The notes beneath the pieces are model-generated. The model made no database searches, had not been told where the DNA came from, and was given only the letters and a program-made list of their open reading frames with translations. From a virus (Duplodnaviria; Caudoviricetes), in the IMG/VR virus record IMGVR_UViG_2765235989_000002, positions 19,135 through 83,134 of that record: a stretch of DNA of 64,000 bases. One strand, given 5' to 3'. Below, piece by piece: positions 1 to 64,000 of the stretch. The number at the start of each line of letters is the position of its first letter. The first letter of the stretch is position 1. Position numbers and translations under genes: made by a program.

Positions 1-12
1 AGATTACCTACA

Positions 13-34
13 AAGCATGGTGTTTGCAATGCTT
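13..34. promoter_or_regulatory. Palindromic operator copy 1 (AAGCATGG-N6-CAATGCTT) with downstream -10-like TATGGT
   Basis: Same inverted repeat recurs at 47554-47583 and 53172-53203, each upstream of a + strand gene. Confidence 0.65.
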
Positions 35-76
35 CACATGTATGGTGGTGTCCACACCACAACAGCGGGGGCACCC

Positions 77-475
77 ATGAAGCACACCAACCGGCAGACC
101 GAAACCCGGACCCTCACCGACCTCTACCGCGCCCTCGACCGCCAGCACGCCGTCACCATCACCTACCTCGACCAAGACGGCACCGAGTCCATCCGCACGA
201 TCGAGATCAGCGACATCCGCACCACCAAGTCCGGCCGCATCGAGATCCGCGCCATGTGCCGACTCCGGGGCGAAGCGCGCGGCTTCCTCCTCCACCGCAT
301 CGCGTCCTACACCTGCCACCGCATCCCGTACGTCCTCGAACAGCCGGAGGCAACAACCCCCGCCGGACGCGTCATCGTGGTCCGTAGCGAACGCCAGCTC
401 ATCGCCCGCGAACTCGGCCGCGACTACCTCCCCCGCACCAGCGTCACCCGCACCGACACCGCGCTCGCCGCCTGA
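77..475 (+). CDS. Stand-alone WYL-domain protein
   Basis: AVTITYLDQDG-ESIRTIE...AMCRLRGEARGFLLHRI matches the WYL pattern; no N-terminal HTH. Confidence 0.8.
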   Translation: MKHTNRQTETRTLTDLYRALDRQHAVTITYLDQDGTESIRTIEISDIRTTKSGRIEIRAMCRLRGEARGFLLHRIASYTCHRIPYVLEQPEATTPAGRVIVVRSERQLIARELGRDYLPRTSVTRTDTALAA

Positions 476-493
476 TCCAAGGAGACAAGACGA

Positions 494-523
494 AGGCCAC
501 CACCCCGAACCGGGTGGTGGCCT
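494..523 (+). terminator. Intrinsic terminator-like hairpin
   Basis: AGGCCACCACCC / GGGTGGTGGCCT perfect 12-bp stem just after the WYL stop. Confidence 0.7.
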
Positions 524-613
524 CTCAAGTCACAATGATCGCGCACGCGCAGCGTAGCCCAAACCAGCGCCACTCCGAAAGCCCCAGCTCACGAACCACT
601 CGGGAAGCCGGCC

Positions 614-802
614 ATGGACCGTCAGGAAGCCCTCACCGCGACCCCGCCCGGACTACGCCGACGAGTCTGGTGCCAGGAGTGCGGCCGCGAGCTGACCGAC
701 CCGGAATCCCGCCGCCGGCGCCTCGGCCCCGAATGCGACCCCGACACCCGGACCAGCCACACCCGGCACGACGCCGATCAGGACCCGATACCGGGACTGT
801 GA
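614..802 (+). CDS. DUF6011-like small Zn-binding protein
   Basis: CQECGRELTDPESRRRRLGPEC motif. Confidence 0.75.
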   Translation: MDRQEALTATPPGLRRRVWCQECGRELTDPESRRRRLGPECDPDTRTSHTRHDADQDPIPGL

Positions 803-830
803 AAGCCGGGGACCGCTACCCGTGCGCTGT

Positions 831-1961
831 TCACGCCCGGCGCCGGGCGGCACGTGCCTTTCGGGTGGCACGTCCCCTCCGGGCCGCCTCCCGGCACTCC
901 GGCTCCCGGCACCCCGTGTTGTAGCAGCTCTCCCGCCCGTGAACCCTCGGCCGGTCCGGCGGCAGCGGACGCGGTCCCCGCCGCTTCGGAAGCTGGGCAG
1001 CAGCCTCCCGCGCGGCCTTCTCCAACAGGACCCGCTCCTCCTCCGGGACCGCCGCCGCACGCCGAAGCCCCTCCAACTGCAACGGAAGCGGCTCCCACCC
1101 CGGGCTTCCCGCCATCACGTAGTTCAGCGTTACCACCCCCCGCACGTATGACCTCCCGAGTCCCTCAGCGCTGATCGGCAGCCCCGGCGGACCCAACCAC
1201 GTCGGCGCCAGCGTCACCCACAAAGCGTTCTTCGCGCCCTCCGGAAGCGCCACCAGGTCCTCACGGAACTTCAGCCACCGCCGCAACGCGACCCCCGTAC
1301 CCTCCCGCAGCGGCAACACAAGCTCAAGCGGCTCCAGATGCGCGCCGTTCTGCTGCCGGCGCCGCACTCGCACCGACCGGCTGTCCTCCCCCAGATCCGC
1401 CACCGTCATCGCCGCGAGCTCCGACACCCGCGACCGCGTATCCAGAGCCACCGCCGTCAACGCCAGCAGCCGCGCACGGTACTCAACCGTCATCGACCGG
1501 CTGCCGCGCGCCAACGGCCCCCCGGACGCCAGCGACACCAGGAACCGGAACAGCTCCGCCTCCTGCCGCGGCGTGGTCGTGTCCCGCAGCCCCGGCTCGA
1601 CCACCTGCGGCAGCCGAACCCCCTGGTTCCCTACTATGCGGCGGGCCAGAATATGCAGGCAGTCCCGGACGATCCGCCGCGTCGCCAGCGGCATCTCGTG
1701 CCCCAGCCGCGCCGCGTCCGCCCACAGCTCCCCCTCGACCGCGAGATCCCAGAACTCGGCGACCGCGTCCGGCTGGAACAGCCGCCGCGCGGACCGCGTC
1801 CTTGGCCCGGGCATCCCGTCCCGGCCGACCGCCCGGTCCCACATGCCGACGATCATCCGCAGCTGCTTCAGCCGGTTCCCGGACACCTCCGGTGCCAGCT
1901 GGTCGACGACCGCGGCGAGCTCCCGTACGGCTGGCGCACGGTACTGGCGGCGCCCGGTCAC
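831..1961 (-). CDS. Tyrosine-recombinase-fold protein, catalytically degenerate, with C-terminal His/Cys motif
   Basis: Box I-like ALDTRSRVSELAAMTVADL; HxLR replaced by EGLRR; tail HGRESCYNTGCREPEC; GTG start overlaps the upstream stop (GTGA). Confidence 0.7.
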   Translation of the reverse strand: MTGRRQYRAPAVRELAAVVDQLAPEVSGNRLKQLRMIVGMWDRAVGRDGMPGPRTRSARRLFQPDAVAEFWDLAVEGELWADAARLGHEMPLATRRIVRDCLHILARRIVGNQGVRLPQVVEPGLRDTTTPRQEAELFRFLVSLASGGPLARGSRSMTVEYRARLLALTAVALDTRSRVSELAAMTVADLGEDSRSVRVRRRQQNGAHLEPLELVLPLREGTGVALRRWLKFREDLVALPEGAKNALWVTLAPTWLGPPGLPISAEGLGRSYVRGVVTLNYVMAGSPGWEPLPLQLEGLRRAAAVPEEERVLLEKAAREAAAQLPKRRGPRPLPPDRPRVHGRESCYNTGCREPECREAARRGRATRKARAARRRA

Positions 1962-3187
1962 CCCTTCTCCTCCCCACGAACGGAGCCGTCGGACGGGCGG
2001 GCCTGCGCCGCGGCCTCGGCCACGCGGCCCATCTGCGCGAGCGGATTCAACTCGCCTGCCGCATCTTCCTCGTCCACATAGCCGATGAGCGCCTTCGACT
2101 TGTCGTCCCAGCCCCCGTGCCGGCCGATCCGGACGAGGTCCACCTTGGCCTTGCGGGACGACTTCACAAAACCGCGACGGGTGGAGTGGGACCGCCACCG
2201 GCCAGGCAGGCCCGTACGTTCGATGGAGCGCTGCACGATGTCGGACAGCGCCTCCACGGTCATCCGCCCGTCCGGATCGCCGATCGGCTCGCCGCCGCGC
2301 TGCATGGGCGGGTTGAGATAGCCCCACCGGTCCATACGGACGAACAGCGGGCCCTCGGCGTGCCCGTTGTCCGCCAGCCCGGCCACCAGCTCCCGGACCG
2401 CGCGGACCGTGCACAGCTCAGGATCGGGATCGAGCGGGACATCGACCGGCTGCCACATCTTCCGCTTCTTCCGGTACACCATCACCCGCAGCCCACCGTC
2501 GGGGAGTTCAGTGAAGCTGCCAGGCCAGTCGAGGGGCTTGAGCTCGCTGCCCCGGGAGGCGACGGCGTGCCCGAGGAGCATGACGGCCGCATCACGCTTC
2601 CCCGGCAGCGAGCTGCGGTCGAGTTCGCGCAGCGCGCGACGGATGACCTCGCGGTCGGCTGGGCTGGCCTTGCGCGGCGCGGCCGCCGGGTCCTTGGCCT
2701 GAGCGAGCTGCTCGCGGTAGCCGAGGACGACCTTGCGGGCGCCCATGGTGTCGGGCGGCTTGTGCCCGGCGGCCCGGTGCGCGGAGCGGATCGCGGCGAT
2801 GATGCGGTCCATGGACCGCGGTCCGTAAGGCTTCCCGGTGCGGGCCCGCGGGGTGCGCTTCAGGTAGGACAAGTACTCGGTGACGGTCTGGGGCGCCGCG
2901 GGCATGGGCCGACGGCCGACCGTGGCGCACCATTCGGCGAAGCGCCGCATATCGCCCTCGTAGCCGTCGCGGGTCCCCTCGGTGATGCCGGCCTTGACGT
3001 CTTCCTGCGCTTCGGGCGAGAGCCACGCGTCGGGGTCGCCGTCCGGGCCGGGAACGGCGAGGCTCTCGGCGTTGGCAAGTGCAGGGAGGTGGTCGTTGAC
3101 CAGTTCGACGTCGAGTACCTCGTCCGAGTCCAGGTCGTTCACGGCCGTCACGTTCCTTCCGCGTCCGCTCCCCCGCGCGGTGATCAC
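1958..3187 (-). CDS. Cre-like tyrosine recombinase (true start probably a slightly downstream GTG)
   Basis: N-terminal TRDGYEGDMRRFAEWC; catalytic motifs ASRGSEL, SHSTRRG, HGGW, IGYV. Confidence 0.9.
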   Translation of the reverse strand: MITARGSGRGRNVTAVNDLDSDEVLDVELVNDHLPALANAESLAVPGPDGDPDAWLSPEAQEDVKAGITEGTRDGYEGDMRRFAEWCATVGRRPMPAAPQTVTEYLSYLKRTPRARTGKPYGPRSMDRIIAAIRSAHRAAGHKPPDTMGARKVVLGYREQLAQAKDPAAAPRKASPADREVIRRALRELDRSSLPGKRDAAVMLLGHAVASRGSELKPLDWPGSFTELPDGGLRVMVYRKKRKMWQPVDVPLDPDPELCTVRAVRELVAGLADNGHAEGPLFVRMDRWGYLNPPMQRGGEPIGDPDGRMTVEALSDIVQRSIERTGLPGRWRSHSTRRGFVKSSRKAKVDLVRIGRHGGWDDKSKALIGYVDEEDAAGELNPLAQMGRVAEAAAQARPSDGSVRGEEKG

Positions 3188-3213
3188 TCTACAGAATGAA
3201 CGTTATCTGGAGC
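3186..3213 (-). other. dif/Xer-like 11-6-11 recombination site upstream of the recombinase pair
   Basis: Minus strand GCTCCAGATAA-CGTTCA-TTCTGTAGAGT resembles the dif layout (...ATAA-N6-TTATGT...); overlaps a TAGAGT -10. Confidence 0.6.
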
Positions 3214-3411
3214 CAGGATGCTCGTTCCCTCTGACGGCACAACATGACCCGGTCATGTCTCCGAAAACGGGGATGACTCCCCAGACCTTCGTCAGGAACG
3301 ATTCTCCGCTCAGGCAGGTTCTTCCTGCCGGCTAAGCCGGAGCACCCGCGCTCCCCGAGCCGGCGACTGACGCGAGATCGGCGGGCACTGGACCCTTTCG
3401 GCGTCGGGGCA

Positions 3412-3867
3412 TCAAAGGTCGGGATCGGGAAGCACGTTGAGCTGTAGGTCGAAGAACAGGACCTTGGCGTCGAGATAGGGCTTGCCAGTGGCCCGCTCCG
3501 AATCCGCGCACAGGGAATCGACGAGCCGGTCGCATATGGACTGGCGAGTGTCGTCGCTCTCGGGCCGGACGACACCACGCGCGCCGAGGAGCGTCTGGCG
3601 GCCGGCCACCGTACCGGTGACGGTCAGCACCCAGTGAAAGGCGTTGCGGTTGGTCACCTCGGTCACCTGCCTGATGGTGAACTTCCCAGCGGAGTAGAGG
3701 AGTAGCCGGGCCGCCTCGTGTACTTCCGACTCATATGGCTGGCCGCTCTCGGCCGCTGCGGCCTCGGCTCGGTCGAGGGACTCAGACAGGTCCTGGATCT
3801 GCCGCATGAACACCATCGCCGGGTGATTGAGATCGACAGGATGCGCGTCCGGCTCGTCGCTCCCCAT
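3412..3867 (-). CDS. Hypothetical protein
   Basis: 151-aa ORF with GGGGAGG-like RBS and globular composition. Confidence 0.65.
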   Translation of the reverse strand: MGSDEPDAHPVDLNHPAMVFMRQIQDLSESLDRAEAAAAESGQPYESEVHEAARLLLYSAGKFTIRQVTEVTNRNAFHWVLTVTGTVAGRQTLLGARGVVRPESDDTRQSICDRLVDSLCADSERATGKPYLDAKVLFFDLQLNVLPDPDL

Positions 3868-4012
3868 AAGCCCTCCCCCTTCAGATAGGGAAATTTATAC
3901 GAGGTGATCACAAACCCTACCTCGAAGGCCCGGTTCTCCTGCTCGGGCAGTTCTCCTCCCTTGGCCCAAGCCGGAGGCAACGAGCCTGCCATCCACTGCC
4001 AGCATTGAGGAC

Positions 4013-4423
4013 ATGACTACTACGGATCTGCTCATGAAGCTCGGATACCTGCCGGCACTCGACTCCGTCGAAGGAAGCCGATGGATGAATCAACAGACCA
4101 TCCGAAAGTGCCTGGCAGAAAGCGGTGAAAGCCCTCAAGTCGTCTCCGCGCTCGCGGTACTCGTAGCAGCGTTCGACTCTGTAGTCGCACTACATGAAGG
4201 AACGCCAGAAGATACGACCAAGCGCCAGAACGTGATGGCGTTCCTGGAAGTCCTCACGGGCCCGAAGGTGTACGAGGGCCTGGGAGGACTACCGCGTATC
4301 AGCAACGCTCCGTCGTGCGTCTGCGGTCACGCTCGCGACCACCATGGCACGGACCCCACGCGTTGCAGCAGCTGCACTTGGAACTCCGACCACCATGTCT
4401 ACACGCCGGGGCCGACAGATTGA
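4013..4423 (+). CDS. Hypothetical protein with C-terminal Cys/His cluster
   Basis: GAGG RBS; CVCGHARDHH...CSSC...HH. Confidence 0.65.
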   Translation: MTTTDLLMKLGYLPALDSVEGSRWMNQQTIRKCLAESGESPQVVSALAVLVAAFDSVVALHEGTPEDTTKRQNVMAFLEVLTGPKVYEGLGGLPRISNAPSCVCGHARDHHGTDPTRCSSCTWNSDHHVYTPGPTD

Positions 4424-4633
4424 CGTCTTACACAGCAGGGATTGACACCCCTCCCCACTGGCCCCGGGGAAGGGGCACACGATTCGTTCGCTGGCATCGA
4501 ACGGGTCGGCGCTCGCGGCCGGGCCGAGGTCGGCGATTCGGTCGGCGAGGAACTGGGAAGTCACTGCCTTGCAGTGAAACCGCTCGGGCAGCAGCGGTGG
4601 TTCGTCCGCTCTGGCGGGGAGGTTGGTCGGTAC

Positions 4634-4909
4634 TCACGGACGAGACGCCATCAGGGGGCCGAACTCGCGCTCTACGTCGCGACGGAGCATGGGGTCCATG
4701 TCAGACGCGCACGGAAGCATGACCGAGTCGCCGTCATGCGTCTCCCCGGTGAGAGCCCAGACGTCCCCTTCCGGGTCGGTGAACTCGGGCCAGCCCGTTG
4801 GGATGCTGCTGTTGGTGGCTTCGCAGATCTCGGAGGCGATGTCATCTGGCACGCGGACGGCGCCGTTGCGGTACGCGATCTCCATCGGGTGCATGTGAGG
4901 CATAGTCAC
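4634..4909 (-). CDS. Small phage protein (phiSA1p31-like motif)
   Basis: DPEGDVWALTG...DVEREFGPL; AAGGAAG RBS. Confidence 0.65.
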   Translation of the reverse strand: MTMPHMHPMEIAYRNGAVRVPDDIASEICEATNSSIPTGWPEFTDPEGDVWALTGETHDGDSVMLPCASDMDPMLRRDVEREFGPLMASRP

Positions 4910-4987
4910 ATTTTACCTATCTTCCTTGGTGATATGTGAGCTTATCGTGAACCACGCTGCGCACTCCCGGGGAAGGCTGCGCGCCAA

Positions 4988-5074
4988 CTAACGTGAAACT
5001 AGCGCGAGTAAACGAGTGACAGAAGTATGCGGGTGCACTACCGTTCTCGTTAGAGCACGTAAGTTCACGTCCAA
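4988..5074. promoter_or_regulatory. AT-rich divergent promoter region with phased direct and inverted repeats
   Basis: Three (C)TAACGWGAA-like units on + (4988, 4999, 5009) and three inverted (about 5043, 5054, 5064), spaced 10-11 bp. Confidence 0.5.
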
Positions 5075-5090
5075 TGTAAGGGGAGGGATT

Positions 5091-5312
5091 ATAGCCGTAC
5101 GCCGCCCGTCGAAGATCTGGCGCATCGTCGTCCCGTCACCCGGCGGGCCCATCGAGAAGCCACAGCGCTCCGAAGCCGCCGCGCGCGACGCAGTCGAGGC
5201 GGAAAAGCAGACCACCACCGCGAACCGCATCGTCGTGGAGAAGTGGGAGGACCGTCAGTGGGGCGAGTGGCTCCGCTGGGTCCGTACCGACAGCAACTGG
5301 CACGCCGAGTAG
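5091..5312 (+). CDS. Small hypothetical protein (start codon uncertain: ATA after a strong SD, or GTG at 5016)
   Basis: GGGAGG at 5081 followed by in-frame ATT ATA GCC; Trp-rich C-terminus. Confidence 0.55.
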   Translation: MAVRRPSKIWRIVVPSPGGPIEKPQRSEAAARDAVEAEKQTTTANRIVVEKWEDRQWGEWLRWVRTDSNWHAE

Positions 5313-5320
5313 GAGACACC

Positions 5321-5737
5321 GTGCGCATCACCGTCACCGTGGACGACCCGACCCCTGAGTTCCAGGACAAGCTGATCACTCTCCTTGCCGAACACACCGA
5401 GGACATCGAGACCGACACAAGGTGGAACGAGGAACGCGCCACCCACTACTTCCGAATGCTGCCCGCCCGCGCCCGACGCATCGTCAAGGAAGCCGTCCAG
5501 CGCGGCGGCATGGTCCCGGCCGACGCCCTCCGCGACAACCCCGACGACAGCCTCCGCGGTCACAGCGCCCCGCTCAGCCGCATCCTCCAGCGCGGCAAGA
5601 TGCTCGGCCGCTGGCCCGAGGGCATCGACCAGCCGGTGAAGCCCCTCGGGCCCGGCTTCGGCAAGGTCGAAGGGTACGAGATGCCCGCCGACCTGATTCC
5701 CGTCTTCCAGACAGCCATCCGCAACGTACAGCAGTGA
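5321..5737 (+). CDS. Hypothetical protein, possible winged-helix
   Basis: AGGAG RBS then GTG; typical high GC3 codon usage. Confidence 0.7.
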   Translation: MRITVTVDDPTPEFQDKLITLLAEHTEDIETDTRWNEERATHYFRMLPARARRIVKEAVQRGGMVPADALRDNPDDSLRGHSAPLSRILQRGKMLGRWPEGIDQPVKPLGPGFGKVEGYEMPADLIPVFQTAIRNVQQ

Positions 5738-5751
5738 GGATACCGACCCCA

Positions 5752-6081
5752 ATGACACGTCCTGCCATCACCGTCCGGCAGCTGTACCGAGATCTCGCCC
5801 CCGACATGAAAAGCCGCGACCGCCGTCTCCGAGTCATCAGCGTCGGAGACGCCCGGGCAGAGCTGGTCGTCGAGCACGACCTCGGCGGCCCGACCGGAAA
5901 GAAGACCTCCGTAAGCCTCAACCGACTACGTTCCTCCGCATTCGAACTGCTGGAAGACTCGACCGACAGTGACCCGCTCTACCTGGCCTTGCTCGCGGCC
6001 ATCTCCGACGTTCACCGGCCCGGAGCCACACCCGCCGACTACGCCCGCGCAGCCCTCCACACCTTCCGCATCGAAAAGTGA
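5752..6081 (+). CDS. Hypothetical phage protein (DUF6354-like)
   Basis: VRQLYRDLAPDMKSRDRRLRV; GAGG RBS. Confidence 0.65.
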   Translation: MTRPAITVRQLYRDLAPDMKSRDRRLRVISVGDARAELVVEHDLGGPTGKKTSVSLNRLRSSAFELLEDSTDSDPLYLALLAAISDVHRPGATPADYARAALHTFRIEK

Positions 6082-6092
6082 GGATACCGATC

Positions 6093-6350
6093 ATGCTTGC
6101 TACTCAGGAGCGCGTCCGCGAGGGCGACCGAACCATCATCATCTGGCACAAGGCCGCCGAACCGGAGCAGTGCAACGGCGGGTGCGACTGGCACCCGATC
6201 GCATGCAGTACTACGGAGGGCATCACCACGCCCGGTTCGCTCCGAGAAATCCCGATCGACCTGGCCGAGGTACCCCTGGAGCGAACGGCTGAGGCGCAGC
6301 GCTGGTGCTCCAACTGCCTTGCCGTCCACGGCACCAGCACTGAGAAGTGA
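6093..6350 (+). CDS. Small Cys/His-rich hypothetical protein
   Basis: WH...CNGGC...IAC...WCSNC; GAGG RBS. Confidence 0.6.
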   Translation: MLATQERVREGDRTIIIWHKAAEPEQCNGGCDWHPIACSTTEGITTPGSLREIPIDLAEVPLERTAEAQRWCSNCLAVHGTSTEK

Positions 6351-6418
6351 TGCCCCTCAAGCTCCACGCTACGAAGCCGGCGTCATCACTTTTCTACTGG
6401 CGCTGACCCGGCAACGAA

Positions 6419-6459
6419 CCGTGTGCCCCTCCCCAGGAACAGTGGGGAGGGGCACACGG
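6419..6459. terminator. Bidirectional terminator-like hairpin between convergent operons
   Basis: CCGTGTGCCCCTCCCCA / TGGGGAGGGGCACACGG 17-bp stem. Confidence 0.75.
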
Positions 6460-6475
6460 CATGTCGGAGCCTACG

Positions 6476-6688
6476 TCACTCCGGCACCTGCACATCCGCC
6501 CCCGACGGCAAGAACCCCATCAACCCCACCTTGAACGCGTCGATCCGGTCCAGCAGATCCTGATCTGACCACGCCTCCACCTGCTGAGGCGTCAACGTGA
6601 AGGTGAAGCCAACGCCAGCATCCGCGCTGGATATCGACACCGTGCACCGCGTCGAGCGAGATGCGAGACCGGGAACCGTGAGCGGCAT
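6476..6688 (-). CDS. Hypothetical protein
   Basis: 70-aa ORF with AAGGGA RBS. Confidence 0.55.
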   Translation of the reverse strand: MPLTVPGLASRSTRCTVSISSADAGVGFTFTLTPQQVEAWSDQDLLDRIDAFKVGLMGFLPSGADVQVPE

Positions 6689-6801
6689 GGAATGTCCCTT
6701 CTTTGTTGGTGCGGGGGCCTGATGTTGAACTGACGTGCAGGTCGATGGGTGGGGCGGTGGTGGAGGGCTGGGCGCAAGCGCGGGTTATTTGTGGTGAATA
6801 T

Positions 6802-6957
6802 TTATTGGACTTCTGCTGTTCCTTGAGCAGTCTCGACGGTCATGCCGAAGTCCAGCTCAGGTTCCTCCGGTGGAGGAGCCGTACCGCTGTCGTTCACCCC
6901 GGGGAAGACCGGCGGAACGACCACCGGACCCAGCTCATCTTCTGGCTCGGTAGACAC
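6802..6957 (-). CDS. Small acidic Pro-rich ORF (51 aa; not in the supplied track)
   Basis: AGGAAGG then GTG TCT ACC GAG CCA...TAA; (M)STEPEDELGPVVVPPVFPG... Confidence 0.45.
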   Translation of the reverse strand: MSTEPEDELGPVVVPPVFPGVNDSGTAPPPEEPELDFGMTVETAQGTAEVQ

Positions 6958-6977
6958 GAGGCTCACCTTCCTCATCA

Positions 6978-7694
6978 TCAGAGACGGTCAGAGAGCAGCC
7001 TCAACGGGAGCACTCCCGAGGAGGAAGCCGACGGTTCGGTCGTAACGGGTGGAGCAGACGGGGAGGGCTCCTGCGGTGACGGCTCCACGTCCGGAGTACA
7101 GGCGTACTGAGGGGCGTCCGCGTCGAAGTCGTCGGCGGGCACGCAGGTGTACGTGACGCCCTGCGGGTCGGTGTACGTCCAGCGCGCTGGCGGGGCCCCG
7201 TCCGTACCGTCACTGCCCGACGGGCCAGGGCTCCCGTCCTGGCCGTCCTTCCCGGGTGCGCCGTCCCGGCCCGCCGCACCGGGAACACCCGACGCCCCGA
7301 CAGGCCCCGGCGGCCCTGCGGCCGTCGAGTCGGCGCCGGGTATCCCGGAGGGGCCCGGTGGGCCAGCCGGCCCGGTCGGGCCCGGGCTCGGCGTCAGCGT
7401 AGGCGCAGCCCTCCCCGGCACCCCCGGAGGCCCGGGCGATCCTGCGGGGCCCGGCGGCCCGGCCACGGACGTGCCACGCGACCCGGGCGGCCCCGCCACG
7501 GGCTTCTCCCCCAGCCCCTGCACCTGACGTGCGAGAGCGTCACGCGCCTGATTCGCCGCGTCCAGGTCGTTGGAGAGCACAACGAACCCGGTGACGATCG
7601 AGCCCAGAGCGAGCGCGGCAACCATCGTGGCGGCGCCGGCGAGGTAGTTCCCGCGCTTCCGCCGTTGACGGGCCTCCAGCCTGGTAGTTCTCAT
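6978..7694 (-). CDS. Membrane-anchored collagen-like protein of the lysis cassette
   Basis: N-terminal TM helix, coiled coil, many G-X-Y repeats, C-terminal two-Cys domain; ATGA overlap with the upstream gene. Confidence 0.8.
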
Positions 7695-8005
7695 CCCTTT
7701 CCTCCTGCCAGGAAGAACACGATGGGGATGATCAGCCCCAGTACCGGGATGACCACTGAGGCGAACAGCCACCGGCGGGTCTGGGTGACCCGGTCGGCGT
7801 CCGCGGTTCGCAGCGCCTGCACACCCTCCACGTCCTTCTTCAAATCGGCGAGTTGCCGCTCGAGCGCCGCCTTCTCCACCCCGTACACGTCGGTGGAGAC
7901 CATGCGGTCCAAGCGGGAGTTGATCTGGGCCATGTCGTCGCGGATGTCGCCACGCATGAGCTGGATGAGCCGCCCCAGCTCTCCCAGAGACGGCTCATCA
8001 GCCAT
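7691..8005 (-). CDS. Lysis-cassette membrane protein (coiled coil plus C-terminal TM)
   Basis: EPSLGELGRLI...RWLFASVVIPVLGLIIPIVFFL; directly after the holin. Confidence 0.75.
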   Translation of the reverse strand: MADEPSLGELGRLIQLMRGDIRDDMAQINSRLDRMVSTDVYGVEKAALERQLADLKKDVEGVQALRTADADRVTQTRRWLFASVVIPVLGLIIPIVFFLAGGKG

Positions 8006-8029
8006 GTTGTGCTCCGGATACAGGGAAGG

Positions 8030-8401
8030 TCAGGACACCGCAGTCGGCCGAGGCCGTCCTCCCGCCGGGACGGGTGCGGTCACCTGCGAGCGGACCAGCC
8101 AGAACTGTGCGACGACCGTCACGAACGCCATCGCGGCGGCCTGCTTCTCCGCCGTCCAGTCCAGGCCGAGGTTCATGCCGAGCGCGAGCGCGGCCTGAGC
8201 GAACCCGGTAAGCGCGGCCAGCAGTCCGTCGCCGACCATGTACGCCACGATCAGGCCGACCGCCGCAGCGGCGGCCACGTTGATGGCGGTCTGCGTGTCC
8301 TGGCTGACCTCGACGACGAATGCCGAGACGAACTGGACGACGACCGCGACGAGACCGAGGATCGCCGACGGTTCACGCCCGAACAGGGTGGGTGTCTTCA
8401 C
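8030..8401 (-). CDS. Holin
   Basis: LFGREP start, several hydrophobic helices, RSQVTAP end; directly after the endolysin. Confidence 0.8.
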   Translation of the reverse strand: MKTPTLFGREPSAILGLVAVVVQFVSAFVVEVSQDTQTAINVAAAAAVGLIVAYMVGDGLLAALTGFAQAALALGMNLGLDWTAEKQAAAMAFVTVVAQFWLVRSQVTAPVPAGGRPRPTAVS

Positions 8402-8425
8402 GTGATTCTCCAGATGAGAGACGGT

Positions 8426-9748
8426 TCAGAGGGACTTCGGGACGCGGAGCTTGTCCCATGAGGTCTTGCCGGGGATGCCGTCGGCGCCGGCACCGGAGTA
8501 GCCGAGCTTGCGCTGCCACGCGGCGTAGCTGGCCTTGTCGGCGAGCGTCCAGTTCGGTCCGGGGCCGGACTTGTACTTGCCGCATCCCTCGGCGACCAGG
8601 CGGCGGCCCATCGCGGTGACGATCGCCGAGCTGCGGCCGGTGTGGAAGAAGGCCGCACCCGGGAACGGTTCGAACTGCGCGCTCGGCGTGCCGGGTGCGG
8701 CGGGAACCTTCAGTTTCTGCCCGACCGCGAGCTTGTTCGGGTCCTTGAGGCCGTTGAGGGCCACGAGCTTCGCCACAGTGGTCTTGTAGCGGGAGGCGAT
8801 CGTCGACAGGGTGTCGCCCTTCTTCACCGTGTACGTGCCGCTCGAGCTGGCCCCGCCTTCGGTCCCTGTGCTGCCGGTGGGCTTGCCGGGCACGATGCCC
8901 GTGTCGATCGCGCCCGGGTCCCAGTGGTCGTTGCCGGGTACCTGGGCGTGCGCGTAGTGGCCGCCCTTCGACTGCCACGTCGTTCGGGACCGGGACCCGG
9001 ATGCGGCCAGCGCAGCGGTCGCCGGGGGCTTCCCGGCCGGCCACACGTCGGGGATACCGTGCGCGCGCATCGCCGCCAGCAGGGCCCGGAAGTTCGGCTT
9101 GGCCGACGGGTCGAACCCCTTGGTCCACGGGGAGGCGGCGCGGCCGAGGACTTCGACCTGGATGTTGACGCGGCCCTCGCGGTTCGTGCGGCGGGCACCG
9201 TCGTTCTTGAGCGCCCGGGCGGACTGGGTGAGCGGGCCGAACTGGCCGATCCGGTCCGTGACCGGGTCGTAGATGACCTGCGGCTCGGCACCGACCCGTA
9301 TCAGGTAGGCGGCGATGGAGGTGAAGTAGTTGCCGCCGGCCGGGGACTCGGTGGTGTGCCAGGTGGCGCGCGGCGGGTTGCCGGGGGTGTCCATGGCGCC
9401 GCCGATGGACTGCCCGCCGAAGCGGGTGGCGCCGGAGATGTAGGCGGGCCCGGCCGTACCGCGCGGCAGGTCCTCGGGCCCGGGTTCCGCTGTTGCCAGG
9501 CCTGGCTTGTGGATCTGGTCGTCGGGTGCGTCGACCGGCACGTACACGTCCAGGTCGCCGTCGTCGCGGAGCACCATGAAGGCACCGGCCTGGCGGGGAT
9601 GCTCCTTGACGTGCCGGGGCGTCGCCTCAAGAGCGGCAATAGCGCGGACCTCGTCGGTGTGGGCCTGGTTGACGGTGCCGTAGTAGGTGCTGGTGGTCTT
9701 GAGGGTGTCGGGGTCTATGTGGTCGACGGCGACGTGGTAGCTGGTCAC
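8426..9748 (-). CDS. Endolysin: N-acetylmuramoyl-L-alanine amidase + LysM + C-terminal peptidoglycan-binding domain
   Basis: [26 protein letters not shown]; Lys[14 protein letters not shown]; [21 protein letters not shown]. Confidence 0.9.
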
Positions 9749-10569
9749 AGGGTCACTCCGTCTCGGCGGGGCTGGATAAGGTCGATCTGTGTACGGATGG
9801 CTTGGTAGGTGGCCAGGCGCATGCGACCGTCGCCGTGGTCGCCCCAGCTGGTGCCCCACGAGTTCCTGAACCGGATGACGGTGTAGTCGGGGAGCAGCGT
9901 GCCGTCGTCCATGGCGACCGTTTCGAGGGCGGTGACGCACACCTCGTGGCCGCCCTCGAGTGGGGACGACGTCCAGTTCGGATCGTCGTCGAGGAAGCCG
10001 TCCGGGCCGGTCTGGGTGAAGGCTGAATGCCAGGGCATGCCCATGAGGACGGGGCCGGTCTGGAGGAGCATGCAGAGTTCCTGCGCTGTGGTGGCGTGCC
10101 CGTACTGGTCGATGAGGCCGCGGTCGCGTAGGGCTTTGGCGACACCGAGCCCGGAGGAACCGGTGTCCTGGGTAGGCCAGACGGCGTCCGTCCACTGATC
10201 GTGGGCGGTTGCGTCGGCGTAGAGGCCGATCGCGAAGTGCTCGGCGGCCGCGGTGTCGTCGGTGTCCAGTCCGACCGCGCGCGCCTGGGCCTTGGGCAGC
10301 AGGATCGACAGGAGTGTGGTGGCGGCGTTGCCGGTGCACGAGGAGAGGGCGTCCAGGTCGTCGTCCAGTCCGTACTGCACGGATGTACGGATGCCCTGCG
10401 TGACGAGGTTGCGCTGGTCAAGGACGGGGAGGCGGGGTTCCCACTCGGTGGCGCGCAGCGGCTGCCCATCGTAGGGGCGGCGGTAGGCGAGACTGCGCGG
10501 GTCCAGCACCTGATGACGCCCGAGGTGGTCGGGCGTGTTGTAGGTGCGCACTGTGAGGTTGGTGGGCAT
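9745..10569 (-). CDS. Papain-like (C1) cysteine peptidase
   Basis: VLDQ...[25 protein letters not shown]. Confidence 0.85.
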
Positions 10570-10717
10570 TCGCCCGTGCTCCTGCACTCCCCGCGCAGAG
10601 CTGGTGACGGTTCGTCTGCTCCGGCCTAGCCGGCGGCAGTCCCTCGGGGGTGGTGCGGGGCGGAGGGTCGCCCTCGTGGTTCAGCGTACGGGCGTGCAGG
10701 CCAGAGGTTGCCTCTGG

Positions 10718-11074
10718 TCAGCTCATCTCCGGCTGAGGGTCGAGGAGGACCGCAGACAGGATGGTGGTGTCCCTTCCGCATGCTGCGTCGAATACGCGCA
10801 CGATGCCGGCGTTGGAGTACACCAGGCCGATTTCGCCGACGATGTTCAGGTTGGGGCAGCCGGCGGTGCGGCATGTCCAGGTGACGGAGTACCACTTGGC
10901 GGGCTGGAACACGATGGGGTTGTCCGGCAGGTCGGGTGCTTCGGGTGGCGGGGTGGGCTCAGGCTCGGGTTCCGGTGTCGGCTCGGGGTCTGGAATCGGG
11001 TCCGGCTCGACTGGATCGTCCCCCTCCGGCTGGGGCGCGTCTGAGATGTTCTCCTCAACGGGTTCGGTGCTCAT
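10718..11074 (-). CDS. Small tail-associated protein with PE repeats and Cys motifs
   Basis: ATGA overlap with the tail fibre gene; TCRTAGCPN...AACG. Confidence 0.7.
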   Translation of the reverse strand: MSTEPVEENISDAPQPEGDDPVEPDPIPDPEPTPEPEPEPTPPPEAPDLPDNPIVFQPAKWYSVTWTCRTAGCPNLNIVGEIGLVYSNAGIVRVFDAACGRDTTILSAVLLDPQPEMS

Positions 11075-12660
11075 GCGGACATCACGATCCAATCGATTCC
11101 GGTTGCGACGATGTTGGTGCGGGTGAGCCAGAGGGTCATGCTGGTGGCAGTCACGTTGGTGCATCCGACGCCGGTCACGTTGGTTCCAGGGGCGGACGTG
11201 TTCGCCGTGGCGACGGCCCTGAACGTGCTGCCGGCCAGGCTGAATCCGGTGACGGTGATCGACGTGGGGGTGTTGACGGCGGACGGGGTGATTGTGCTGT
11301 GGCCGGAGGCGATGTTTCCGGCGGTGAGCATGCCGTTCACATCGACGTTGCCGGCCTTGTCCATGGTGAATCGGTAGCGTCCCGCGTCGGGGTCCCAGTA
11401 GCGCATCACGTAGCCGGTGTGGCTGGGGCCAGGCTGAATAAACAGGACGGTGTTGGCGTCGCCGACGTTGGGCTGGATGGTGACCTTCGCGCGAGTCTTC
11501 GCGAGACCTGGCGTCATGACGACGTCAGCGGGCTGCGTCGTTCCTGTGGCGTCGGCGTATCCGAAGGAGGCGGTGGTGTCGTTCAGGTAGATGCGTCCTC
11601 CGACGTAGGTGGACGAGCTGGAGTTCCGGAGCCGTTCGGCGGCCCAGAAGTCCTCGCCGAAAAACGTCCGCCAGCGCATGTCTGTGAAGCCGCTGCCGGT
11701 GAAGGTGCCGCTGAACAGTCCCAGGTTCGCGGACCCGGGGGTGTTGGCGACGACGTTGACGAGGGCGCTGTTCGTACCATCCGTGCTGGACAAGCGCAAG
11801 TTCGGGTAGGCGCTGTTCGGGTCGAGGGTGAGGGTGCCGCCTCCGGTGCCGGTGAGTTTCAGGCCGGCTGCGTCCATGGATGCGATCTCGCGTGTCGCGT
11901 CGTACACCTTGACGGAGTTGGAGCCGGACTCGTTGATGGCGACGCGCTGCCCGGACGCGGCGGTGCGCATCACGGATCCGGTGATGGTGCCGCCCGTGAT
12001 GGTTTTGCCGGTGATGGCGTCTGCTTTCAGGGCGGTCGCATCCACGCTTCCTGCGGCGAGCAGCGCTGTGGTGATCGCGTTCGCGTACACCTTGGGGGTG
12101 GTGATGGCGCCGTCCGCGATGAGGGTTTCGGTGATCTCGCCGATGCCGATGTCGCCCGCGACCGGGCGCGGCGCGTACGGTCCCGCCGCGGTGGTGGGGG
12201 CGGATGCGGTGCCGGAGGTGTTGCGGGCGAGGAGTCGTACGTACAGGGGGCCGGTGGCCGGGATGTAGATGATGCCGCCCTGCGGGGTTTCGATCGTCGC
12301 CTGGAGGGTTTCCGGGCTCGGCGTGAAGTCGGCGGCCGGGTCGGTGTGGACTTCGACCCGGGCCCAGTCCAGGGGGATGACCGCGCCGTCGGCGAAGGTG
12401 CCGTCCCAGGCGGCGGCGATCCCTCCGAGGGCCGGGCCGGCCGTGGGCGTGGCGGGGACCGGGGGCGGGGCGCCGTTGACGATGTTCACTGCGGTGGTGC
12501 CGTCGCCCTGCTGCCCGACGATGGCCCGCAGACCGCCGGTGCCGTCGCGGACTTCGATCGCAGCGTCTTCGATGCTCGCGCCGTGCGCGAGCCGTTGCCC
12601 CTTCTTGATCTGCGCGACTTCCCGGCGCAGACGGGCGACTTCTTCAGCGAGTGAGGGCAT
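11071..12660 (-). CDS. Minor tail / tail fibre (receptor-binding) protein
   Basis: WDGTFADG Fn3-like segment, ITTPKVYANAITT / ITGKTITGGTITG repeats; position in the tail module. Confidence 0.8.
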   Translation of the reverse strand: MPSLAEEVARLRREVAQIKKGQRLAHGASIEDAAIEVRDGTGGLRAIVGQQGDGTTAVNIVNGAPPPVPATPTAGPALGGIAAAWDGTFADGAVIPLDWARVEVHTDPAADFTPSPETLQATIETPQGGIIYIPATGPLYVRLLARNTSGTASAPTTAAGPYAPRPVAGDIGIGEITETLIADGAITTPKVYANAITTALLAAGSVDATALKADAITGKTITGGTITGSVMRTAASGQRVAINESGSNSVKVYDATREIASMDAAGLKLTGTGGGTLTLDPNSAYPNLRLSSTDGTNSALVNVVANTPGSANLGLFSGTFTGSGFTDMRWRTFFGEDFWAAERLRNSSSSTYVGGRIYLNDTTASFGYADATGTTQPADVVMTPGLAKTRAKVTIQPNVGDANTVLFIQPGPSHTGYVMRYWDPDAGRYRFTMDKAGNVDVNGMLTAGNIASGHSTITPSAVNTPTSITVTGFSLAGSTFRAVATANTSAPGTNVTGVGCTNVTATSMTLWLTRTNIVATGIDWIVMSA

Positions 12661-13760
12661 CAGAGGTTCTCCGGGGGGCCGTAGTGGAAGGAGTCGGCGC
12701 GGGCGAGGGTCAAGGTGGCCTGGTCGTCGGCGTCTCCGGGCTTGTACGAGTCGGCGGTGATGCGGGCCCAGCCCGACCAGGAGATCCAGTCGTTGTGGAC
12801 GGCCACCTGCACGTCGTCGCCGATCTGCCACGAGCCGAGGGGCGCGTTGGGGTGGTCTCGTACGGTGATCTGCTGGACGTCGCCCATGATCTGGCGGCGT
12901 TTGCGTTCGGCGGCGGCGCGGCGGCCGAGGGTGTCGTTGCCGTTGACGGTGGGCAGGGCGAGGACGCTCTCGAGGCGGAGGCGGCCGTCTCGGACGGGGT
13001 CGACGGCGAAGCGGGTTGCGGTGCCTTCGCCGGAGCCGGTGGCGATGACGACGTTGGCGTAGTCGTCTGCCGAGTAGGTGACGGGCGGCGCTTGGACGAT
13101 GTTGACGCCGCTGCGGAAGGTGATGTCGGTGCGGCGGGCCCCGAGCCGCGGGTAGCCGAGGACGATACGGCGCCGGACGGTGCCGTTCGACTGGTAGGTG
13201 CAGCTGTTCGTGTACTGGGGGGCGCCGTCCTCGGACACGATGTCGTCGACCATCTCGCCGAGGACGGGGGTCTCGTACCAGTAGGAGCGCCACGGTTCTT
13301 CCGGGGTGCCAGCTTTCGCGCTGGAGGTAGTCGTGTCGACGGTGACGCCGAGGGTTCCGTCGGGCTGTTCCTGGGCGTAGGCCCAGATGTCGCGGATGAT
13401 CTGGCAGGGGTCGCCGTAGGTGTAGGGGCCGCGGCCGTTGAGGTTGCCGTGGATGTCGTGCCGTTTGGTCAGGTAGGACGACCAGCCGGCGGCCTCGATC
13501 CGATACCGGGTGTCCTCGGGGGAGGTGACCCAGATCAGGCCGCCCCAGCGGAGGTAGCCGTCTGCTTCGACGTAGATGAGGGTGCGGCCGGGGTCGAGGA
13601 CGTTGATGTTCGCGGTGGCCCAGCGGGGGGCGAGCGTGCCGGTCATACTGCCGGGGCCGTTCAACTCGCGGCCGAACTCAACGTCGGAAAGGGGCAGCGC
13701 CGGGTGAAGGAGTTCGCCGGTGAGGGCGTGCTGCGTCCAGTACCGCCAGCGCGCGGCCAT
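12660..13760 (-). CDS. Minor tail protein (hub, Gp37-like)
   Basis: RELNGPGSMTGTL, RWGGLIW, IGDDVQV motifs of actinophage minor tail proteins. Confidence 0.8.
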   Translation of the reverse strand: MAARWRYWTQHALTGELLHPALPLSDVEFGRELNGPGSMTGTLAPRWATANINVLDPGRTLIYVEADGYLRWGGLIWVTSPEDTRYRIEAAGWSSYLTKRHDIHGNLNGRGPYTYGDPCQIIRDIWAYAQEQPDGTLGVTVDTTTSSAKAGTPEEPWRSYWYETPVLGEMVDDIVSEDGAPQYTNSCTYQSNGTVRRRIVLGYPRLGARRTDITFRSGVNIVQAPPVTYSADDYANVVIATGSGEGTATRFAVDPVRDGRLRLESVLALPTVNGNDTLGRRAAAERKRRQIMGDVQQITVRDHPNAPLGSWQIGDDVQVAVHNDWISWSGWARITADSYKPGDADDQATLTLARADSFHYGPPENL

Positions 13761-14710
13761 CAGAGTCGGCCTTCGAGGAACTCGACGTCCACTTTGAATG
13801 TGGTGCTGCTGTCGACGCCGATCTTCCCGTTGTTCGAGGCCGCGGTCTTCATGCGGGCGACGATCGGCTGGTTCGTGCCGCGCATCACGGCTCCGGCGGT
13901 GGTGGTGAGGTCGATCGTTTCGACCATCTCGGTGTAGATGCGGCGCACGCCGGTGGACTGGTTGTCGTCGATGTTGACGCCCTGGGTGGCCTCGACGGTG
14001 CCGAGCATGAAGCGGAACCCGCCGAATACGTACCCGCCGTCGAGGCGGAGGTTCGTCACCCCGAACACGATCTTCGCTGTGGCGGCCCAGGACGGGATCG
14101 CGAGGGTCGCGAGGGTGGTGTTGGGGTGGGTGCGCCAGGTCTCGGAGGTGCCGCTGATCTCGACCAGGGACCCGGAGTAGTAGTAGGGGGTGAGGATGCG
14201 GTCCCGGCGGGGGTTCGCGATGGTCCGCAGGTCCTTGATGTACGCGTTGGTGATGGTGCCGGTGGAGGCGGGGATGTCGATCCGGCAGATGGGTACGGCC
14301 GAGTAGCCCGCCGGCACGGTCGTGGCCGTGGAGCTGACGTTCGGGATGACCTCCCAGAACACGATCGGGTCGACCGTCGGGTCGCGGTTGCCCTCGTAGG
14401 CGGGGTCTTCGACGCGGAGGACGACCATGTCGGAGCGGGCGGTCCCGCCGGTGGCGGCGATGTTCACCGTGTCGGAGCCGATGTTGTACGCCGCGTAGGT
14501 GCCCTGGAACGGGTTGACGCGGCCGGTGATGACGGCGGATCCGGCTGCGATCTGGATGCCGCCGCCAGGGGTCGGCAGGGCGGACGCTTTCAGGTCCGTG
14601 CCGGTGGTGACGCCCTGCTGGGCGCGCGCCAGGTCCTTGACGAGCATCCGGAACTGCTGCGCGGTGTGGGTGCCGCCGGTGGTGGCGATCGGGATCGGAT
14701 TCAGGGCCAC
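13760..14710 (-). CDS. Minor tail protein
   Basis: RSDMVVLRVEDP, ICRIDIPASTGTITNAYIKDLR. Confidence 0.8.
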   Translation of the reverse strand: MALNPIPIATTGGTHTAQQFRMLVKDLARAQQGVTTGTDLKASALPTPGGGIQIAAGSAVITGRVNPFQGTYAAYNIGSDTVNIAATGGTARSDMVVLRVEDPAYEGNRDPTVDPIVFWEVIPNVSSTATTVPAGYSAVPICRIDIPASTGTITNAYIKDLRTIANPRRDRILTPYYYSGSLVEISGTSETWRTHPNTTLATLAIPSWAATAKIVFGVTNLRLDGGYVFGGFRFMLGTVEATQGVNIDDNQSTGVRRIYTEMVETIDLTTTAGAVMRGTNQPIVARMKTAASNNGKIGVDSSTTFKVDVEFLEGRL

Positions 14711-14720
14711 GGCTGTCTCC

Positions 14721-15617
14721 TCAGAGGGCCTTGTAGGCCGGCCACCAGGTGACGGCCAGGGTGCTGGTCAGGGTGTTGTCCGTGGCCGTCCACTGGAGTT
14801 CGTTGAGTCCGGGCGCCAGTTGGAACAGGTCGATGCGGGAGGTTGCGGAGAGGGGGGCGCCGCCGCCGTTGTTGCGGAGGACGGTGCGCCAGCCCGGCCG
14901 GGTGTCGATCTCCACCCACTCCCCCGCGGTGAGCGTCGTCTGGACGGTCAGGGTGCGTCCGCTGGCCACGTGCGTGATCTTCGGGTTCGCGCACGGTCCC
15001 GCGATGCGGAGCACGGGCCAGGTGGGGGCCGTGCCCTCGACGTCGAGCCAGCCGGGCCGGCCGACCGACTCGGGGTTCCCGGCGATGACGAACGGGAACT
15101 GGAGCGGGAAGGTGATGCCGCCCTGGGTGACCGCGCCGAGCGGGATGCTCGTGGTGCCGGGGGTGTCGGCGTAGTACAGGTGGTCCTGGCCCTGGAACTC
15201 GATGTCCAGGGGGATCCAGCCGTGGATGGCCTTGGTGATGTCCGGCTCGAGCTTGCGGAGCCGTCCGCGTACCGTGCGGGCGGTGCGGCCGGGGTATTTC
15301 AGGCGCAGGTCCATGGTGGTGCCGCCCTGCCCTCGGACGGCCGGGGTGTCGGCCAGGTCCTGGAGCGCGGCCAGCACGTTCAGCGCGGTCGTGCGGTCGC
15401 CGGGGGTGCGGATCGCGGCGTCGATCCGGATGGTGCGTCCGCTGTAGCGGTCCGGGCCGAGCCACAGCCCGTCCTCCCCCGGCGGCTCCACGTCCGCGGT
15501 GCGCAGCGGCGGCTGGCCGAGCCCTTCGATCGCGGCGACGGTGACGGGGGTGCCGCGGCCGATGAGGATGTTGCCGAGCTGATGCTGGCCGTCCTCGAGC
15601 TGGATGGGTGTGGTCAT
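14721..15617 (-). CDS. Distal tail protein (Dit-like)
   Basis: Directly after tape measure; GPCANPKIT, VEIDTRPG, LAPGLNEL. Confidence 0.82.
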   Translation of the reverse strand: MTTPIQLEDGQHQLGNILIGRGTPVTVAAIEGLGQPPLRTADVEPPGEDGLWLGPDRYSGRTIRIDAAIRTPGDRTTALNVLAALQDLADTPAVRGQGGTTMDLRLKYPGRTARTVRGRLRKLEPDITKAIHGWIPLDIEFQGQDHLYYADTPGTTSIPLGAVTQGGITFPLQFPFVIAGNPESVGRPGWLDVEGTAPTWPVLRIAGPCANPKITHVASGRTLTVQTTLTAGEWVEIDTRPGWRTVLRNNGGGAPLSATSRIDLFQLAPGLNELQWTATDNTLTSTLAVTWWPAYKAL

Positions 15618-18600
15618 CGTGCTCGGGTTCCTCCTCGTGCGAGGCGCCGTAGCTGGTAGGCGTTGTCGGCGTCGATGCGTGCGGCGAGGTCCCGGTCGGT
15701 TCGGTCGGCCAGGTGCCAGTGCTGCTCGCCTACGAGGGGGCCCTGTTCGCGGATGATGACGATCCGTCCGCCGTCGGCGGCGCCGGCGGGGGTGAGGCCG
15801 ACGCCGAACCGGCCGGCGACGTCACGGAGGACGGCCGTGGCGCCGGCGCGCTTGTTCGGGCCGAGGGGGATGTACGCTTCGCCGCCGGTCGAGGGCTCGG
15901 CGAAGGTGAGCGCGCCGGCGCGGGTGGAGTAGAGCCCGGGCCGGATGCCGCCGTCCGCGTAGGAGAGGCCCTTGTTCGCGCGGGCCAGGTCGGTGAGGAA
16001 CTGGGTGGCGCGGGAGCCGAGCGCGGTTTTGATCTGGCCGGACGCTTTCGTGGCGGTGGCGATGATCTCGTCTTCTCCGAGGCCGGTGGTGTCGGCGACG
16101 GTGTGGATGCCGGTCTTGCTGGTCTTGATCGCGGCGATGATCGCAACGAGCTGCTGCACCTGCTCGGTAGTCAGGGAGTTGTTCGCGGTCTTCGCGGCGC
16201 TGTTCGCCGACGACGCCTTCTTGCCGTCCTTCACCGCGGCGGCGGCGAGCTCCATGGCCGCCTGGTCGCCCTGTGCGGCAAGCTGCTTGGCGAGGTCGCC
16301 GTACCCCTTCGCCGACAGGGTGATCAGGTTCTTCGCGAACGAGGCATCAGCGGTGTTCGCCTTGGACAGCTGGCGGGTGTAGTCCGTCAGCGACGCCTTC
16401 GCCGTGGCGGCGAGGCCGCGCAGCGCGGCCGCCATCTCGTTGAGGTACTTCGTGGACCCTCCTGCCATCTTCTTGGCGAGGGCGACCCCGTCCTTGCCCA
16501 TCGAGGCGAGGGCGTCGGCGACGTCTCCGCCGGCACGGTCCGCGACCTTCGCGAGGTCGGCGTTCCATGCCTGGGTGGCTTTGCTGTTGGCCTTGAGCTG
16601 GGTCTCGACGGTCTTCAGGTCGAAGTACTCGACGTCCTTGGTGGTGGTCTTGCCCTTCGACTTGACCTTGACCTTCTTGGTCTTGTGCCCGGCTTGCCCG
16701 GCGTCGGACGCGGAGTACAGGGAGCCGGTCTGCGGGTCGTAGCGCCAGTCCGTGACCGACCCGTCCGCGTTCCACTGGATGCGTGTGGGGTCGCCGCCGA
16801 GGCGCCGTACGGTCTCTTCGGCGATGGCGCGGGAGCGGGGCCGTTTGCCGGGGGCGAGGGGGATGTAGGACTCGCCGCCGGTCTCTTCCTCGGCCCAGAC
16901 GCGCCAGGCTCCGGCCGGGGCGATCTGTGCGACGTGGTTCTCGGGGCGGCGTGCGTTCATGCCGCCTGCGGCGTAGGCGGTGTAGATGTTGCCGTCGGCG
17001 TTCGCGCTGGCGCCGGAGAGCCACTGCTGGCCAGGCTGTTTCCCGGTGGACACGTACTTGGAGTAGGTGGTGATGGTGACGGTCTTGCTCCTGAGTCCTT
17101 CGATCGCGCGGCGCAGCGCGTCCACGCCGGCCCGCGCGCCGCCTGTGGGGGCGCTGATCGTGACGGTTTTGCCCTTGGTGGTGCGGATTTTGAAGCCGAG
17201 GGCTTCGAGCTGCTGGCGCGCTTCGGCGGTCGGGGCGCGCATGGTGAGGGTCTTGCCGTTGGTGGCCCGGAGTTTGGCCTGGATGGTCTCGAGTTCGCGG
17301 ATGGCTTCCGCGCTGGGGGCCTTGATGGGCAGGGTCTTGCCGTTGGTCTGTCCGAGCTTGCTGATCAGCGCGTCGAGTTCCGCGCGTGCGGCAGCGGTCG
17401 GGGCGGTGATCTTGTATTCGCGGGTGCCGGGGATCAGCTTGATCTGGTAGCCGATGTCCTCAAGTTCCTTCTTCGCGTCCGCGCCGAGAGCGTCGACCTT
17501 GATGGTCTTCTTGTCGGGGAACTGCTGGAACTCGGCCTGGACTGCGAGGAGCTCGGCGAGGGTGCTGTCGACGCCTTCGGTCTGGAGGAGGATCGACACC
17601 TGGCCGGGGATGAGGCCCATGGCGTCGGCGACGCCGGCCGCTTCCTTCTTGGACAGGCCGTAGCCCTCGGCCAGCTTCAGGGCAGAGGTCCGGGCGTCCT
17701 GCATTTCCTTGCGGGCGGCGGCGATCGAGTCGGGGACGCTCTTGCCCTGGGACTGGGCGAAGTCGTAGGCGGCGAGCGCGGCGGACGCGGAGCTGTCGGC
17801 GATGCTGTTGAGGGTATTGAACAGCTGCTGGCCGTTCTTCGTGGTCGTGTCGAGGGCGCCGCCGATCCCGATGAGCTGCTTGCCCCAGCCGTTGCTGCGG
17901 TCGATGCCTGCGGCCATCGCCTCGTTGGCCTGCGTGATGGCCTCGTTCACGCGGGCCTGCGCGGCCTGGAGGGAGACGCTGCCGCCGGACAGCAGGTCGA
18001 GTGCGTCCCGTAGCGCGCGGGTGCGGGAGTCGGCGTCGGCGGTCTTGTCGGCGAGCGCCGCGACCGCGTCCTTCAGCCGGTCGTACGCGGTCGTGCTGGC
18101 CGCGCCCTTAACGCCCTCGTTGAAGGACTTGGCGTCGGCGGCGGCCTTCTGGAAGTCGCCGCCGAGCCCGCCGAGGGCCTTGCGGAGGTCGTCGGCGGCC
18201 CGGCCCTGCACCGTGTACGCCTCGCTGGTCTGCCCGGTCTCCGGGTCCATGACGAGGGTCTTCTGCGCAGTCGCGGTCGCGGCGAGTTCCCGGCGGAGCT
18301 TGCTCAGGGAGCTGCCCTGATTGGTGTAGGCGTCCACGAGGGCGGACATGGGGACTTTCGCGGTGCGGGCGAGGTCGACCAAGCGCTGCTGCCCGTCGAG
18401 GGTCGTCTTGACCTTCTGCGCCATCAGGTTCTCGGCGGCGATTGCCCGGACGTTCTCGTCGACGGCGCCGTTGGATTCGCGGAGGGCCTGCGCGAGGTTG
18501 GAGATCTGCTGCTGATGCTCGGCGGCCGCTGCGGCGGCCTTCTGCTGCCGGGACGCGAGGAGACCAAGGCCGACGGTCGCTACGGTGAGGGCGACACCCC

Positions 18601-20860
18601 ACGGTCCGCCCATGGCGCCCATGAGGCCGCCCATCGCGGTCCGCAGCCCGGTGCCGGCCGCCGCGGTGACGCCGCGCAGCGCGCCGCCGAACCCGGCCGC
18701 CTGCGTGGAGGCGGTGCGGAAGCTCTGGCCCATTCGGCCGATGACGGGCACGTGAGCTTGGAGGGTGGCGACGGCCGCGCCGTAGCGGGAGAGGGACTGG
18801 CCGGAGGCGGCGGCGAGGGTCCGCTGGAGCGCCATCTGCTGGTTCAGGGACCGGAAGGAGCCGGTGAGGCGTCCGCCGACGGTGCTGGCGAGTCCTTGCG
18901 CGATGGGGCCGACGCGCCGCATCAGCAGCATCGCGAACACCGCGGTCTGCACGGGTCCGGGCAGGCTGCCGAAGAGGGAGACGAGGCCGCCGATCAGGTG
19001 CCCGAGGGGGCCGAGGAGGCCCGACAGGGTGGAGACGGCGGAGGCTGCGGTGTCGAGGGCGTAGACGGCGATGTCGAGGGCGGTGGCGGCGCCGGATCCT
19101 TCCGACGCGACGTCGCCGAGCGCACTGATGACGGGCTCGGCGCCCGCGGCGAGGTTGGTGAGGACGTCCACGACCGCTTGGCCGGCGCTGAGCAGGACGT
19201 GGAGGGCGGAGGCTACCGCGTCGCCGCCGAACTCCTCGAACGGGGTGAGCATGCGGCTGGCGGCGTCGCCGATGTCGGCGAACTGCTTGCGGGCGGCGTC
19301 CGCGATGTCCGGGCCGAACAAGGTCGCCGCGTCGTTGAGGTAGTCGAAGAAGTTTTCGATCTTCGGGGTTGCGGTGGCGAGACTGGCGGTGATGCCACGG
19401 GTGAGGTACTCCAGGCCAGGCGCGATGCCGTCGTAGATGGTCAGGCCGGTCTGCTTGGCCTGGGTCTTCAGCTGGAGCATCGCGCCGGCGAGTCCTTTGC
19501 CTTTGGCGGCGGCGATGTCGGAGGCGGCCCCGGTGTCGGATACGGCCGCCATCAGCGCGTCAAAAGAGTCGACTCCCTGGTGGGCCAGGGCGATCGCACC
19601 GGACATTGCTGGTTTGCCCATGCTCTTCTTCACCGCGGCGGTGAAGTCCTGCTGGCTCATCTCGTGCTGGGCTTTGGACAGGCCGTCGATGACGTAGCGC
19701 AGGCCCTTGAACTTCCCTTGGGCGTCCCACGCTTCGATGCCCATGGCCTTGAGACCTTTGATCATCTGCGGGGTCGGTGCGGCGAGGTTCGCGAGCATGC
19801 CGCGCAGGGTGGTGCCGGCGGTCTGGCCGAGGATGCCGGCCTTGCCGAGCATGCCGACCGCGGACGCCGCCTCGCGCATGTTCACGCCGAGCCCGTGGGC
19901 GACGGGCCCGGCGTACTTCATCGCGTAGTAGATGTCGATGATGTCGCCGGACGCGGCGTTCGCGGTCGCGGCGAGGGTGTCGGCGGCGACGCCGGCCTGG
20001 TCGGCGCCCATGCCGAACTGGTCCATCATGTCGCCGAGGTACTTGGCGGAGTCGGCGGCGTTGACCTGGGCGGCTGAGGCCAGCGTGAGGGAGGCGCGGG
20101 TGGAGGAGATCGCCTGGTCGGTGCGGAAGCCGGCCTTGGCCAGCTCGACCATCGCCTCCGCCGCATCCGCCGCGGTGGCGCCGGGCAGGGTGAGGTCGTT
20201 GCCGAGCTGCGCGGCGGTGGCGGCGGCCCGCTGCATCTGTATGCCGGTGGCGCCGGTGACGGCGCCGAACGTGTTCATCGCCTGCTGGTACTCGTTGCCG
20301 TTCTCGACGAGCTTGTCGACCCCCATCACCAGGGCGCCGCCGGACAGGAGCGCGGCGGCGCCCGTCAGCTGGTGACGGAGCCGGCCAGTCTCGTCGGCGT
20401 AGCGGCGCATGGCGAGGACACCGCGGTCGCCGATCCGGCCCATGTGCGTCGAGGCGTTCTGGGCGGCTTGTGCGAGACGGAGCAGGTCGCGGACGGCGGT
20501 GTCGATCTGCCCGGACATGCGGGCCAGGTCCCGGCCGGCGGTGCGGGACTGTGTGCCGAGGCGAGTGACGTTGCGGTCGGCAGTGCGGGCGGCGTCCGCG
20601 TACCGGTTGATGCTGCGGGCTGCGGTGCGCGTGTTGTCGCCGAGCCGGTTGATGTGCCGGGCGGCGGTGTTCGCTTCGCGGCCGAGGGCGCGGATCCGGC
20701 GCGCGGTGCTGTCGGCGTCCCGGCCGAAGCTGCGGAGTTCGGTGCGGGCGGTCCGGGCGGCGGTGCCGAGCGTGCGGGCGTGGGTGGCGGACTGCCGTAG
20801 CTCGCGGACGAGGCTGCCGCCATGCGCCCGCAGGTCGACACTGAGGTTCCAGTTCGCCAC
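15614..20860 (-). CDS. Tape measure protein (TP901-family core)
   Basis: 1748 aa, Ala-rich; AAEAMVELAKAG, MKYAGPVA, AGTTLRGML; duplicated AExxTGGExYIPL motifs. Confidence 0.95.
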   Translation of the reverse strand: MANWNLSVDLRAHGGSLVRELRQSATHARTLGTAARTARTELRSFGRDADSTARRIRALGREANTAARHINRLGDNTRTAARSINRYADAARTADRNVTRLGTQSRTAGRDLARMSGQIDTAVRDLLRLAQAAQNASTHMGRIGDRGVLAMRRYADETGRLRHQLTGAAALLSGGALVMGVDKLVENGNEYQQAMNTFGAVTGATGIQMQRAAATAAQLGNDLTLPGATAADAAEAMVELAKAGFRTDQAISSTRASLTLASAAQVNAADSAKYLGDMMDQFGMGADQAGVAADTLAATANAASGDIIDIYYAMKYAGPVAHGLGVNMREAASAVGMLGKAGILGQTAGTTLRGMLANLAAPTPQMIKGLKAMGIEAWDAQGKFKGLRYVIDGLSKAQHEMSQQDFTAAVKKSMGKPAMSGAIALAHQGVDSFDALMAAVSDTGAASDIAAAKGKGLAGAMLQLKTQAKQTGLTIYDGIAPGLEYLTRGITASLATATPKIENFFDYLNDAATLFGPDIADAARKQFADIGDAASRMLTPFEEFGGDAVASALHVLLSAGQAVVDVLTNLAAGAEPVISALGDVASEGSGAATALDIAVYALDTAASAVSTLSGLLGPLGHLIGGLVSLFGSLPGPVQTAVFAMLLMRRVGPIAQGLASTVGGRLTGSFRSLNQQMALQRTLAAASGQSLSRYGAAVATLQAHVPVIGRMGQSFRTASTQAAGFGGALRGVTAAAGTGLRTAMGGLMGAMGGPWGVALTVATVGLGLLASRQQKAAAAAAEHQQQISNLAQALRESNGAVDENVRAIAAENLMAQKVKTTLDGQQRLVDLARTAKVPMSALVDAYTNQGSSLSKLRRELAATATAQKTLVMDPETGQTSEAYTVQGRAADDLRKALGGLGGDFQKAAADAKSFNEGVKGAASTTAYDRLKDAVAALADKTADADSRTRALRDALDLLSGGSVSLQAAQARVNEAITQANEAMAAGIDRSNGWGKQLIGIGGALDTTTKNGQQLFNTLNSIADSSASAALAAYDFAQSQGKSVPDSIAAARKEMQDARTSALKLAEGYGLSKKEAAGVADAMGLIPGQVSILLQTEGVDSTLAELLAVQAEFQQFPDKKTIKVDALGADAKKELEDIGYQIKLIPGTREYKITAPTAAARAELDALISKLGQTNGKTLPIKAPSAEAIRELETIQAKLRATNGKTLTMRAPTAEARQQLEALGFKIRTTKGKTVTISAPTGGARAGVDALRRAIEGLRSKTVTITTYSKYVSTGKQPGQQWLSGASANADGNIYTAYAAGGMNARRPENHVAQIAPAGAWRVWAEEETGGESYIPLAPGKRPRSRAIAEETVRRLGGDPTRIQWNADGSVTDWRYDPQTGSLYSASDAGQAGHKTKKVKVKSKGKTTTKDVEYFDLKTVETQLKANSKATQAWNADLAKVADRAGGDVADALASMGKDGVALAKKMAGGSTKYLNEMAAALRGLAATAKASLTDYTRQLSKANTADASFAKNLITLSAKGYGDLAKQLAAQGDQAAMELAAAAVKDGKKASSANSAAKTANNSLTTEQVQQLVAIIAAIKTSKTGIHTVADTTGLGEDEIIATATKASGQIKTALGSRATQFLTDLARANKGLSYADGGIRPGLYSTRAGALTFAEPSTGGEAYIPLGPNKRAGATAVLRDVAGRFGVGLTPAGAADGGRIVIIREQGPLVGEQHWHLADRTDRDLAARIDADNAYQLRRLARGGTRAR

Positions 20861-20887
20861 CGAGCCCTCCCTCCCCTTCTTTCGTCG

Positions 20888-21295
20888 TCAGTCGTCGTCC
20901 CGGCGGCGGCGCCGCTGGTTCTTCAGGTCGCGTTCGGCTTGCAGGGCGGCGTGAACGGACACTGGTATGAGCGTGATCTTCCGGCCGTTGGTGCTTTCGC
21001 TGCTCTTGGCGAGTTCGTCCTGCTTGTCGGCGATGACTTCGCAGCCCACGCACAGTTGGACCGACGCGGCGTAGGCGTCTTCTTCGCCTTCTCCTCCGTG
21101 GTCCCAGTCGTCGTAGCGGGTGCCGCACTGCGGACAAACGGTGCGCTGGTACTCCCGGTAGGCGAGGGCCTTTTCCCGGTCGCGGGCCGTCCAGGTTCCG
21201 GTCCCGATGCCGCGGAACTGGCTGTGGGGGATGCCCCAGCGGTCGCACAGCTCGAGTTCGGCCCGGAACTGGTCATCGTGGATCAGCCTTTTCCC
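20888..21295 (-). CDS. Tail assembly chaperone, -1 frameshift extension (GT-like)
   Basis: No own start codon; -1 frame reads GKRLIHDDQF...CPQCG...CVGC. Confidence 0.75.
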   Translation of the reverse strand, partial: GKRLIHDDQFRAELELCDRWGIPHSQFRGIGTGTWTARDREKALAYREYQRTVCPQCGTRYDDWDHGGEGEEDAYAASVQLCVGCEVIADKQDELAKSSESTNGRKITLIPVSVHAALQAERDLKNQRRRRRDDD

Positions 21296-21843
21296 AGATC
21301 GGACCGGGTGGTCTGCTGCACGGACAGGGCCGCGTTGAACAGGGCGTTCGCTTCGGCGAGGGACCAGGTGTCGAGGAGTTCCTGCGCTTCGTCGACGGTC
21401 ATGCCGTCGACGCTGGCGGCGGAGATCAGCGCGGCATGGAAGCTGGGGGCCCAGTCCCGGCCTTCCTCCTGCTCTTCCTCGGTCGGCTTGTGCTCGGCGT
21501 AGAGGGCTTCCATCGCGGTGCGGGGCAGGGCGCGGAGCCGGATCGGGATGGCCGCGGCGTCGTAGGCCGTCTTCGCGGCCGTCCACTCTTCCCGGGCGGC
21601 GTCGGCTTCCTTCTGCGCGTCCGTGTCGCCGTCGGTGGTGGTGTTCAGGAGGGTCTCGGCGGTGTCCTTGGCGCGGGCCGCACGGTCGTAGCGGCGCTTG
21701 ACGTCCAGGTCGTCGCAGACGGTGAAGACGGCCTCGGCGAGGCGCCGGTCCCGCAGGCGCTGCATCTTCGCGGCCCAGTGCGCGTCCTGGGCGACGGCGG
21801 CCGCGGGCGGCTCGGAGGTGGTCGGCTTGCGGCTGGTGGGCAT
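21283..21843 (-). CDS. Tail assembly chaperone (G-like)
   Basis: Between major tail and tape measure; ends DLGKG at the slippery site. Confidence 0.85.
   Translation of the reverse strand: MPTSRKPTTSEPPAAAVAQDAHWAAKMQRLRDRRLAEAVFTVCDDLDVKRRYDRAARAKDTAETLLNTTTDGDTDAQKEADAAREEWTAAKTAYDAAAIPIRLRALPRTAMEALYAEHKPTEEEQEEGRDWAPSFHAALISAASVDGMTVDEAQELLDTWSLAEANALFNAALSVQQTTRSDLGKG
21289..21295 (-). other. Programmed -1 frameshift slippery site G GGA AAA
   Basis: Minus strand CTG GGA AAA GGC TGA at the end of the chaperone gene; X XXY YYZ heptamer. Confidence 0.85.
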
Positions 21844-21947
21844 GATGAGGGGTTCCTCCGTCAGGGGAAGGGGACCCGGCCGGGCGCCGTGCGGCGCCCC
21901 TTCCCGAACGCGTCGGGCCCGGCCGGGAGCTGAGAGGGGCGGCGGGG

Positions 21948-22421
21948 TCAGGTGGCGGCCGGTACGGGCGCGTCGAGGGCCGGGGTGTCGGTGATCGCGA
22001 ACTTGACCATCCACTTGGCGGCCTCGTTGTCCACGGTGATCGTGGACGACTTGGAGGCGACGGTCACCGGGTAGACGTCCATCGAGTTCGAGGCCGGGAC
22101 GTCGCCCTTGCGGAGGATGATGATGAACCCGGTGGTGCCCTTTGCGAGGGTCTCTTCGAGTTCGTCGGCGGCGCTGTCCTCGTAGAAAGTGAGGGTGGAG
22201 TCGGCGGCCTGGTCGTCGCCCTCGATCTTCGCGGTGAACTTCGACTCGAGGTCAGGCGTCTCGATGGTCTGGTTCTCGAGGGCGAACCCGTCGACCGCAG
22301 CGAGGGCCTTGGTGAGCTTCGTGGCGCCGGCCAGTTCGGTGCGGGTGGGGATGTAGGAGGGGGCGGCGATGGTCGTCGCGAACAGGATCTTCGTGACGCC
22401 CTTGCGGGAGAACCTGGGCAT
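21948..22421 (-). CDS. Major tail (tube) protein
   Basis: RFSRKGVTKI, IETPDLES, DSTLTFY, MDVYPV. Confidence 0.85.
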   Translation of the reverse strand: MPRFSRKGVTKILFATTIAAPSYIPTRTELAGATKLTKALAAVDGFALENQTIETPDLESKFTAKIEGDDQAADSTLTFYEDSAADELEETLAKGTTGFIIILRKGDVPASNSMDVYPVTVASKSSTITVDNEAAKWMVKFAITDTPALDAPVPAAT

Positions 22422-22542
22422 GGCGGGGACCCCTTGTCCCGGGGCCCCGTCGGAGCCCCTGCTGTGGCGGTTGTCGTCTCGGCCACGAGGTGGCACGTCC
22501 GCGTGGGGTCCCGCCGCGGTGCGGTCAAACGCCTGAACCAGG

Positions 22543-22992
22543 TCAGGCGGGCGTCAGGTCGAACCTGAAGCGCTGCACGTAGGTCATGATTCCATCTGCC
22601 GGGTCGCTTGTTCCCCCCGGTTCCGTGTCGAGGTCGCGACACATGACGCTGGCCCCGGGCACCACCAGAGGATGCCGCCACGCTCCGGTCGCCGGATCGC
22701 GGCCGAGGAGCGCGGTGCGGGCACGGTCGGCCATCAGCTCGACCTGGTCCAGCATTCCGGCGGAGCCCTTCACGCCGGGGGCCGGGGCGGACACGGAGGT
22801 CACCTGGTACACGAAGGACGCGTCCTCGTGTTCGTCGGCGAACGGCGCCCCGGAGACGGTGCTGTCGACGGCGTACAGCAGGTAGTAGTGCTGCGGGCCG
22901 CCGAGCGGCATCCGGCCCCGGCCGACCGGGATGCTGGTGGCCGTGGCGAGGAGGTCGGCGACCGCCGCGGTGACCGGGAGGCGTTCGATCAC
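22543..22992 (-). CDS. Tail terminator / completion protein
   Basis: Position before major tail; YQVTSV motif. Confidence 0.7.
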   Translation of the reverse strand: MIERLPVTAAVADLLATATSIPVGRGRMPLGGPQHYYLLYAVDSTVSGAPFADEHEDASFVYQVTSVSAPAPGVKGSAGMLDQVELMADRARTALLGRDPATGAWRHPLVVPGASVMCRDLDTEPGGTSDPADGIMTYVQRFRFDLTPA

Positions 22993-23378
22993 GACAGGAT
23001 CTCCCTCACGGCCAGCGCTACCTGCCCGCGCAGCACGGTGGTGATGACGGGCAGGGCCGGGCCGGCGTGCGGGAACGGTGGCTGGTGGTAGGTCCGGCCG
23101 AGTGAGTCGGTCATGCCCATGAACCCGAACTCCAGGCGCCGGCCCTGCGGGGCCGCGGTGCCGATGGTGCATTGCGCACCGTACGGGATGCGGTTGGTGA
23201 CGCTGCGCCAGGAGTTGCGGTACTGGCCGGTGATGACGTTCGGGCCGGGGCGGTCGGAGGCGTTGCCGCGGATCCGGGCGTTGCCGATCGTCCCGGTGTG
23301 CTTCACCGCCTGGTAGAGGGTGTTCCCGACGCGGTCGCTGGCGTGCTCGAGTCGGTCGGCGAGTTCGTCGGGGGTCAT
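22989..23378 (-). CDS. HK97 gp10-like neck protein
   Basis: TGQYRNSW, RRLEFG, PFPHAGPA. Confidence 0.8.
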   Translation of the reverse strand: MTPDELADRLEHASDRVGNTLYQAVKHTGTIGNARIRGNASDRPGPNVITGQYRNSWRSVTNRIPYGAQCTIGTAAPQGRRLEFGFMGMTDSLGRTYHQPPFPHAGPALPVITTVLRGQVALAVREILS

Positions 23379-23824
23379 GTGGCGCCTCCGGGGATCCGGA
23401 TCTGGTCCAGCGGGGTCCGGCGGGCGATCTCCACGGTGGCGGCCTGCCCGGGGTCGGGGCAGGTCCAGGCCCGGCCGAGGAGCGCGCTGCGGGCCGGGTC
23501 GTGGACGGCCGTCACGGTGACGACCGCGTCCTTGGGCGCGACGGGCGCGTCGAGGGGCGTGTACAGCTGGTAGCGGGACTTCGTCTCCTGGATCCAGGGC
23601 TGCTGGACATCGGGGGTGGCGGAGATCTCTGCGGCCGCGTTCGCGTTGAAGACCGCTCCGGGCCCTTCGTAGAGGACGGCGCCTTCGGGGTATTCGAGGT
23701 TGCCGGTGCTGGTGTTGAGGACGGGTTCGGTGGTGGCGGGCAGGGTGATCCGTACGGTGTCGATGAGGATGTTGGTGCTGAACCAGCGGGTGACCCCGGC
23801 CAGTGCACGGTCGAGGCCCGGCAT
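23375..23824 (-). CDS. Head closure protein (DUF6093-like)
   Basis: DTVRIT...VLYEGPG; position in the neck module. Confidence 0.75.
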   Translation of the reverse strand: MPGLDRALAGVTRWFSTNILIDTVRITLPATTEPVLNTSTGNLEYPEGAVLYEGPGAVFNANAAAEISATPDVQQPWIQETKSRYQLYTPLDAPVAPKDAVVTVTAVHDPARSALLGRAWTCPDPGQAATVEIARRTPLDQIRIPGGAT

Positions 23825-24201
23825 CAGGTCCTCCCCTGGGCCCAGTCGGCGAGGGTCGCCAGCATCGCCTTGGTCAATTCGTTCTTCGACCCGTCGAGAT
23901 CCTCCCGGGCGAGTGCAGCCTCGTCGAGGGCGGCCGGGTTGATGCCGCGGAGGAATGCCACGATGGCCTCGCCGAGGTCGGCGTCTGTGGCGACGGCGAC
24001 CTGCGCGAGACCGTCGAAGACGAGGCCGCCCTTGGGCAGGGTGTGCAGCACTATCTGGGGCGGTCCGCCGACGTGCTGCTCGATCGTGTAGCCGCGGAGG
24101 TAACGGCTGACGTCGTTGCCTGCGAGTTCGATGTGTGCCGTCCCGGGGCCGGCTGTGATGGTGATGGGCTGCGGATGGACGGACATGTTCGGCTCGGTCA
24201 T
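23824..24201 (-). CDS. Hypothetical virion-module protein
   Basis: Translationally coupled on both sides; IELAGNDVS motif. Confidence 0.7.
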   Translation of the reverse strand: MTEPNMSVHPQPITITAGPGTAHIELAGNDVSRYLRGYTIEQHVGGPPQIVLHTLPKGGLVFDGLAQVAVATDADLGEAIVAFLRGINPAALDEAALAREDLDGSKNELTKAMLATLADWAQGRT

Positions 24202-25040
24202 ACCTGGTCTCCGGAGGACAGGTTGGGGGCGTAGTTGAGGTCCGGGCGCGGGGTCCACTGCCGGATGCATCCGAAGTGGCTGGTGGGGAACATGGCGGCG
24301 TCGTCGGCGGAGCGGATCGTGCCGTCGGCGTGGTCGGTGTCCGGGTGGCCGGCGAAGCCGCATTCGGGGCCGTCGGTGCATTCGAACCAGCGGGCGCCCA
24401 GGTCGTCGGTTCCGTAGAGGAGGGCGGCGGTGTTCGCGGCGGTGGTTGCCTGCTCTTTCAGCGCTGCCGTGGCCCAGTGCCGCACGGTGTGTTTCGACTG
24501 GTCCGCGTAGACCACGCGGTCCAGGGGGTGTGCGGCCAGCAGTTGCTTGCGGTCGATGCCTTCGGGGGTGCGGGCCTGGTCTTGGGCGTTGCGGGCGAAC
24601 GCCTGCGCGCGGCGGACGGCTTCCTGGATGCGGGCGGTGAGGTCGGCGTAGTACTGGGTGGACAGGGCGGTGATTGTGCTCTGGTGCCGGTCGGTCCATT
24701 CGAAGGGTCGGGCGTGCTGCTGTACCGAGTGCACGGCCCGTTTCAGGGAGGCGACTGCCCCATCGCGGTAGAGGAGGGGCAGGTCGCGTGCCGCCCAGCG
24801 TTCGGTGACGGCGCGGGCGGTCCGGTCGAAGGCGGCCAGGGCGTCGAGGAAGCGGCGGACGGCGTCTCGTCTGCGTTGCGTGGCGCCGCGTGCGCGGGCT
24901 GTGGGTGTTCGGGACAGGGCGCGCAGGAGGTCGAGCTGGGCGCGGTGGAGGGTGTCCCACGCTGCGGCGAGCGCGGCGGCCGCGGCCTGCACGGTGGCAT
25001 CGCGGCTCAGGACGGGTTGGGGGCGGGTGGGGGTGGTCAT
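24198..25040 (-). CDS. Minor head / MuF-like morphogenesis protein
   Basis: DGPECG...HPD...SHFGCIRQWTP C-terminus. Confidence 0.75.
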   Translation of the reverse strand: MTTPTRPQPVLSRDATVQAAAAALAAAWDTLHRAQLDLLRALSRTPTARARGATQRRRDAVRRFLDALAAFDRTARAVTERWAARDLPLLYRDGAVASLKRAVHSVQQHARPFEWTDRHQSTITALSTQYYADLTARIQEAVRRAQAFARNAQDQARTPEGIDRKQLLAAHPLDRVVYADQSKHTVRHWATAALKEQATTAANTAALLYGTDDLGARWFECTDGPECGFAGHPDTDHADGTIRSADDAAMFPTSHFGCIRQWTPRPDLNYAPNLSSGDQV

Positions 25041-25378
25041 CGGCGGGGCCGTTCGATGAGCCGGATGATGCCGAACCCGAGATCGGTGTCCTCGTCGCCG
25101 GGCTGGGGTTCGTCCGGCGGGGCAGGTACGTCGCCGGATTCGAGGGCGTTGATCTGCCGCTCGATGGCCTTGATGTTCTCGGTGTAGGACACGCCGACGA
25201 CGCCGGTCACGGTGACGGTGGACGGCTGGTCGTGGATGAGCGCGGCCTTGCGCTCGTAGAGGACTTCGAGGGCGACCGCCCGCGCGCTGCCGAGGCGGGC
25301 GTACCGCTGTTCGAGGTCTGCGGTGTCGGTGCTGGGGCCGAGCTGGGAGATCAGCCAGGCTTGTACGGCGCTGTTCAC
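25037..25378 (-). CDS. Head-tail adaptor
   Basis: GGAGG RBS; RLGSARAVALEVL; position after the capsid genes. Confidence 0.7.
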   Translation of the reverse strand: MNSAVQAWLISQLGPSTDTADLEQRYARLGSARAVALEVLYERKAALIHDQPSTVTVTGVVGVSYTENIKAIERQINALESGDVPAPPDEPQPGDEDTDLGFGIIRLIERPRR

Positions 25379-25415
25379 AGGTCCTCCGTACGGGCGGGGC
25401 GGGAAGGGGGGCAGC

Positions 25416-25455
25416 GTGCGGGCCCGGGCGGCGCCCCCACCGGCCGGGCCCGCAC
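25416..25455. terminator. Hairpin after the capsid-associated gene
   Basis: GTGCGGGCCCGG / CCGGGCCCGCAC inverted repeat. Confidence 0.55.
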
Positions 25456-25460
25456 ACCGC

Positions 25461-25793
25461 CTACCGGCCGCCGGTGCCCTCAGCAGCGGCCGTCCGGCCC
25501 CGAGCCGGCTTCTTGGCCGCCGTCTTACGGGCAGCCGGTTTGGTGGTCGCGGAGTCAGCGGACGGGACCGTGCCGTCGTCAGCGTTTCCGGCCGGGGCGT
25601 CGCCAGGCGCGTCGTCCGGGTCGGCTCCGGCGTCGTCTGCGTCCGCTTCCGGGGGGAGGGTTCCGCCCTCCCAGGCGCTGGCCATCCGCACCAGCGCGGC
25701 CAGGTGCGGGGCCGGTTCCTCCCCTGCATTCAGAACCCTGCGGCGGCCGGTTTTCGGGTCGGTCACGTGCACCGACCGGGCGAGCTTCGCCAC
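25461..25793 (-). CDS. Small capsid-associated protein
   Basis: Follows the major capsid gene; short globular N-terminus with an acidic then basic tail. Confidence 0.7.
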   Translation of the reverse strand: MAKLARSVHVTDPKTGRRRVLNAGEEPAPHLAALVRMASAWEGGTLPPEADADDAGADPDDAPGDAPAGNADDGTVPSADSATTKPAARKTAAKKPARGRTAAAEGTGGR

Positions 25794-25796
25794 GGT

Positions 25797-26849
25797 TCAG
25801 TCCTCCAGGACAGTGGCCGTGATGTGGATGTCCGGTACGTACAGCACCGGCATGCCCACTGCGGCGCCGCGTGTGTAGACCTGCACCGGGTTGTCCTCGA
25901 CCTTGGTGACAATGACGATGCCGGGGGCCTGCTCGGCGGTGAGGGCCGGGTTGGAGCCGGAGGAGAGCTGGATGCCTTCGGCAGTCAGCCCGTACTGGGT
26001 CTCGGCCCACTGGTTCGGAGCGATACCCGGCGTCATGATCCACAGGTTGTCGGGGAGGACCCGCACGTAGTTGCCTTCGTCGTCGTACACCTGGACGTCG
26101 TACTCGACGATCGGCGGCAGGTTGTAGCGGGCGCGGACGGCCGAGACCTGGTCCGGGGCGAGCATTGCCGTGGGGGTCTGGCCGCCGATCGGCGTGTTGT
26201 AGTACGAGGCCCGGTACTCCTGGTTCGCGGCGAGGAACGAGCGGGCCCGGCGGGAGGTGATGACCCGGGACGGGACCGGCGCGCCGGTGTCGCGCAGGTA
26301 GTTCATCCACGCCATCTCGTCGGTGAGGGGGGTGGCGTGGGCCTCGTTCCACGGGATCGCGGCGGTGGGCCGGTTCGCGGCGGGCACGTTCCAGTCGACG
26401 TCGAGGCCGTTGCCGGGCAGGTCGACGACTCCGGTGGCGAGGATTTTCCCGGCGGCGATCTCCTGGGCGGTCTTGATGGACTCGAAGTGCCGCTCGATGT
26501 CGTCGTACAGCTTCTCGATGAACTCGGCGGCGTCCTGGCCGTGCGAGATGTTGAAGAGGATGGTCTCCATCTCGCTGATGGGGAGGGTCTGGCCGAGCGG
26601 GGGCAGCAGGCCCTCGTTGACGACCCTGGACGCGTGGCGAGTCGCGATGGCGGTCGGCGCGTCGTAGACGCGGAACTTCGCCGCGTTCACGCGCCGCTTG
26701 CTGGAGCTGGTGCGGAACTTGATGTTGTTGATGTTCCGCTCGGGGACGATCTGCTGGGTGAGCAGGTAGTCCGCGGGGGTGGTCAGTTCGCGGACGAACG
26801 CGTTGATCTCGGCGGCGTCGAGCTCCCGCAGGAGCAGGTCGAGGTCCAT
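25797..26849 (-). CDS. Major capsid protein (phage capsid E-like)
   Basis: AKFRVYDAPT, LPPLGQTLPISE, VDWNVP, AVGMPVL; 350 aa. Confidence 0.9.
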   Translation of the reverse strand: MDLDLLLRELDAAEINAFVRELTTPADYLLTQQIVPERNINNIKFRTSSSKRRVNAAKFRVYDAPTAIATRHASRVVNEGLLPPLGQTLPISEMETILFNISHGQDAAEFIEKLYDDIERHFESIKTAQEIAAGKILATGVVDLPGNGLDVDWNVPAANRPTAAIPWNEAHATPLTDEMAWMNYLRDTGAPVPSRVITSRRARSFLAANQEYRASYYNTPIGGQTPTAMLAPDQVSAVRARYNLPPIVEYDVQVYDDEGNYVRVLPDNLWIMTPGIAPNQWAETQYGLTAEGIQLSSGSNPALTAEQAPGIVIVTKVEDNPVQVYTRGAAVGMPVLYVPDIHITATVLED

Positions 26850-26869
26850 GTCGGTGGTCTCCTGTGGGC

Positions 26870-27613
26870 TCAGCGCCAGTGGATGAACGCGGTCGTGGAG
26901 GTCACGTCATCGGCGTCGAAGGGGATGGGGAGCTTGCTGGCGTACACCTCGGCCTGCCACAGCAGGACGCCGCCGCACTTGGTGGAGCCCGGGTTGAAGG
27001 GGGTCTCCTCGAGGAGGAACCCGGCGAGGACCTGGGTGCCGTCCGATGCTCCGGCAGCGCCGCCGGCGGTGGCCGTGGCGATGGTGACGGCCGGGGACGT
27101 CCCGCCGGTCAGGCCGGATGCGGATGCGGTCATCTGGGGGACGTCTTCGCCGAGGTAGGCGCCCGCGAAGGTCACAGAGATGACCGCGCCGGGGTGGGGG
27201 CCGCCGGTGACGGTGACATCGCCCGGGGCGATGTTCGACAGTGCTTCGAGCGCGGCCTTCACCTGTGCGGCGGTCGCGTTGTAGGGGATGCCGGCGGTGG
27301 TCTGCCCGGAGAACGTGAGCGTGTAGGTGCCGCCGGTCGGGCTTCCAGTGACGGTGACGGTCTGGACCTCTGCGGTGGGGCCGCTGTACGGGCCGTACAG
27401 CCCCGACGCGGTGATCTTCCCGAGGGGAAGGCCGGACTTGAGGATGTTCCGGCCCTGGAGGAGGGTGCCCTTGGTGTAGTGGACGCCCTCGACGAACTTG
27501 CTGAGGTCCAGGGTGATGGTGTTGCCGTCGTTGGTGCCGACCAGGGAGGCGAGCCAGGGACGGCCCGAGGTGGCGGTTTCGTCCACGACGGTCATGGGCT
27601 GGAAGTCGTTCAC
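26870..27613 (-). CDS. Head decoration protein with inserted EVQTV beta-domain
   Basis: LKSGLPLGKITASGLYGPY...DGTQVLAGFL split by EVQTVTVTGSPTGGTYTLTF. Confidence 0.8.
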   Translation of the reverse strand: MNDFQPMTVVDETATSGRPWLASLVGTNDGNTITLDLSKFVEGVHYTKGTLLQGRNILKSGLPLGKITASGLYGPYSGPTAEVQTVTVTGSPTGGTYTLTFSGQTTAGIPYNATAAQVKAALEALSNIAPGDVTVTGGPHPGAVISVTFAGAYLGEDVPQMTASASGLTGGTSPAVTIATATAGGAAGASDGTQVLAGFLLEETPFNPGSTKCGGVLLWQAEVYASKLPIPFDADDVTSTTAFIHWR

Positions 27614-27726
27614 GACCTCTGCTCCTTGCGTGAAACGGCGAGTGGTTGCCTGCGGCGCCGGTTGGCGCGCGTCCACGAGGAGCGGGCGTGGTCCCTGGTC
27701 CGGCCGCGCGGTGGCGGCCGGGGGTC

Positions 27727-28503
27727 TTATGCGGCGGGGCGGTGGCCGCGGGCCTGCGCGATGGCGCGGCCGCGGTCTCCGGGCTTCCCTGTGGGGGCCT
27801 GCCGGACTGGCGGGCCGCCGGCCGGGGCTCCGCCGGGGGCCGGGGGAAGCTGAGGCGGCGCGGCCGGTGGTTTGATGCCGAACAGTTCGGGGCGGCGTTC
27901 CTTCAGCTGGGTTGCGGCGTCCGTGAGGGCCTGGTCGTCGGCGTCGTCGGGGACGCGGAGGAGGGTGACGGCGTCCTCGAGGTCGGTGCCGGTCGCGCCG
28001 AGGCCGACGAGGACGGCGCGGTGGGCCGCAGCGCGTTCCCGGGCCTCGGCGGCCTTCTCCCGTGCCGCAGCACGGGCTTCCCGGTCGGTGAGTTCCTTCT
28101 CCTTGCGTTCATGCTCCGACATGCGGGCCTGCTCGGCCTTCTTCTGCTCCTCGACGTAGGTGCGCAGGCCGTTGACGTCGTCGAAACCGAGGTCGGAGGC
28201 GAGCCGCTGGTTGCCGTTGCGGCGGCCGGAGTCCTTCTCGGCGGTCAGCTTCTGCTCAAGCCAGTTGCGGTGGACGACGACTTCACCGTCGGCGAGGCCG
28301 GGCAGGGCGGAGGAAGGGGCCGGCGGCTTCGGCTTGGGCGCGCTGTCGTCCAGCTTCGGGCCCGGGGCAGCGGCCGGGGTCGGTACCGGAGGTGTGGGGG
28401 CGCCGCCGTCGTTGTAGAACACGGCGAGCCTGGCGATGCCGGCGTAGGGGTGCGCCCAGGCCGTGGCCGGGGCGGTGTGGTGCTGCTGCGCGGGGCGACG
28501 CAT
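27727..28503 (-). CDS. Capsid scaffolding protein
   Basis: Coiled coil, LKERRPELF motif; GGGAGG RBS. Confidence 0.8.
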   Translation of the reverse strand: MRRPAQQHHTAPATAWAHPYAGIARLAVFYNDGGAPTPPVPTPAAAPGPKLDDSAPKPKPPAPSSALPGLADGEVVVHRNWLEQKLTAEKDSGRRNGNQRLASDLGFDDVNGLRTYVEEQKKAEQARMSEHERKEKELTDREARAAAREKAAEARERAAAHRAVLVGLGATGTDLEDAVTLLRVPDDADDQALTDAATQLKERRPELFGIKPPAAPPQLPPAPGGAPAGGPPVRQAPTGKPGDRGRAIAQARGHRPAA

Positions 28504-28568
28504 GAGGGCAGATCCTCCCAAGGAATATTCAGGCCCCGCGCCTGAGATCAAGGAAAGCACGGATCGGT

Positions 28569-30455
28569 TCACGGGTTGCCCCCGCTCCCCTCCGGCTGGC
28601 CGGCCGGGCCCTGCCCCTGGGGGTCTTGGGGCGGCTGTACACCGGGCTGGGGCGGCAGTTGGATCGGCGGTACGGGTGGTTGTTCGGGGGCTTTGCGGCC
28701 AAGGAAGTCGGCGACTTCGTCGGGGTTGCCGAGCGCGTCGGCCAGATCGCGTGCCTGCGCGAAGGCCCGGGACTGGATCTGTTCGATCTCCTTCTCCATG
28801 TCGTCGATGGGGAAGCCGGCCTCGGTCAGCATCCGCACCGCGGTCTCAAGGGAGAGGACACCCTTCTCGACGCCGGTCGTTACCTGCTGGAGGACAGCGT
28901 CCCGGTCGGTGGGCGTGTACGGGCCGTAGATGAGCTTGGCGGGCACGGGGGTGATGCCGGCCCAGTCGGGGTGCTGCCCGGCGAGGTGGAGTCGCTGTAC
29001 GAACTTCAGCAGGAGGGTGTTCTTGTGGTCACGCGCGAGGCGCATGTCGTCCATGAGGGAGTCCAGCGGGCCGAGGCTGAGGGCGAGGGCGTAGCCGGAG
29101 GGCACCTTCGAGGGGTCCATGGTGCCGAGGGAGACGGCGGGGAGGCGTACGACGGTCGCGGCCCGCTCGGACAGGTCGTGGCGTTGGTGGCGTAGCTCTT
29201 GGAGTTGGGGGGCGGTGTTGAGGGTGTCCATGCGGCCGTTCTCGCCGAGGGTGAAGACCATGCCTGGGGCGACGGCGTGCTGGCCGCTGCCGGTGATGTT
29301 CTTCCCGGCGAGGCCGATGATCGGGGATCCGGTGGTGGCGGAGGCGCGGGCGCTGTCGGTGTCGGTGCCCTGGAGTTCGTCGAAGACCTGGAGGACCGCG
29401 GCGAGAGAGGACTGGCCCCAGTGCTCCTCGGCCGGGGGGACGGTGTTGGGGACGTGGATCACCGGGATGAAGTCGATGAGGAGGTCCAGGTGGTCGAGGA
29501 CTTCCCCGTCGGAGCGGGTCGCGAACGTTGCTTTCTCGAGCGGCAGGGAGTCGACGTCGGCAGGGGCCCGGATGTCGCCGAGTTCCCAGGTCGCGTCGGT
29601 GAGGTAGCACGCCCGGTAGGACGGCTTGTCGGACCACGGGTAGATGCGGCTGATGGCGCCGCTGTCGGGGTCGGCGACGTCCCCCTTACCGAGGCTGGGG
29701 ACGGGCGGCTCGCCGTCGGCGGGCTCGGTCATGACGGGGGCTCGGACGGGCCGGCTGTTGCGGTCGACGCCGGATGCGGTCGCGGGCCGGATCCAGTCGA
29801 GTTCGTAGGTGATGCGGCGCAGGCGGGCAGGGAGGTTCCGCTGCTTGTCCTCTGGCAGCTCCCACGCGAAGTGGATCCGCTGCGGGTACTCGCCGCCGTC
29901 GTCGTCTTCTCCGATGACGGGGAAGTAGAAGCCGGGGTCGGAGACCCGCAGGGTGACGCGTTCCTTCGCGGGGTCCCAGGCGAGCCGGTAGACGGCGTCG
30001 CCGAGGGAGACGGCTTTGCGTTCGGCCTGCTTCATCCGCATGGGCAGCAGTTCGGTCTCGGCCCAGTCCCGCAGAAGGTCCTGGACGCGTTCCGCCGCCG
30101 CCTGCCCCCCGTCGGCTTCGTCGCTGGCGGCGTGTTCGGCGCCGGGGACGGTGATGGTCTGCCCGCGGCCCATGACGTGAGCGACCAGGGTGTCGACGAA
30201 CATGCTGGGGTCGCCGTACTCGCGCCGGTCCCGCTCGGTGCTGCCGCCGTGGATCTCGGCGAGTTCAGCGGCCTGGTTGGAGTCGTACGCGGTGAACAGC
30301 TTGTATGCGGCGAGGCGCCGTTCGTCGGCGGCTGGCACCCAGGAGGCGTACGCCTCGGGGAAGGCCCGCCGGTTGGGCATGCCGAGATGGTCGCTGTAGA
30401 CCGGCTTGAAGTTGAGGCGCGACCAGGCGTCGATGAGCACGGTCTTGAGGCCCAC
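28569..30455 (-). CDS. Portal protein
   Basis: SLGDAVYRLAWD, FIPVIHVPN, WGQSSL, PSGYAL; between terL and scaffold. Confidence 0.88.
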   Translation of the reverse strand: MGLKTVLIDAWSRLNFKPVYSDHLGMPNRRAFPEAYASWVPAADERRLAAYKLFTAYDSNQAAELAEIHGGSTERDRREYGDPSMFVDTLVAHVMGRGQTITVPGAEHAASDEADGGQAAAERVQDLLRDWAETELLPMRMKQAERKAVSLGDAVYRLAWDPAKERVTLRVSDPGFYFPVIGEDDDGGEYPQRIHFAWELPEDKQRNLPARLRRITYELDWIRPATASGVDRNSRPVRAPVMTEPADGEPPVPSLGKGDVADPDSGAISRIYPWSDKPSYRACYLTDATWELGDIRAPADVDSLPLEKATFATRSDGEVLDHLDLLIDFIPVIHVPNTVPPAEEHWGQSSLAAVLQVFDELQGTDTDSARASATTGSPIIGLAGKNITGSGQHAVAPGMVFTLGENGRMDTLNTAPQLQELRHQRHDLSERAATVVRLPAVSLGTMDPSKVPSGYALALSLGPLDSLMDDMRLARDHKNTLLLKFVQRLHLAGQHPDWAGITPVPAKLIYGPYTPTDRDAVLQQVTTGVEKGVLSLETAVRMLTEAGFPIDDMEKEIEQIQSRAFAQARDLADALGNPDEVADFLGRKAPEQPPVPPIQLPPQPGVQPPQDPQGQGPAGQPEGSGGNP

Positions 30456-30769
30456 AAAGTTCCCTCCGTATAGCTGGCCCCGCGCCGCATCCAGCGTACG
30501 AGCGTTCCGAAGGTACGTTCCCCCGGCTCTCAACCGGCCGCGTCATTCACCCATTCGAGTTACAGGGCGAAGGGGTACCCCTCGAAAAGGCGCCCCATTG
30601 GAGGGCGTTGTGGGGATTCGCTCACGTACGCAAGGCATCGGGGGTCCGTAGTCGCATTCGGGAGGTCGTAGAATCTGGATTGGGCGTTCACACCACACGC
30701 TTCCTGATCGTCCCCCGGCCGCAATTGCCCGGGGGAACGCCTGCGGGTTGACCGGATCAGGAGGATCAG

Positions 30770-30856
30770 GTGGAGAACGACCATCCGGACTGGGGCTTTT
30801 GGTGCTTCGTCATCGCCCTCTTCGAGTTGGTGCTCAAGGTGATGACGCCGCAGTAG
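30770..30856 (+). CDS. 28-aa hydrophobic peptide, type I toxin-like (not in the supplied track)
   Basis: AGGAGG-N5-GTG; (M)ENDHPDWGFWCFVIALFELVLKVMTPQ*; own terminator. Confidence 0.65.
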   Translation: MENDHPDWGFWCFVIALFELVLKVMTPQ

Positions 30857-30878
30857 CCGCCAGTCCGGATCCGTGACG

Positions 30879-30916
30879 AGCCGCCTCCCAGCCAGGGAGG
30901 CGGCTTCGTTGTTTCT
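30879..30916 (+). terminator. Intrinsic terminator of the small peptide gene
   Basis: AGCCGCCTCCC / GGGAGGCGGCT stem followed by a T-rich tail. Confidence 0.8.
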
Positions 30917-31078
30917 CCCTGAACCCCAGCGAACTTAACAGTGCGCCGGAACTATTCCAATGTACCTTCACGAACCGAGATTTTTAAATCTCGCCCAGTT
31001 GGTGAGAGTGATTCCCTTCTCGGCTTGCATCTCGTCTCAGATCACCGTCCAGGGGCCTTGCTGGGCCTGTCACGGTCT

Positions 31079-32716
31079 TCAGCGCCGTCCGCTGAGACGG
31101 TGGTCTGCATACTTTGCCGTCTGTACGGCAGCTGAAGCTGGATCTGCCAGTTCGGTGAGTCCGTGTACGCAGGCGTCCATGCGGTCTGGGGAGTCCATGC
31201 CGGGGATCCAGGTGACAAGTTGTCCCTCAAGGCGCGGGAACTCGCCGACGTGGTGGACAAGGCCCTGGGCGTACAGCTGGGCGATTGGTTCGGCGCGCAG
31301 GCGTTTCCCCTGCTTGGCGTGCACTTCGATGATGGCTGGCATCAACATGCCAGCGGTCTCGCCCGCCTCGGTGAGCTCCTTCCAGGCTTGGCGGATGATC
31401 TGCTTGGCCATGTCGCCGCCGAAGTTCGACTCGACGACGATCGCGTCCGCGCGTAGCTCGATGGCGAGGCGGCAGGCCGCGTGTCCCCAGGTGTCTGCTC
31501 CCATCCGGTCGGAGCGGTCGGCGAGCACGTACAGCTGCCCTGTGTTGTCGCGCCCGCCGGCCCAGAGGCCGGTTTCGTCGTTGACGTCGTCATCCCCGCC
31601 CGCGGTGTCCACGGCGACGACGATGCGGGTGAGGTCGACGCCTCGGAACTGCATGGGGGTGAGCCGGTTGTCAGTGATCCACGGCCACTGCCATACGCCG
31701 CCCTCGAGCGGGCGAGGCTTCTGCTGGTAAAGGGACCACCAGACGCGTTCGCCGACCGCGCGCCGGATCTTCTCGAGGGCCTTGCGTCCGTACCGGAGCG
31801 GCCAGAGGGGTTCTCCGACAGGACGGCCGAGGGCGTCGTCTTCACTGTCGGCGATGGCCGGCAGGTCGAGGATGGTCCAGTCGGAGGCGTCTTCGCCTTC
31901 GAGGATGCGGCCGGCGAGGTCTTGCTCGTGCCAGCGTGTCTGGATGACCAGGATGCTGCCGCCGGGCTCGATGCGAGTGTTGAGGACGGACGTCCACCAG
32001 TCCCAGAGGCGGCGGCGCATGGTGGGCGATTCGGCGTCGGCGGCGTCCTTGATGGGGTCGTCGACGATCGCGAGGTGCGCGCCCTTGCCGGTGAGTCCTC
32101 CGCCGACGCCGGCGGTGACGAGGCCGCCGTCGAGCCGGTTACCGGTGTCGGGGTCGGCGAGGTCGAATCGGTTGGCGGCTTTGGATCCGGCGTGGAGGGC
32201 GAGGCCGAGCTGGGGTCCGTAGGTGTTGATGGCGTCGCGGATCCACCGGCCGTGGTCGTCGGCGAGGTCGGCTGAGTAGGAGGCGATCATCACCCGGTGG
32301 TCGGGGTGCCGCGACAGGTACCACAGGGGTGCCCAGCGCGCGGCGCGGCGGGACTTTCCGTGCCGTGGGGGCATGGTGATGAGGACTTTGCGGGGGCGGC
32401 CGGCGGCGATGTCGCGGAACACCTGGTCGATGAGGTCCAGGTGCCGGGCTTGTTTCTCCTTGCCGTCGGTGAGGATCGCGGACATGGAGCCCGGGGATCG
32501 CTTGAGGGCCATGTCCCGTTCGACGCCAGCGAGAATGGTCCGTATCTCGGGGCTGGCTGCGATTGCGATACGGCGTCGCTGGGCCCGGTTCAGACGCCGG
32601 TACTGGGCGACCAGCTTGAGGAACTCCTCTGCCTCGGCGGCGATGTCGACGTCGGGCTGTTGTCCCGCGTCTTGGGCCAGGGGCGGGTCAGGCGTCTTCA
32701 TCGGTGGTGTCGCCAT
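31079..32716 (-). CDS. terL: Terminase large subunit
   Basis: MPPRHGKS Walker A, IVDDPIKD Walker B, QTRWHEQDL, AVDTA, SPDRMDA nuclease motifs. Confidence 0.95.
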   Translation of the reverse strand: MATPPMKTPDPPLAQDAGQQPDVDIAAEAEEFLKLVAQYRRLNRAQRRRIAIAASPEIRTILAGVERDMALKRSPGSMSAILTDGKEKQARHLDLIDQVFRDIAAGRPRKVLITMPPRHGKSRRAARWAPLWYLSRHPDHRVMIASYSADLADDHGRWIRDAINTYGPQLGLALHAGSKAANRFDLADPDTGNRLDGGLVTAGVGGGLTGKGAHLAIVDDPIKDAADAESPTMRRRLWDWWTSVLNTRIEPGGSILVIQTRWHEQDLAGRILEGEDASDWTILDLPAIADSEDDALGRPVGEPLWPLRYGRKALEKIRRAVGERVWWSLYQQKPRPLEGGVWQWPWITDNRLTPMQFRGVDLTRIVVAVDTAGGDDDVNDETGLWAGGRDNTGQLYVLADRSDRMGADTWGHAACRLAIELRADAIVVESNFGGDMAKQIIRQAWKELTEAGETAGMLMPAIIEVHAKQGKRLRAEPIAQLYAQGLVHHVGEFPRLEGQLVTWIPGMDSPDRMDACVHGLTELADPASAAVQTAKYADHRLSGRR

Positions 32717-33200
32717 CATCAGCGTCGTGCGGGTCCTCGGGGATGTCGTCGTCCTCAAGGTCGGGTTCACCCGCGGTGCGGATGAGGTCGCGCAGTTCGG
32801 CAATCGCGACCGGGCCGACCGGGACCGCTCCTCCGTCGGGCCCGGACAGCTCGGTCTTGGCGGGCATGTCGAGTCCGTTCAGCTTTGCCTGCCGGTCCAT
32901 GAGCTTGAGGACGAGCTCGGCGGCCTTGGTGTCGCCGCCAGCGGTAGCGTTCTCCCAGTGGGCTTCGAGGAGTGCTTCGAGGCGTTCGTTCGCTTCCTGC
33001 CGGTACACGCTGGCTTCGGCGGCCTGCTCGTCGCGGCGTTCCTCAATGGCGCGGATGAAGTCCTTGGTGGCGGCGCCGCGGCTGGTGTAGCCGAGGGCGA
33101 GGATGCGGGGGTCTTCGAACCGGACGCCGGCGCGGCGTAGGCGGATGAGTTCTGCGCGGCGGGCGGCGACTTCGGCTTGCTCGGCTTTGGAGGCTGGCAT
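32688..33200 (-). CDS. terS: Terminase small subunit
   Basis: HTH-like N-terminus, RQAKLNGLDMPAKTELSGPDGG; directly upstream of terL. Confidence 0.85.
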   Translation of the reverse strand: MPASKAEQAEVAARRAELIRLRRAGVRFEDPRILALGYTSRGAATKDFIRAIEERRDEQAAEASVYRQEANERLEALLEAHWENATAGGDTKAAELVLKLMDRQAKLNGLDMPAKTELSGPDGGAVPVGPVAIAELRDLIRTAGEPDLEDDDIPEDPHDADDGDTTDEDA

Positions 33201-33310
33201 GGCGGTGGGGGCTCCCGCTCAATAGGTGTGGCCCCGCGCCTGTAACCGATGATCCCTGATGCTGGCGGGATTCTTCCCCCGGCGGTGGGCGGGCTGTCAC
33301 GATGCGCGGC

Positions 33311-34003
33311 ATGAGACGTGTGAGTGGGGTGGGGGCTGTCGTGGTGGCGGCGGTGTTGTTGGTGTCGGGGTGCGGGGGCTCGAGCGGGGGTTCGGAGGGC
33401 TCGGGGCCGGGCGGAGAGACGAGTTCGCCGGCGGCGGTGCCGGAGTCGTCGGGGCCGGGGGTTGAGGAGTCGGAGGAGTCGTTCCCGGCGACGCCGGAGG
33501 GGGATGTGGACCGTCTGGCGTCCGAGAAGGGCTGGGTGGTGGACGACCTGTATCCGGCAGCGTCGGACTTCGTGGCGGATATATGCGCGTCGCTGCCGGA
33601 GAGCGCGGCGGACAGCTCGTCGCGGCCTCAGTGGCTGGCGGAGAGCGGCGTGTTGGAGGGCGACGGGAAGGCGGTTCTGCTGGCGGGGATCCCGAAGCTG
33701 TGCCCGAAGTGGGAGGCGACGCTGAAGGAGGCGGTGTCGGGTGACTACGAGCGGTGGGTGTCGTCTGGGGAGTACGAGGTGAAAGCGGGCCCGGCGGATG
33801 CGGGGGCGGATGTGCTGGTGATGCCGGCGGGCACGTACCGGACGGTGGGCGCGCTCGCGGACTGCTACTGGGAGCGGACGTCCGAGGACGGGCAGATCAT
33901 CGACAATCAGTTCGCGACGCAGGCTCGCCGGATCACGGTGACGGTGCAAACGGGAGAACTGTTCAAGTCGGAGCAGTGCGGGACGTGGAAGCCGGTGAAG
34001 TAG
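33311..34003 (+). CDS. Lipoprotein
   Basis: Signal peptide with lipobox LVSG-C; PAGTYRT...DCYWER...IIDNQF domain. Confidence 0.85.
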   Translation: MRRVSGVGAVVVAAVLLVSGCGGSSGGSEGSGPGGETSSPAAVPESSGPGVEESEESFPATPEGDVDRLASEKGWVVDDLYPAASDFVADICASLPESAADSSSRPQWLAESGVLEGDGKAVLLAGIPKLCPKWEATLKEAVSGDYERWVSSGEYEVKAGPADAGADVLVMPAGTYRTVGALADCYWERTSEDGQIIDNQFATQARRITVTVQTGELFKSEQCGTWKPVK

Positions 34004-34150
34004 CCGCGGACCCGGTGGTGGCCGGGCCACTGATGCTGGGGTGCTCGGCAGTAGCGCACCTCTGGCACTTTTGACGCGGCCTGCCGGTGGGAGGCCGGTT
34101 TCCCGTGCGGCGGGAAGCCAAGGGCACGGGTGCTGGTTCTTCAGACGGGT

Positions 34151-34185
34151 CGGCCCCGCCAGTTCGGGGGAGGCTGGCGGGGCCG
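34151..34185. terminator. Hairpin between the convergent lipoprotein and translocase genes
   Basis: CGGCCCCGCCAG / CTGGCGGGGCCG. Confidence 0.6.
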
Positions 34186-34367
34186 GGGGAACCCTGTACG
34201 GCCGGGGGTGCCGTGCTGGGGCTCAAGGGTGTTGGTCTTGTTGCACGGCCCGGGTTCTTTCTGGCGCGGGGACGCAGGAAGAACACAGATGAGTATCCGT
34301 CCCGGGCCGTGCTCTTCCATGGTGGTACAGGTTCGGGCGTTTGTCCGGGCTGCTCTCCCCCGGGGTG

Positions 34368-36707
34368 TTACTCGTCGGGTGTTGGTGCCGGGCCCAGGCC
34401 GTACGTACCGCGGGTACCGTCCTGCGGCCGGTGGATTTTCTGCTCCTTGACGAGGCGGGCGAGGGTGTTGGACAGCGTCGTCTCCTTCATCCCGGTCTGC
34501 TGAAGCAGCGTGGTCTTGTCCATGTACTGGATCTCGTAGTCGTCCGGCTCCAGGTCGGCGCCGGCGAGCGCCTCGAGGTGCATGGGGTCGGAGTTCTCCC
34601 GGAGAGCCTGGATGACTTTGTCTTCCGCGCTGGGTTCCTTCTTCGGCAGGTCGACGCCGTTGACGTACTTCGGTGCGGAAGAGTCGTCCTGGTCGCTTCC
34701 GCTGCCGCCTTCTTCGAAGCCGCGGACCGGGGTGTTGGCGATCTCTTCCAGGGTGGCGTCGTCCCAGCCGGGGAAGTCCTCGGGGACGGCGACCTGGTCG
34801 GGCCGGATGTGCGGGGTGGCGTCCTCGAGGGTGAAGGTGCGGCCCATGCCGGGGCGTCCGCCGGGGGCGCCCATGAATCCGAGGCCGAAGGTGCGGCGCG
34901 GGTCGTCCTCGGGGAGGGTCGGGTCGTAGATCAGAGAGTCGTCCTCGGACTTCCATACGGCGGGGATTTTGGCGGGGTCGATGCCTTCGAAGCCGTCGGG
35001 GAGGTCGGCGAGGTTGGTCTGGCCGGAGTCGGTGCGCAGGATCAGCCAGGCTCCGCCGTTGATCAGGTTGGCGCGGATGGCTTGTTCGCCGCCGATCTGG
35101 TCCAGGTTCACGGTCTGGTTGATCAGGGTCCACGGCATGCCCAGGGAGCGGCCGAGGCTGGCGCCGGCCTTGACGATGTGTACGGCTTCCTTGCGGTTGG
35201 GCACGTTGGGGCCGAGTACTTGGGCGGCCTCGTCGAGGGCGGTGGCGCACCAGGGTCGCATTTTGGAGGGCTGGAAGTTCTTCAGTTCCAGTCGGGCGGC
35301 TTCCTCCTTGCGGTGCATGAGGATCGCGTAGGAGATCCGCAGGGCGCCGAGGGCGCCGTATGTCTGGAGGCCGGAGTAGGCGGCCATCTTGGGGATCGCG
35401 GGGTTGGAGGCGCCCTTGGGGTCGGCGTAGAGGATGGCCGCGTCGTTGGCGTGGTAGCCCAGGCAGACGAGTTGGGCGGCGCCGCCCTTTCCGGATCCGG
35501 TTGTGCCGGCGATGACGAGGTGGAGGGCGCCGAGGACGGGGTCGAACATGGGGAACATCCAGGGGTGCCCGGAGATGACCTTGCCGAAGGGGACGCGGCC
35601 GCCCTTGGTGGCCTTGAGGGCGTCCAGGCCGGGGAAGTCGAATCCCTTCTCCAGGGGGTTTTCCTTCATCGTGCGGATGATGGCCTTGCGGGGGTTGGTG
35701 GCGATCGGCTCGTAGGAGATCAGCAGGGGTGAGGTGCGCATGGCGCCGGCGAGTTCGTTCCGGTCGGGGGCCTTGAGGATGTCGAGGTCTTCGTCGGCGA
35801 CGACGTATGCGGCCTGGCCGCCGGTGTTCGGGTCGTCGGTGACGTCCTCCAGGTGGGTCTTCGCCATCAGGCCGCCGGGGCGGGCTACGTACTTCATCCA
35901 GGCGCCCTCCAGGGTGGAGGGGTTCAGCTTCGCGGGGGCTTTCATGCTGACCTCGATGCGGGCCTCTCCCGCATGGTCGCCGGGGGTGATGTCGACCCAT
36001 CCGGGACGGACCTTGTAGACGGAGGAGACGGTCTCCTTGGAGACGGAGACGCCGCTTCCTGCCGGGGCCAGGATGGTGCCGGTCCAGCGGAGGATGGTGC
36101 CGGTCGCGGGGTCGGTGTACGCGAGGACGTTCGCGAGGACCTGGTGTTTGTGGGCTCCGGTGGTCGGGTTGGAGATGTGCGTTCCCCATGCCATGACGAT
36201 GCCGTCGGCGATGCTTGCGGGCTTGCCGGCCGTGCTGGCTGCGTGGGGGTGGGTGGTGCGGCGGGTCTGGGTCTTGCGGGCCAGGACCTTGCGTAGCTTC
36301 CAGGGGACGAGGGCGACGGCGGCCCACCAGCCGAGGGAGACGATGCCGGGGATGGATGCCGGGTTGAGGATGCCGGCCATGAGGGCGTCCGTGCCGTCGA
36401 GGCCCCTGAGTGTGCCGAGGCCGAGGGACATGCCGGTGGTGAGGGTGGAGATGAACATCGGGGAGCGGTGGGCGCGGACGATGTCCCCGGCCGGGAGGTT
36501 GTCGGTGAGTTCGGGCGGGAGGCGGTTCATGTAGTTCGCGGCCATGAAGCCGGCGGCTCCGCCGTAGGCGATGGCTGCGGTGAACGCGGCGCCGCCGTCG
36601 AGGAGCGGGGCGAGGATGCCGGTGGCGATGGGGGCGGCGGAGGTGACGAAGGCAATGCCGCGTTCGGTGCTTGCGGCGCGGGGGCTGGTGGTCGTGGGCG
36701 TGGTCAT
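34368..36707 (-). CDS. TraB/FtsK-SpoIIIE-like conjugative DNA translocase
   Basis: N-terminal TM segments, Walker A IAGTTGSGKG, Walker B ALDEAA, C-terminal winged helix TGMKETTLSNTLARLVKE. Confidence 0.85.
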   Translation of the reverse strand: MTTPTTTSPRAASTERGIAFVTSAAPIATGILAPLLDGGAAFTAAIAYGGAAGFMAANYMNRLPPELTDNLPAGDIVRAHRSPMFISTLTTGMSLGLGTLRGLDGTDALMAGILNPASIPGIVSLGWWAAVALVPWKLRKVLARKTQTRRTTHPHAASTAGKPASIADGIVMAWGTHISNPTTGAHKHQVLANVLAYTDPATGTILRWTGTILAPAGSGVSVSKETVSSVYKVRPGWVDITPGDHAGEARIEVSMKAPAKLNPSTLEGAWMKYVARPGGLMAKTHLEDVTDDPNTGGQAAYVVADEDLDILKAPDRNELAGAMRTSPLLISYEPIATNPRKAIIRTMKENPLEKGFDFPGLDALKATKGGRVPFGKVISGHPWMFPMFDPVLGALHLVIAGTTGSGKGGAAQLVCLGYHANDAAILYADPKGASNPAIPKMAAYSGLQTYGALGALRISYAILMHRKEEAARLELKNFQPSKMRPWCATALDEAAQVLGPNVPNRKEAVHIVKAGASLGRSLGMPWTLINQTVNLDQIGGEQAIRANLINGGAWLILRTDSGQTNLADLPDGFEGIDPAKIPAVWKSEDDSLIYDPTLPEDDPRRTFGLGFMGAPGGRPGMGRTFTLEDATPHIRPDQVAVPEDFPGWDDATLEEIANTPVRGFEEGGSGSDQDDSSAPKYVNGVDLPKKEPSAEDKVIQALRENSDPMHLEALAGADLEPDDYEIQYMDKTTLLQQTGMKETTLSNTLARLVKEQKIHRPQDGTRGTYGLGPAPTPDE

Positions 36708-36787
36708 GGGGATACTCCTGGGTGGGTTGTATGGCCTGCGGATATGGGGCGGGGCCGGGGTGCGTCCCGGCCCCGCCCTGCCGGGGG

Positions 36788-37171
36788 CTATGCCTGCTCG
36801 AACCAGTCGCGGGAGACGTTCTCCAGGCCGTCGACGCTGGACCGGTCGAAGGCTTCCTGGAAGCCGCCGTGGGTGGACCTGGCCTGGTCGCCCGCTGCTG
36901 TGGCCTGCTTGGCGGTGTCCTGGGCCTTGGCGGCGTAGGTCAGGATCCCGTCGGACAACCCCTTGATGACCTTGGACAGTTCGTGGGAGTCGGCCACCGA
37001 GTCCCTGTCGACGGACTTCGCGGCCATCTGATCGGACTCCCTGCTGGTCTCTGTGGCCTCTGCGTCGATGACTTTCGCTGCCGCCTTGACGTCGTCGGCG
37101 TTCCGGGAGACCTTCCTCTCCAGCTTGGCCACCTTCGCTTGGAGGGCCTTGTACGTCAGGTCGCTGCTCAT
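36788..37171 (-). CDS. Small helical transfer-region protein
   Basis: 127 aa, all-helical, directly upstream of the translocase. Confidence 0.75.
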   Translation of the reverse strand: MSSDLTYKALQAKVAKLERKVSRNADDVKAAAKVIDAEATETSRESDQMAAKSVDRDSVADSHELSKVIKGLSDGILTYAAKAQDTAKQATAAGDQARSTHGGFQEAFDRSSVDGLENVSRDWFEQA

Positions 37172-37191
37172 GGTGATCGGGTTCCTTCGGG

Positions 37192-39033
37192 TCAGGCCGC
37201 GAGCGCGGTGTCGGAGGGGGTGACGCCTCGGTCGGCGTAGAACTTCAGTTCGGCCGTCTTCGTCTCGTCGGAGTCGACGACGGCCTGGTACAGGGGGGCG
37301 TAGCGGGTCTGGACGTTGGACAGGACGGCCTTCGCGAAGTCGTGGGCCTTGCCGGCGCGTTTGTGGACTTCGTTCGCCTCGTCGGCCTGGGCCTTCGCCA
37401 GGTCGGCCAGCTTCTGGAGTTGACCGACGACTTTCTCTCCGCCCTTGACTCCCTTGGCTTCCTCTGCGAGCTTCTGGCAGTCGCCGGCCTGCTCGCGTGC
37501 TTCGGCGGCCAGGATCTTGGTCGCATCGGCGATCCTGGACAGGCCGTCGATGCGAGCCTCCAGTCGGCCTTCGTAGTCTTTGAAGCGGCGAAGCTCTCCC
37601 CGGGTCACGGACGGCTTCAGGAAGCCCTCCCCCAGGGTGATCTTCTTTGCGTCGATGCCCTGCGCCTGGATCGGCGTCGCCTGCGACATGAACGGGTCCT
37701 CCATCGGTTCGTCGTCGTCTTCGATCTGGACCGCCTGGCCCTGGGTGATGCCCTGGAGGTCGGCCTTGCGCGATGCGTGTGCCTTGTCGAGGCGGTCTTT
37801 GTCCCGGTCGGCGGCCTCGCTGGTGTCGCCCCAGCCGTCCTTGACGCCGTCCTTGTATGCCTTGACGTGGGCGACCGCCCGGGCGGCGCGTGTCCCGTCG
37901 CGGTATCCGGCCTCGCGGGACTCGCGGGTGGAGAACGGCTTCCCCTTCTCCGCGTGCTCTCCGGGCGGCGGGGTTTTCCCGGTCGGGTCCGTCTTGCCGG
38001 TCTCGCTGTCCTTGCTGCTGCCGGACGGGCCCGTGCTCTTCCCTCCAGGGCCTGCGGCGCCGGCCTTGCCGGGCGTACCGTCTGCCCCCGGGCCGCCCTT
38101 CGCGCCGGGGGCCTTGCCGGACGGGCCGTCAGACGGCTTCCCACCCTCGCCGGTGCCGCCCTTCGAGAGGGGCCCGTTGCTGCTCTTGCCATCCGCGGTC
38201 GAGCCGGAACCGGATCCCTTGCCGCCCGTCCCGGAGCCGTCCTTGCCGGCGGCACCGGCCGGGCCTGCGGCACCGTTCTTCCCGCCCCCTGAACCGCCGC
38301 TGGACGGGCCGCTCGCCCCGGCCTTGCCGTCGTGCCCCTTGGACAGCTTCGGGGAGCCCCCATCGCCGCCATTCTTCGGATTCTTTGGACGCGGAGATCC
38401 GTTGCTGTTTCCGCTGCTGGATCCGCCTCCTCCAGACCCACGGCCGCTACCGCCCCCCGCTCCTGATGCTCCGTTGGCACCGGAATACCCAGAGGAGCCC
38501 TTCTGCGGGCTCCCGTTGGACTTTCGCGTGTCTTTTACCGGACCGGGCCCTGTGCTCTTGTTGCCCAGTGATTTCCCTCCCGGACCGTTCGCGGCTGACG
38601 CCTTTCCAGGGATTCCACCGGAGCGGTTGACTGTGACTTGCCGGGTCTCTTTCACCTGCCGTGCCTGGGCTTTCGTTTTGGCCAGGTCGAGGCGCTTGTT
38701 CTGGGCGCCTCCGCCTTTCCCCCATCGGGCCGCACCGGCCAGCAGCCACGCCCGCCAAATCCCTTTCTTCTCGATGGTCCGCCCGGCCGTTCCGTCTTTT
38801 GTGGCTGTTTCGTTGTCGCCGTGGTAGGCGGCGCTGGAGGCGTCGGAGGTGCTCGGCGCGGGACCGCCTGCGGTTGCCTCGCTGGCGGTGGGGGCGGCCA
38901 GGTCGAAGGCGGGCCGGGCCGGATCGACGGGGGCGAGCATGGAGGCCAGCAGCCCGGACTGCGGGCTGCTGGACGCGCCGGCTGGCGGGTCGTCCGGGCC
39001 GGGAACAGCTGCGGGGACCGTGTCGGTCGCCAT
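37192..39033 (-). CDS. Gly/Ser/Lys low-complexity protein with C-terminal coiled coil (transfer region)
   Basis: GAAGGAG RBS; EAGYRDG...YKDGVKDGW; helical C-terminus. Confidence 0.75.
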   Translation of the reverse strand: MATDTVPAAVPGPDDPPAGASSSPQSGLLASMLAPVDPARPAFDLAAPTASEATAGGPAPSTSDASSAAYHGDNETATKDGTAGRTIEKKGIWRAWLLAGAARWGKGGGAQNKRLDLAKTKAQARQVKETRQVTVNRSGGIPGKASAANGPGGKSLGNKSTGPGPVKDTRKSNGSPQKGSSGYSGANGASGAGGGSGRGSGGGGSSSGNSNGSPRPKNPKNGGDGGSPKLSKGHDGKAGASGPSSGGSGGGKNGAAGPAGAAGKDGSGTGGKGSGSGSTADGKSSNGPLSKGGTGEGGKPSDGPSGKAPGAKGGPGADGTPGKAGAAGPGGKSTGPSGSSKDSETGKTDPTGKTPPPGEHAEKGKPFSTRESREAGYRDGTRAARAVAHVKAYKDGVKDGWGDTSEAADRDKDRLDKAHASRKADLQGITQGQAVQIEDDDEPMEDPFMSQATPIQAQGIDAKKITLGEGFLKPSVTRGELRRFKDYEGRLEARIDGLSRIADATKILAAEAREQAGDCQKLAEEAKGVKGGEKVVGQLQKLADLAKAQADEANEVHKRAGKAHDFAKAVLSNVQTRYAPLYQAVVDSDETKTAELKFYADRGVTPSDTALAA

Positions 39034-39154
39034 CAACACTCCTTCACTGTGGGTAGTCACTTACTACTCACCGCCCAGCCCGAAATCCCGGTTCAGGAGC
39101 TCTTGGGGGTAGCGCCTGGGTGGGTTCTCGAGCTGGAAGGTGAGTGGTGAGTGA

Positions 39155-39763
39155 CTACGCGGGGTTACTGCGGGTGGCCTTCTTCGCGGCGACGACGAGG
39201 CCGGCCGCGAGGACCGCGCCGCCGAGCAGGAGACCGTTGTTGATGCCTCCGCTGTCACCGCTGGCGGCGGTCTGGGTGGTGGAGCCTGCGGCCTGCATGT
39301 CGCTGCTGTCGGTGGTGCCGTACTGGGTCTGGCAGTCGTCGACGACGCTCCGGTAGGTGACGCCCGGCTGGCTGTTGACCAGGGGCTTGTTGGCTTTCAC
39401 ACAGGCGTCGATCTGCTGCTGGCGGGTGTTGTCGGCGGCGTGCCGGGCTTTCTGGCTGGCCGCGTTGACGCGGTTCATTTCCTTCAGTTCTTCCAGCCGC
39501 AATTCCTGCTGCTTGAGGGCGATTTCCTGCGCCTTCGCTTCGCTGGCGGCCTGCTGGGTGGTGTAGTGCTGCCAGCCGATGAGCCCGCCTCCGGCCAGAA
39601 CGGTGACGCCGATAGCGAGGGCGGCCTTTCCACGCTTGGTGAGGCCCGGGTTTATCGGCTGGGCGGGTGCCCCGTACGGGTAGGGGTCGATGGTTTCGGT
39701 GTGTTCCGAAGGGAATTCACGCGACACCATTCGGTTGAATTCTTCGTCGTCGTAGGGGGACAT
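39155..39763 (-). CDS. Two-TM membrane protein with coiled coil (Spd-like)
   Basis: TM helices near both ends; paired Cys. Confidence 0.75.
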   Translation of the reverse strand: MSPYDDEEFNRMVSREFPSEHTETIDPYPYGAPAQPINPGLTKRGKAALAIGVTVLAGGGLIGWQHYTTQQAASEAKAQEIALKQQELRLEELKEMNRVNAASQKARHAADNTRQQQIDACVKANKPLVNSQPGVTYRSVVDDCQTQYGTTDSSDMQAAGSTTQTAASGDSGGINNGLLLGGAVLAAGLVVAAKKATRSNPA

Positions 39764-39766
39764 TGG

Positions 39767-40291
39767 TCATTCTCCGTTCTGGTGTGCTTTTCGGGCGGCG
39801 GTGGTGAGGAAGGCCCGCACGTTAGAGAACTGCTGGTCGGGGAGGTCGTTCCAGACGTAGAACGGCAGGGTGACGCCGTGCTCGGCGAGGGTGTCCTGCA
39901 TGTAGCGGACGGCCCGGTCGCGGCTGTCCGGGGTGACGTTTCCGGTCGCTTCGAGGAGGCTCTGGGCGCCGCGGATGCACATGCGGCCGGTGGGTGAGAA
40001 GTCGGAGAGCTTGCACCAGCCGTAGTGGTTGAGGACGGCGATGGTCTGCTCGAGGTGCGCGGACGGCACGCGGGGTACCGGTTCCTGCCACCAGCCGAGG
40101 CCGGCCATGAGGGTGCGGAGGGAGCGGGGCAGGAGGCGGTGGCTGCGTGGGGGCATGTCGGGGACCGGCGCCACGGCCGGGCCAGGGGCTACGGCCGTGG
40201 GCCGCACCGGCTGGGGCCGTACGGGGTGGGGGCGTCCGAGGATCCGGGACGCTGACGGCGTCCCGGTCTCGACGATCTGGTTCTGGGCCAC
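39767..40291 (-). CDS. DUF6197-like protein
   Basis: YGWCK...GRMCIRGA...VWND motif. Confidence 0.75.
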   Translation of the reverse strand: MAQNQIVETGTPSASRILGRPHPVRPQPVRPTAVAPGPAVAPVPDMPPRSHRLLPRSLRTLMAGLGWWQEPVPRVPSAHLEQTIAVLNHYGWCKLSDFSPTGRMCIRGAQSLLEATGNVTPDSRDRAVRYMQDTLAEHGVTLPFYVWNDLPDQQFSNVRAFLTTAARKAHQNGE

Positions 40292-40930
40292 GTGTTGGTC
40301 TCCTTCTTGGTCTCGCCGGTCGGTCACCGGGGGGTCTCGGTCTCTTGCTGCTCACGCGGTCTCGGTGGTCTTGAGGTCTCCCGCCGCCTCGGAGACCGTG
40401 GTCTCGGTCTCTCCGCTTCCGGTGGTCTCTGCGAGGTACAGGTCTCGTGCTGTCTTCAGCCGTTTGGCGGCCGTGGACTTGGGGCGGCCGGTGGTCTCGA
40501 TGGCGTCGTCGAGAGAGACCTTCATGTGGCCGTTGCGAGACCTCATGAGGGAGACCAGTGCGCGGGTCTCGGTCTCGCGGTCTCCGATGGCGGAGACCGA
40601 GGTGGTCTCTCGGGGGAGACTTGTGCGCGAGACCTTTGAGCGGGTCTCGGTCTCGCTGGTCTCTGCCGGGTTGGTGGTCCCGGGAGACCGGTCTCCGGTC
40701 TCGGTCTCCGTGTTGGTTCCTCGGTCTCCCTGGTCTCGGGAGACCACGGTCTCGGTGGTCTCGATGGTCTCCGCGCGCCGGGCGGGGCTGGTCTCGGTTC
40801 CGGTGCGGGGGGTCTCTGCTCGCTGAGGTGAGACCGTTCCCCTGGTCTCCTTCTGCGGAGAGACCGCCGGGGTGGAGATCTGCCGGGTCGCGAGACTGGT
40901 CTCCGTGTCTTCGGGCTTGGTGGGGAGACC
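40265..40930. repeat. Dense array of GGTCTC/GAGACC hexamers
   Basis: Hand count about 31 GGTCTC and 11 GAGACC on the + strand; continues past the stop codon at 40352 into the intergenic region and the next gene. Confidence 0.92.
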
Positions 40931-41980
40931 CCAGGGGTTGCTGTGGTCGAGGCGGGCGAGGGTCGGGGCGTGGGCTGAGACGGCTAGGTCGTCGAGGAGG
41001 GCGGTCTTCTGTGCGGGGTCGTGGGCGACGTTGGCGGCCCGGAGGGCGGCGCGGAGCTGGCGGCGGATCCAGCGGCCGCGCCATCCGCCCTTCCTCTTGT
41101 CGCTGAGGGCGTCGTACCGGTCGGTGAGGTTGGCGGCCTTGACGCGGGCGCGCTGACGGAGGAGTTCGGTGGTCGTGGTGTCGGTGTCGGCGACCCCGAA
41201 CGTGGCGAGGATCTTCTGGCTGAGGCGGCGGCCGAGGCGGGCGAGGACGCTCATGCTGCGGGCGGTGGCGTCGGCGGCGCGGATCTCGAGGCCCATGGCG
41301 AGGTGCCACAGGAGTGCGGCGCCGATGGGGCCGAACACGGCGCGCCAGGCGCCGGCGGTGAGGCCCTGCCAGAATCCTTCGGCTGTGGCGGCGCCTTCGG
41401 CGAAGGCGGGGACGGCGAGGAATCCGGTGATGATCCAGACGAGGAGGCCGGGCATGCCGGGTGCGTTGTCGCGCTTGAGGTTGTCGCGGGCGGCGAGGCC
41501 GAGGGCGATGAGGACGATTTCGCCGGTGCCGCAGAGGGCGATGCGGGTGAAGGTGTCGGTGATGTTGAGGTGGGTGTGGGTGAAGCCCCAGGCGGTGTTG
41601 ATGCCGACGCCGGTGCAGACGAGGGCGCCGATGGTGACGGCGGCCTGTCCGGCGGACGGGGACTCGGCGTCGGAGTTCTTGGTCTTGGTGATCGCGTTCC
41701 GGGTGGCGCTGATGAGGGCGGCGGCCAGGAGGACGAGGGCGGCGGCCGCGGCGGTGCAGAGGGCGATGCGGCGGCCGGTCTGGTCGAGGGTGAGCAGGCG
41801 GAGGGGGCCGCCGACGCCGGCGTACAGGCCGGTGGCGACGGTGAGCGTGGCCAGGGCGACGAGGGTCTTCGGGGTGCGGTGGGTGCTGGGGGGTGTGGGT
41901 GCCCCGGCGGTGGGCAGGGGCTGCCAGTCCCCGAGGACGGGGGTGTTGGACGGCTGCTGGCCGACCGGGACGGTGGTCAC
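40352..41980 (-). CDS. Multi-TM Spd/transfer-like membrane protein with ET-rich linker and C-terminal HTH
   Basis: Several TM helices; LLWHLAMGLE; C-terminal VSLDDAIETTGRPKSTAAKRLKTAR. Confidence 0.8.
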   Translation of the reverse strand: MTTVPVGQQPSNTPVLGDWQPLPTAGAPTPPSTHRTPKTLVALATLTVATGLYAGVGGPLRLLTLDQTGRRIALCTAAAAALVLLAAALISATRNAITKTKNSDAESPSAGQAAVTIGALVCTGVGINTAWGFTHTHLNITDTFTRIALCGTGEIVLIALGLAARDNLKRDNAPGMPGLLVWIITGFLAVPAFAEGAATAEGFWQGLTAGAWRAVFGPIGAALLWHLAMGLEIRAADATARSMSVLARLGRRLSQKILATFGVADTDTTTTELLRQRARVKAANLTDRYDALSDKRKGGWRGRWIRRQLRAALRAANVAHDPAQKTALLDDLAVSAHAPTLARLDHSNPWGLPTKPEDTETSLATRQISTPAVSPQKETRGTVSPQRAETPRTGTETSPARRAETIETTETVVSRDQGDRGTNTETETGDRSPGTTNPAETSETETRSKVSRTSLPRETTSVSAIGDRETETRALVSLMRSRNGHMKVSLDDAIETTGRPKSTAAKRLKTARDLYLAETTGSGETETTVSEAAGDLKTTETA

Positions 41981-42100
41981 GGAGATCGGTGTCCTTTCGC
42001 GGGTGGTTGGGCGGGGCTGAGGTTCGGTGGTCCGGTTGGTCCGGTCCTCTCTGACGTCACCAGCCCGGTGGTGCGGCTGGTGGCGACAGGGCGGGCCGGG

Positions 42101-42313
42101 TCAGCGGCGGAGGCCCGGGACGCGGGCGGTGATGCGGTCGGTCAGGGTCGGGCCGTCGAGCTGGGTGTCGAACGCGTTGGCCAGGTCGCGGGCGTCGGCC
42201 AGGTCCTGGGTCATGACGGGGTCGCCGCCGCGGCGGTCGGCCTTGGCCTTGTCGTCGGCGACGATGCCGACCCACTCGCCCATTGCGCGGCGGGCGTTCT
42301 CCTTCTTGGGCAC
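42101..42313 (-). CDS. Small hypothetical protein
   Basis: AAGGAG RBS then GTG. Confidence 0.6.
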   Translation of the reverse strand: MPKKENARRAMGEWVGIVADDKAKADRRGGDPVMTQDLADARDLANAFDTQLDGPTLTDRITARVPGLRR

Positions 42314-42329
42314 GGTGTTCTCCTTCTGG

Positions 42330-42479
42330 TCAGCGGGTGAGGACGGGCTTGGTGATGTCGCGGTGGTGGACGGTTACGGTGACGCCGCGGCGGCAAAGCT
42401 GTCGGGCGAGCTGGTTGGCTGCTACGGCGCTCCTGTGCCGACCTCCGCCGCAGCCGAAGGCGATGGTGGCCGCGGGCAT
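42330..42479 (-). pseudogene. RapZ C-terminal-domain-like fragment (49 aa)
   Basis: IAFGCGGGRHRS...HRDITKPV; the N-terminal SFG/D-x-R part of the domain is missing. Confidence 0.6.
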
Positions 42480-42637
42480 CAGGCGGCGTCCTTGAGGTGG
42501 AGGTTGGTCCAGGTGTCGAAGTCGACGCCCGGCCACTCCTCCACGGGGATGTCGGCGTGCTCCTGGTCGAAGTGCTGGCGGCCCTGTTCGGTGGTCCAGT
42601 GCCAGTGGCTGGTGTCGGTGACGGTCTGGGTGGCCAT
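42479..42637 (-). CDS. Small Trp/acidic protein (52 aa)
   Basis: AAGGAG RBS; MATQTVTDTSHWHW...; TGATG overlap with the next ORF. Confidence 0.6.
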   Translation of the reverse strand: MATQTVTDTSHWHWTTEQGRQHFDQEHADIPVEEWPGVDFDTWTNLHLKDAA

Positions 42638-42831
42638 GGGGTGCGTGCTCCTTCCGGGGCTGTTCGGGGCGGGTGGTCTGGTCGTGCTCGGGGCTCAGTC
42701 GCCGTAGTTCTCGGGGAGTCCGTGGCGTCGGAGCCACTCGCCCCGCCTCGTAGCGAGGCCAGCGCCGGGTGGGGGTGGCGGTGTCCGGCCGTCTGTCGGC
42801 TCGGCGGCCGGACACCGCGCGGGGAGGGTGG

Positions 42832-42984
42832 TCAGGGGCGGGGCTTCTTGGCGTTCTGCAATGCCTGCTGGTTCGCGGCGGCCTGGCGGGCACCGCTGCC
42901 GGACTGGTAGTCGCGCTGGCAGGCGTCGTGCGTGGCGGGGGTGCTGGTGATCGGGTTCGGGCGGGGCTTCCTGTCGTCGGGCAT
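42832..42984 (-). CDS. Small hypothetical protein (50 aa)
   Basis: MPDDRKPRPNPITSTPATHDACQRDY...; starts just after the upstream stop. Confidence 0.5.
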   Translation of the reverse strand: MPDDRKPRPNPITSTPATHDACQRDYQSGSGARQAAANQQALQNAKKPRP

Positions 42985-42988
42985 GTGG

Positions 42989-43387
42989 TCAGGTGTCCTG
43001 GTCGATGAGGCCGATGGCGTCGGCGAGGGGCTGGCGGTTGAGGTAGCTGGTTTCGTGGCCGTGCTGCTCGCCGAGGTGGCGGACGGTCTTCTGTAGGGCG
43101 AGGGGCAGGCTGCGGAGTGCCGGGTTGGTGTCCGGGTCGGTCAGGCGCTGCACGAGGAGTGCGATGCCGGTGAGGATGTCGAGGCCGTCGTCGTCGGCGA
43201 GGACGTGGAGGACGGTTTGGGTCTGGTCGGTGGTGAGCCGGTCGAGGGCGAGGAGGTGCAGGCCCTGCCGGATGAGGTCGATTCCGGCGTGGACTCCGGC
43301 GGTGTCGTCGAGGAGGCCGGCGAGTTCGTCGTCGAGCGGGGGGACGGCGTTCGCGGGGGTGTGGACGGGGCCCATGGGGTCGCGCAT
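42989..43387 (-). CDS. Hypothetical protein
   Basis: TGATG-coupled to the upstream gene; DPDTNPALRSLP. Confidence 0.7.
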   Translation of the reverse strand: MRDPMGPVHTPANAVPPLDDELAGLLDDTAGVHAGIDLIRQGLHLLALDRLTTDQTQTVLHVLADDDGLDILTGIALLVQRLTDPDTNPALRSLPLALQKTVRHLGEQHGHETSYLNRQPLADAIGLIDQDT

Positions 43388-43824
43388 CACAGGTCGCCGT
43401 CCCATTCGCCGGTGACGAGCTGCTCGTAGGCGGCGGCCGCGGCTTCGGGGTGTTCGGCGGAGAACACGTCGTTGAGGTACGAGTTGGGGTCGATCGCGGC
43501 GAAGTGGTCCTCGAGGTCGGCGACCAGTTCCGGGTCCAGTTCGCTGTCGACGGGTACGTCGGGGATGTCGAGTTCCGGGGCAGTCCCCTCGGTCCCGTTG
43601 GTGAGCGTGTACGGGATCAGGGGGTTGGCCTGCCGGTAGTCGGCGATGACCTCGGTCGCGTCGGTCAGGGACTTCACCGCGTCGGCGGGGAGCGGCGCCT
43701 CGCCGATGTACTCGCCGGCCGCGTTGCGGAGCGTGATCCGGACGGCGTTCTCCGTGCTGTCGGCCGGGGTCAGGCGCTGAAGCTGAGCGAGGTAGCTGAG
43801 GGCGTGCAGGTCGTTGGCGTCCAT
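43387..43824 (-). CDS. Acidic hypothetical protein
   Basis: Coupled ORF within the operon. Confidence 0.7.
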   Translation of the reverse strand: MDANDLHALSYLAQLQRLTPADSTENAVRITLRNAAGEYIGEAPLPADAVKSLTDATEVIADYRQANPLIPYTLTNGTEGTAPELDIPDVPVDSELDPELVADLEDHFAAIDPNSYLNDVFSAEHPEAAAAAYEQLVTGEWDGDL

Positions 43825-43976
43825 CACGCACCGTCCTGCGAAGCCGTACGGCGGGTCGTGTCGGGGGCCTTGGCCAGCTTGTCCAGCCGACGCCGGGTCT
43901 GGCTCAGCTGGCCCACGATCAGGCCGACGAACGCGTAGACGATCGCGGCGGTCGCGATAGCGCTCAGGATCTCCAT
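43824..43976 (-). CDS. Small single-TM protein (50 aa)
   Basis: MEILSAIATAAIVYAFVGLIVG...; coupled on both sides. Confidence 0.6.
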   Translation of the reverse strand: MEILSAIATAAIVYAFVGLIVGQLSQTRRRLDKLAKAPDTTRRTASQDGA

Positions 43977-44260
43977 CACGCCGCCACCGCCTTCAGGACG
44001 CGGTCGCTGCCGGTCCAGACGGTGCCGATGGTGGACACGGTGCCGGTGATGTGGTCGTGGACGGTGACCGCGAACTGGGCCGCGCGCCGCTTCAGGATGC
44101 GGCGGGCCTCGGACGGGTCGGTGATGACGTCGAGGACGGTGAAGATGCCGTCCTGGTTGTCGTAGAGGACACCGGGCCGACGCGGCCCGATCTGCTCGGC
44201 CACCACCCGGCGCAGCGCCTCGTCAGTCTGCTGGGCGAATTTTTCTGTACGATCCCTCAT
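43976..44260 (-). CDS. Hypothetical protein, first gene of the transfer operon
   Basis: AGGAGG RBS. Confidence 0.7.
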   Translation of the reverse strand: MRDRTEKFAQQTDEALRRVVAEQIGPRRPGVLYDNQDGIFTVLDVITDPSEARRILKRRAAQFAVTVHDHITGTVSTIGTVWTGSDRVLKAVAA

Positions 44261-44387
44261 GGATCAGCCTCCTGTATGCGCAGGTGGGACGATTCGCCGG
44301 GTCCTTCGGGGCCCCTGAGAGGCCTAGGTGTATGCGCACCTGGGCCTTTCGGCGGTTCTGGGGCTTCCGCCGTTCCCGACCACTTCA

Positions 44388-44432
44388 ATGTAGACCACTC
44401 GCGGCACGATGCGCTAGTAGTAGCGCTACATG
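44388..44432. promoter_or_regulatory. Candidate GntR operator in the divergent promoter
   Basis: GCGCTA-GTAG-TAGCGC overlapping the perfect palindrome GTAGCGCTAC. Confidence 0.5.
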
Positions 44433-44510
44433 TTTCGTTGGACTAACCTCAAGAGGGAACCGCTGCACACAACGGAGTGAGCAGTGCACAACAGAGAGAG
44501 GAGGCAGGCC

Positions 44511-45272
44511 ATGCCCGAGACCCCTGGGTACGCGGAGATCGCCGCGCACTTTCGGCGGCAGATTCAGGACGGAACGCTCCGGCCCGGCGACACGATCCCG
44601 AGTTACAAGGAAGCCAGCGCCCAATTCGGCGTTGCGCATACGACCGTGAACCGCGCATACCGGGTACTCAAGATGGAGGGACTGACCCTCACCAAGCCAG
44701 GTGTCGGGACGGTCGTGGCCGCACCGGCCAGCAACAACATCGGAACACGAGTAGCCCTGCATGCCGCTACAGGTAGCGCTCTTGACCGTGGCGAGTCGTC
44801 ACGGATCCTCGAGGTGGGCACCGTCGGTGCCGACGCACTCGTCGCTCCCCGGCTCGACGTCGCTCCGGGAACGCCCGTGCAGGTGCGGCGCCGAGTAGTA
44901 AGTCGGGGTGACGTACCAGTTCACCTGAGCAGCAGCTACTACCCCGCCTACGTGATAGCGGTGACCCCCGAGCTGCAAGAGCCGGTATCCACTGGGGCCT
45001 CACGGGAACTCGCCGCATCACGTCTGGGCGTGGCCCAGGACCAAGTGCTTGAGGAGGTCACCAGCCGGCTGGCTACGGCGTCGGAGAAGGATGCGCTGGG
45101 GCTGACCGCTGCGGAGGTCGTCGTGACCCAGATCGTCCGTACCGTGTCGCTGGAGGACGGCCGCGTCGTTGAAGTTGCAGTGAAAGTAGCCGAGGGCTCG
45201 ACCATCCTCCGCTGGACCACGTCGCTTCGGGCTCCCGGGACGGAAGCACGGGAAGGGGTTGGTGACGCCTGA
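44511..45272 (+). CDS. GntR/HutC-family regulator with UTRA domain (KorSA/TraR-like)
   Basis: GTLRPGDTIPS...FGVAHTTVNRAY...GVGTVV HTH plus UTRA; divergent from the transfer genes. Confidence 0.9.
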   Translation: MPETPGYAEIAAHFRRQIQDGTLRPGDTIPSYKEASAQFGVAHTTVNRAYRVLKMEGLTLTKPGVGTVVAAPASNNIGTRVALHAATGSALDRGESSRILEVGTVGADALVAPRLDVAPGTPVQVRRRVVSRGDVPVHLSSSYYPAYVIAVTPELQEPVSTGASRELAASRLGVAQDQVLEEVTSRLATASEKDALGLTAAEVVVTQIVRTVSLEDGRVVEVAVKVAEGSTILRWTTSLRAPGTEAREGVGDA

Positions 45273-45459
45273 TTTCTGACGCGTTCCAGCAGCCAGCTTG
45301 AGCGCGGCGGTGGCCGACCGGTGTACCAGACCAGCCGACCACCCTTATGGCCGCCACCTGCGAAGAAAACGGCCACGTGAACCATCCGCTAGGGAGATTC
45401 ATCATGAGCGTACCCAAACTTCGGTTCAGTCGAAGTTTCACCCGGCAGGTGACCGTCTG

Positions 45460-45735
45460 ATGGCGTTCAACCTGCCCCCATTTGTGACCTTCAGGACCGG
45501 AGCCGAACTACTGGTCAGGCTCGGTCTCGCCGACAGCATCACGGCTGACGGCCTGCGGTACATCGCGCGCAACGCGCAGGACTGGCCCTTCGGAGACGGT
45601 CCGAACCAGATGCCCTATGTGATGGCTGGCAGGGCCAGAACCATGGAGACAGGCGTCTTCTTGGCGCAGTTCCAAAACCGCCCGCGGCCTGGCGGGCGAG
45701 GGCGCAAGTCAGACCAGGGGAACAACCGCCGATGA
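45460..45735 (+). CDS. Small DNA-binding (Xis/Cro-like) protein
   Basis: ITADGLRYIAR...WPFG; basic tail RPGGRGRK. Confidence 0.6.
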   Translation: MAFNLPPFVTFRTGAELLVRLGLADSITADGLRYIARNAQDWPFGDGPNQMPYVMAGRARTMETGVFLAQFQNRPRPGGRGRKSDQGNNRR

Positions 45736-45958
45736 GGCCGCCACCTGGAGCGATACCGCACCAAACGCCTGGTTGCATCAGAACGCACGAACGGCCGGTG
45801 ATTGCTCACCGGCCGTCCAAGCACCACAGCGGGTTCGCGGCCCGCTGTATCGAACGAGTCCCACCTTCTGAAAGCAGACTCTTGATGAGGACTGTACCTG
45901 CACCGAGCGGATCTCCGACAAGTGCATGCAGCGTGATCCTCCGTACGGACGTGAGCGC

Positions 45959-47521
45959 ATGAGGAAGCGCGTGTCCCGGCCGCGCCGGTTCGCCGCGATC
46001 GACAACGACGCTATCGATCGTCTCCCGTCGGTCTTGGGGGTGGGGCTGCTGACCTGCTTGATTCGAGCGAAGGACGGCGACGACGTCACGGTGGAGAGCC
46101 TGGCCGGCCGGTACGAGGAGGGCGAGAAGTCGCTCACCAAGGCCATGCGATCTCTGGTGGAGGACGCCTACGTCGTCAAGTTCAAGGTTCAGCGGGCCAC
46201 GTCTGAGTCAGTTGTGGAGGACGGGAAGGACGTCGTGAAGCGCGGCGGGTCCTGGTACACGACGTTCACGGTGGACTCGATCCCGTTCAGTCGCGAGGAC
46301 GTGGCGGCGATGGTGGAGGAGATCTACGCGGAGGGGAACGTGAAGTCTCACCGTGTGGAGCCGACGCACTTGGACCCTCGAAACGCTCCAGGATCCGCCT
46401 CAGAACGACCGACCCCGCCGAAAGGGGGTGTCGGTCCGACCTGGGGAAACGCACCCTCCGAGGTGTCCTCGAACGCCGGTTCAGGGTCGCGACCGACACC
46501 CCCCTCAGGGGCCCTCGGTCGACCGACCCCCGGTCAGGGGGGTGCTCATATAAGGAATAAGACTTCTTCCACGCACACGAACTACGAAGACGAGAGCGAT
46601 GCCCCTTCGGGGCGTAGCCCCGTGGACGTCCGTAGGACTTCTTCTACCGGTAGTAGCGCGTGCGCGCGTGAATGCGGCTTCGCCGCGTCCAGCAAAACCA
46701 GCCTGCCCGATCACCAGGAGCACGACCAGATGCGGCCCGGTGGGCCCGGGAAGAGCAGCAGCAAGGCGGCGGCCCGGCATACGCGGGCGCAGCTCGAGCA
46801 GGTGCGGGCCGTCCGGGCGTTCTTCCCTGCGGACTTCCTGGCCGGTCTGCCGGACGTGCCGGCCGTGTCGGATGCCGTTCTGTCGGCGATGGCCGAGGAC
46901 GACCGGACGGTCGAGCAGCTGGGTGAGCGGATCGTGTACCGGTGGGACCGTCATGGCTGGGCGGACAAGCACTATGCGGGGGAGATCCTGAGTCCGGTGG
47001 GTGCGGCGGTGGCGATGGTGCGACCGCTGCGGCGTGGAGACCGGTTCGCGTGTGCGGATCCTCGCTGCGAGAACGGCCGGAATGTCGACACGGGGGCGGA
47101 GTGCCGGGCGTGTGAGGAGCGGATCGCGGACCGGCGGGCGGAGAGGCGCCGCCGGGAGGCGGAGGTGTCTGCTGGCGTCTCAGAGGGCTCGGTGCCAGCG
47201 CAACGGCCCACAGCAGCGAGTTGGTGGGACTGTGCGACCTGTCCCGCGTCGGGGAAGGGTGCTGCGCCGGCGGATGGTGTCTGCCGGAACTGTCGCGAGC
47301 GTCGCGCGGCCGCAGGTGTCGGTGCTGTAGTCGTCGAGGATCTCTCGGGGACGGTTGACCGGGACGGTGCCGATGCGGCGGCGTATGAGGAGTTCGCCGC
47401 TGAGGAGCAGCAGTCGGTAGACGACGGGGCGGAGGAGACGGCCCGCCTGCGGGCCATGTATGCCGCCCAGTACGGGACGTCTGAGCAGCGTGCCGCGTAC
47501 AGCAGCGCCGCGCCGTTCTGA
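45959..47521 (+). CDS. Replication initiator-like protein (N-terminal wHTH, C-terminal Cys clusters)
   Basis: FAAIDN...GLL...EGEKSLTKAMRSL; internal iterons; CADPRC, CRAC, CATC, CRNC. Confidence 0.75.
   Translation: MRKRVSRPRRFAAIDNDAIDRLPSVLGVGLLTCLIRAKDGDDVTVESLAGRYEEGEKSLTKAMRSLVEDAYVVKFKVQRATSESVVEDGKDVVKRGGSWYTTFTVDSIPFSREDVAAMVEEIYAEGNVKSHRVEPTHLDPRNAPGSASERPTPPKGGVGPTWGNAPSEVSSNAGSGSRPTPPSGALGRPTPGQGGAHIRNKTSSTHTNYEDESDAPSGRSPVDVRRTSSTGSSACARECGFAASSKTSLPDHQEHDQMRPGGPGKSSSKAAARHTRAQLEQVRAVRAFFPADFLAGLPDVPAVSDAVLSAMAEDDRTVEQLGERIVYRWDRHGWADKHYAGEILSPVGAAVAMVRPLRRGDRFACADPRCENGRNVDTGAECRACEERIADRRAERRRREAEVSAGVSEGSVPAQRPTAASWWDCATCPASGKGAAPADGVCRNCRERRAAAGVGAVVVEDLSGTVDRDGADAAAYEEFAAEEQQSVDDGAEETARLRAMYAAQYGTSEQRAAYSSAAPF
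46406..46570. repeat. Iteron-like repeats plus AT-rich patch (candidate origin)
   Basis: CGACCGAC(A/C)CC at 46406, 46490, 46520; inverted copies near 46424 and 46515; then ATATAAGGAATAAGACTTCTT. Confidence 0.7.
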
Positions 47522-47553
47522 CCTCACGGTGGCACGCCGCCCAATAGAATCAC

Positions 47554-47583
47554 CATGAAGCGTTGCCCATTCAATGCTTCATG
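47554..47583. promoter_or_regulatory. Palindromic operator copy 2 overlapping a promoter
   Basis: CATGAAGCGTTG-CCCATT-CAATGCTTCATG; TTGCCC-N18-CATCCT. Confidence 0.7.
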
Positions 47584-47707
47584 TGCCATCCTGGGGATGG
47601 CTCCGGGCCACCACACCTTCCACGGACGGGTGGCCCGGATCCGCCGTAACCAGCGGGATCACTGACACGACCGCGAACCACCTGAACCCGGAAGAAAGGA
47701 ACCAGTC

Positions 47708-47965
47708 ATGTCACGCAGCTTATGGGGCCGGAACCGCGAAGAGCAGGACGCCTACGAGGCCGGCCACTCCACATGGCGAGCCGCCCGCCAGCGGCTGGAC
47801 GACGCCCTCGACTCCCAGCCCTACCGGCCCGTCGGCACCCCCCTCACCCCGGAGCAGGACGCCGCGCACCGGGCCCGCAGCGCCGAAGTCCAGGCCGAGA
47901 TCAAGGACGCCCGCGCCGCCGAGAAGGAAGCCCGCGCCAAGCTCAAGTTCCCCTGGGAGAAGTAG
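47708..47965 (+). CDS. Small coiled-coil protein with TTA at codon 5
   Basis: GAAAGGA RBS; ATG TCA CGC AGC TTA. Confidence 0.75.
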   Translation: MSRSLWGRNREEQDAYEAGHSTWRAARQRLDDALDSQPYRPVGTPLTPEQDAAHRARSAEVQAEIKDARAAEKEARAKLKFPWEK

Positions 47966-48007
47966 CTCAGTACCCGCCGATACGCCCTACTGATCAGTGC
48001 CCCTCAA

Positions 48008-48050
48008 GTCGGCCCGTCACCGCACAGGGTGACGGGCCGGCTTTCGTTTA
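48008..48050 (+). terminator. Intrinsic terminator
   Basis: CGGCCCGTCACC / GGTGACGGGCCG followed by TTTCGTTT. Confidence 0.8.
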
Positions 48051-48096
48051 CTCAGGCATGCGCGGCGCGGCCCCGCTCTGTGTCCTGTCGTTCGCG

Positions 48097-48537
48097 TTAC
48101 GGGGCGGCCTGCTGGCCGGGCAGATAGACCATGACCCCGCCGGTGATCGGCACGCACCGGGTATCGGCCGGGAGCTGGGTAACGAGGCACATGGTCTCGT
48201 TCTGTCCTCCCGAGCGGATGCGCTGGAGGTGGTCGCGGCCGTACAGGATGGTCCCGGGGTCCTCCATCGTGCCGGTGATGCACAGCACCGGATCCGGCAG
48301 GAACGTGCCGCCACCAGCACGGGCGACGGCCAGCTCGGCGTCGTTCGCCTCCGCGGCAGCGTTCTCCAGCGGGGTCTGGCACTGCGGGCACAAGATGAGG
48401 GCCAAGCGTCCCCCCTCCCACTCGCCTGTCCAGGTCGAGGCGGCCTTGGACGTGAGGTCCCTCGGGGCGTAGCAGCCGCACCGGGTGCACCGGAGCCGCT
48501 TCCCTATGCGTGTCTGCGGGCGCTTCTTTCGACTCAT
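48097..48537 (-). CDS. Zn-finger hypothetical protein
   Basis: CTRCG...CPQCQT. Confidence 0.6.
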   Translation of the reverse strand: MSRKKRPQTRIGKRLRCTRCGCYAPRDLTSKAASTWTGEWEGGRLALILCPQCQTPLENAAAEANDAELAVARAGGGTFLPDPVLCITGTMEDPGTILYGRDHLQRIRSGGQNETMCLVTQLPADTRCVPITGGVMVYLPGQQAAP

Positions 48538-48777
48538 GTTCGGTCAACGACTGTGGGGCGGGCCGGTATTGGGCAGGTGGGTTTCGGAAACAGGCACTTA
48601 CGGAACCCCGGTCAGGAAGAAGTGCCAGAGGTGCCCCGCCGCCCGCTCCCGACACGCCGAAGGGAAGTTCGGAAACGGTTTGGTCCGCTCGAGATTCGGC
48701 GCTCTGCCGGTGCCGCCCGCTACCGTGGTCATGCACCAACCGGCTAGCCGCGTACCGCCGGTCGCCGCTCAGCCCGC

Positions 48778-48908
48778 GCCCACGCCGCGGGCAGCCCCGC
48801 AAGGGGGCGGCCAAGGTCTCCAGGGGCCCGCGTAGCTCACCACTCGCCTTGAGCGCGCTGTTCGTTCTCCTTCTGTGGCCCCTGACGTATGGCCGGAGGA
48901 GCGTGGGT
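48778..48908 (+). ncRNA. Structured leader RNA candidate 1
   Basis: Nested stems GCCCACGC/GCGTGGGT, CGGCCA/TGGCCG, CAGGGGCC/GGCCCCTG, GCTCA/TGAGC; GCAA tetraloop; apical loop CCACTCGCCT. Confidence 0.55.
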
Positions 48909-48928
48909 CTGTCCGGCTGGGAGACGTC

Positions 48929-50506
48929 ATGCCGAAGAAGCAGCCGACCGCAGCGAAGCGAGCCCGCACCGCCGCTCGCGCCGGCGCCAAGTACACCACC
49001 GCCCTCCGACACGAGACGGGCGCTCATCCGCTCCCCCCTCACCTCGACATCTTCGACACCGACGCGCTGGATGAGGGCGACCGGATGGTCGTGGACGGCC
49101 TGCGGGCGCTCGCGGCCGAGGGGCAGCCGTTGGCCGTGCGCATGGCCGAGCCGGACCCGGAGGTCGTGGAGGCCCGGATGCGGGCCGAGGAGAAAGGCGT
49201 CACCCCACAGTGGACGCGGTGGGCGTCGGTGGAGGCCGCCGTCGATGGCTACGTGCTGCGCGAGACGCAGTACGGGCCGAACCGCTCCGGCTACACCTCG
49301 ACCAGCCGCGGGCCCCGGGTGCCGGTGCCGGTCCGCGCGGCCGACGGCACCGTGACCGTGGTGGCGATGCCTGAGTGGGCCCGGCTCCACGAAGGCCAGT
49401 GGATCTGGGAGCACACCGGCTGGCCCGTGGAAAGGCCCGGCCGGATCGTGGACCCGCCGCAGGAGTTCTCACCGGCGCCGGGGCTGCGCTGGCAGGTCGC
49501 GGTCTGGGTCGACCTCGGGCACGAGGGCAAGGTGCTGGGCGAGGACTACGGCGGCGGCACCTCGGCCTGGAGCACCGTCGGCTGGTGTACGAGCCGGGAC
49601 GACGCACGCCTGATCGCCCGCGCGTACACCGCACACCGTGGCGACCATGCCCGCGCCGACGTCATCGAGCACGGCTCGGACAACGGGATCGTCTCCGTCG
49701 CCAGGGACACGTACCTCCCGGCCCCGGACGCTCCGGCCCGTCCCCGGCCGCCCGCCCTGGGCGAGCAGCGCGGCACCCTCGCCGCAGGCCCGCGCCCGGC
49801 CTCCCCGGACCGGTCCGAGATCCCCGAGCCCGCTTGGTACCAGGGGGCGAAGCAGCCGCCGAACTCGTCGCTGATCGTGTGGACCGGCACCGGCTGGCGC
49901 ACCCTGGTGTGGACCGACTGGCAGTCCTCGAACATCGCGGCCGTGCTCGGCATCGGAGCCGGCGGCCCGTACGAGTGGGCGGAGTCGTGGGGGCCGCGCC
50001 ATCCGGACCGGGACCTGCACGACTGGACCCAGGAGGGCCGCGAGCTGACGCGCCGGTTTCCGGAGCCCACCTACCAGGAGCGCACGAAGCTGATCGACGC
50101 CATGCGCCGCGCTCACGAGGACGCCCTGGTGGACGCGCTCGCTGATCGCGGCGGCCTCACTCAGGAGCAGGCAATCGCCCGGCTCGCCGAGGGAGGCGAG
50201 AAGTACCGCCACGTCCTGGCCGTGGGGCAGGCCGCCATCTCCCGGGCCCTGCATACCGCCCGCCGGGCCCTTCCCGAAGGTCCGGAGCGTACGGCGGTCC
50301 GGCACGCCCTGGCCGACCTCATGGACCGCCACCTGCTTCCCGCCGACGCAGAGCGCATCGCCAACCAACAGCTCGACTCCGAGATCGAAGCGGACCGCGC
50401 CCCCGGCGTCACCGCCTGGTGCCGCCGGGCGGTGGCCGAGTACGTCTCCCCCGCGCCGGACCCGGTGGCGGCCGGCGTCGACGGATTCCGCGCCCAGGAG
50501 AGCTGA
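48929..50506 (+). CDS. Trp-rich hypothetical protein with basic N-terminal helix
   Basis: MPKKQPTAAKRARTAARAGAKYTTAL; 525 aa; GGAG RBS. Confidence 0.75.
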   Translation: MPKKQPTAAKRARTAARAGAKYTTALRHETGAHPLPPHLDIFDTDALDEGDRMVVDGLRALAAEGQPLAVRMAEPDPEVVEARMRAEEKGVTPQWTRWASVEAAVDGYVLRETQYGPNRSGYTSTSRGPRVPVPVRAADGTVTVVAMPEWARLHEGQWIWEHTGWPVERPGRIVDPPQEFSPAPGLRWQVAVWVDLGHEGKVLGEDYGGGTSAWSTVGWCTSRDDARLIARAYTAHRGDHARADVIEHGSDNGIVSVARDTYLPAPDAPARPRPPALGEQRGTLAAGPRPASPDRSEIPEPAWYQGAKQPPNSSLIVWTGTGWRTLVWTDWQSSNIAAVLGIGAGGPYEWAESWGPRHPDRDLHDWTQEGRELTRRFPEPTYQERTKLIDAMRRAHEDALVDALADRGGLTQEQAIARLAEGGEKYRHVLAVGQAAISRALHTARRALPEGPERTAVRHALADLMDRHLLPADAERIANQQLDSEIEADRAPGVTAWCRRAVAEYVSPAPDPVAAGVDGFRAQES

Positions 50507-50591
50507 CACGGGCCTGTGCCCGGTCACGGCAGTTCCCCTCTCCGTCAGTGTCGTGCAGTACAGTCAGGTCTGCGGTCGCTGACCGTGGGCC

Positions 50592-50729
50592 CGGCTCGTG
50601 GCCCGGTACGTTCGGCCCCAGACCGGACGCGTTCAACCGAAGGTGCCCCGCGCCGAGCCGCCCTTCCACCGCATTGCCTCCACTGGTCTCGCTCTTGACG
50701 GCCGGTGAGTCTGGGGATCACGCGAGCCG
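50592..50729 (+). ncRNA. Structured leader RNA candidate 2
   Basis: CGGCTCGTG/CGCGAGCCG, CCCCAGAC/GTCTGGGG, GAAGG/CCTTC stems; CCACCGCATTGCCT segment. Confidence 0.5.
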
Positions 50730-50747
50730 CAGAAACGAGAGCTTGAG

Positions 50748-51383
50748 ATGCCGAAGGACCACGCGCGCAAGAAGGCCTTGACCGACCTCAAAGACGAGCT
50801 GGGCATCAAGCACGCCTGCGCCATCGCGCTCCTGGACCACCCCGACATCGACGAGCGGCGTCTCCTGGTCGAGTACCTGGCGGAGTACGTGGACATCACC
50901 ACGTACCGCGAGGCGGTCGACTACCTCCGCCAGGAGCAGGCCAATCCGCTGGACTACGAAGGACCGACCATGACAGATCAACTCCCCCACGACCCGTACA
51001 TCAGCGCGGTCGCTGAAGCCTTCGCCGCCTACGACATCACCGTCATCGACGGCGGCACCAGCACCCAGGATGGCGAACTCCTCGAGGGCTGGATCACGTT
51101 CGCCCCCTCCAACATCTCGCCCGACACCTGGCAGCACGGCGTGCACCTGGGCTGGGACCAGAACCGCGGCTGGCACCTCATCGAGAGCGGCGGCGGGCGG
51201 AACGTTCACGAACTCGACCCCGAGGCCGTCTTGACCTACTCCAGCCCCCAACAGGTCGCCTGCTCCGCAGCGAACGCGCTACGCGGCTACCTGTCGACCG
51301 GCCCCATCACCGACGGCTCATGGCGGACATGGGACTCCCGCTCGGTAGAGGCAGCGGTCGCAGCATGGACCGCGGACGCCTGA
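50748..51383 (+). CDS. Basic N-terminal helical domain fused to a DUF6292-like domain
   Basis: MPKDHARKKAL...LGIKHACAIALL; HLGWDQNRGWHL. Confidence 0.7.
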   Translation: MPKDHARKKALTDLKDELGIKHACAIALLDHPDIDERRLLVEYLAEYVDITTYREAVDYLRQEQANPLDYEGPTMTDQLPHDPYISAVAEAFAAYDITVIDGGTSTQDGELLEGWITFAPSNISPDTWQHGVHLGWDQNRGWHLIESGGGRNVHELDPEAVLTYSSPQQVACSAANALRGYLSTGPITDGSWRTWDSRSVEAAVAAWTADA

Positions 51384-51475
51384 CGTGCCGCTCGCGGCTG
51401 AACCGGGCTCGCCGTCAGCTCTCTGGCGCTACCCTGGCAGTAGGAAGCGCAGTAGCAGAGGAGAGGGGGCCCGGG

Positions 51476-51784
51476 ATGGGGCACGAAGCGTGGACGGTGG
51501 ACCGACTCCATCACGCCCTCCCGCACTCTGCTCTCCGGCAGCAGCTCCTCCACGACGTCAACCTCACCCCCATCGAGGCCCTGCCGGCCGCCCTCGACCG
51601 GTGGACAAGGGTCGTCGAACAGCTTGAGAACGAGGCGCCCGGCATCGAAGCCGCCCGCACCGCCGCCAAGGTCGGCCACCTCCTCCCGTCGCACCTGACG
51701 GCCCCAGGCGCCGGTGTCACCGACCGGACCAGCGACATCCTCCACGACGCTGCTGCTCGGCGGCGCGGCCAGGGCGCCGCGTGA
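51476..51784 (+). CDS. Putative antitoxin (DUF6247-like)
   Basis: WTVDRLHHAL...ALDRW; GTGA-coupled to the RelE-like gene. Confidence 0.65.
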   Translation: MGHEAWTVDRLHHALPHSALRQQLLHDVNLTPIEALPAALDRWTRVVEQLENEAPGIEAARTAAKVGHLLPSHLTAPGAGVTDRTSDILHDAAARRRGQGAA

Positions 51785-52032
51785 CCTACCGCCTCGCGTT
51801 CCCCGCCGACGTCTTCGACACCTACAAGCAGCTCCCCGACGCCGCCCGCCGTGACCTCGCCGTATGCCTCGTCGACACGCAGGAAGACCCGCTCGCACAC
51901 TCCGAGCCGTACGGGCAGGACGACGGCATCATCCGCACCGTCGCCCGCGGGCACGTCACCGCCGTCATCCTCATCGGTACAGACACGCAGACCCTGACCG
52001 TCCTCACCATCGCCTACGCCGGTCCGCACTGA
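51781..52032 (+). CDS. RelE/ParE-fold toxin
   Basis: MTYRLAF...QLPDAARR...EDP...LTVLTI; 83 aa. Confidence 0.7.
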   Translation: MTYRLAFPADVFDTYKQLPDAARRDLAVCLVDTQEDPLAHSEPYGQDDGIIRTVARGHVTAVILIGTDTQTLTVLTIAYAGPH

Positions 52033-52045
52033 AGGCGAGGCAGAC

Positions 52046-52336
52046 GTGGCAGCCAAACGCATGACGGACCGTGCCGCCCGCACGCTCCTTGAGTCCGCCG
52101 AGCTGGTGAAGGCACCGGACTGGTCCGAGACCCATCGCTGGCATGTGGTGGCCGACGGGAAGACCTTGATCGTGGTGGCGCCGTCCTACGGGGGTGCTTC
52201 CCGTACGGGGCGGAACGGCTGGCGCTGGTGGCTCGCGGACCTCGGCCCCAGCAAGAGCAGCGTCCACCCCACCCGGCAGACAGCGGCTACGGCGGGGCTG
52301 GCCGTCTGGCTTCGGTGGATCACCCGCCCCGCCTGA
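52046..52336 (+). CDS. Hypothetical protein
   Basis: PSYGGASRTGRNGW; Trp-rich. Confidence 0.65.
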   Translation: MAAKRMTDRAARTLLESAELVKAPDWSETHRWHVVADGKTLIVVAPSYGGASRTGRNGWRWWLADLGPSKSSVHPTRQTAATAGLAVWLRWITRPA

Positions 52337-52344
52337 CCGGACAG

Positions 52345-53106
52345 CTACTCGGGATCGGGGCCGGCCCCTTCGACGTCCTCAGCAGGGCGCGGCACGAGAC
52401 GATCCCATGACCGGTTCGCCGCAGTCCCCGCAGCCGAAGCCAGCGCCGCCGGCACAGCCGAGTCCTCCGCCAGCTCCTTCAGCGTCTCGTTCTCCACCAC
52501 GGCCTGCAACGACAGCAGGAACACGACTGCGGCGACGAACCAGTAGAACAGGCGCCGCTGTTCCTCCCACGACAGCCCGCGTCCCTGCGTTGCGGCGAAG
52601 ACCCGAGCGGGCTCCTCCAGCTCGTCGAGAAGCCCTTCCGGTACGGCCGAGAGCCCCTCGTCCAGGTCCTCGTCGTCGAGGCTGTACGTCTCGTCCAGTG
52701 CCCGCACCACGGACAGGTAGGCGTCCCCGCCCACGATGCCGCTCAGGTCGAGCTGAGCGGTCGCCCGGGCCAGCGTCTCCGCCAGGCCGGACCCTGCTAC
52801 CGCCCGGGCCACAATCTGCTGGTGGAACTCCGCCGAGGCCAAGGCGGCGGATGCCGCCGCGGCCGCTCGCTGCATGACCGGCTGGTTCTGTCTGAGCACC
52901 GCAGCGACCTGGGCCATGCCCATGTAGGAGGTCCGGTGCATCCGGGCCACCTGCTCAGCCACCTGCTGCCCGACCACCCGCTGGGCCAGTTGCTCGCCGA
53001 CCGCAGCGGCTATCCGCGCTCCGATGACGTTCAACCCCGGTACCGCCACGGCCGATGCGTCCTGTGCCGAACTCGGCTGCTGGTTTCTGCTGTTCTCGTT
53101 GTCCAT
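52345..53106 (-). CDS. Hypothetical protein with C-terminal TM helix
   Basis: LFYWFVAAVVFLLSL. Confidence 0.65.
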   Translation of the reverse strand: MDNENSRNQQPSSAQDASAVAVPGLNVIGARIAAAVGEQLAQRVVGQQVAEQVARMHRTSYMGMAQVAAVLRQNQPVMQRAAAAASAALASAEFHQQIVARAVAGSGLAETLARATAQLDLSGIVGGDAYLSVVRALDETYSLDDEDLDEGLSAVPEGLLDELEEPARVFAATQGRGLSWEEQRRLFYWFVAAVVFLLSLQAVVENETLKELAEDSAVPAALASAAGTAANRSWDRLVPRPAEDVEGAGPDPE

Positions 53107-53171
53107 GCCGGGACTCTGGCACAGAACTGCCTCTCCGGGATCAGGAGGTACGCATGTCGCCACAAACAAGA

Positions 53172-53203
53172 ACCCTAAGCATTGCATGCACAATGCTTAG
53201 GGT
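53172..53203. promoter_or_regulatory. Palindromic operator copy 3 overlapping a promoter
   Basis: ACCCTAAGCATTG-CATGCA-CAATGCTTAGGGT, perfect 13-bp arms; TTGCAT-N18-AATACT. Confidence 0.75.
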
Positions 53204-53338
53204 GTAATACTGGTTCCGTTGACCTTCCGGGCGCCACATTCGGCCTTGGGAGAGCAAGGCAAGCGCAGATGCCGATCCGCGACACCCTGAACTCGCCCCG
53301 TCACCCAACTCGCCCTGCCCCAACTCCTGAGGAGCATC

Positions 53339-53578
53339 ATGACGACCATCCCTTCCGCTCGTGCCCGCCTGTCCGCGTACATGGCTCACAAGTCCGATGC
53401 CGACCAAGCCGAGTTCGAGCGGCGTGTCGACGCCGTCGTGGCAGAGGCTACCGAAACGCTGCGGGCCCGGGTCGCCGAGCTGGAAAAGGACGCCGCTTTC
53501 CTCCGCGCCCTGGAGGCGGCGGGCGTGGACAACTGGGAGGGCTACGACGACGCCTGCGAGATCGCGAGCGGCAGCTGA
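53339..53578 (+). CDS. Small phage protein
   Basis: GAGGAG RBS; LEAAGVDNWEGY motif. Confidence 0.75.
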   Translation: MTTIPSARARLSAYMAHKSDADQAEFERRVDAVVAEATETLRARVAELEKDAAFLRALEAAGVDNWEGYDDACEIASGS

Positions 53579-53651
53579 GAGTTCCCTCCCTCCCCAGCAT
53601 CAGGTGGGCCCGTCGAACGGGGCGGGCCCACCCCACCCCTTAAGGAGCGTC

Positions 53652-53987
53652 ATGACGAACATCTCGCTCACCCCGGCCGTGGCGTTGACCCGTCTCCGCC
53701 GGTACGAGGAGCGCACGTCGACCTGGTCGACAGCCTCGTGCAACGACGGCACGGAGAAGGCGCTGCACCAGATCGCGGTCACCCTGGCCGTCGAGGTTGA
53801 GCGGCTGCGGAAGGCCCTGCCGGACATCAGCGAACAGCAGGAGATCGTCGCACAGGCCATTCGCGACTTCCGGTTCCACAACTACGGACTCGACAACGTC
53901 GACCCGAACAGCGAGTACGCCGAGTGGGTCGGAGACCTCGCGAGCGCCATCGTCCGGGCGCTGTCCGCCGAGGAGACCACACCGTGA
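53652..53987 (+). CDS. Hypothetical phage protein
   Basis: TAAGGAG RBS; EVERLR coiled coil. Confidence 0.7.
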   Translation: MTNISLTPAVALTRLRRYEERTSTWSTASCNDGTEKALHQIAVTLAVEVERLRKALPDISEQQEIVAQAIRDFRFHNYGLDNVDPNSEYAEWVGDLASAIVRALSAEETTP

Positions 53988-54202
53988 TCATGCGCCACCA
54001 CACCCCGCCGTCGCCGTTCGGTTGCCGCTGGTGCGGCATCGACCGCAGGAGCCACGGCCGCCAGTGGGTCGCGTCCCAGGGCATGCACGCCTGGGAGCGG
54101 CCGACCGACGCACAGATCCTCGCCCGCATACGCGCCCGGAGGGCAGCTCAGAAGGACCGGCCCGTATCCGACCTCCTCAACTCCGGGAGGCAACGAGCAT
54201 GA
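53984..54202 (+). CDS. Small Cys/His protein
   Basis: PFGCRWCGI..RSHG...MHAWERPT...ILARIRARR. Confidence 0.7.
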   Translation: MIMRHHTPPSPFGCRWCGIDRRSHGRQWVASQGMHAWERPTDAQILARIRARRAAQKDRPVSDLLNSGRQRA

Positions 54203-54615
54203 GAGCTCTGACACTGAAGTACCCGTGGAGCGCCGCTGTCGCGTACGGCCCGAAGCGGATCGATAACCGGTCCACGCCCATCCCGGAGAAGCATCTCGGC
54301 ACCACGGTCTTCATCCACGCCGGCGCCGGGGAAGACGAGAATGTCCTGCCCGCCGACATGGTCCGCGCATGGCCGCGGCATTCCCGAGCGGTCGTCGCCG
54401 TCGCCACCCTCGCCTCCTGTCACCAGGCGGCGAAGCCCGTCTGCTGCGCGCCCTGGGGATTCCCCAACGCCTGGCACTGGGTCCTCGAGAACGTCCGGCC
54501 CGTTCCGCACCCGCCACGCCCGGTGCGTGGCCAACTCGGGCTCTGGACCGTTCCCGCCGAGGTCGTGGCCGCCGTACAAGGGCAGGTCGACATTCCGTTG
54601 TCGGTGGGCTCGTGA
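54199..54615 (+). CDS. ASCH/PUA-domain protein
   Basis: MRALTLKYPW...GPKRIDNR...IHAG...RGQLGLW. Confidence 0.85.
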   Translation: MRALTLKYPWSAAVAYGPKRIDNRSTPIPEKHLGTTVFIHAGAGEDENVLPADMVRAWPRHSRAVVAVATLASCHQAAKPVCCAPWGFPNAWHWVLENVRPVPHPPRPVRGQLGLWTVPAEVVAAVQGQVDIPLSVGS

Positions 54616-54833
54616 GGCGGCGGGTGTCGAAGCGGGAGATCCTGCGCCGTCTGGAAGCCCTCGAGGCACTCCTCAACCAGCCGCCTGCCCGGATCGCCGG
54701 TCAGACGGCCCTGCCGATGGGGATGATCGGGCATCACACGTACGAGGGCCCCGGGGCATGCCGGGCGGATCTGTTCGGCACTGTGTGCGGGGCGCACCGG
54801 GACGCGCACGAGTTCGTCGACGACGGCCGGTAG
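54612..54833 (+). CDS. Small His/Cys protein
   Basis: GTGA coupling; HTY...C...CG..RDAH. Confidence 0.55.
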   Translation: MRRRVSKREILRRLEALEALLNQPPARIAGQTALPMGMIGHHTYEGPGACRADLFGTVCGAHRDAHEFVDDGR

Positions 54834-55237
54834 AGGGCTGCGGGCGGCCGGTGTCGAGGCCGCGCGTGATGGCGAGTGTCGGCACCGGCCGCGGTCTTGA
54901 GGCCGTGACGAGAGACGGGCGTCCGGGGGCGCGGGCCACGCTGCGAAACCCACCATGGTGTGTTGCGGCCCGCGCCCCCGTAACGTCGTTCCGTCACCGT
55001 TCTCCCCGGGCGGAGACTGCCTGACCGTTGTTCAAAACACGCATTCCGAACTGGCCGGGACAATCTCCCCTCGGGGTACACATCAAGACCACTGATGATG
55101 GAACTGGCAGGTCAGCGGCCCAGCACCCACATCCTGACCTAACCCGTTCCGGTTATCTCCGGGCCGTTTTTCCACCCAAAAACCGCATGAATATTTACAC
55201 TCCACACGGCAATAGATGCCCACTACACGGGGGGAAC

Positions 55238-56083
55238 GTGAAGCAAGACCCGCTCCGTCAGCTCCTCACCACACGCCGATCCGCGATCGAACCCGAAACC
55301 CACGGCCTCACCCGCCCCACCGGCCAAGGCCGCCGCGCCGCCGGCCTCTCCCAACACCAGGTCGACCATCTCACCGACCGAGCCATCAACACCTACCAAC
55401 GCCTCGAGTCCGGGAACTACCTGAACCCGCCCCTCGACTACCTCCGCGACATCGCCGTCCTGTTCGACATGAACGAACACGAGTGGATCGCCCTCCACCG
55501 CTACGCCCGCGGCGAAGACCCGCCCGGCCCCCTCAGCCAGGACTCTGGCTACCACGTCGCGGGCGCCTGGCAGCACGCCGTCAACTCCATCGGCGAAATG
55601 GCCTACCTCACGGATGCCTCCTGGAACGTCCTCGCCGCCAACGCCGAGTGGGCCGGCTTGTTCCCCAGCGGCCGTACCCCCGACAACACCATGCGGTGGA
55701 TGCTGCTCTCTGCCGAGGCCCGGCACGTCCTGACCGACTGGAAAACCGCGTGGGCGCCCCTCATCCTGCCCCAGCTCCGTGTCGCCCTCGCCACCCGCCA
55801 GGACGACACCCTCCGCGCCATCGAACGCGACGTCCTCGCCGACCCGGTCACCCGCAGCCTGTACGACGAGCAGGGCGTCTACGTGCACCCCAACGGCGAC
55901 CAACGGCCCATCCACCACGCCGTCCACGGGCCCGGCTGGGTCACCATGTGCTCCGCACAACCCGAAGGCAGCACCGGCTCCCGGCTGATGATCCTCCTGT
56001 ATCAGCCCGGCGCCCGCCGTCCCCGGCCGCAGACCCCACTCCGGGCCTGCCCGCCAGGCCCGCGCACCCCCACACGCCCCTGA
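55238..56083 (+). CDS. MmyB-family regulator (XRE HTH + PAS-like ligand-binding domain)
   Basis: GRRAAGLSQHQV...YQRLESG; AYLTDASWNVLAAN; NTMRWMLL. Confidence 0.88.
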   Translation: MKQDPLRQLLTTRRSAIEPETHGLTRPTGQGRRAAGLSQHQVDHLTDRAINTYQRLESGNYLNPPLDYLRDIAVLFDMNEHEWIALHRYARGEDPPGPLSQDSGYHVAGAWQHAVNSIGEMAYLTDASWNVLAANAEWAGLFPSGRTPDNTMRWMLLSAEARHVLTDWKTAWAPLILPQLRVALATRQDDTLRAIERDVLADPVTRSLYDEQGVYVHPNGDQRPIHHAVHGPGWVTMCSAQPEGSTGSRLMILLYQPGARRPRPQTPLRACPPGPRTPTRP

Positions 56084-56334
56084 CTCCAGCACATTGAGCC
56101 CCCACGCCTCGAACAGCAGGACCGCTCAAGGCACGGCCAACGGCCGGCATGCTCCGGAACGGGAGAACCGGAGCGGAAGCAGAGGAACAGCGCACCCTGG
56201 CCACCGCCAGGCCAGGGCACCGCAGTCGAATCCGCATTCCTCCCCCTACAGGGGAACACGGCACACGATTTGGACGTACGGTTTGGGCCACCCCCGCACG
56301 CAGACCAGCCATGCCCAGCCCTGCCGGAGGACAC

Positions 56335-57378
56335 ATGCCCGCCTACGTCACCACACCCCAGATCGTGCTCCCCCCGCACAAGATCACCACAGCCGAGATC
56401 CTCGACGACATCCGGGCACGGCACGCCACCCACCCACGGCTGCCCGTCATCCTCCGCGCCATCACCAACTGCGGCGTCACCACACGCCACTTCACCCGGC
56501 CCCTCGACGCCCCCACCGTCACCGGCACCGCCGACGTCCAGGAACGCACCCGGGCCGCCTTCAACGACTGCCTCACCATGGCCACCGAAGCCGCCACCCA
56601 GGCCCTCGCCCACGCCGGCCTCACCCCGAGCGACATCGACGCGGTCGTCACCTCCCACGCCACCGGCTGGTCCGTCCCCAATCTCGACGTCCACCTCACC
56701 GCCGCCCTCGGCCTCCCGCCGACCGTGCGACGCCTCCCCATGACCACCCTCGCCTGCGCCGGCGGCGCCCACGCCCTCATAAGGGCCGCCGACCACGTCA
56801 CCGCTCACCCCACGGCCCGGGTCCTCGTCGTCGCCACCGAAGCCCTGTCGACGTCGTACAACCACGCAGACACCAGCATCCCCAGCATGATCTACAAGGC
56901 ACTGTTCGCGGACTCCGCCGCCGCAGCCATCGTCACCGCCGAGCTCCTCGAGCCCGGGATCCGGATCGACGACACCTTCGAGTACTGGCTCCCCGGCAGC
57001 CTCGACCGGTACGAAGGCCGCCTCGACCAGACCGGCCTCCACTTCGACTCCACCCGCCAAGCCCCCGCCGCCGCGGGCCAGTCCATGCCCGCCGTCCTCA
57101 ACTGGCTCGGCCACAACCACATCATCGACTGGGCCGTCATCCACCCCGGCGGGCCGTCCATCATCCGCGACGTCGCCCACGCCCTCGGCCTCGACGACCA
57201 CGACGCCCAGCACTCGTACGACTCCCTCACCGAGTGCGGCAACCTCGGCGGCCCCGCGGTCCTGGACGTCCTCGCCCGCACCCACACCACACCGCCCGCG
57301 CACGGCACGACCGGCGTTCTGGCCGCGTTCGGCCCCGGCTTCACCGTGTCCGCGATCCGCGGCACCTGGCAGGCGTGA
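56335..57378 (+). CDS. Type III polyketide synthase (chalcone synthase superfamily)
   Basis: Catalytic triad LACAGG / IHPGG / GNLGG; ALFADSAAA; AFGPGF; GGAGG RBS. Confidence 0.93.
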   Translation: MPAYVTTPQIVLPPHKITTAEILDDIRARHATHPRLPVILRAITNCGVTTRHFTRPLDAPTVTGTADVQERTRAAFNDCLTMATEAATQALAHAGLTPSDIDAVVTSHATGWSVPNLDVHLTAALGLPPTVRRLPMTTLACAGGAHALIRAADHVTAHPTARVLVVATEALSTSYNHADTSIPSMIYKALFADSAAAAIVTAELLEPGIRIDDTFEYWLPGSLDRYEGRLDQTGLHFDSTRQAPAAAGQSMPAVLNWLGHNHIIDWAVIHPGGPSIIRDVAHALGLDDHDAQHSYDSLTECGNLGGPAVLDVLARTHTTPPAHGTTGVLAAFGPGFTVSAIRGTWQA

Positions 57379-58055
57379 CGGGGGGTTCCTGCCGGCCGGT
57401 GCGCCGTGTGAGGATCCGCCCATGACCCGGACCATGCTCCCGCCCAGTGCCCGCTGTCTCGCGCCGTCCGCTCGTGACCGGGGACGATGTCGCCGACCGT
57501 GGCGGACACGAGGATCATGGTGCGCAGGTCGGTACGGGCACCCTTCCCCGAGCGGGCGGCCAGGGCGGCTTCGACTTTGCGGGCCTTGAAGTACGCCTGC
57601 GGGCGGCCCGAGTCGGGATGCGGCCGGTACCCGGCCGGCTTCAGCCCCAGCCGGAAGATGGTCCTTGACGCGGCCTTCGCGGGGTCCTTGGCCTTCGACT
57701 TCAGAACGTCCACGCCGATCTGCTCCAGCGTCCACAGCTCGTGCTGTTCGATGATCGGCCACAGTTCGACCCCTTCGACGATCGTCCCGATGTCCAGGTT
57801 GCCGTCGTCGTCGGTGGGGTAGCCGTCGAAGTCGTGGTCGGCGGCGTAGGCCGGTCCGATGAACTCGTCACCGGCGAGGGAGACCCCGTCGGGCAGGGCG
57901 GCGTTGATGGCGTGGTGGTAGGCGATGTTGATCGCCTCGATGTCGTAGTCGTCCCCGCCGTAGGAGCCGAGGGCTTTGAGGACGGTGGTCTCGAGGTTGA
58001 GCGCGTACTGGTCGACGCGGGTGACCCAGGTGCCGTAGCTGGTGGTGGTCGTCAT
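56892..58055 (-). CDS. Acidic N-domain plus DNA-binding-like C-domain; the frame runs on antisense into the PKS
   Basis: GAAGGGGAG RBS; plausible protein up to GKGARTDLR (about 57520), then no stop until 56892. Confidence 0.6.
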   Translation of the reverse strand: MTTTTSYGTWVTRVDQYALNLETTVLKALGSYGGDDYDIEAINIAYHHAINAALPDGVSLAGDEFIGPAYAADHDFDGYPTDDDGNLDIGTIVEGVELWPIIEQHELWTLEQIGVDVLKSKAKDPAKAASRTIFRLGLKPAGYRPHPDSGRPQAYFKARKVEAALAARSGKGARTDLRTMILVSATVGDIVPGHERTARDSGHWAGAWSGSWADPHTAHRPAGTPRHACQVPRIADTVKPGPNAARTPVVPCAGGVVWVRARTSRTAGPPRLPHSVRESYECWASWSSRPRAWATSRMMDGPPGWMTAQSMMWLWPSQLRTAGMDWPAAAGAWRVESKWRPVWSRRPSYRSRLPGSQYSKVSSIRIPGSRSSAVTMAAAAESANSAL

Positions 58056-58119
58056 GACGGTGCTCCCCTTCGGTCCGGCGGCGATGGGGGCCTTTGCTGC
58101 CCCCCTCACCTCGATGACT

Positions 58120-58153
58120 CAACCTTGCCGTATGTACGGCAAGGTTGGCAAGG
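58120..58153. promoter_or_regulatory. Palindromic operator in the promoter of the 58055 gene
   Basis: CAACCTTGCCGTA-TG-TACGGCAAGGTTG plus an extra GGCAAGG half-site overlapping the minus-strand TTGCCA. Confidence 0.7.
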
Positions 58154-58655
58154 GGTGTCACTCGAAAGGGTGAACACGTAGGACAAAATCCCCAGCAGAA
58201 AAGACTTGCCGAAGCACTCAAAACGGGCGGGTCGGTCCAGCCTTGTCCATCCGTTGCCTATGCCGGACGCCAGTCGTTCTTGCTGTATGAGCGACGAGAC
58301 CAAGTTCGACACATCGATGCCTGCCAGCCGCGCTTACCACGCCGAGATGTGCGCTCCCTCCAGCGGCGGTCCGTCATCGGTTGTGGACCTGGCCAAGCTG
58401 AAAGCCGCAGCGGATGAGGAGATGAAAGGGCTGTTGAATGCTGGCTGGCGAAGCGTTCCCGCACTGCTACGGCTCATGATGCACGACGTTCGCCTCGTGA
58501 TGGCGCCTACCCGAAGTGACTGAACCTGGCCCCGCGGGGGCATCCGCCAGGCACCGGCCGGGGTCGGCATCCGTTTCATTCCTGCGCGGGATTCGTTAGG
58601 CGCATAGGATGAGTTGCGCTGCCTGCGTGATTGCCCAGCTGACGAAGAGGTTCGG

Positions 58656-58865
58656 ATGTCGCCCGCGCATAAGCTCGCACAAAGCGCCGTTCTGGGGGCC
58701 GTCGCCGCGATGCCCGTGGTGTGGATTGTCTGGATGGTGAGTGACAACCCGCCGTCGCCTCAGACCACCATTCTCGGCTCTGCGATGGCCGGTCTCGGCG
58801 GGGTGTGGGTCGCCGTGAAGGCGCGGCGGCTCCGGGCGCGCGGCCGGCGGCAGGGCAGAGGGTGA
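58656..58865 (+). CDS. Small two-TM membrane protein
   Basis: GAGG RBS; two hydrophobic helices and a basic tail. Confidence 0.55.
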   Translation: MSPAHKLAQSAVLGAVAAMPVVWIVWMVSDNPPSPQTTILGSAMAGLGGVWVAVKARRLRARGRRQGRG

Positions 58866-58905
58866 GGTATGGGGACCAGGCACGTCTCATGAGGCTGCTG
58901 CCCGG

Positions 58906-61176
58906 TTACCAACGCATGCCGAGTGCGTCGAGGGCCGTGATTCGCTCGGCGCTGATGCCGCCCTTTTTGACTCCACTGCGCAACTGTCTCTGGTACAGGA
59001 TCCAGGATCCGAGTTTGGTGCCGTCTGGTGCGGTGTAGGAGTGCTTGACGTGCAGGTGGCCGTGCTTGGCGTGGAACTGCTGCGCCGCGGCGTACATCTG
59101 CCACCAGCGGACGTCGATCTTGTCCCAGACCATGCCGAGCTCGTCGAGCGCGGACTTCTGCTCCAGCGGCAGGGTGCCTCTGCCGTGCTTGACGCGCTGG
59201 GTGGTGAGCCAGGCACCGAGTTTGTGCCCGCTGGGCGTGCTGTACTCACGCGGTACCCGCAGGTGGCCGTGCTCGCGATGGTAGAGGCGGGCCGCGGTGA
59301 TGCCGGCGGCCCATGCTTCTTCGACGCGGTTCGGGTCCCATTTGAAGCCGAGAGCCTCCAGCGCTGCTTGCCTTTCGGGGGCCAGTTTTCCGCTACGGCG
59401 TAGGGATCGCTGCTTGCTGAGCCAAATCCCCAAGCTCACCCCGTCCGCGGTGCGGTGCGACTGCGGTACGTTCAGGTGCCCGTGCTCGGCCCGGTAGGAA
59501 GCGGCGGTGTCGAGGTTCACGGCGAACGCCTCGGCACTGGGATCCCAGACCATGCCGATCGCGGTGAGCTTCTCGACGCGGTCTGTACTGAGACGGCCGC
59601 GTCGGAATTCGTGGCGGCGTTGGGCGATCCAGCCCCCCAGGCGGAAGCCGTGCTCTGTGCGGTGCTCGGCGGGCACGAGCAGGTGCTGGTGTTCTTCGTA
59701 ATAGCGCGCGGCTACGTAGTAGCCCTCCCACCAGGGGTTGGTGCTCTGGCGCACGAGCATCAGCTTCACCTGGGCGAGGAAATCTTGGCTCGTGCCGGGC
59801 GGTAGGACGAATGTGATCTTATCGGGTAGTTGTGGGTTACTTGCGGAGTTCTTGCTCCGTTGGCTGTCGAGTGCGACCCCCAGTGGCTCATCGTGAGCGC
59901 GCAGAGCACGCACGACCTGCCACAGGGTCTCGTAGTCGCCAGGGTCCAAGTCACCGATCTCGCCGTCTTCTTCGGGCACCACCAGCGGCACGATGATCGT
60001 TGAGGGGCCTGGCACCTGCGGATCCCGGCGCAGCGCTCGCCCGACCGCTTGGGTGATATCCACGGCTGATCTTTTGGGATGTCCGAACAGGACTGCGTCT
60101 ACTGCTGGTAGGTCGACGCCTTCGCTCAGGCATCGCGCGCTGCTGATGACCGTCCAGCCGTGGGTGTGCCGCAGTCGGTTGAGGATGCTGCCCCTGGCCC
60201 GGTGGTCCATCTTGCCGTGGATGTGTGCCGCGTAGAGGTGGTCCTGGTCAGTGGGCGAGGTGCGGGATACAGCGTGTTTCAGGGTGCGGGCGAACTCGGC
60301 GGCCGCGTCGACGCGGGGGTGGTAGGTCAAGGCGCGTCGGATACCGTACTGCTGGCGGGCGCGGCCTAGGGCGACTTGGGCGACGACGGTTTGCAGCGAC
60401 GGTGCCCCCAGCGCATCCACGTATTCGATGCCCTCGTCGGCCAGCAGCTTACGTGCCTCGGCGTCCCGGACGCCGATCACCGCGATGCGGTAGTCCTCCA
60501 GGTATCCATCGGTGATGCCCTGCGCGAAGGAATACCGGCCCAGGACCGGGCCGAACACGGTTTCGTCGTCCATGCCGACCATCGGCAGCGAGTCGATGCC
60601 GGCGTTGATGCGCAGGTCCTCACGAGGGGTGGCTGTCATGAACAGCCGGCGCCGGGCGGGGAGCCGGCCCGGCTGGAGGATCTTGCGGGTGGTGAAGTCG
60701 GCCCGGCCGGCGAGGTGGTGAGCTTCGTCGAGGACCAGGAGGTCCAGCGGGCTGGTCGCAAGGACCGCGTCCGCCAGCCGGACCGCGGAAAGGTACGTGC
60801 ACAGCACCAGCCGGATCCCGGGTGCAGACGGCCGGCGCAACCAGACGGTGATGTCCTCGGTGCGAGTGGTGACCGGCACGGGCAGGTCGTGGGTGTGTAC
60901 GGCGGCATCCGCGACGGTGTCGTCGCTGCATACCGCCAGCGCATCCAGCGGCTGGCGGGCGTTGCGGGACCAGGAGGCCAGGGTCTGTGCGACCAGGGAG
61001 AGGGAAGGCGCGAGGACGGCGACGGTCCCGCCGCCGGGCAGGAGCTGCTCGGCGGAGCGCTGGGCGACGATCGTCTTGCCGCTGCCGCAGGCCATGTGGA
61101 TCTGGCCGTTCCCGCCGTCCCGTAGCCCTCGCCATACGCTGCTGACGATCTCTTGTTGGTAGGGGCGTAATTTCAT
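58906..61176 (-). CDS. SF2 DEAD/DEAH helicase with C-terminal helicase-associated (HA) repeats, TtrA-like
   Basis: LRPYQ, MACGSGKT, LDEAHH, MTATP, LSEGVD, QAVGRALR; four HGHLxV...LGxW...LGMxW repeats; TTA at codon 3. Confidence 0.9.
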   Translation of the reverse strand: MKLRPYQQEIVSSVWRGLRDGGNGQIHMACGSGKTIVAQRSAEQLLPGGGTVAVLAPSLSLVAQTLASWSRNARQPLDALAVCSDDTVADAAVHTHDLPVPVTTRTEDITVWLRRPSAPGIRLVLCTYLSAVRLADAVLATSPLDLLVLDEAHHLAGRADFTTRKILQPGRLPARRRLFMTATPREDLRINAGIDSLPMVGMDDETVFGPVLGRYSFAQGITDGYLEDYRIAVIGVRDAEARKLLADEGIEYVDALGAPSLQTVVAQVALGRARQQYGIRRALTYHPRVDAAAEFARTLKHAVSRTSPTDQDHLYAAHIHGKMDHRARGSILNRLRHTHGWTVISSARCLSEGVDLPAVDAVLFGHPKRSAVDITQAVGRALRRDPQVPGPSTIIVPLVVPEEDGEIGDLDPGDYETLWQVVRALRAHDEPLGVALDSQRSKNSASNPQLPDKITFVLPPGTSQDFLAQVKLMLVRQSTNPWWEGYYVAARYYEEHQHLLVPAEHRTEHGFRLGGWIAQRRHEFRRGRLSTDRVEKLTAIGMVWDPSAEAFAVNLDTAASYRAEHGHLNVPQSHRTADGVSLGIWLSKQRSLRRSGKLAPERQAALEALGFKWDPNRVEEAWAAGITAARLYHREHGHLRVPREYSTPSGHKLGAWLTTQRVKHGRGTLPLEQKSALDELGMVWDKIDVRWWQMYAAAQQFHAKHGHLHVKHSYTAPDGTKLGSWILYQRQLRSGVKKGGISAERITALDALGMRW

Positions 61177-61229
61177 ACGTTGACGAATCCTTTGATCTGG
61201 CGAGAACGAGGGCGTCGGCAGGGCCGGGT

Positions 61230-62249
61230 TCACGCGTCGTTGTTGTCGAGGTCGGCGTAGTCGATGCGGGCGCCGGTCAGCGCGGCGGCGCGGGCGCACA
61301 CCTGCCGGTGCCAGGACGCCGTCCAGCCGTGCCAGCCCTCCGACCAGCTCGTCCCGCGCACGCCGGCCTTGTACTCGTCGTCGTCGCGGTAGGTGATCAG
61401 CGTGTCGTCGTCCGCGTCCTCAAGGCCGGCGACCAGCTTGGCGACCGCGGCGTCAGTTGCCGCCTTCAGTTCGGCGATCTCGGGCCGGACACGGCCGGGG
61501 ACCGGGTCGCGGCCCTGCTCCCAGGAGCGCAGCGTGCGCGGGTTCACGCCGAGCCGATTGGCCATGTCGTCGCCCGTCAGGCCCAGGTACTCCCGGGCCG
61601 TGCGCAGCTCTGCGGGGGTCAGCGGGTCGTCTTCCGCCAGGTCGTCGCGCAGGCCCCGCAGGTAGGCGCCCAGGCCGTGGCAGACCGCTACCGGGCTGTC
61701 CCCGCAGTCGACGAGGCCGGCCAGGATCTCCCGCTCGATCTCGTCCAGGCGGTCGTCGGTGGTGTCGGCGGTGATGTCGTGCTCCTCGACCTCAAAGCCG
61801 TTGACGGCGCCGTCGATGTCCCAGATCCCGACCAGGTCACTGTCGGGGAAGCCCTGGTCCGCCTCGCCCCTGTAGTTGCTCCCCGACGACAGACCGAGGA
61901 TGCTCTCGATCTCCTCATCGGCGGCGCGGGCGTCGTCGTCCCACTGGGCGACGGTGTTGTTGCCGTCCCAGACCGCTTCCGTCCCGGCAATGACGAGGTC
62001 GGCGAGGGGGGCGATCTGCCGCATGACCCGGTTCACGGCGTCCGCGGTCAGGACCGGGATCGGGTAGCGGATGTCCAGACCGTGGTAGACGGTGCCCGGG
62101 ACCGCGTTGCCGACCTCGGAGTTGTAGGTGGCGGACAGCGTCTCGTTCTGGGTGTCGAGTTCGATGTAGGCGGGCTGGGGTTCGGTCTGTCCGTCGTAGT
62201 GGCGGTACAGCTCGGTCGCTGCGGTGCAGTCGATGATGGTGACGCTCAC
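61230..62249 (-). CDS. Acidic N-terminal domain fused to an XRE/DUF1870 (Aca2/YdiL-like) HTH
   Basis: LTPAELRTAREYLGLT...LGVNPRTLRSWEQGRDPVP...LITYR. Confidence 0.8.
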   Translation of the reverse strand: MSVTIIDCTAATELYRHYDGQTEPQPAYIELDTQNETLSATYNSEVGNAVPGTVYHGLDIRYPIPVLTADAVNRVMRQIAPLADLVIAGTEAVWDGNNTVAQWDDDARAADEEIESILGLSSGSNYRGEADQGFPDSDLVGIWDIDGAVNGFEVEEHDITADTTDDRLDEIEREILAGLVDCGDSPVAVCHGLGAYLRGLRDDLAEDDPLTPAELRTAREYLGLTGDDMANRLGVNPRTLRSWEQGRDPVPGRVRPEIAELKAATDAAVAKLVAGLEDADDDTLITYRDDDEYKAGVRGTSWSEGWHGWTASWHRQVCARAAALTGARIDYADLDNNDA

Positions 62250-62288
62250 AGGATGGCCCCTTTCCGGGGGAAAGTTCGGTGGATGACT

Positions 62289-62816
62289 TCAGAGGGCGGC
62301 GACGGCGGCACGGATGCTGCGGGAGACGATGCCGAGCAGGTCGACCGTGGTCCGCTCGCCGTCGTAGAAGCGGATGTGCAGGGCGTCGGCCCCGTGGTGC
62401 TGGAACATCAGCCGGCCGGTGGGCACGTCGAAGTAGACCTTGCTGATCGATCCGACGATGCCGCCGACGCGGCCGTTGGCGATGGCCCGGCCGAGGAACT
62501 CGGCGCTGGCGACGTTGCCGCTGCGGTAGTAGTCGACGTCCAGGCCGGAGAACTCGGTCCAGTTGTTGAGGTAGACGCGGTCCATGCCGTTCTTCTGCCA
62601 GCGCCGGCCACCGATGGCGACCATGGTGTCGGCGGTGAGGACGGCCGGGCGGGCGGGGCGCTTCATGGCGCCGATGGCGATGCGGGCGGCGAGGGAGGCG
62701 GCGTCGATGATCCAGCGGCCGGCGGTCTTCGTGGCAGCGATGACGCCGCGGCGGCACCAGCCACGCACGGTGGCGACTGATACGTGGGCCTCACGGGCTG
62801 CTGCGGTGGTGTTCAT
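62289..62816 (-). CDS. HTH_17/MerR-like HTH fused to a phage domain
   Basis: MNTTAAAREAHVSVATVRGWCRRG; RWQKNGMDRVYLN. Confidence 0.8.
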   Translation of the reverse strand: MNTTAAAREAHVSVATVRGWCRRGVIAATKTAGRWIIDAASLAARIAIGAMKRPARPAVLTADTMVAIGGRRWQKNGMDRVYLNNWTEFSGLDVDYYRSGNVASAEFLGRAIANGRVGGIVGSISKVYFDVPTGRLMFQHHGADALHIRFYDGERTTVDLLGIVSRSIRAAVAAL

Positions 62817-62874
62817 GAGCTTCTCCGAGTCACTTACGGAGCGGGCTGGGGCTGTTCCCCTGCCTCACACCCAC

Positions 62875-62905
62875 AGACTACACCCTAAAATAGGGTGCGG
62901 CGCAA
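62875..62905 (-). promoter_or_regulatory. Promoter with internal palindrome CACCCTA-AAA-TAGGGTG
   Basis: Minus strand TTGCGC...TAGTCT bracketing the inverted repeat. Confidence 0.6.
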
Positions 62906-62958
62906 GGTGTTCACCCAAACTCTTACCGTGATCATCGAAAATGCCCCGCGCACGCCGC

Positions 62959-63288
62959 CTAGAGCACGCCGAGGGCGGTGTCCGGCCGGCACAGCGGGCA
63001 CGGCCGGATACCGTGCTCGACCAGCCCGGTGACGGCCTGGTCCCGAGTGAGGGGCTGGACTGCGCGGCCACGCATCTTGCAGTCCCCCACATGGATGGCG
63101 ATCGGAGAGCGCGCGCCGTCGATCCCCCGCTCAACCAGCCACTCAGGGGGTGCCGGGGGTGGCCGGCGCGCGGCTTCCTCAGCAGCACGCCCCTCCTCCT
63201 CGGCGATCCACCGGCGGGTGCGCTCCAGGTCCTGGAGCTGGACCCGCTCCAGGAAGCGGAGCGCGATCAGGCGCGGCGAATCGGTCAT
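62959..63288 (-). CDS. DUF6233-like Zn-binding protein
   Basis: IHVGDC...PCPLCRPDTALG. Confidence 0.8.
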   Translation of the reverse strand: MTDSPRLIALRFLERVQLQDLERTRRWIAEEEGRAAEEAARRPPPAPPEWLVERGIDGARSPIAIHVGDCKMRGRAVQPLTRDQAVTGLVEHGIRPCPLCRPDTALGVL

Positions 63289-63292
63289 AAGT

Positions 63293-63308
63293 TCGAGTGT
63301 AGGTTCGG
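63293..63308. promoter_or_regulatory. Degenerate LexA (SOS) box
   Basis: TCGAGT-GTAG-GTTCGG versus actinobacterial TCGAAC-N4-GTTCGA; adjacent to the start codon. Confidence 0.45.
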
Positions 63309-63422
63309 CGCGATCCCGGCTTCACCACGGACCCCCCCCGGGGGCTCTGCCACACTGGGCGGTGGCCCGTCGTGCATCCCCCGTCGCGGCGGGCCACCAC
63401 CACACCCCGGGCCTACCCGCTG

Positions 63423-63680
63423 TCAGCCCCCGGCCGCCAGCCCGGCCCCTTCGGCTTCCGCAGCGGCGGCCTTCACCGCCATCTCCAGATCGCTGCGGTT
63501 CACGCCGGCCTCGGCCGCGTGCTCGGTCACCGCGGCATGCACGGCCGCTGCCGCTTCCCACCACGGCCGCCACGCCTCCGGCGAGTAGTCCTCGCGCAGG
63601 GCATCTGCCCGGGCCGCGTTCGCCACGCGCTGGAGCCGGAGCAGGTGATCGGGTACGTCGGGTCTCTTGTCTTTCGCCAC
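63423..63680 (-). CDS. Small helical hypothetical protein
   Basis: WRPWWEAAAAVHAAVTEHA...RSDLEMAVK. Confidence 0.7.
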   Translation of the reverse strand: MAKDKRPDVPDHLLRLQRVANAARADALREDYSPEAWRPWWEAAAAVHAAVTEHAAEAGVNRSDLEMAVKAAAAEAEGAGLAAGG

Positions 63681-63871
63681 GGCCGGAGCTTACGCCGCAG
63701 CCGTCACAGCCATCGCTCGGTACCTGGCCGGGAAAGCGAGAAGCGGCCCGCCCGAGATGGGCGGGCCGCTGTGTCGGGGAGGTTATGCACCGGGCACGCT
63801 ACGCCCAGCCCCCTGCCCCTGTCAGGCCATAGGTCATGCCATATCGCGCGTCGGATTTGGTAAAATTGATC

Positions 63872-64000
63872 ATGTCTCAGGACCTGATCGACTTCCTCAA
63901 ACCCCGCCTCGACGAAGACGAGCGGGCCGCGCGGGTGGCCAAGCCGAGCCCGTGGCATGCGGACGGCGACCCGGCCCGCGTACTACGGGAGCTGGAGGCC
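63872..64000 (+). CDS. DUF6221-like protein (truncated by the window edge)
   Basis: DLIDFLKPRLDEDERAAR...DPARVLRELEA. Confidence 0.75.
   Translation, partial: MSQDLIDFLKPRLDEDERAARVAKPSPWHADGDPARVLRELEA

Follow-up and report, generated by a model that had tools for sequence, protein, structure and literature searches.

A vioB–vioA-type polyketide synthase cassette as probable cargo of a pZL12-like Streptomyces phage-plasmid

[quoted passage not shown] Judged by homology, the pair is a further copy of the violapyrone vioA/vioB cassette, which has been studied before. It is very probably a vioB–vioA-type unit that serves as accessory cargo of a pZL12-like Streptomyces phage-plasmid and in which a repressed PKS makes pyrones of the violapyrone kind.

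The published vio cluster and related plasmid loci

The vio cluster of S. somaliensis SCSIO ZH66 is located on a circular plasmid of ~85 kb and comprises vioA (350 aa) and vioB (272 aa), the latter described as an "XRE-family regulator" (PMC4924298, accessible sections). Violapyrone B is abolished by deletion of vioA but rises about eightfold on deletion of vioB, which identifies VioB as a negative regulator; the flanking ORFs are dispensable (PMC4924298). VioA uses CoA- or ACP-bound beta-keto acids together with methyl- or ethylmalonyl-CoA, and vioAB loci have been tabulated in 21 genomes, "most in a linear plasmid" (PMC5898002, accessible sections). As far as the accessible vio literature goes, repression, product and antibacterial activity were all measured in S. 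somaliensis only.

VioA is 95% identical to pCQ3.110c (WP_012840496.1) (PMC4924298). The pCQ3.110c gene lies at 84153-85205 of NC_013449.1, and its product is 59.7% identical to the window's PKS. pCQ3 is itself a phage-plasmid with genes for a major capsid protein, HK97 gp10, a tail protein and TraA/TraB. The vioA–vioB cluster, like the homologues at 95% identity on pCQ3 (NC_013449.1) and pCQ4 (NC_019307.1), consists of two genes only, as does the window pair. In both systems a PKS of ~350 aa is preceded directly and on the same strand by an XRE/MmyB-type regulator of ~275 aa, the carrier is a plasmid of ~85 kb with phage virion genes, and the two synthases belong to one PKS family clade (support 100/99). 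The window's PKS, however, falls in a sister subclade, and its intergenic gap is 251 bp compared with 360 bp in pCQ3. Identity to the characterised pair is only ~60% for the PKS and 58% for the regulator, which counts against the proposed explanation.

The same pair is present as pZL12.99/pZL12.100 on pZL12 (GQ919031), an experimentally defined plasmid-phage; pZL12.99 carries PF17765, and the pZL12 PKS is 53.6% identical to that of the window (tblastn). A type III PKS without a surrounding cluster has been described on pSLE1; the PKSs of pZL12 and pSLE1 were labelled RppA-like, and the accessible part of the pSLE1 literature does not discuss a pairing with a regulator (PMC4487206). In the accessible part of an actinobacterial prophage survey, type III PKSs are noted only as occurring in prophages on plasmids (PMC10023795). 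The words "phage", "prophage", "capsid", "MmyB" and "ligand" are absent from the text of the 2016 vio paper (PMC4924298), as are "phage" and "MmyB" from the 2018 one. Literature searches returned nothing on MmyB together with type III polyketides, nothing on topic, as judged by title and abstract, joining violapyrone and phage, and nothing on PKSs in Streptomyces plasmid-phages beyond pSLE1.

Regulator, synthase and intergenic features

The positions of the two genes, of the putative control sites and of the phage genes around them are collected in Table 1.

Table 1. Features of the window and the evidence for them (window coordinates)
Feature	Position	Strand	Description or evidence
vioB-like regulator gene	55238..56083	+	281 aa; XRE helix-turn-helix and MmyB-type PAS-like ligand-binding domain
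vioA-like type III polyketide synthase gene	56335..57378	+	347 aa; PF00195 and PF02797; triad
AT-rich conserved region upstream of regulator, probable promoter/operator	55078..55237	+	alignment of 76 upstream regions
Inverted repeat TCCCCCTACAGGGGA, possible terminator or operator	56241..56255	+	between regulator and PKS genes
-10-like hexamer TACGGT, putative separate PKS promoter	56277..56282	+	aligned intergenic regions
Tail tape measure protein	15614..20860	-	phrog_10780, 4.5e-121
Major head protein	25797..26849	-	phrog_29, 4.6e-48
Portal protein	28569..30533	-	phrog_64, 1.4e-14
Terminase large subunit	31079..32803	-	phrog_38, 1.9e-107
DNA helicase, convergent neighbour downstream of PKS	58906..61299	-	phrog_16, 1.4e-44

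The regulator ORF (55028/55238-56083) matches the MmyB-like ligand-binding domain PF17765 at 4.5e-14 (53.3 bits against a Pfam cut-off of 26.3), and its XRE-type helix-turn-helix matches HTH_31 weakly, under the cut-off (1.9e-4). The GTG start at 55238, which the sequence-only reading had chosen, is the right one because it is preceded by the ribosome-binding site GGGGGGAA and because homologues align from residue 1 of the 281-aa form. A PDB sequence search with the regulator gave no match and a profile search only weak ones, with 3PXP at E 0.0019. The AF2 model (pLDDT 81.4) has MltR (3PXP) as its full-length top Foldseek match, at 6.5e-9 over 286 columns, and no other target at E<=0.001. The above-cut-off PF17765 match and the MltR match confirm the earlier assignment of an XRE plus PAS-like, MmyB-type regulator. 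The regulator of pCQ3, 58.0% identical, also carries PF17765.

The MmyB/MltR family (PDB 3PXP; PMC3406030) shares the XRE helix-turn-helix and the PAS-like ligand domain with the window's regulator. MltR was crystallised with myristic acid, the only ligand case in the family paper. However, 15 of 16 S. coelicolor MmyB/MltR paralogues are divergent from their target (PMC3406030), an arrangement typical of, though not strictly defining for, MmyB-like regulators, whereas the window pair is tandem and co-directional, as is the pair at 75 of the 80 best genomic loci. Furthermore, MmyB has been described as an activator whereas VioB is a repressor.

Both Pfam domains of type III PKSs are found in the PKS ORF (56149-57378, plus strand): PF00195 at 2.8e-20 (73.2 bits) and PF02797 at 6e-11 (43 bits), each against a cut-off of 27. 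Three opposite-strand or other-frame ORFs over the same stretch and the antisense neighbour ORF 56892-58109 served as controls and matched no Pfam family. The source record calls the same 347-aa protein with 100% identity, and GGAGGA precedes its ATG. Cys141, His270 and Asn303 align with the triad of THNS and are invariant in 24 relatives and in all 175 rows of the family alignment, which bears out the intact stand-alone enzyme with a Cys-His-Asn triad reported from the sequence alone. Neither gene contains a TTA codon.

In the accessible vio literature, mutations of I174, Y229 and S242 impair VioA function, and I174A severely impairs production. Read from the pCQ3 homologue, the mutated residues L190, Y229 and S242 of VioA correspond to L190, Y226 and S239 in the window's PKS; across the 175 family rows, position 190 is Leu in 174, position 229 Tyr in 152 and position 242 Ser in 175. 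In contrast, the cavity position 174, Ile in VioA, is Ser in the window's PKS. This position varies in the family (V in 76 rows, S in 55, I in 20, A in 17 and T in 6). The Ser residue therefore suggests that the product may differ from violapyrone in chain length or type.

The PKS gene lies "directly after" the regulator gene, as the sequence-only reading put it, in the sense of a tandem pair on one strand with 251 bp between the genes. Its remark that P450, tailoring and transport genes are absent also stood up: none of the 10 neighbouring ORFs tested for domains carries a P450, tailoring, transporter or other biosynthetic domain. Alignment of 76 regions upstream of the regulator reveals blocks that chromosomal copies have in common with phage-plasmid copies, among them that of the window (..TTTTTCCACCCAAAAAC.. 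GAATATTTACACT..); individual 10-mers taken from such blocks are found at as many as 30 of the 76 loci. Relatives retain a dyad at the intergenic site with other sequence (e.g. CCCTGATCAGGG, CTCCGGTTGTCGGAG), and a TACGTT/TACGGT/TAGGTT column ~40-60 nt before the PKS start is conserved in most aligned intergenic regions. These alignments indicate that both putative promoter regions of the cassette are conserved among relatives. A consensus sigma-70 scan of the pair gave no promoter and an Rfam search of 54800-57600 no family. Palindrome scans and a comparison of k-mers common to both promoter regions detected no recurrent motif that could serve as a shared operator.

Phylogeny of the synthase

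A rooted IQ-TREE phylogeny of 40 PKS rows was built with THNS and Pks11-like sequences as the outgroup; the second of the FastTree phylogenies left out L014 and L032 (odd ORFs from a crude gene caller). In the IQ-TREE phylogeny, the window's PKS belongs to a clade of five rows (100/100) that is sister (90/77) to a clade of 13 rows (98/99) with pCQ3 and pZL12. A clade of 21 rows (100/99) holds the window's PKS and pCQ3.110c and leaves the Gcs representative, THNS and Pks11-like sequences outside. The window's PKS is thus placed together with VioA and apart from Gcs, THNS and Pks11-like enzymes. Gcs is the next characterised relative, within a clade of 30 rows (100/99). The comparison with Gcs, RppA, PhlD and SrsA that the sequence-only reading had proposed therefore ends elsewhere: the nearest characterised enzyme is VioA, followed by Gcs, and not RppA, PhlD or SrsA.

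Gcs (PDB 3V7I) resembles the window's PKS in the active-site motifs EALSTxY and GN(L/R)GG and in being a stand-alone pyrone synthase, but Gcs has an N-terminal insertion that the window's PKS does not have. Membership in Gcs was rejected because the score against 3V7I is 170.2 bits, compared with 546 bits for the representative of the Gcs cluster, and because the two fall in separate clades. RppA/THNS (PDB 1U0M) is the usual annotation for such genes; its bit score (190.8) is the highest among PDB entries, and it has the fold and triad in common with the window's PKS. However, a true THNS orthologue scores 698 bits, no P450 gene lies nearby, THNS is in the outgroup, and Cys106 and Tyr224 of THNS align with Ala and Gly in the window's PKS. 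This label was also rejected, and one genome contains both the cassette and a true THNS orthologue. NCBIfam gives no equivalog for either the RppA/THNS or the "PhlD" label, its best match, DpgA, reaching 100 bits where the cut-off is 425. SrsA/Pks11-like enzymes were rejected on their position in the outgroup.

Host element and distribution of the cassette

The phage setting noted from the sequence alone is confirmed by the tape measure, terminase, head protein and portal genes. Partition genes are also present: matches exceeding the cut-off were obtained for ParB_N (30.1 bits), HTH_ParB (26.6 bits) and a ParA-type CbiA domain (28.4 bits). The record measures 83,134 bp with a CheckV completeness of 92%. 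By gene content, the element is a tailed phage with ParA/ParB, that is, a pZL12-like phage-plasmid. Homologues of its major head protein occur in 34 Streptomycetaceae plasmids at 48-91% identity, 33 of which measure 84.8-94.1 kb; this count leaves out a capsid match in Actinoalloteichus (31.6%).

Prevalence in plasmids was counted by intersecting the records listed, namely 60 of 65 for the PKS and 60 of 64 for the regulator. Among these records, the PKS is present in 26 of the 34 plasmids that have a pZL12-type capsid, and in 25 of the 26 the regulator is adjacent; the remaining eight plasmids are without the PKS, which is therefore dispensable. A directly upstream regulator on the same strand accompanies the PKS in 34 of 38 listed plasmids whose PKS is at least 43% identical. 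The cassette was also found in 23 IMG/VR contigs, 17 of them of 85-99 kb. The pair of a Kitasatospora phage-plasmid adjoins the terminase gene, and its PKS is 43.5% identical.

Contig size served as a proxy, and a proxy only, for assigning loci to phage-plasmids or chromosomes. Of the best 80 loci in species-representative genomes, 49 lie on contigs >103 kb, 17 on contigs of 84-103 kb and 14 on fragments. Housekeeping neighbours (acyl-CoA dehydrogenase, TetR, deformylase, MurT/GatD) flank the cassette at 24 of the 80, 18 of these on contigs >103 kb and six on fragments. The sequence-only reading had named as an objection that the pair might be mostly chromosomal and only incidentally on this element. 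The first part applies to the best loci, 49 of 80 being on the larger contigs, but not the second, given 26 of 34 capsid-matched plasmids among the records listed. An origin of the chromosomal copies from integrated prophages was rejected: tblastn with all called element proteins found phage genes only on contigs of 84-103 kb, and the 49 large-contig loci gave no clear phage gene, only one weak match (28%) to the helicase. Labels for phage-plasmid-sized and large contigs interleave on the PKS tree, with at least 17 changes forced by well-supported branches. In contrast, the clade of 26 rows that holds the window's PKS has 16 members on contigs of 83-103 kb, nine on fragments and one on a larger contig. 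The complete cassette passes between chromosomes and phage-plasmids together with its promoters.

Proposed mechanism and alternative explanations

In the proposed mechanism, the MmyB-type regulator would repress the PKS gene from that gene's own promoter, as shown for VioB, and a hydrophobic ligand in its PAS-like domain, as expected from the family, would probably relieve or modulate repression. The stand-alone PKS would condense a fatty-acid-derived beta-ketoacyl starter with methyl- or ethylmalonyl-CoA, and lactonisation would yield 3-alkyl-4-hydroxy-6-alkyl-alpha-pyrones of the violapyrone kind, as shown for VioA. No tailoring or export gene would be needed. Because violapyrones diffuse and show mild antibacterial activity towards Gram-positive species, according to the accessible literature, the most economical benefit would be that a regulated pyrone helps the lysogen to compete and hence the element to be maintained, which we infer purely from these properties.

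Signalling would put the same parts to another use. A diffusible pyrone made by lysogens would be read by the MmyB-type regulator, which would control lysis, lysogeny, transfer or host germination, much as arbitrium or pyrone quorum sensing works. The ligand-binding fold, which matches that of MltR with its myristic acid, the tight linkage of synthase and receptor-like regulator at 75 of the 80 best loci, and the retention of the cassette in the 26 listed capsid-matched plasmids and the 23 IMG/VR contigs all agree with this, as does the production of germicidins by the next characterised relative, Gcs. Germicidins affect germination. Furthermore, the variety at position 174 and among the regulators could give "dialects". 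However, chromosomes also carry this cassette, its conserved promoters included, and at 24 of the 80 best loci it stands beside housekeeping genes; its logic is therefore not phage-specific. No operator motif was found linking it to the element's other phage promoters, and across 25 plasmids PKS identity does not correlate with capsid identity (rho 0.23, p 0.28), a pattern expected of swappable cargo. In the accessible text of PMC4924298, the only role tested for VioB is pathway-specific repression of vioA. The two-gene module of regulator and synthase described by the sequence-only reading is thus upheld by VioB control of vioA in the homologue, but the proposed sensing of the product and the link to lysis, lysogeny, transfer or germination are not. 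Such a circuit seems improbable. The same low standing is given to a bolder form of it, in which pZL12-kind phage-plasmids would keep vioBA since the pyrone is a diffusible cue and not only an antibiotic. VioB would read the pyrone or a host lipid cue, and variants at position 174 (S, V, I, A or T) and of the regulator (47-59% identity) would be element-specific "dialects" through which related elements and chromosomal copies coordinate their induction, transfer or exclusion.

The chances are slimmer that the cassette modifies germination or development, either through a pyrone that acts on host spores like germicidin or through wiring into the Wbl network, so that the element is timed to the host life cycle. 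Deletion of wblA in S. somaliensis lowered vioB and raised vioA transcripts, but WblA bound no vio promoter in EMSA (PMC4924298, accessible sections), and the accessible vio literature reports no germination phenotype of violapyrones. The element encodes its own WhiB-domain protein (L092:13629-14564; PF02467, 1.7e-7), and, VioA apart, the nearest characterised relative is the Gcs-containing clade; the lack of TTA codons in both genes, however, counts against this reading. Least probable of all is that the two genes form a mobile unit of chromosomal origin that has no function for the element, a passenger either neutral or in decay. The interleaved contig labels on the PKS tree and the eight listed plasmids without the PKS agree with such a passenger, but both genes are intact, the triad is invariant in 175 rows, and all but one of the 26 rows in the window's clade lie on phage-plasmid-sized contigs or fragments. 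Furthermore, the presence of the pair in the Kitasatospora phage-plasmid argues for long retention. Regulated pyrone cargo remains the preferred explanation.

Significance

The window copy adds little alone because the chemistry and regulation of the cassette have already been published. Relative to the vio papers, what is new is that the "plasmid-situated" vio cluster rides on phage-plasmids, that about three quarters of the listed plasmids with a pZL12-type capsid carry it, that the VioB-type regulator appears to be an MmyB-type ligand sensor, and that the cassette moves, promoters included, between chromosomes and phage-plasmids. It offers a tractable case of a temperate phage with a regulated small-molecule synthase in an antibiotic-producing genus, and the reason for its retention, be it as a weapon, a signal or a developmental cue, is testable in existing pZL12, pCQ3 and S. 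somaliensis strains.

The element and its cassette

The record is a single contig of 83,134 bp, classed as linear in IMG/VR with a CheckV completeness of 92%, and the window is its last 64 kb. Matches to PHROGs comprise a tape measure protein (4.5e-121), a large terminase (1.9e-107), a major head protein (4.6e-48), a portal protein (1.4e-14) and a helicase. ParB, a ParA-type ATPase, a C5 DNA methylase and a WhiB-domain protein are encoded within the first 19 kb of the record; the last of these deserves attention because, in S. somaliensis, the vio genes are under wblA control.

Features of the element (window numbering; L092, contig bases before the window)
Feature	Position	Strand	Domain evidence
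Regulator	55238-56083	+	PF17765 (MmyB-like ligand-binding domain), 4.5e-14, 53.3 bits (cut-off 26.3)
Type III PKS	56335-57378	+	chalcone/stilbene-synthase domains, both present (2.8e-20 and 6e-11)
WhiB-domain protein	L092:13629-14564		
C5 cytosine DNA methylase	L092:15155-17059		

The PKS gene, preceded by GGAGGA, is assigned these bounds because the source-called product is 347 aa long (P0001, 100% identity). Cys141, His270 and Asn303 show no variation across 24 relatives and 175 family rows. Pfam gave no match for three control ORFs read from the opposite strand or a different frame of this stretch, nor for the neighbouring antisense ORF 56892-58109. Of four residues mutated in VioA, L190, Y229 and S242 are conserved in the window's PKS and I174 is replaced by Ser; position 174 across the 175 rows is V in 76, S in 55, I in 20, A in 17 and T in 6.

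The regulator starts with GTG behind a G-rich ribosome-binding site, and homologue alignments begin at its first residue. Pfam places a weak XRE helix-turn-helix ahead of the PF17765 domain. In a Foldseek search with its AF2 model (pLDDT 81.4), MltR (3PXP) gave the only matches with E<=0.001 (6.5e-9 over 286 columns); this structure was crystallised with myristic acid (PMC3406030). In S. coelicolor, 15 of 16 MmyB-type paralogues are transcribed divergently from their target (PMC3406030), whereas the window's regulator is in tandem with its target. The ten ORFs around the pair contain no P450, tailoring or transport domain. Thus, the sequence-only reading of an intact Cys-His-Asn type III PKS behind an XRE regulator with an MmyB ligand domain, free of P450, tailoring and transport genes nearby, is upheld.

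Relationship to the violapyrone cluster

According to PMC4924298, the vio cluster of S. somaliensis SCSIO ZH66 lies on a circular plasmid of about 85 kb and consists of two genes only, vioA (type III PKS, 350 aa) and vioB ('XRE-family regulator', 272 aa). Deletion of vioA abolishes violapyrone B, deletion of vioB raises it about eightfold, and deletions of flanking ORFs have no effect. Deletion of wblA lowers vioB transcripts and raises vioA transcripts, but WblA does not bind the vio promoters. PMC5898002 reports that VioA condenses methyl- or ethylmalonyl-CoA with beta-keto acids bound to CoA or ACP, and places it in a group with Cpz6, DpyA and Gcs.

The PKS pCQ3.110c (WP_012840496.1) of the plasmid pCQ3, which the former source gives as 95% identical to VioA (PMC4924298), was located at NC_013449.1 84153-85205. 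With the window's PKS it shares 59.7% identity; the adjoining regulator contains PF17765 and shares 58.0% identity with that of the window. Because pCQ3 also encodes a major capsid protein, HK97 gp10, a tail protein and TraA/TraB, the published 'plasmid-situated' vio cluster is located on the same type of phage-plasmid as the record. In the phage collection, the Streptomyces plasmid-phage ZL12 alone has a homologous PKS, with pZL12.99 (regulator) followed by pZL12.100 (type III PKS, 53.6% identity).

Phylogeny and exchange

The best PDB scores of the window's PKS are 190.8 bits for THNS and 170.2 bits for Gcs. A true THNS orthologue, which shares one genome with the cassette, scores 698 bits, a Pks11/SrsA-like paralogue 437 bits against Pks11, and the Gcs-cluster representative 546 bits against Gcs. 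With THNS and Pks11-like sequences as outgroup, an IQ-TREE phylogeny of 40 rows gives a query clade of five sequences from 83-99 kb contigs (100/100), whose sister (90/77) is a 13-row clade (98/99) that includes pCQ3, pZL12 and the syntenic chromosomal copies. Both lie within a 21-row clade (100/99). Next to it, inside a 30-row clade (100/99), is a group of seven rows with the Gcs representative and the Kitasatospora phage-plasmid copy.

Phage-plasmid-sized and large contigs interleave in a FastTree phylogeny of 178 rows, with at least 17 changes forced by well-supported branches. Over 25 plasmids, the identity of the PKS is not correlated with that of the capsid (rho 0.23, p 0.28). NZ_CP109524.1 (S. 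anulatus, 88,279 bp) has a major capsid protein 91.4% identical to the window's and a PKS only 58.9% identical; therefore, backbones have exchanged either their cassette allele or their virion module. A Kitasatospora phage-plasmid (NZ_CP108485.1, 91,397 bp, circular) has the pair about 2 kb from its terminase gene, with 43.5% PKS identity, and so the association crosses genera and the position of the cassette is not fixed.

Conservation of both promoter regions extends across chromosomal and phage-plasmid copies of the cassette, which moves together with its regulatory DNA. Upstream of the regulator, the conserved region contains a dyad (55160-55180 and aligned columns of L004-L083, the related loci) with a co-varying outer base. 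The window shares the form GTTT..N..AAAC with many copies on phage-plasmid-sized contigs, and many chromosomal copies have CTTT..N..AAAG. The dyad may serve as an operator or form a hairpin.

Two S. anulatus linear plasmids (NZ_CP108641.1 3494-5138, locus L085, and NZ_CP109342.1) encode a distant type III PKS (about 41% identical) that overlaps convergently with an ScbR-family autoregulator-receptor gene, another synthase and small-molecule-receptor pairing. Among the protein representatives, P0121 (4818 aa) resembles type III PKSs in 12 separate stretches (27% identity, 522.7 bits), which could reflect a tandem multi-domain enzyme or a mis-joined sequence.

Prevalence and meaning of the cassette

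The plasmid collection contains 65 records with a PKS relative. In 34 of the 38 plasmid records listed with a PKS of at least 43% identity, the regulator lies 72-1235 bp upstream on the same strand. The window's capsid type occurs in 34 Streptomycetaceae plasmids, all but one of 84.8-94.1 kb; counting the pair on them, as the sequence-only reading had proposed, gives 25, with the PKS in 26 and absent from 8. Proteins at least 70% identical to the PKS (n = 23) lie on 86-99 kb contigs (14), a 121 kb contig (one) and shorter contigs (eight), and none is on a chromosome-sized contig. A relative occurs in 23 IMG/VR contigs, 17 of them 85-99 kb. Five plasmids of 88-102 kb (NZ_CP108279.1, NZ_CP108705.1, NZ_CP109578.1, NZ_CP109332.1 and NZ_CP046906.1) have the pair but nothing homologous to the window's capsid at E<=1e-30; they could represent a second lineage of phage-plasmids, or ordinary plasmids bearing this cargo.

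Species-representative genomes contain 141 stretches encoding a PKS relative. Among the best 80, the regulator lies 62-372 bp upstream in 75, and 49 are on contigs >103 kb, 17 on contigs of 84-103 kb and 14 on fragments. The large-contig loci have no phage gene in common with the element except one weak match (28% to the helicase), and 24 loci (18 large-contig, 6 fragments) have common neighbours: acyl-CoA dehydrogenase, TetR, deformylase, MurT/GatD and asparagine synthase. At L009:11104-11892 and at 21 further loci, all on large or fragmentary contigs, a conserved protein of about 262 aa without a Pfam family lies directly 3' of the PKS; none of the cassette copies on phage-plasmid-sized contigs has it at this place. 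Two diverged copies per genome occur in Streptomyces sp. A1277 (L004 and L077; 73-kb contig, 74% identity, and 189-kb contig, 55%) and S. blastmyceticus (L044 and L075).

The possibility that the pair is mostly chromosomal and only incidentally present here is thus half right: large contigs dominate the best 80 loci, but the PKS is a regular component of plasmids with this capsid type. The same chromosomal spread bears on the proposed signalling circuit, in which the MmyB-type regulator would read the synthase product and guide phage or host decisions. That the identical cassette is spread through chromosomes argues against a phage-specific logic. We regard such a circuit as improbable. On the best-supported reading, the element carries, as accessory cargo, an alkyl-alpha-pyrone synthase under the control of a repressor. 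Two-gene sufficiency, negative regulation, pyrone products and activity against Gram-positive bacteria have been shown in the homologue, and at about 60% identity the window's pair probably has the same roles. A ligand would control the regulator through its PAS-like domain, and the cassette may benefit the element.

Type III PKSs on pZL12 and pSLE1 were already known, as PMC4487206 states, and a survey of actinobacterial prophages found type III PKSs only in prophages on plasmids (PMC10023795). The vio papers and the literature searched do not connect vioAB, the MmyB family and phage-plasmids.
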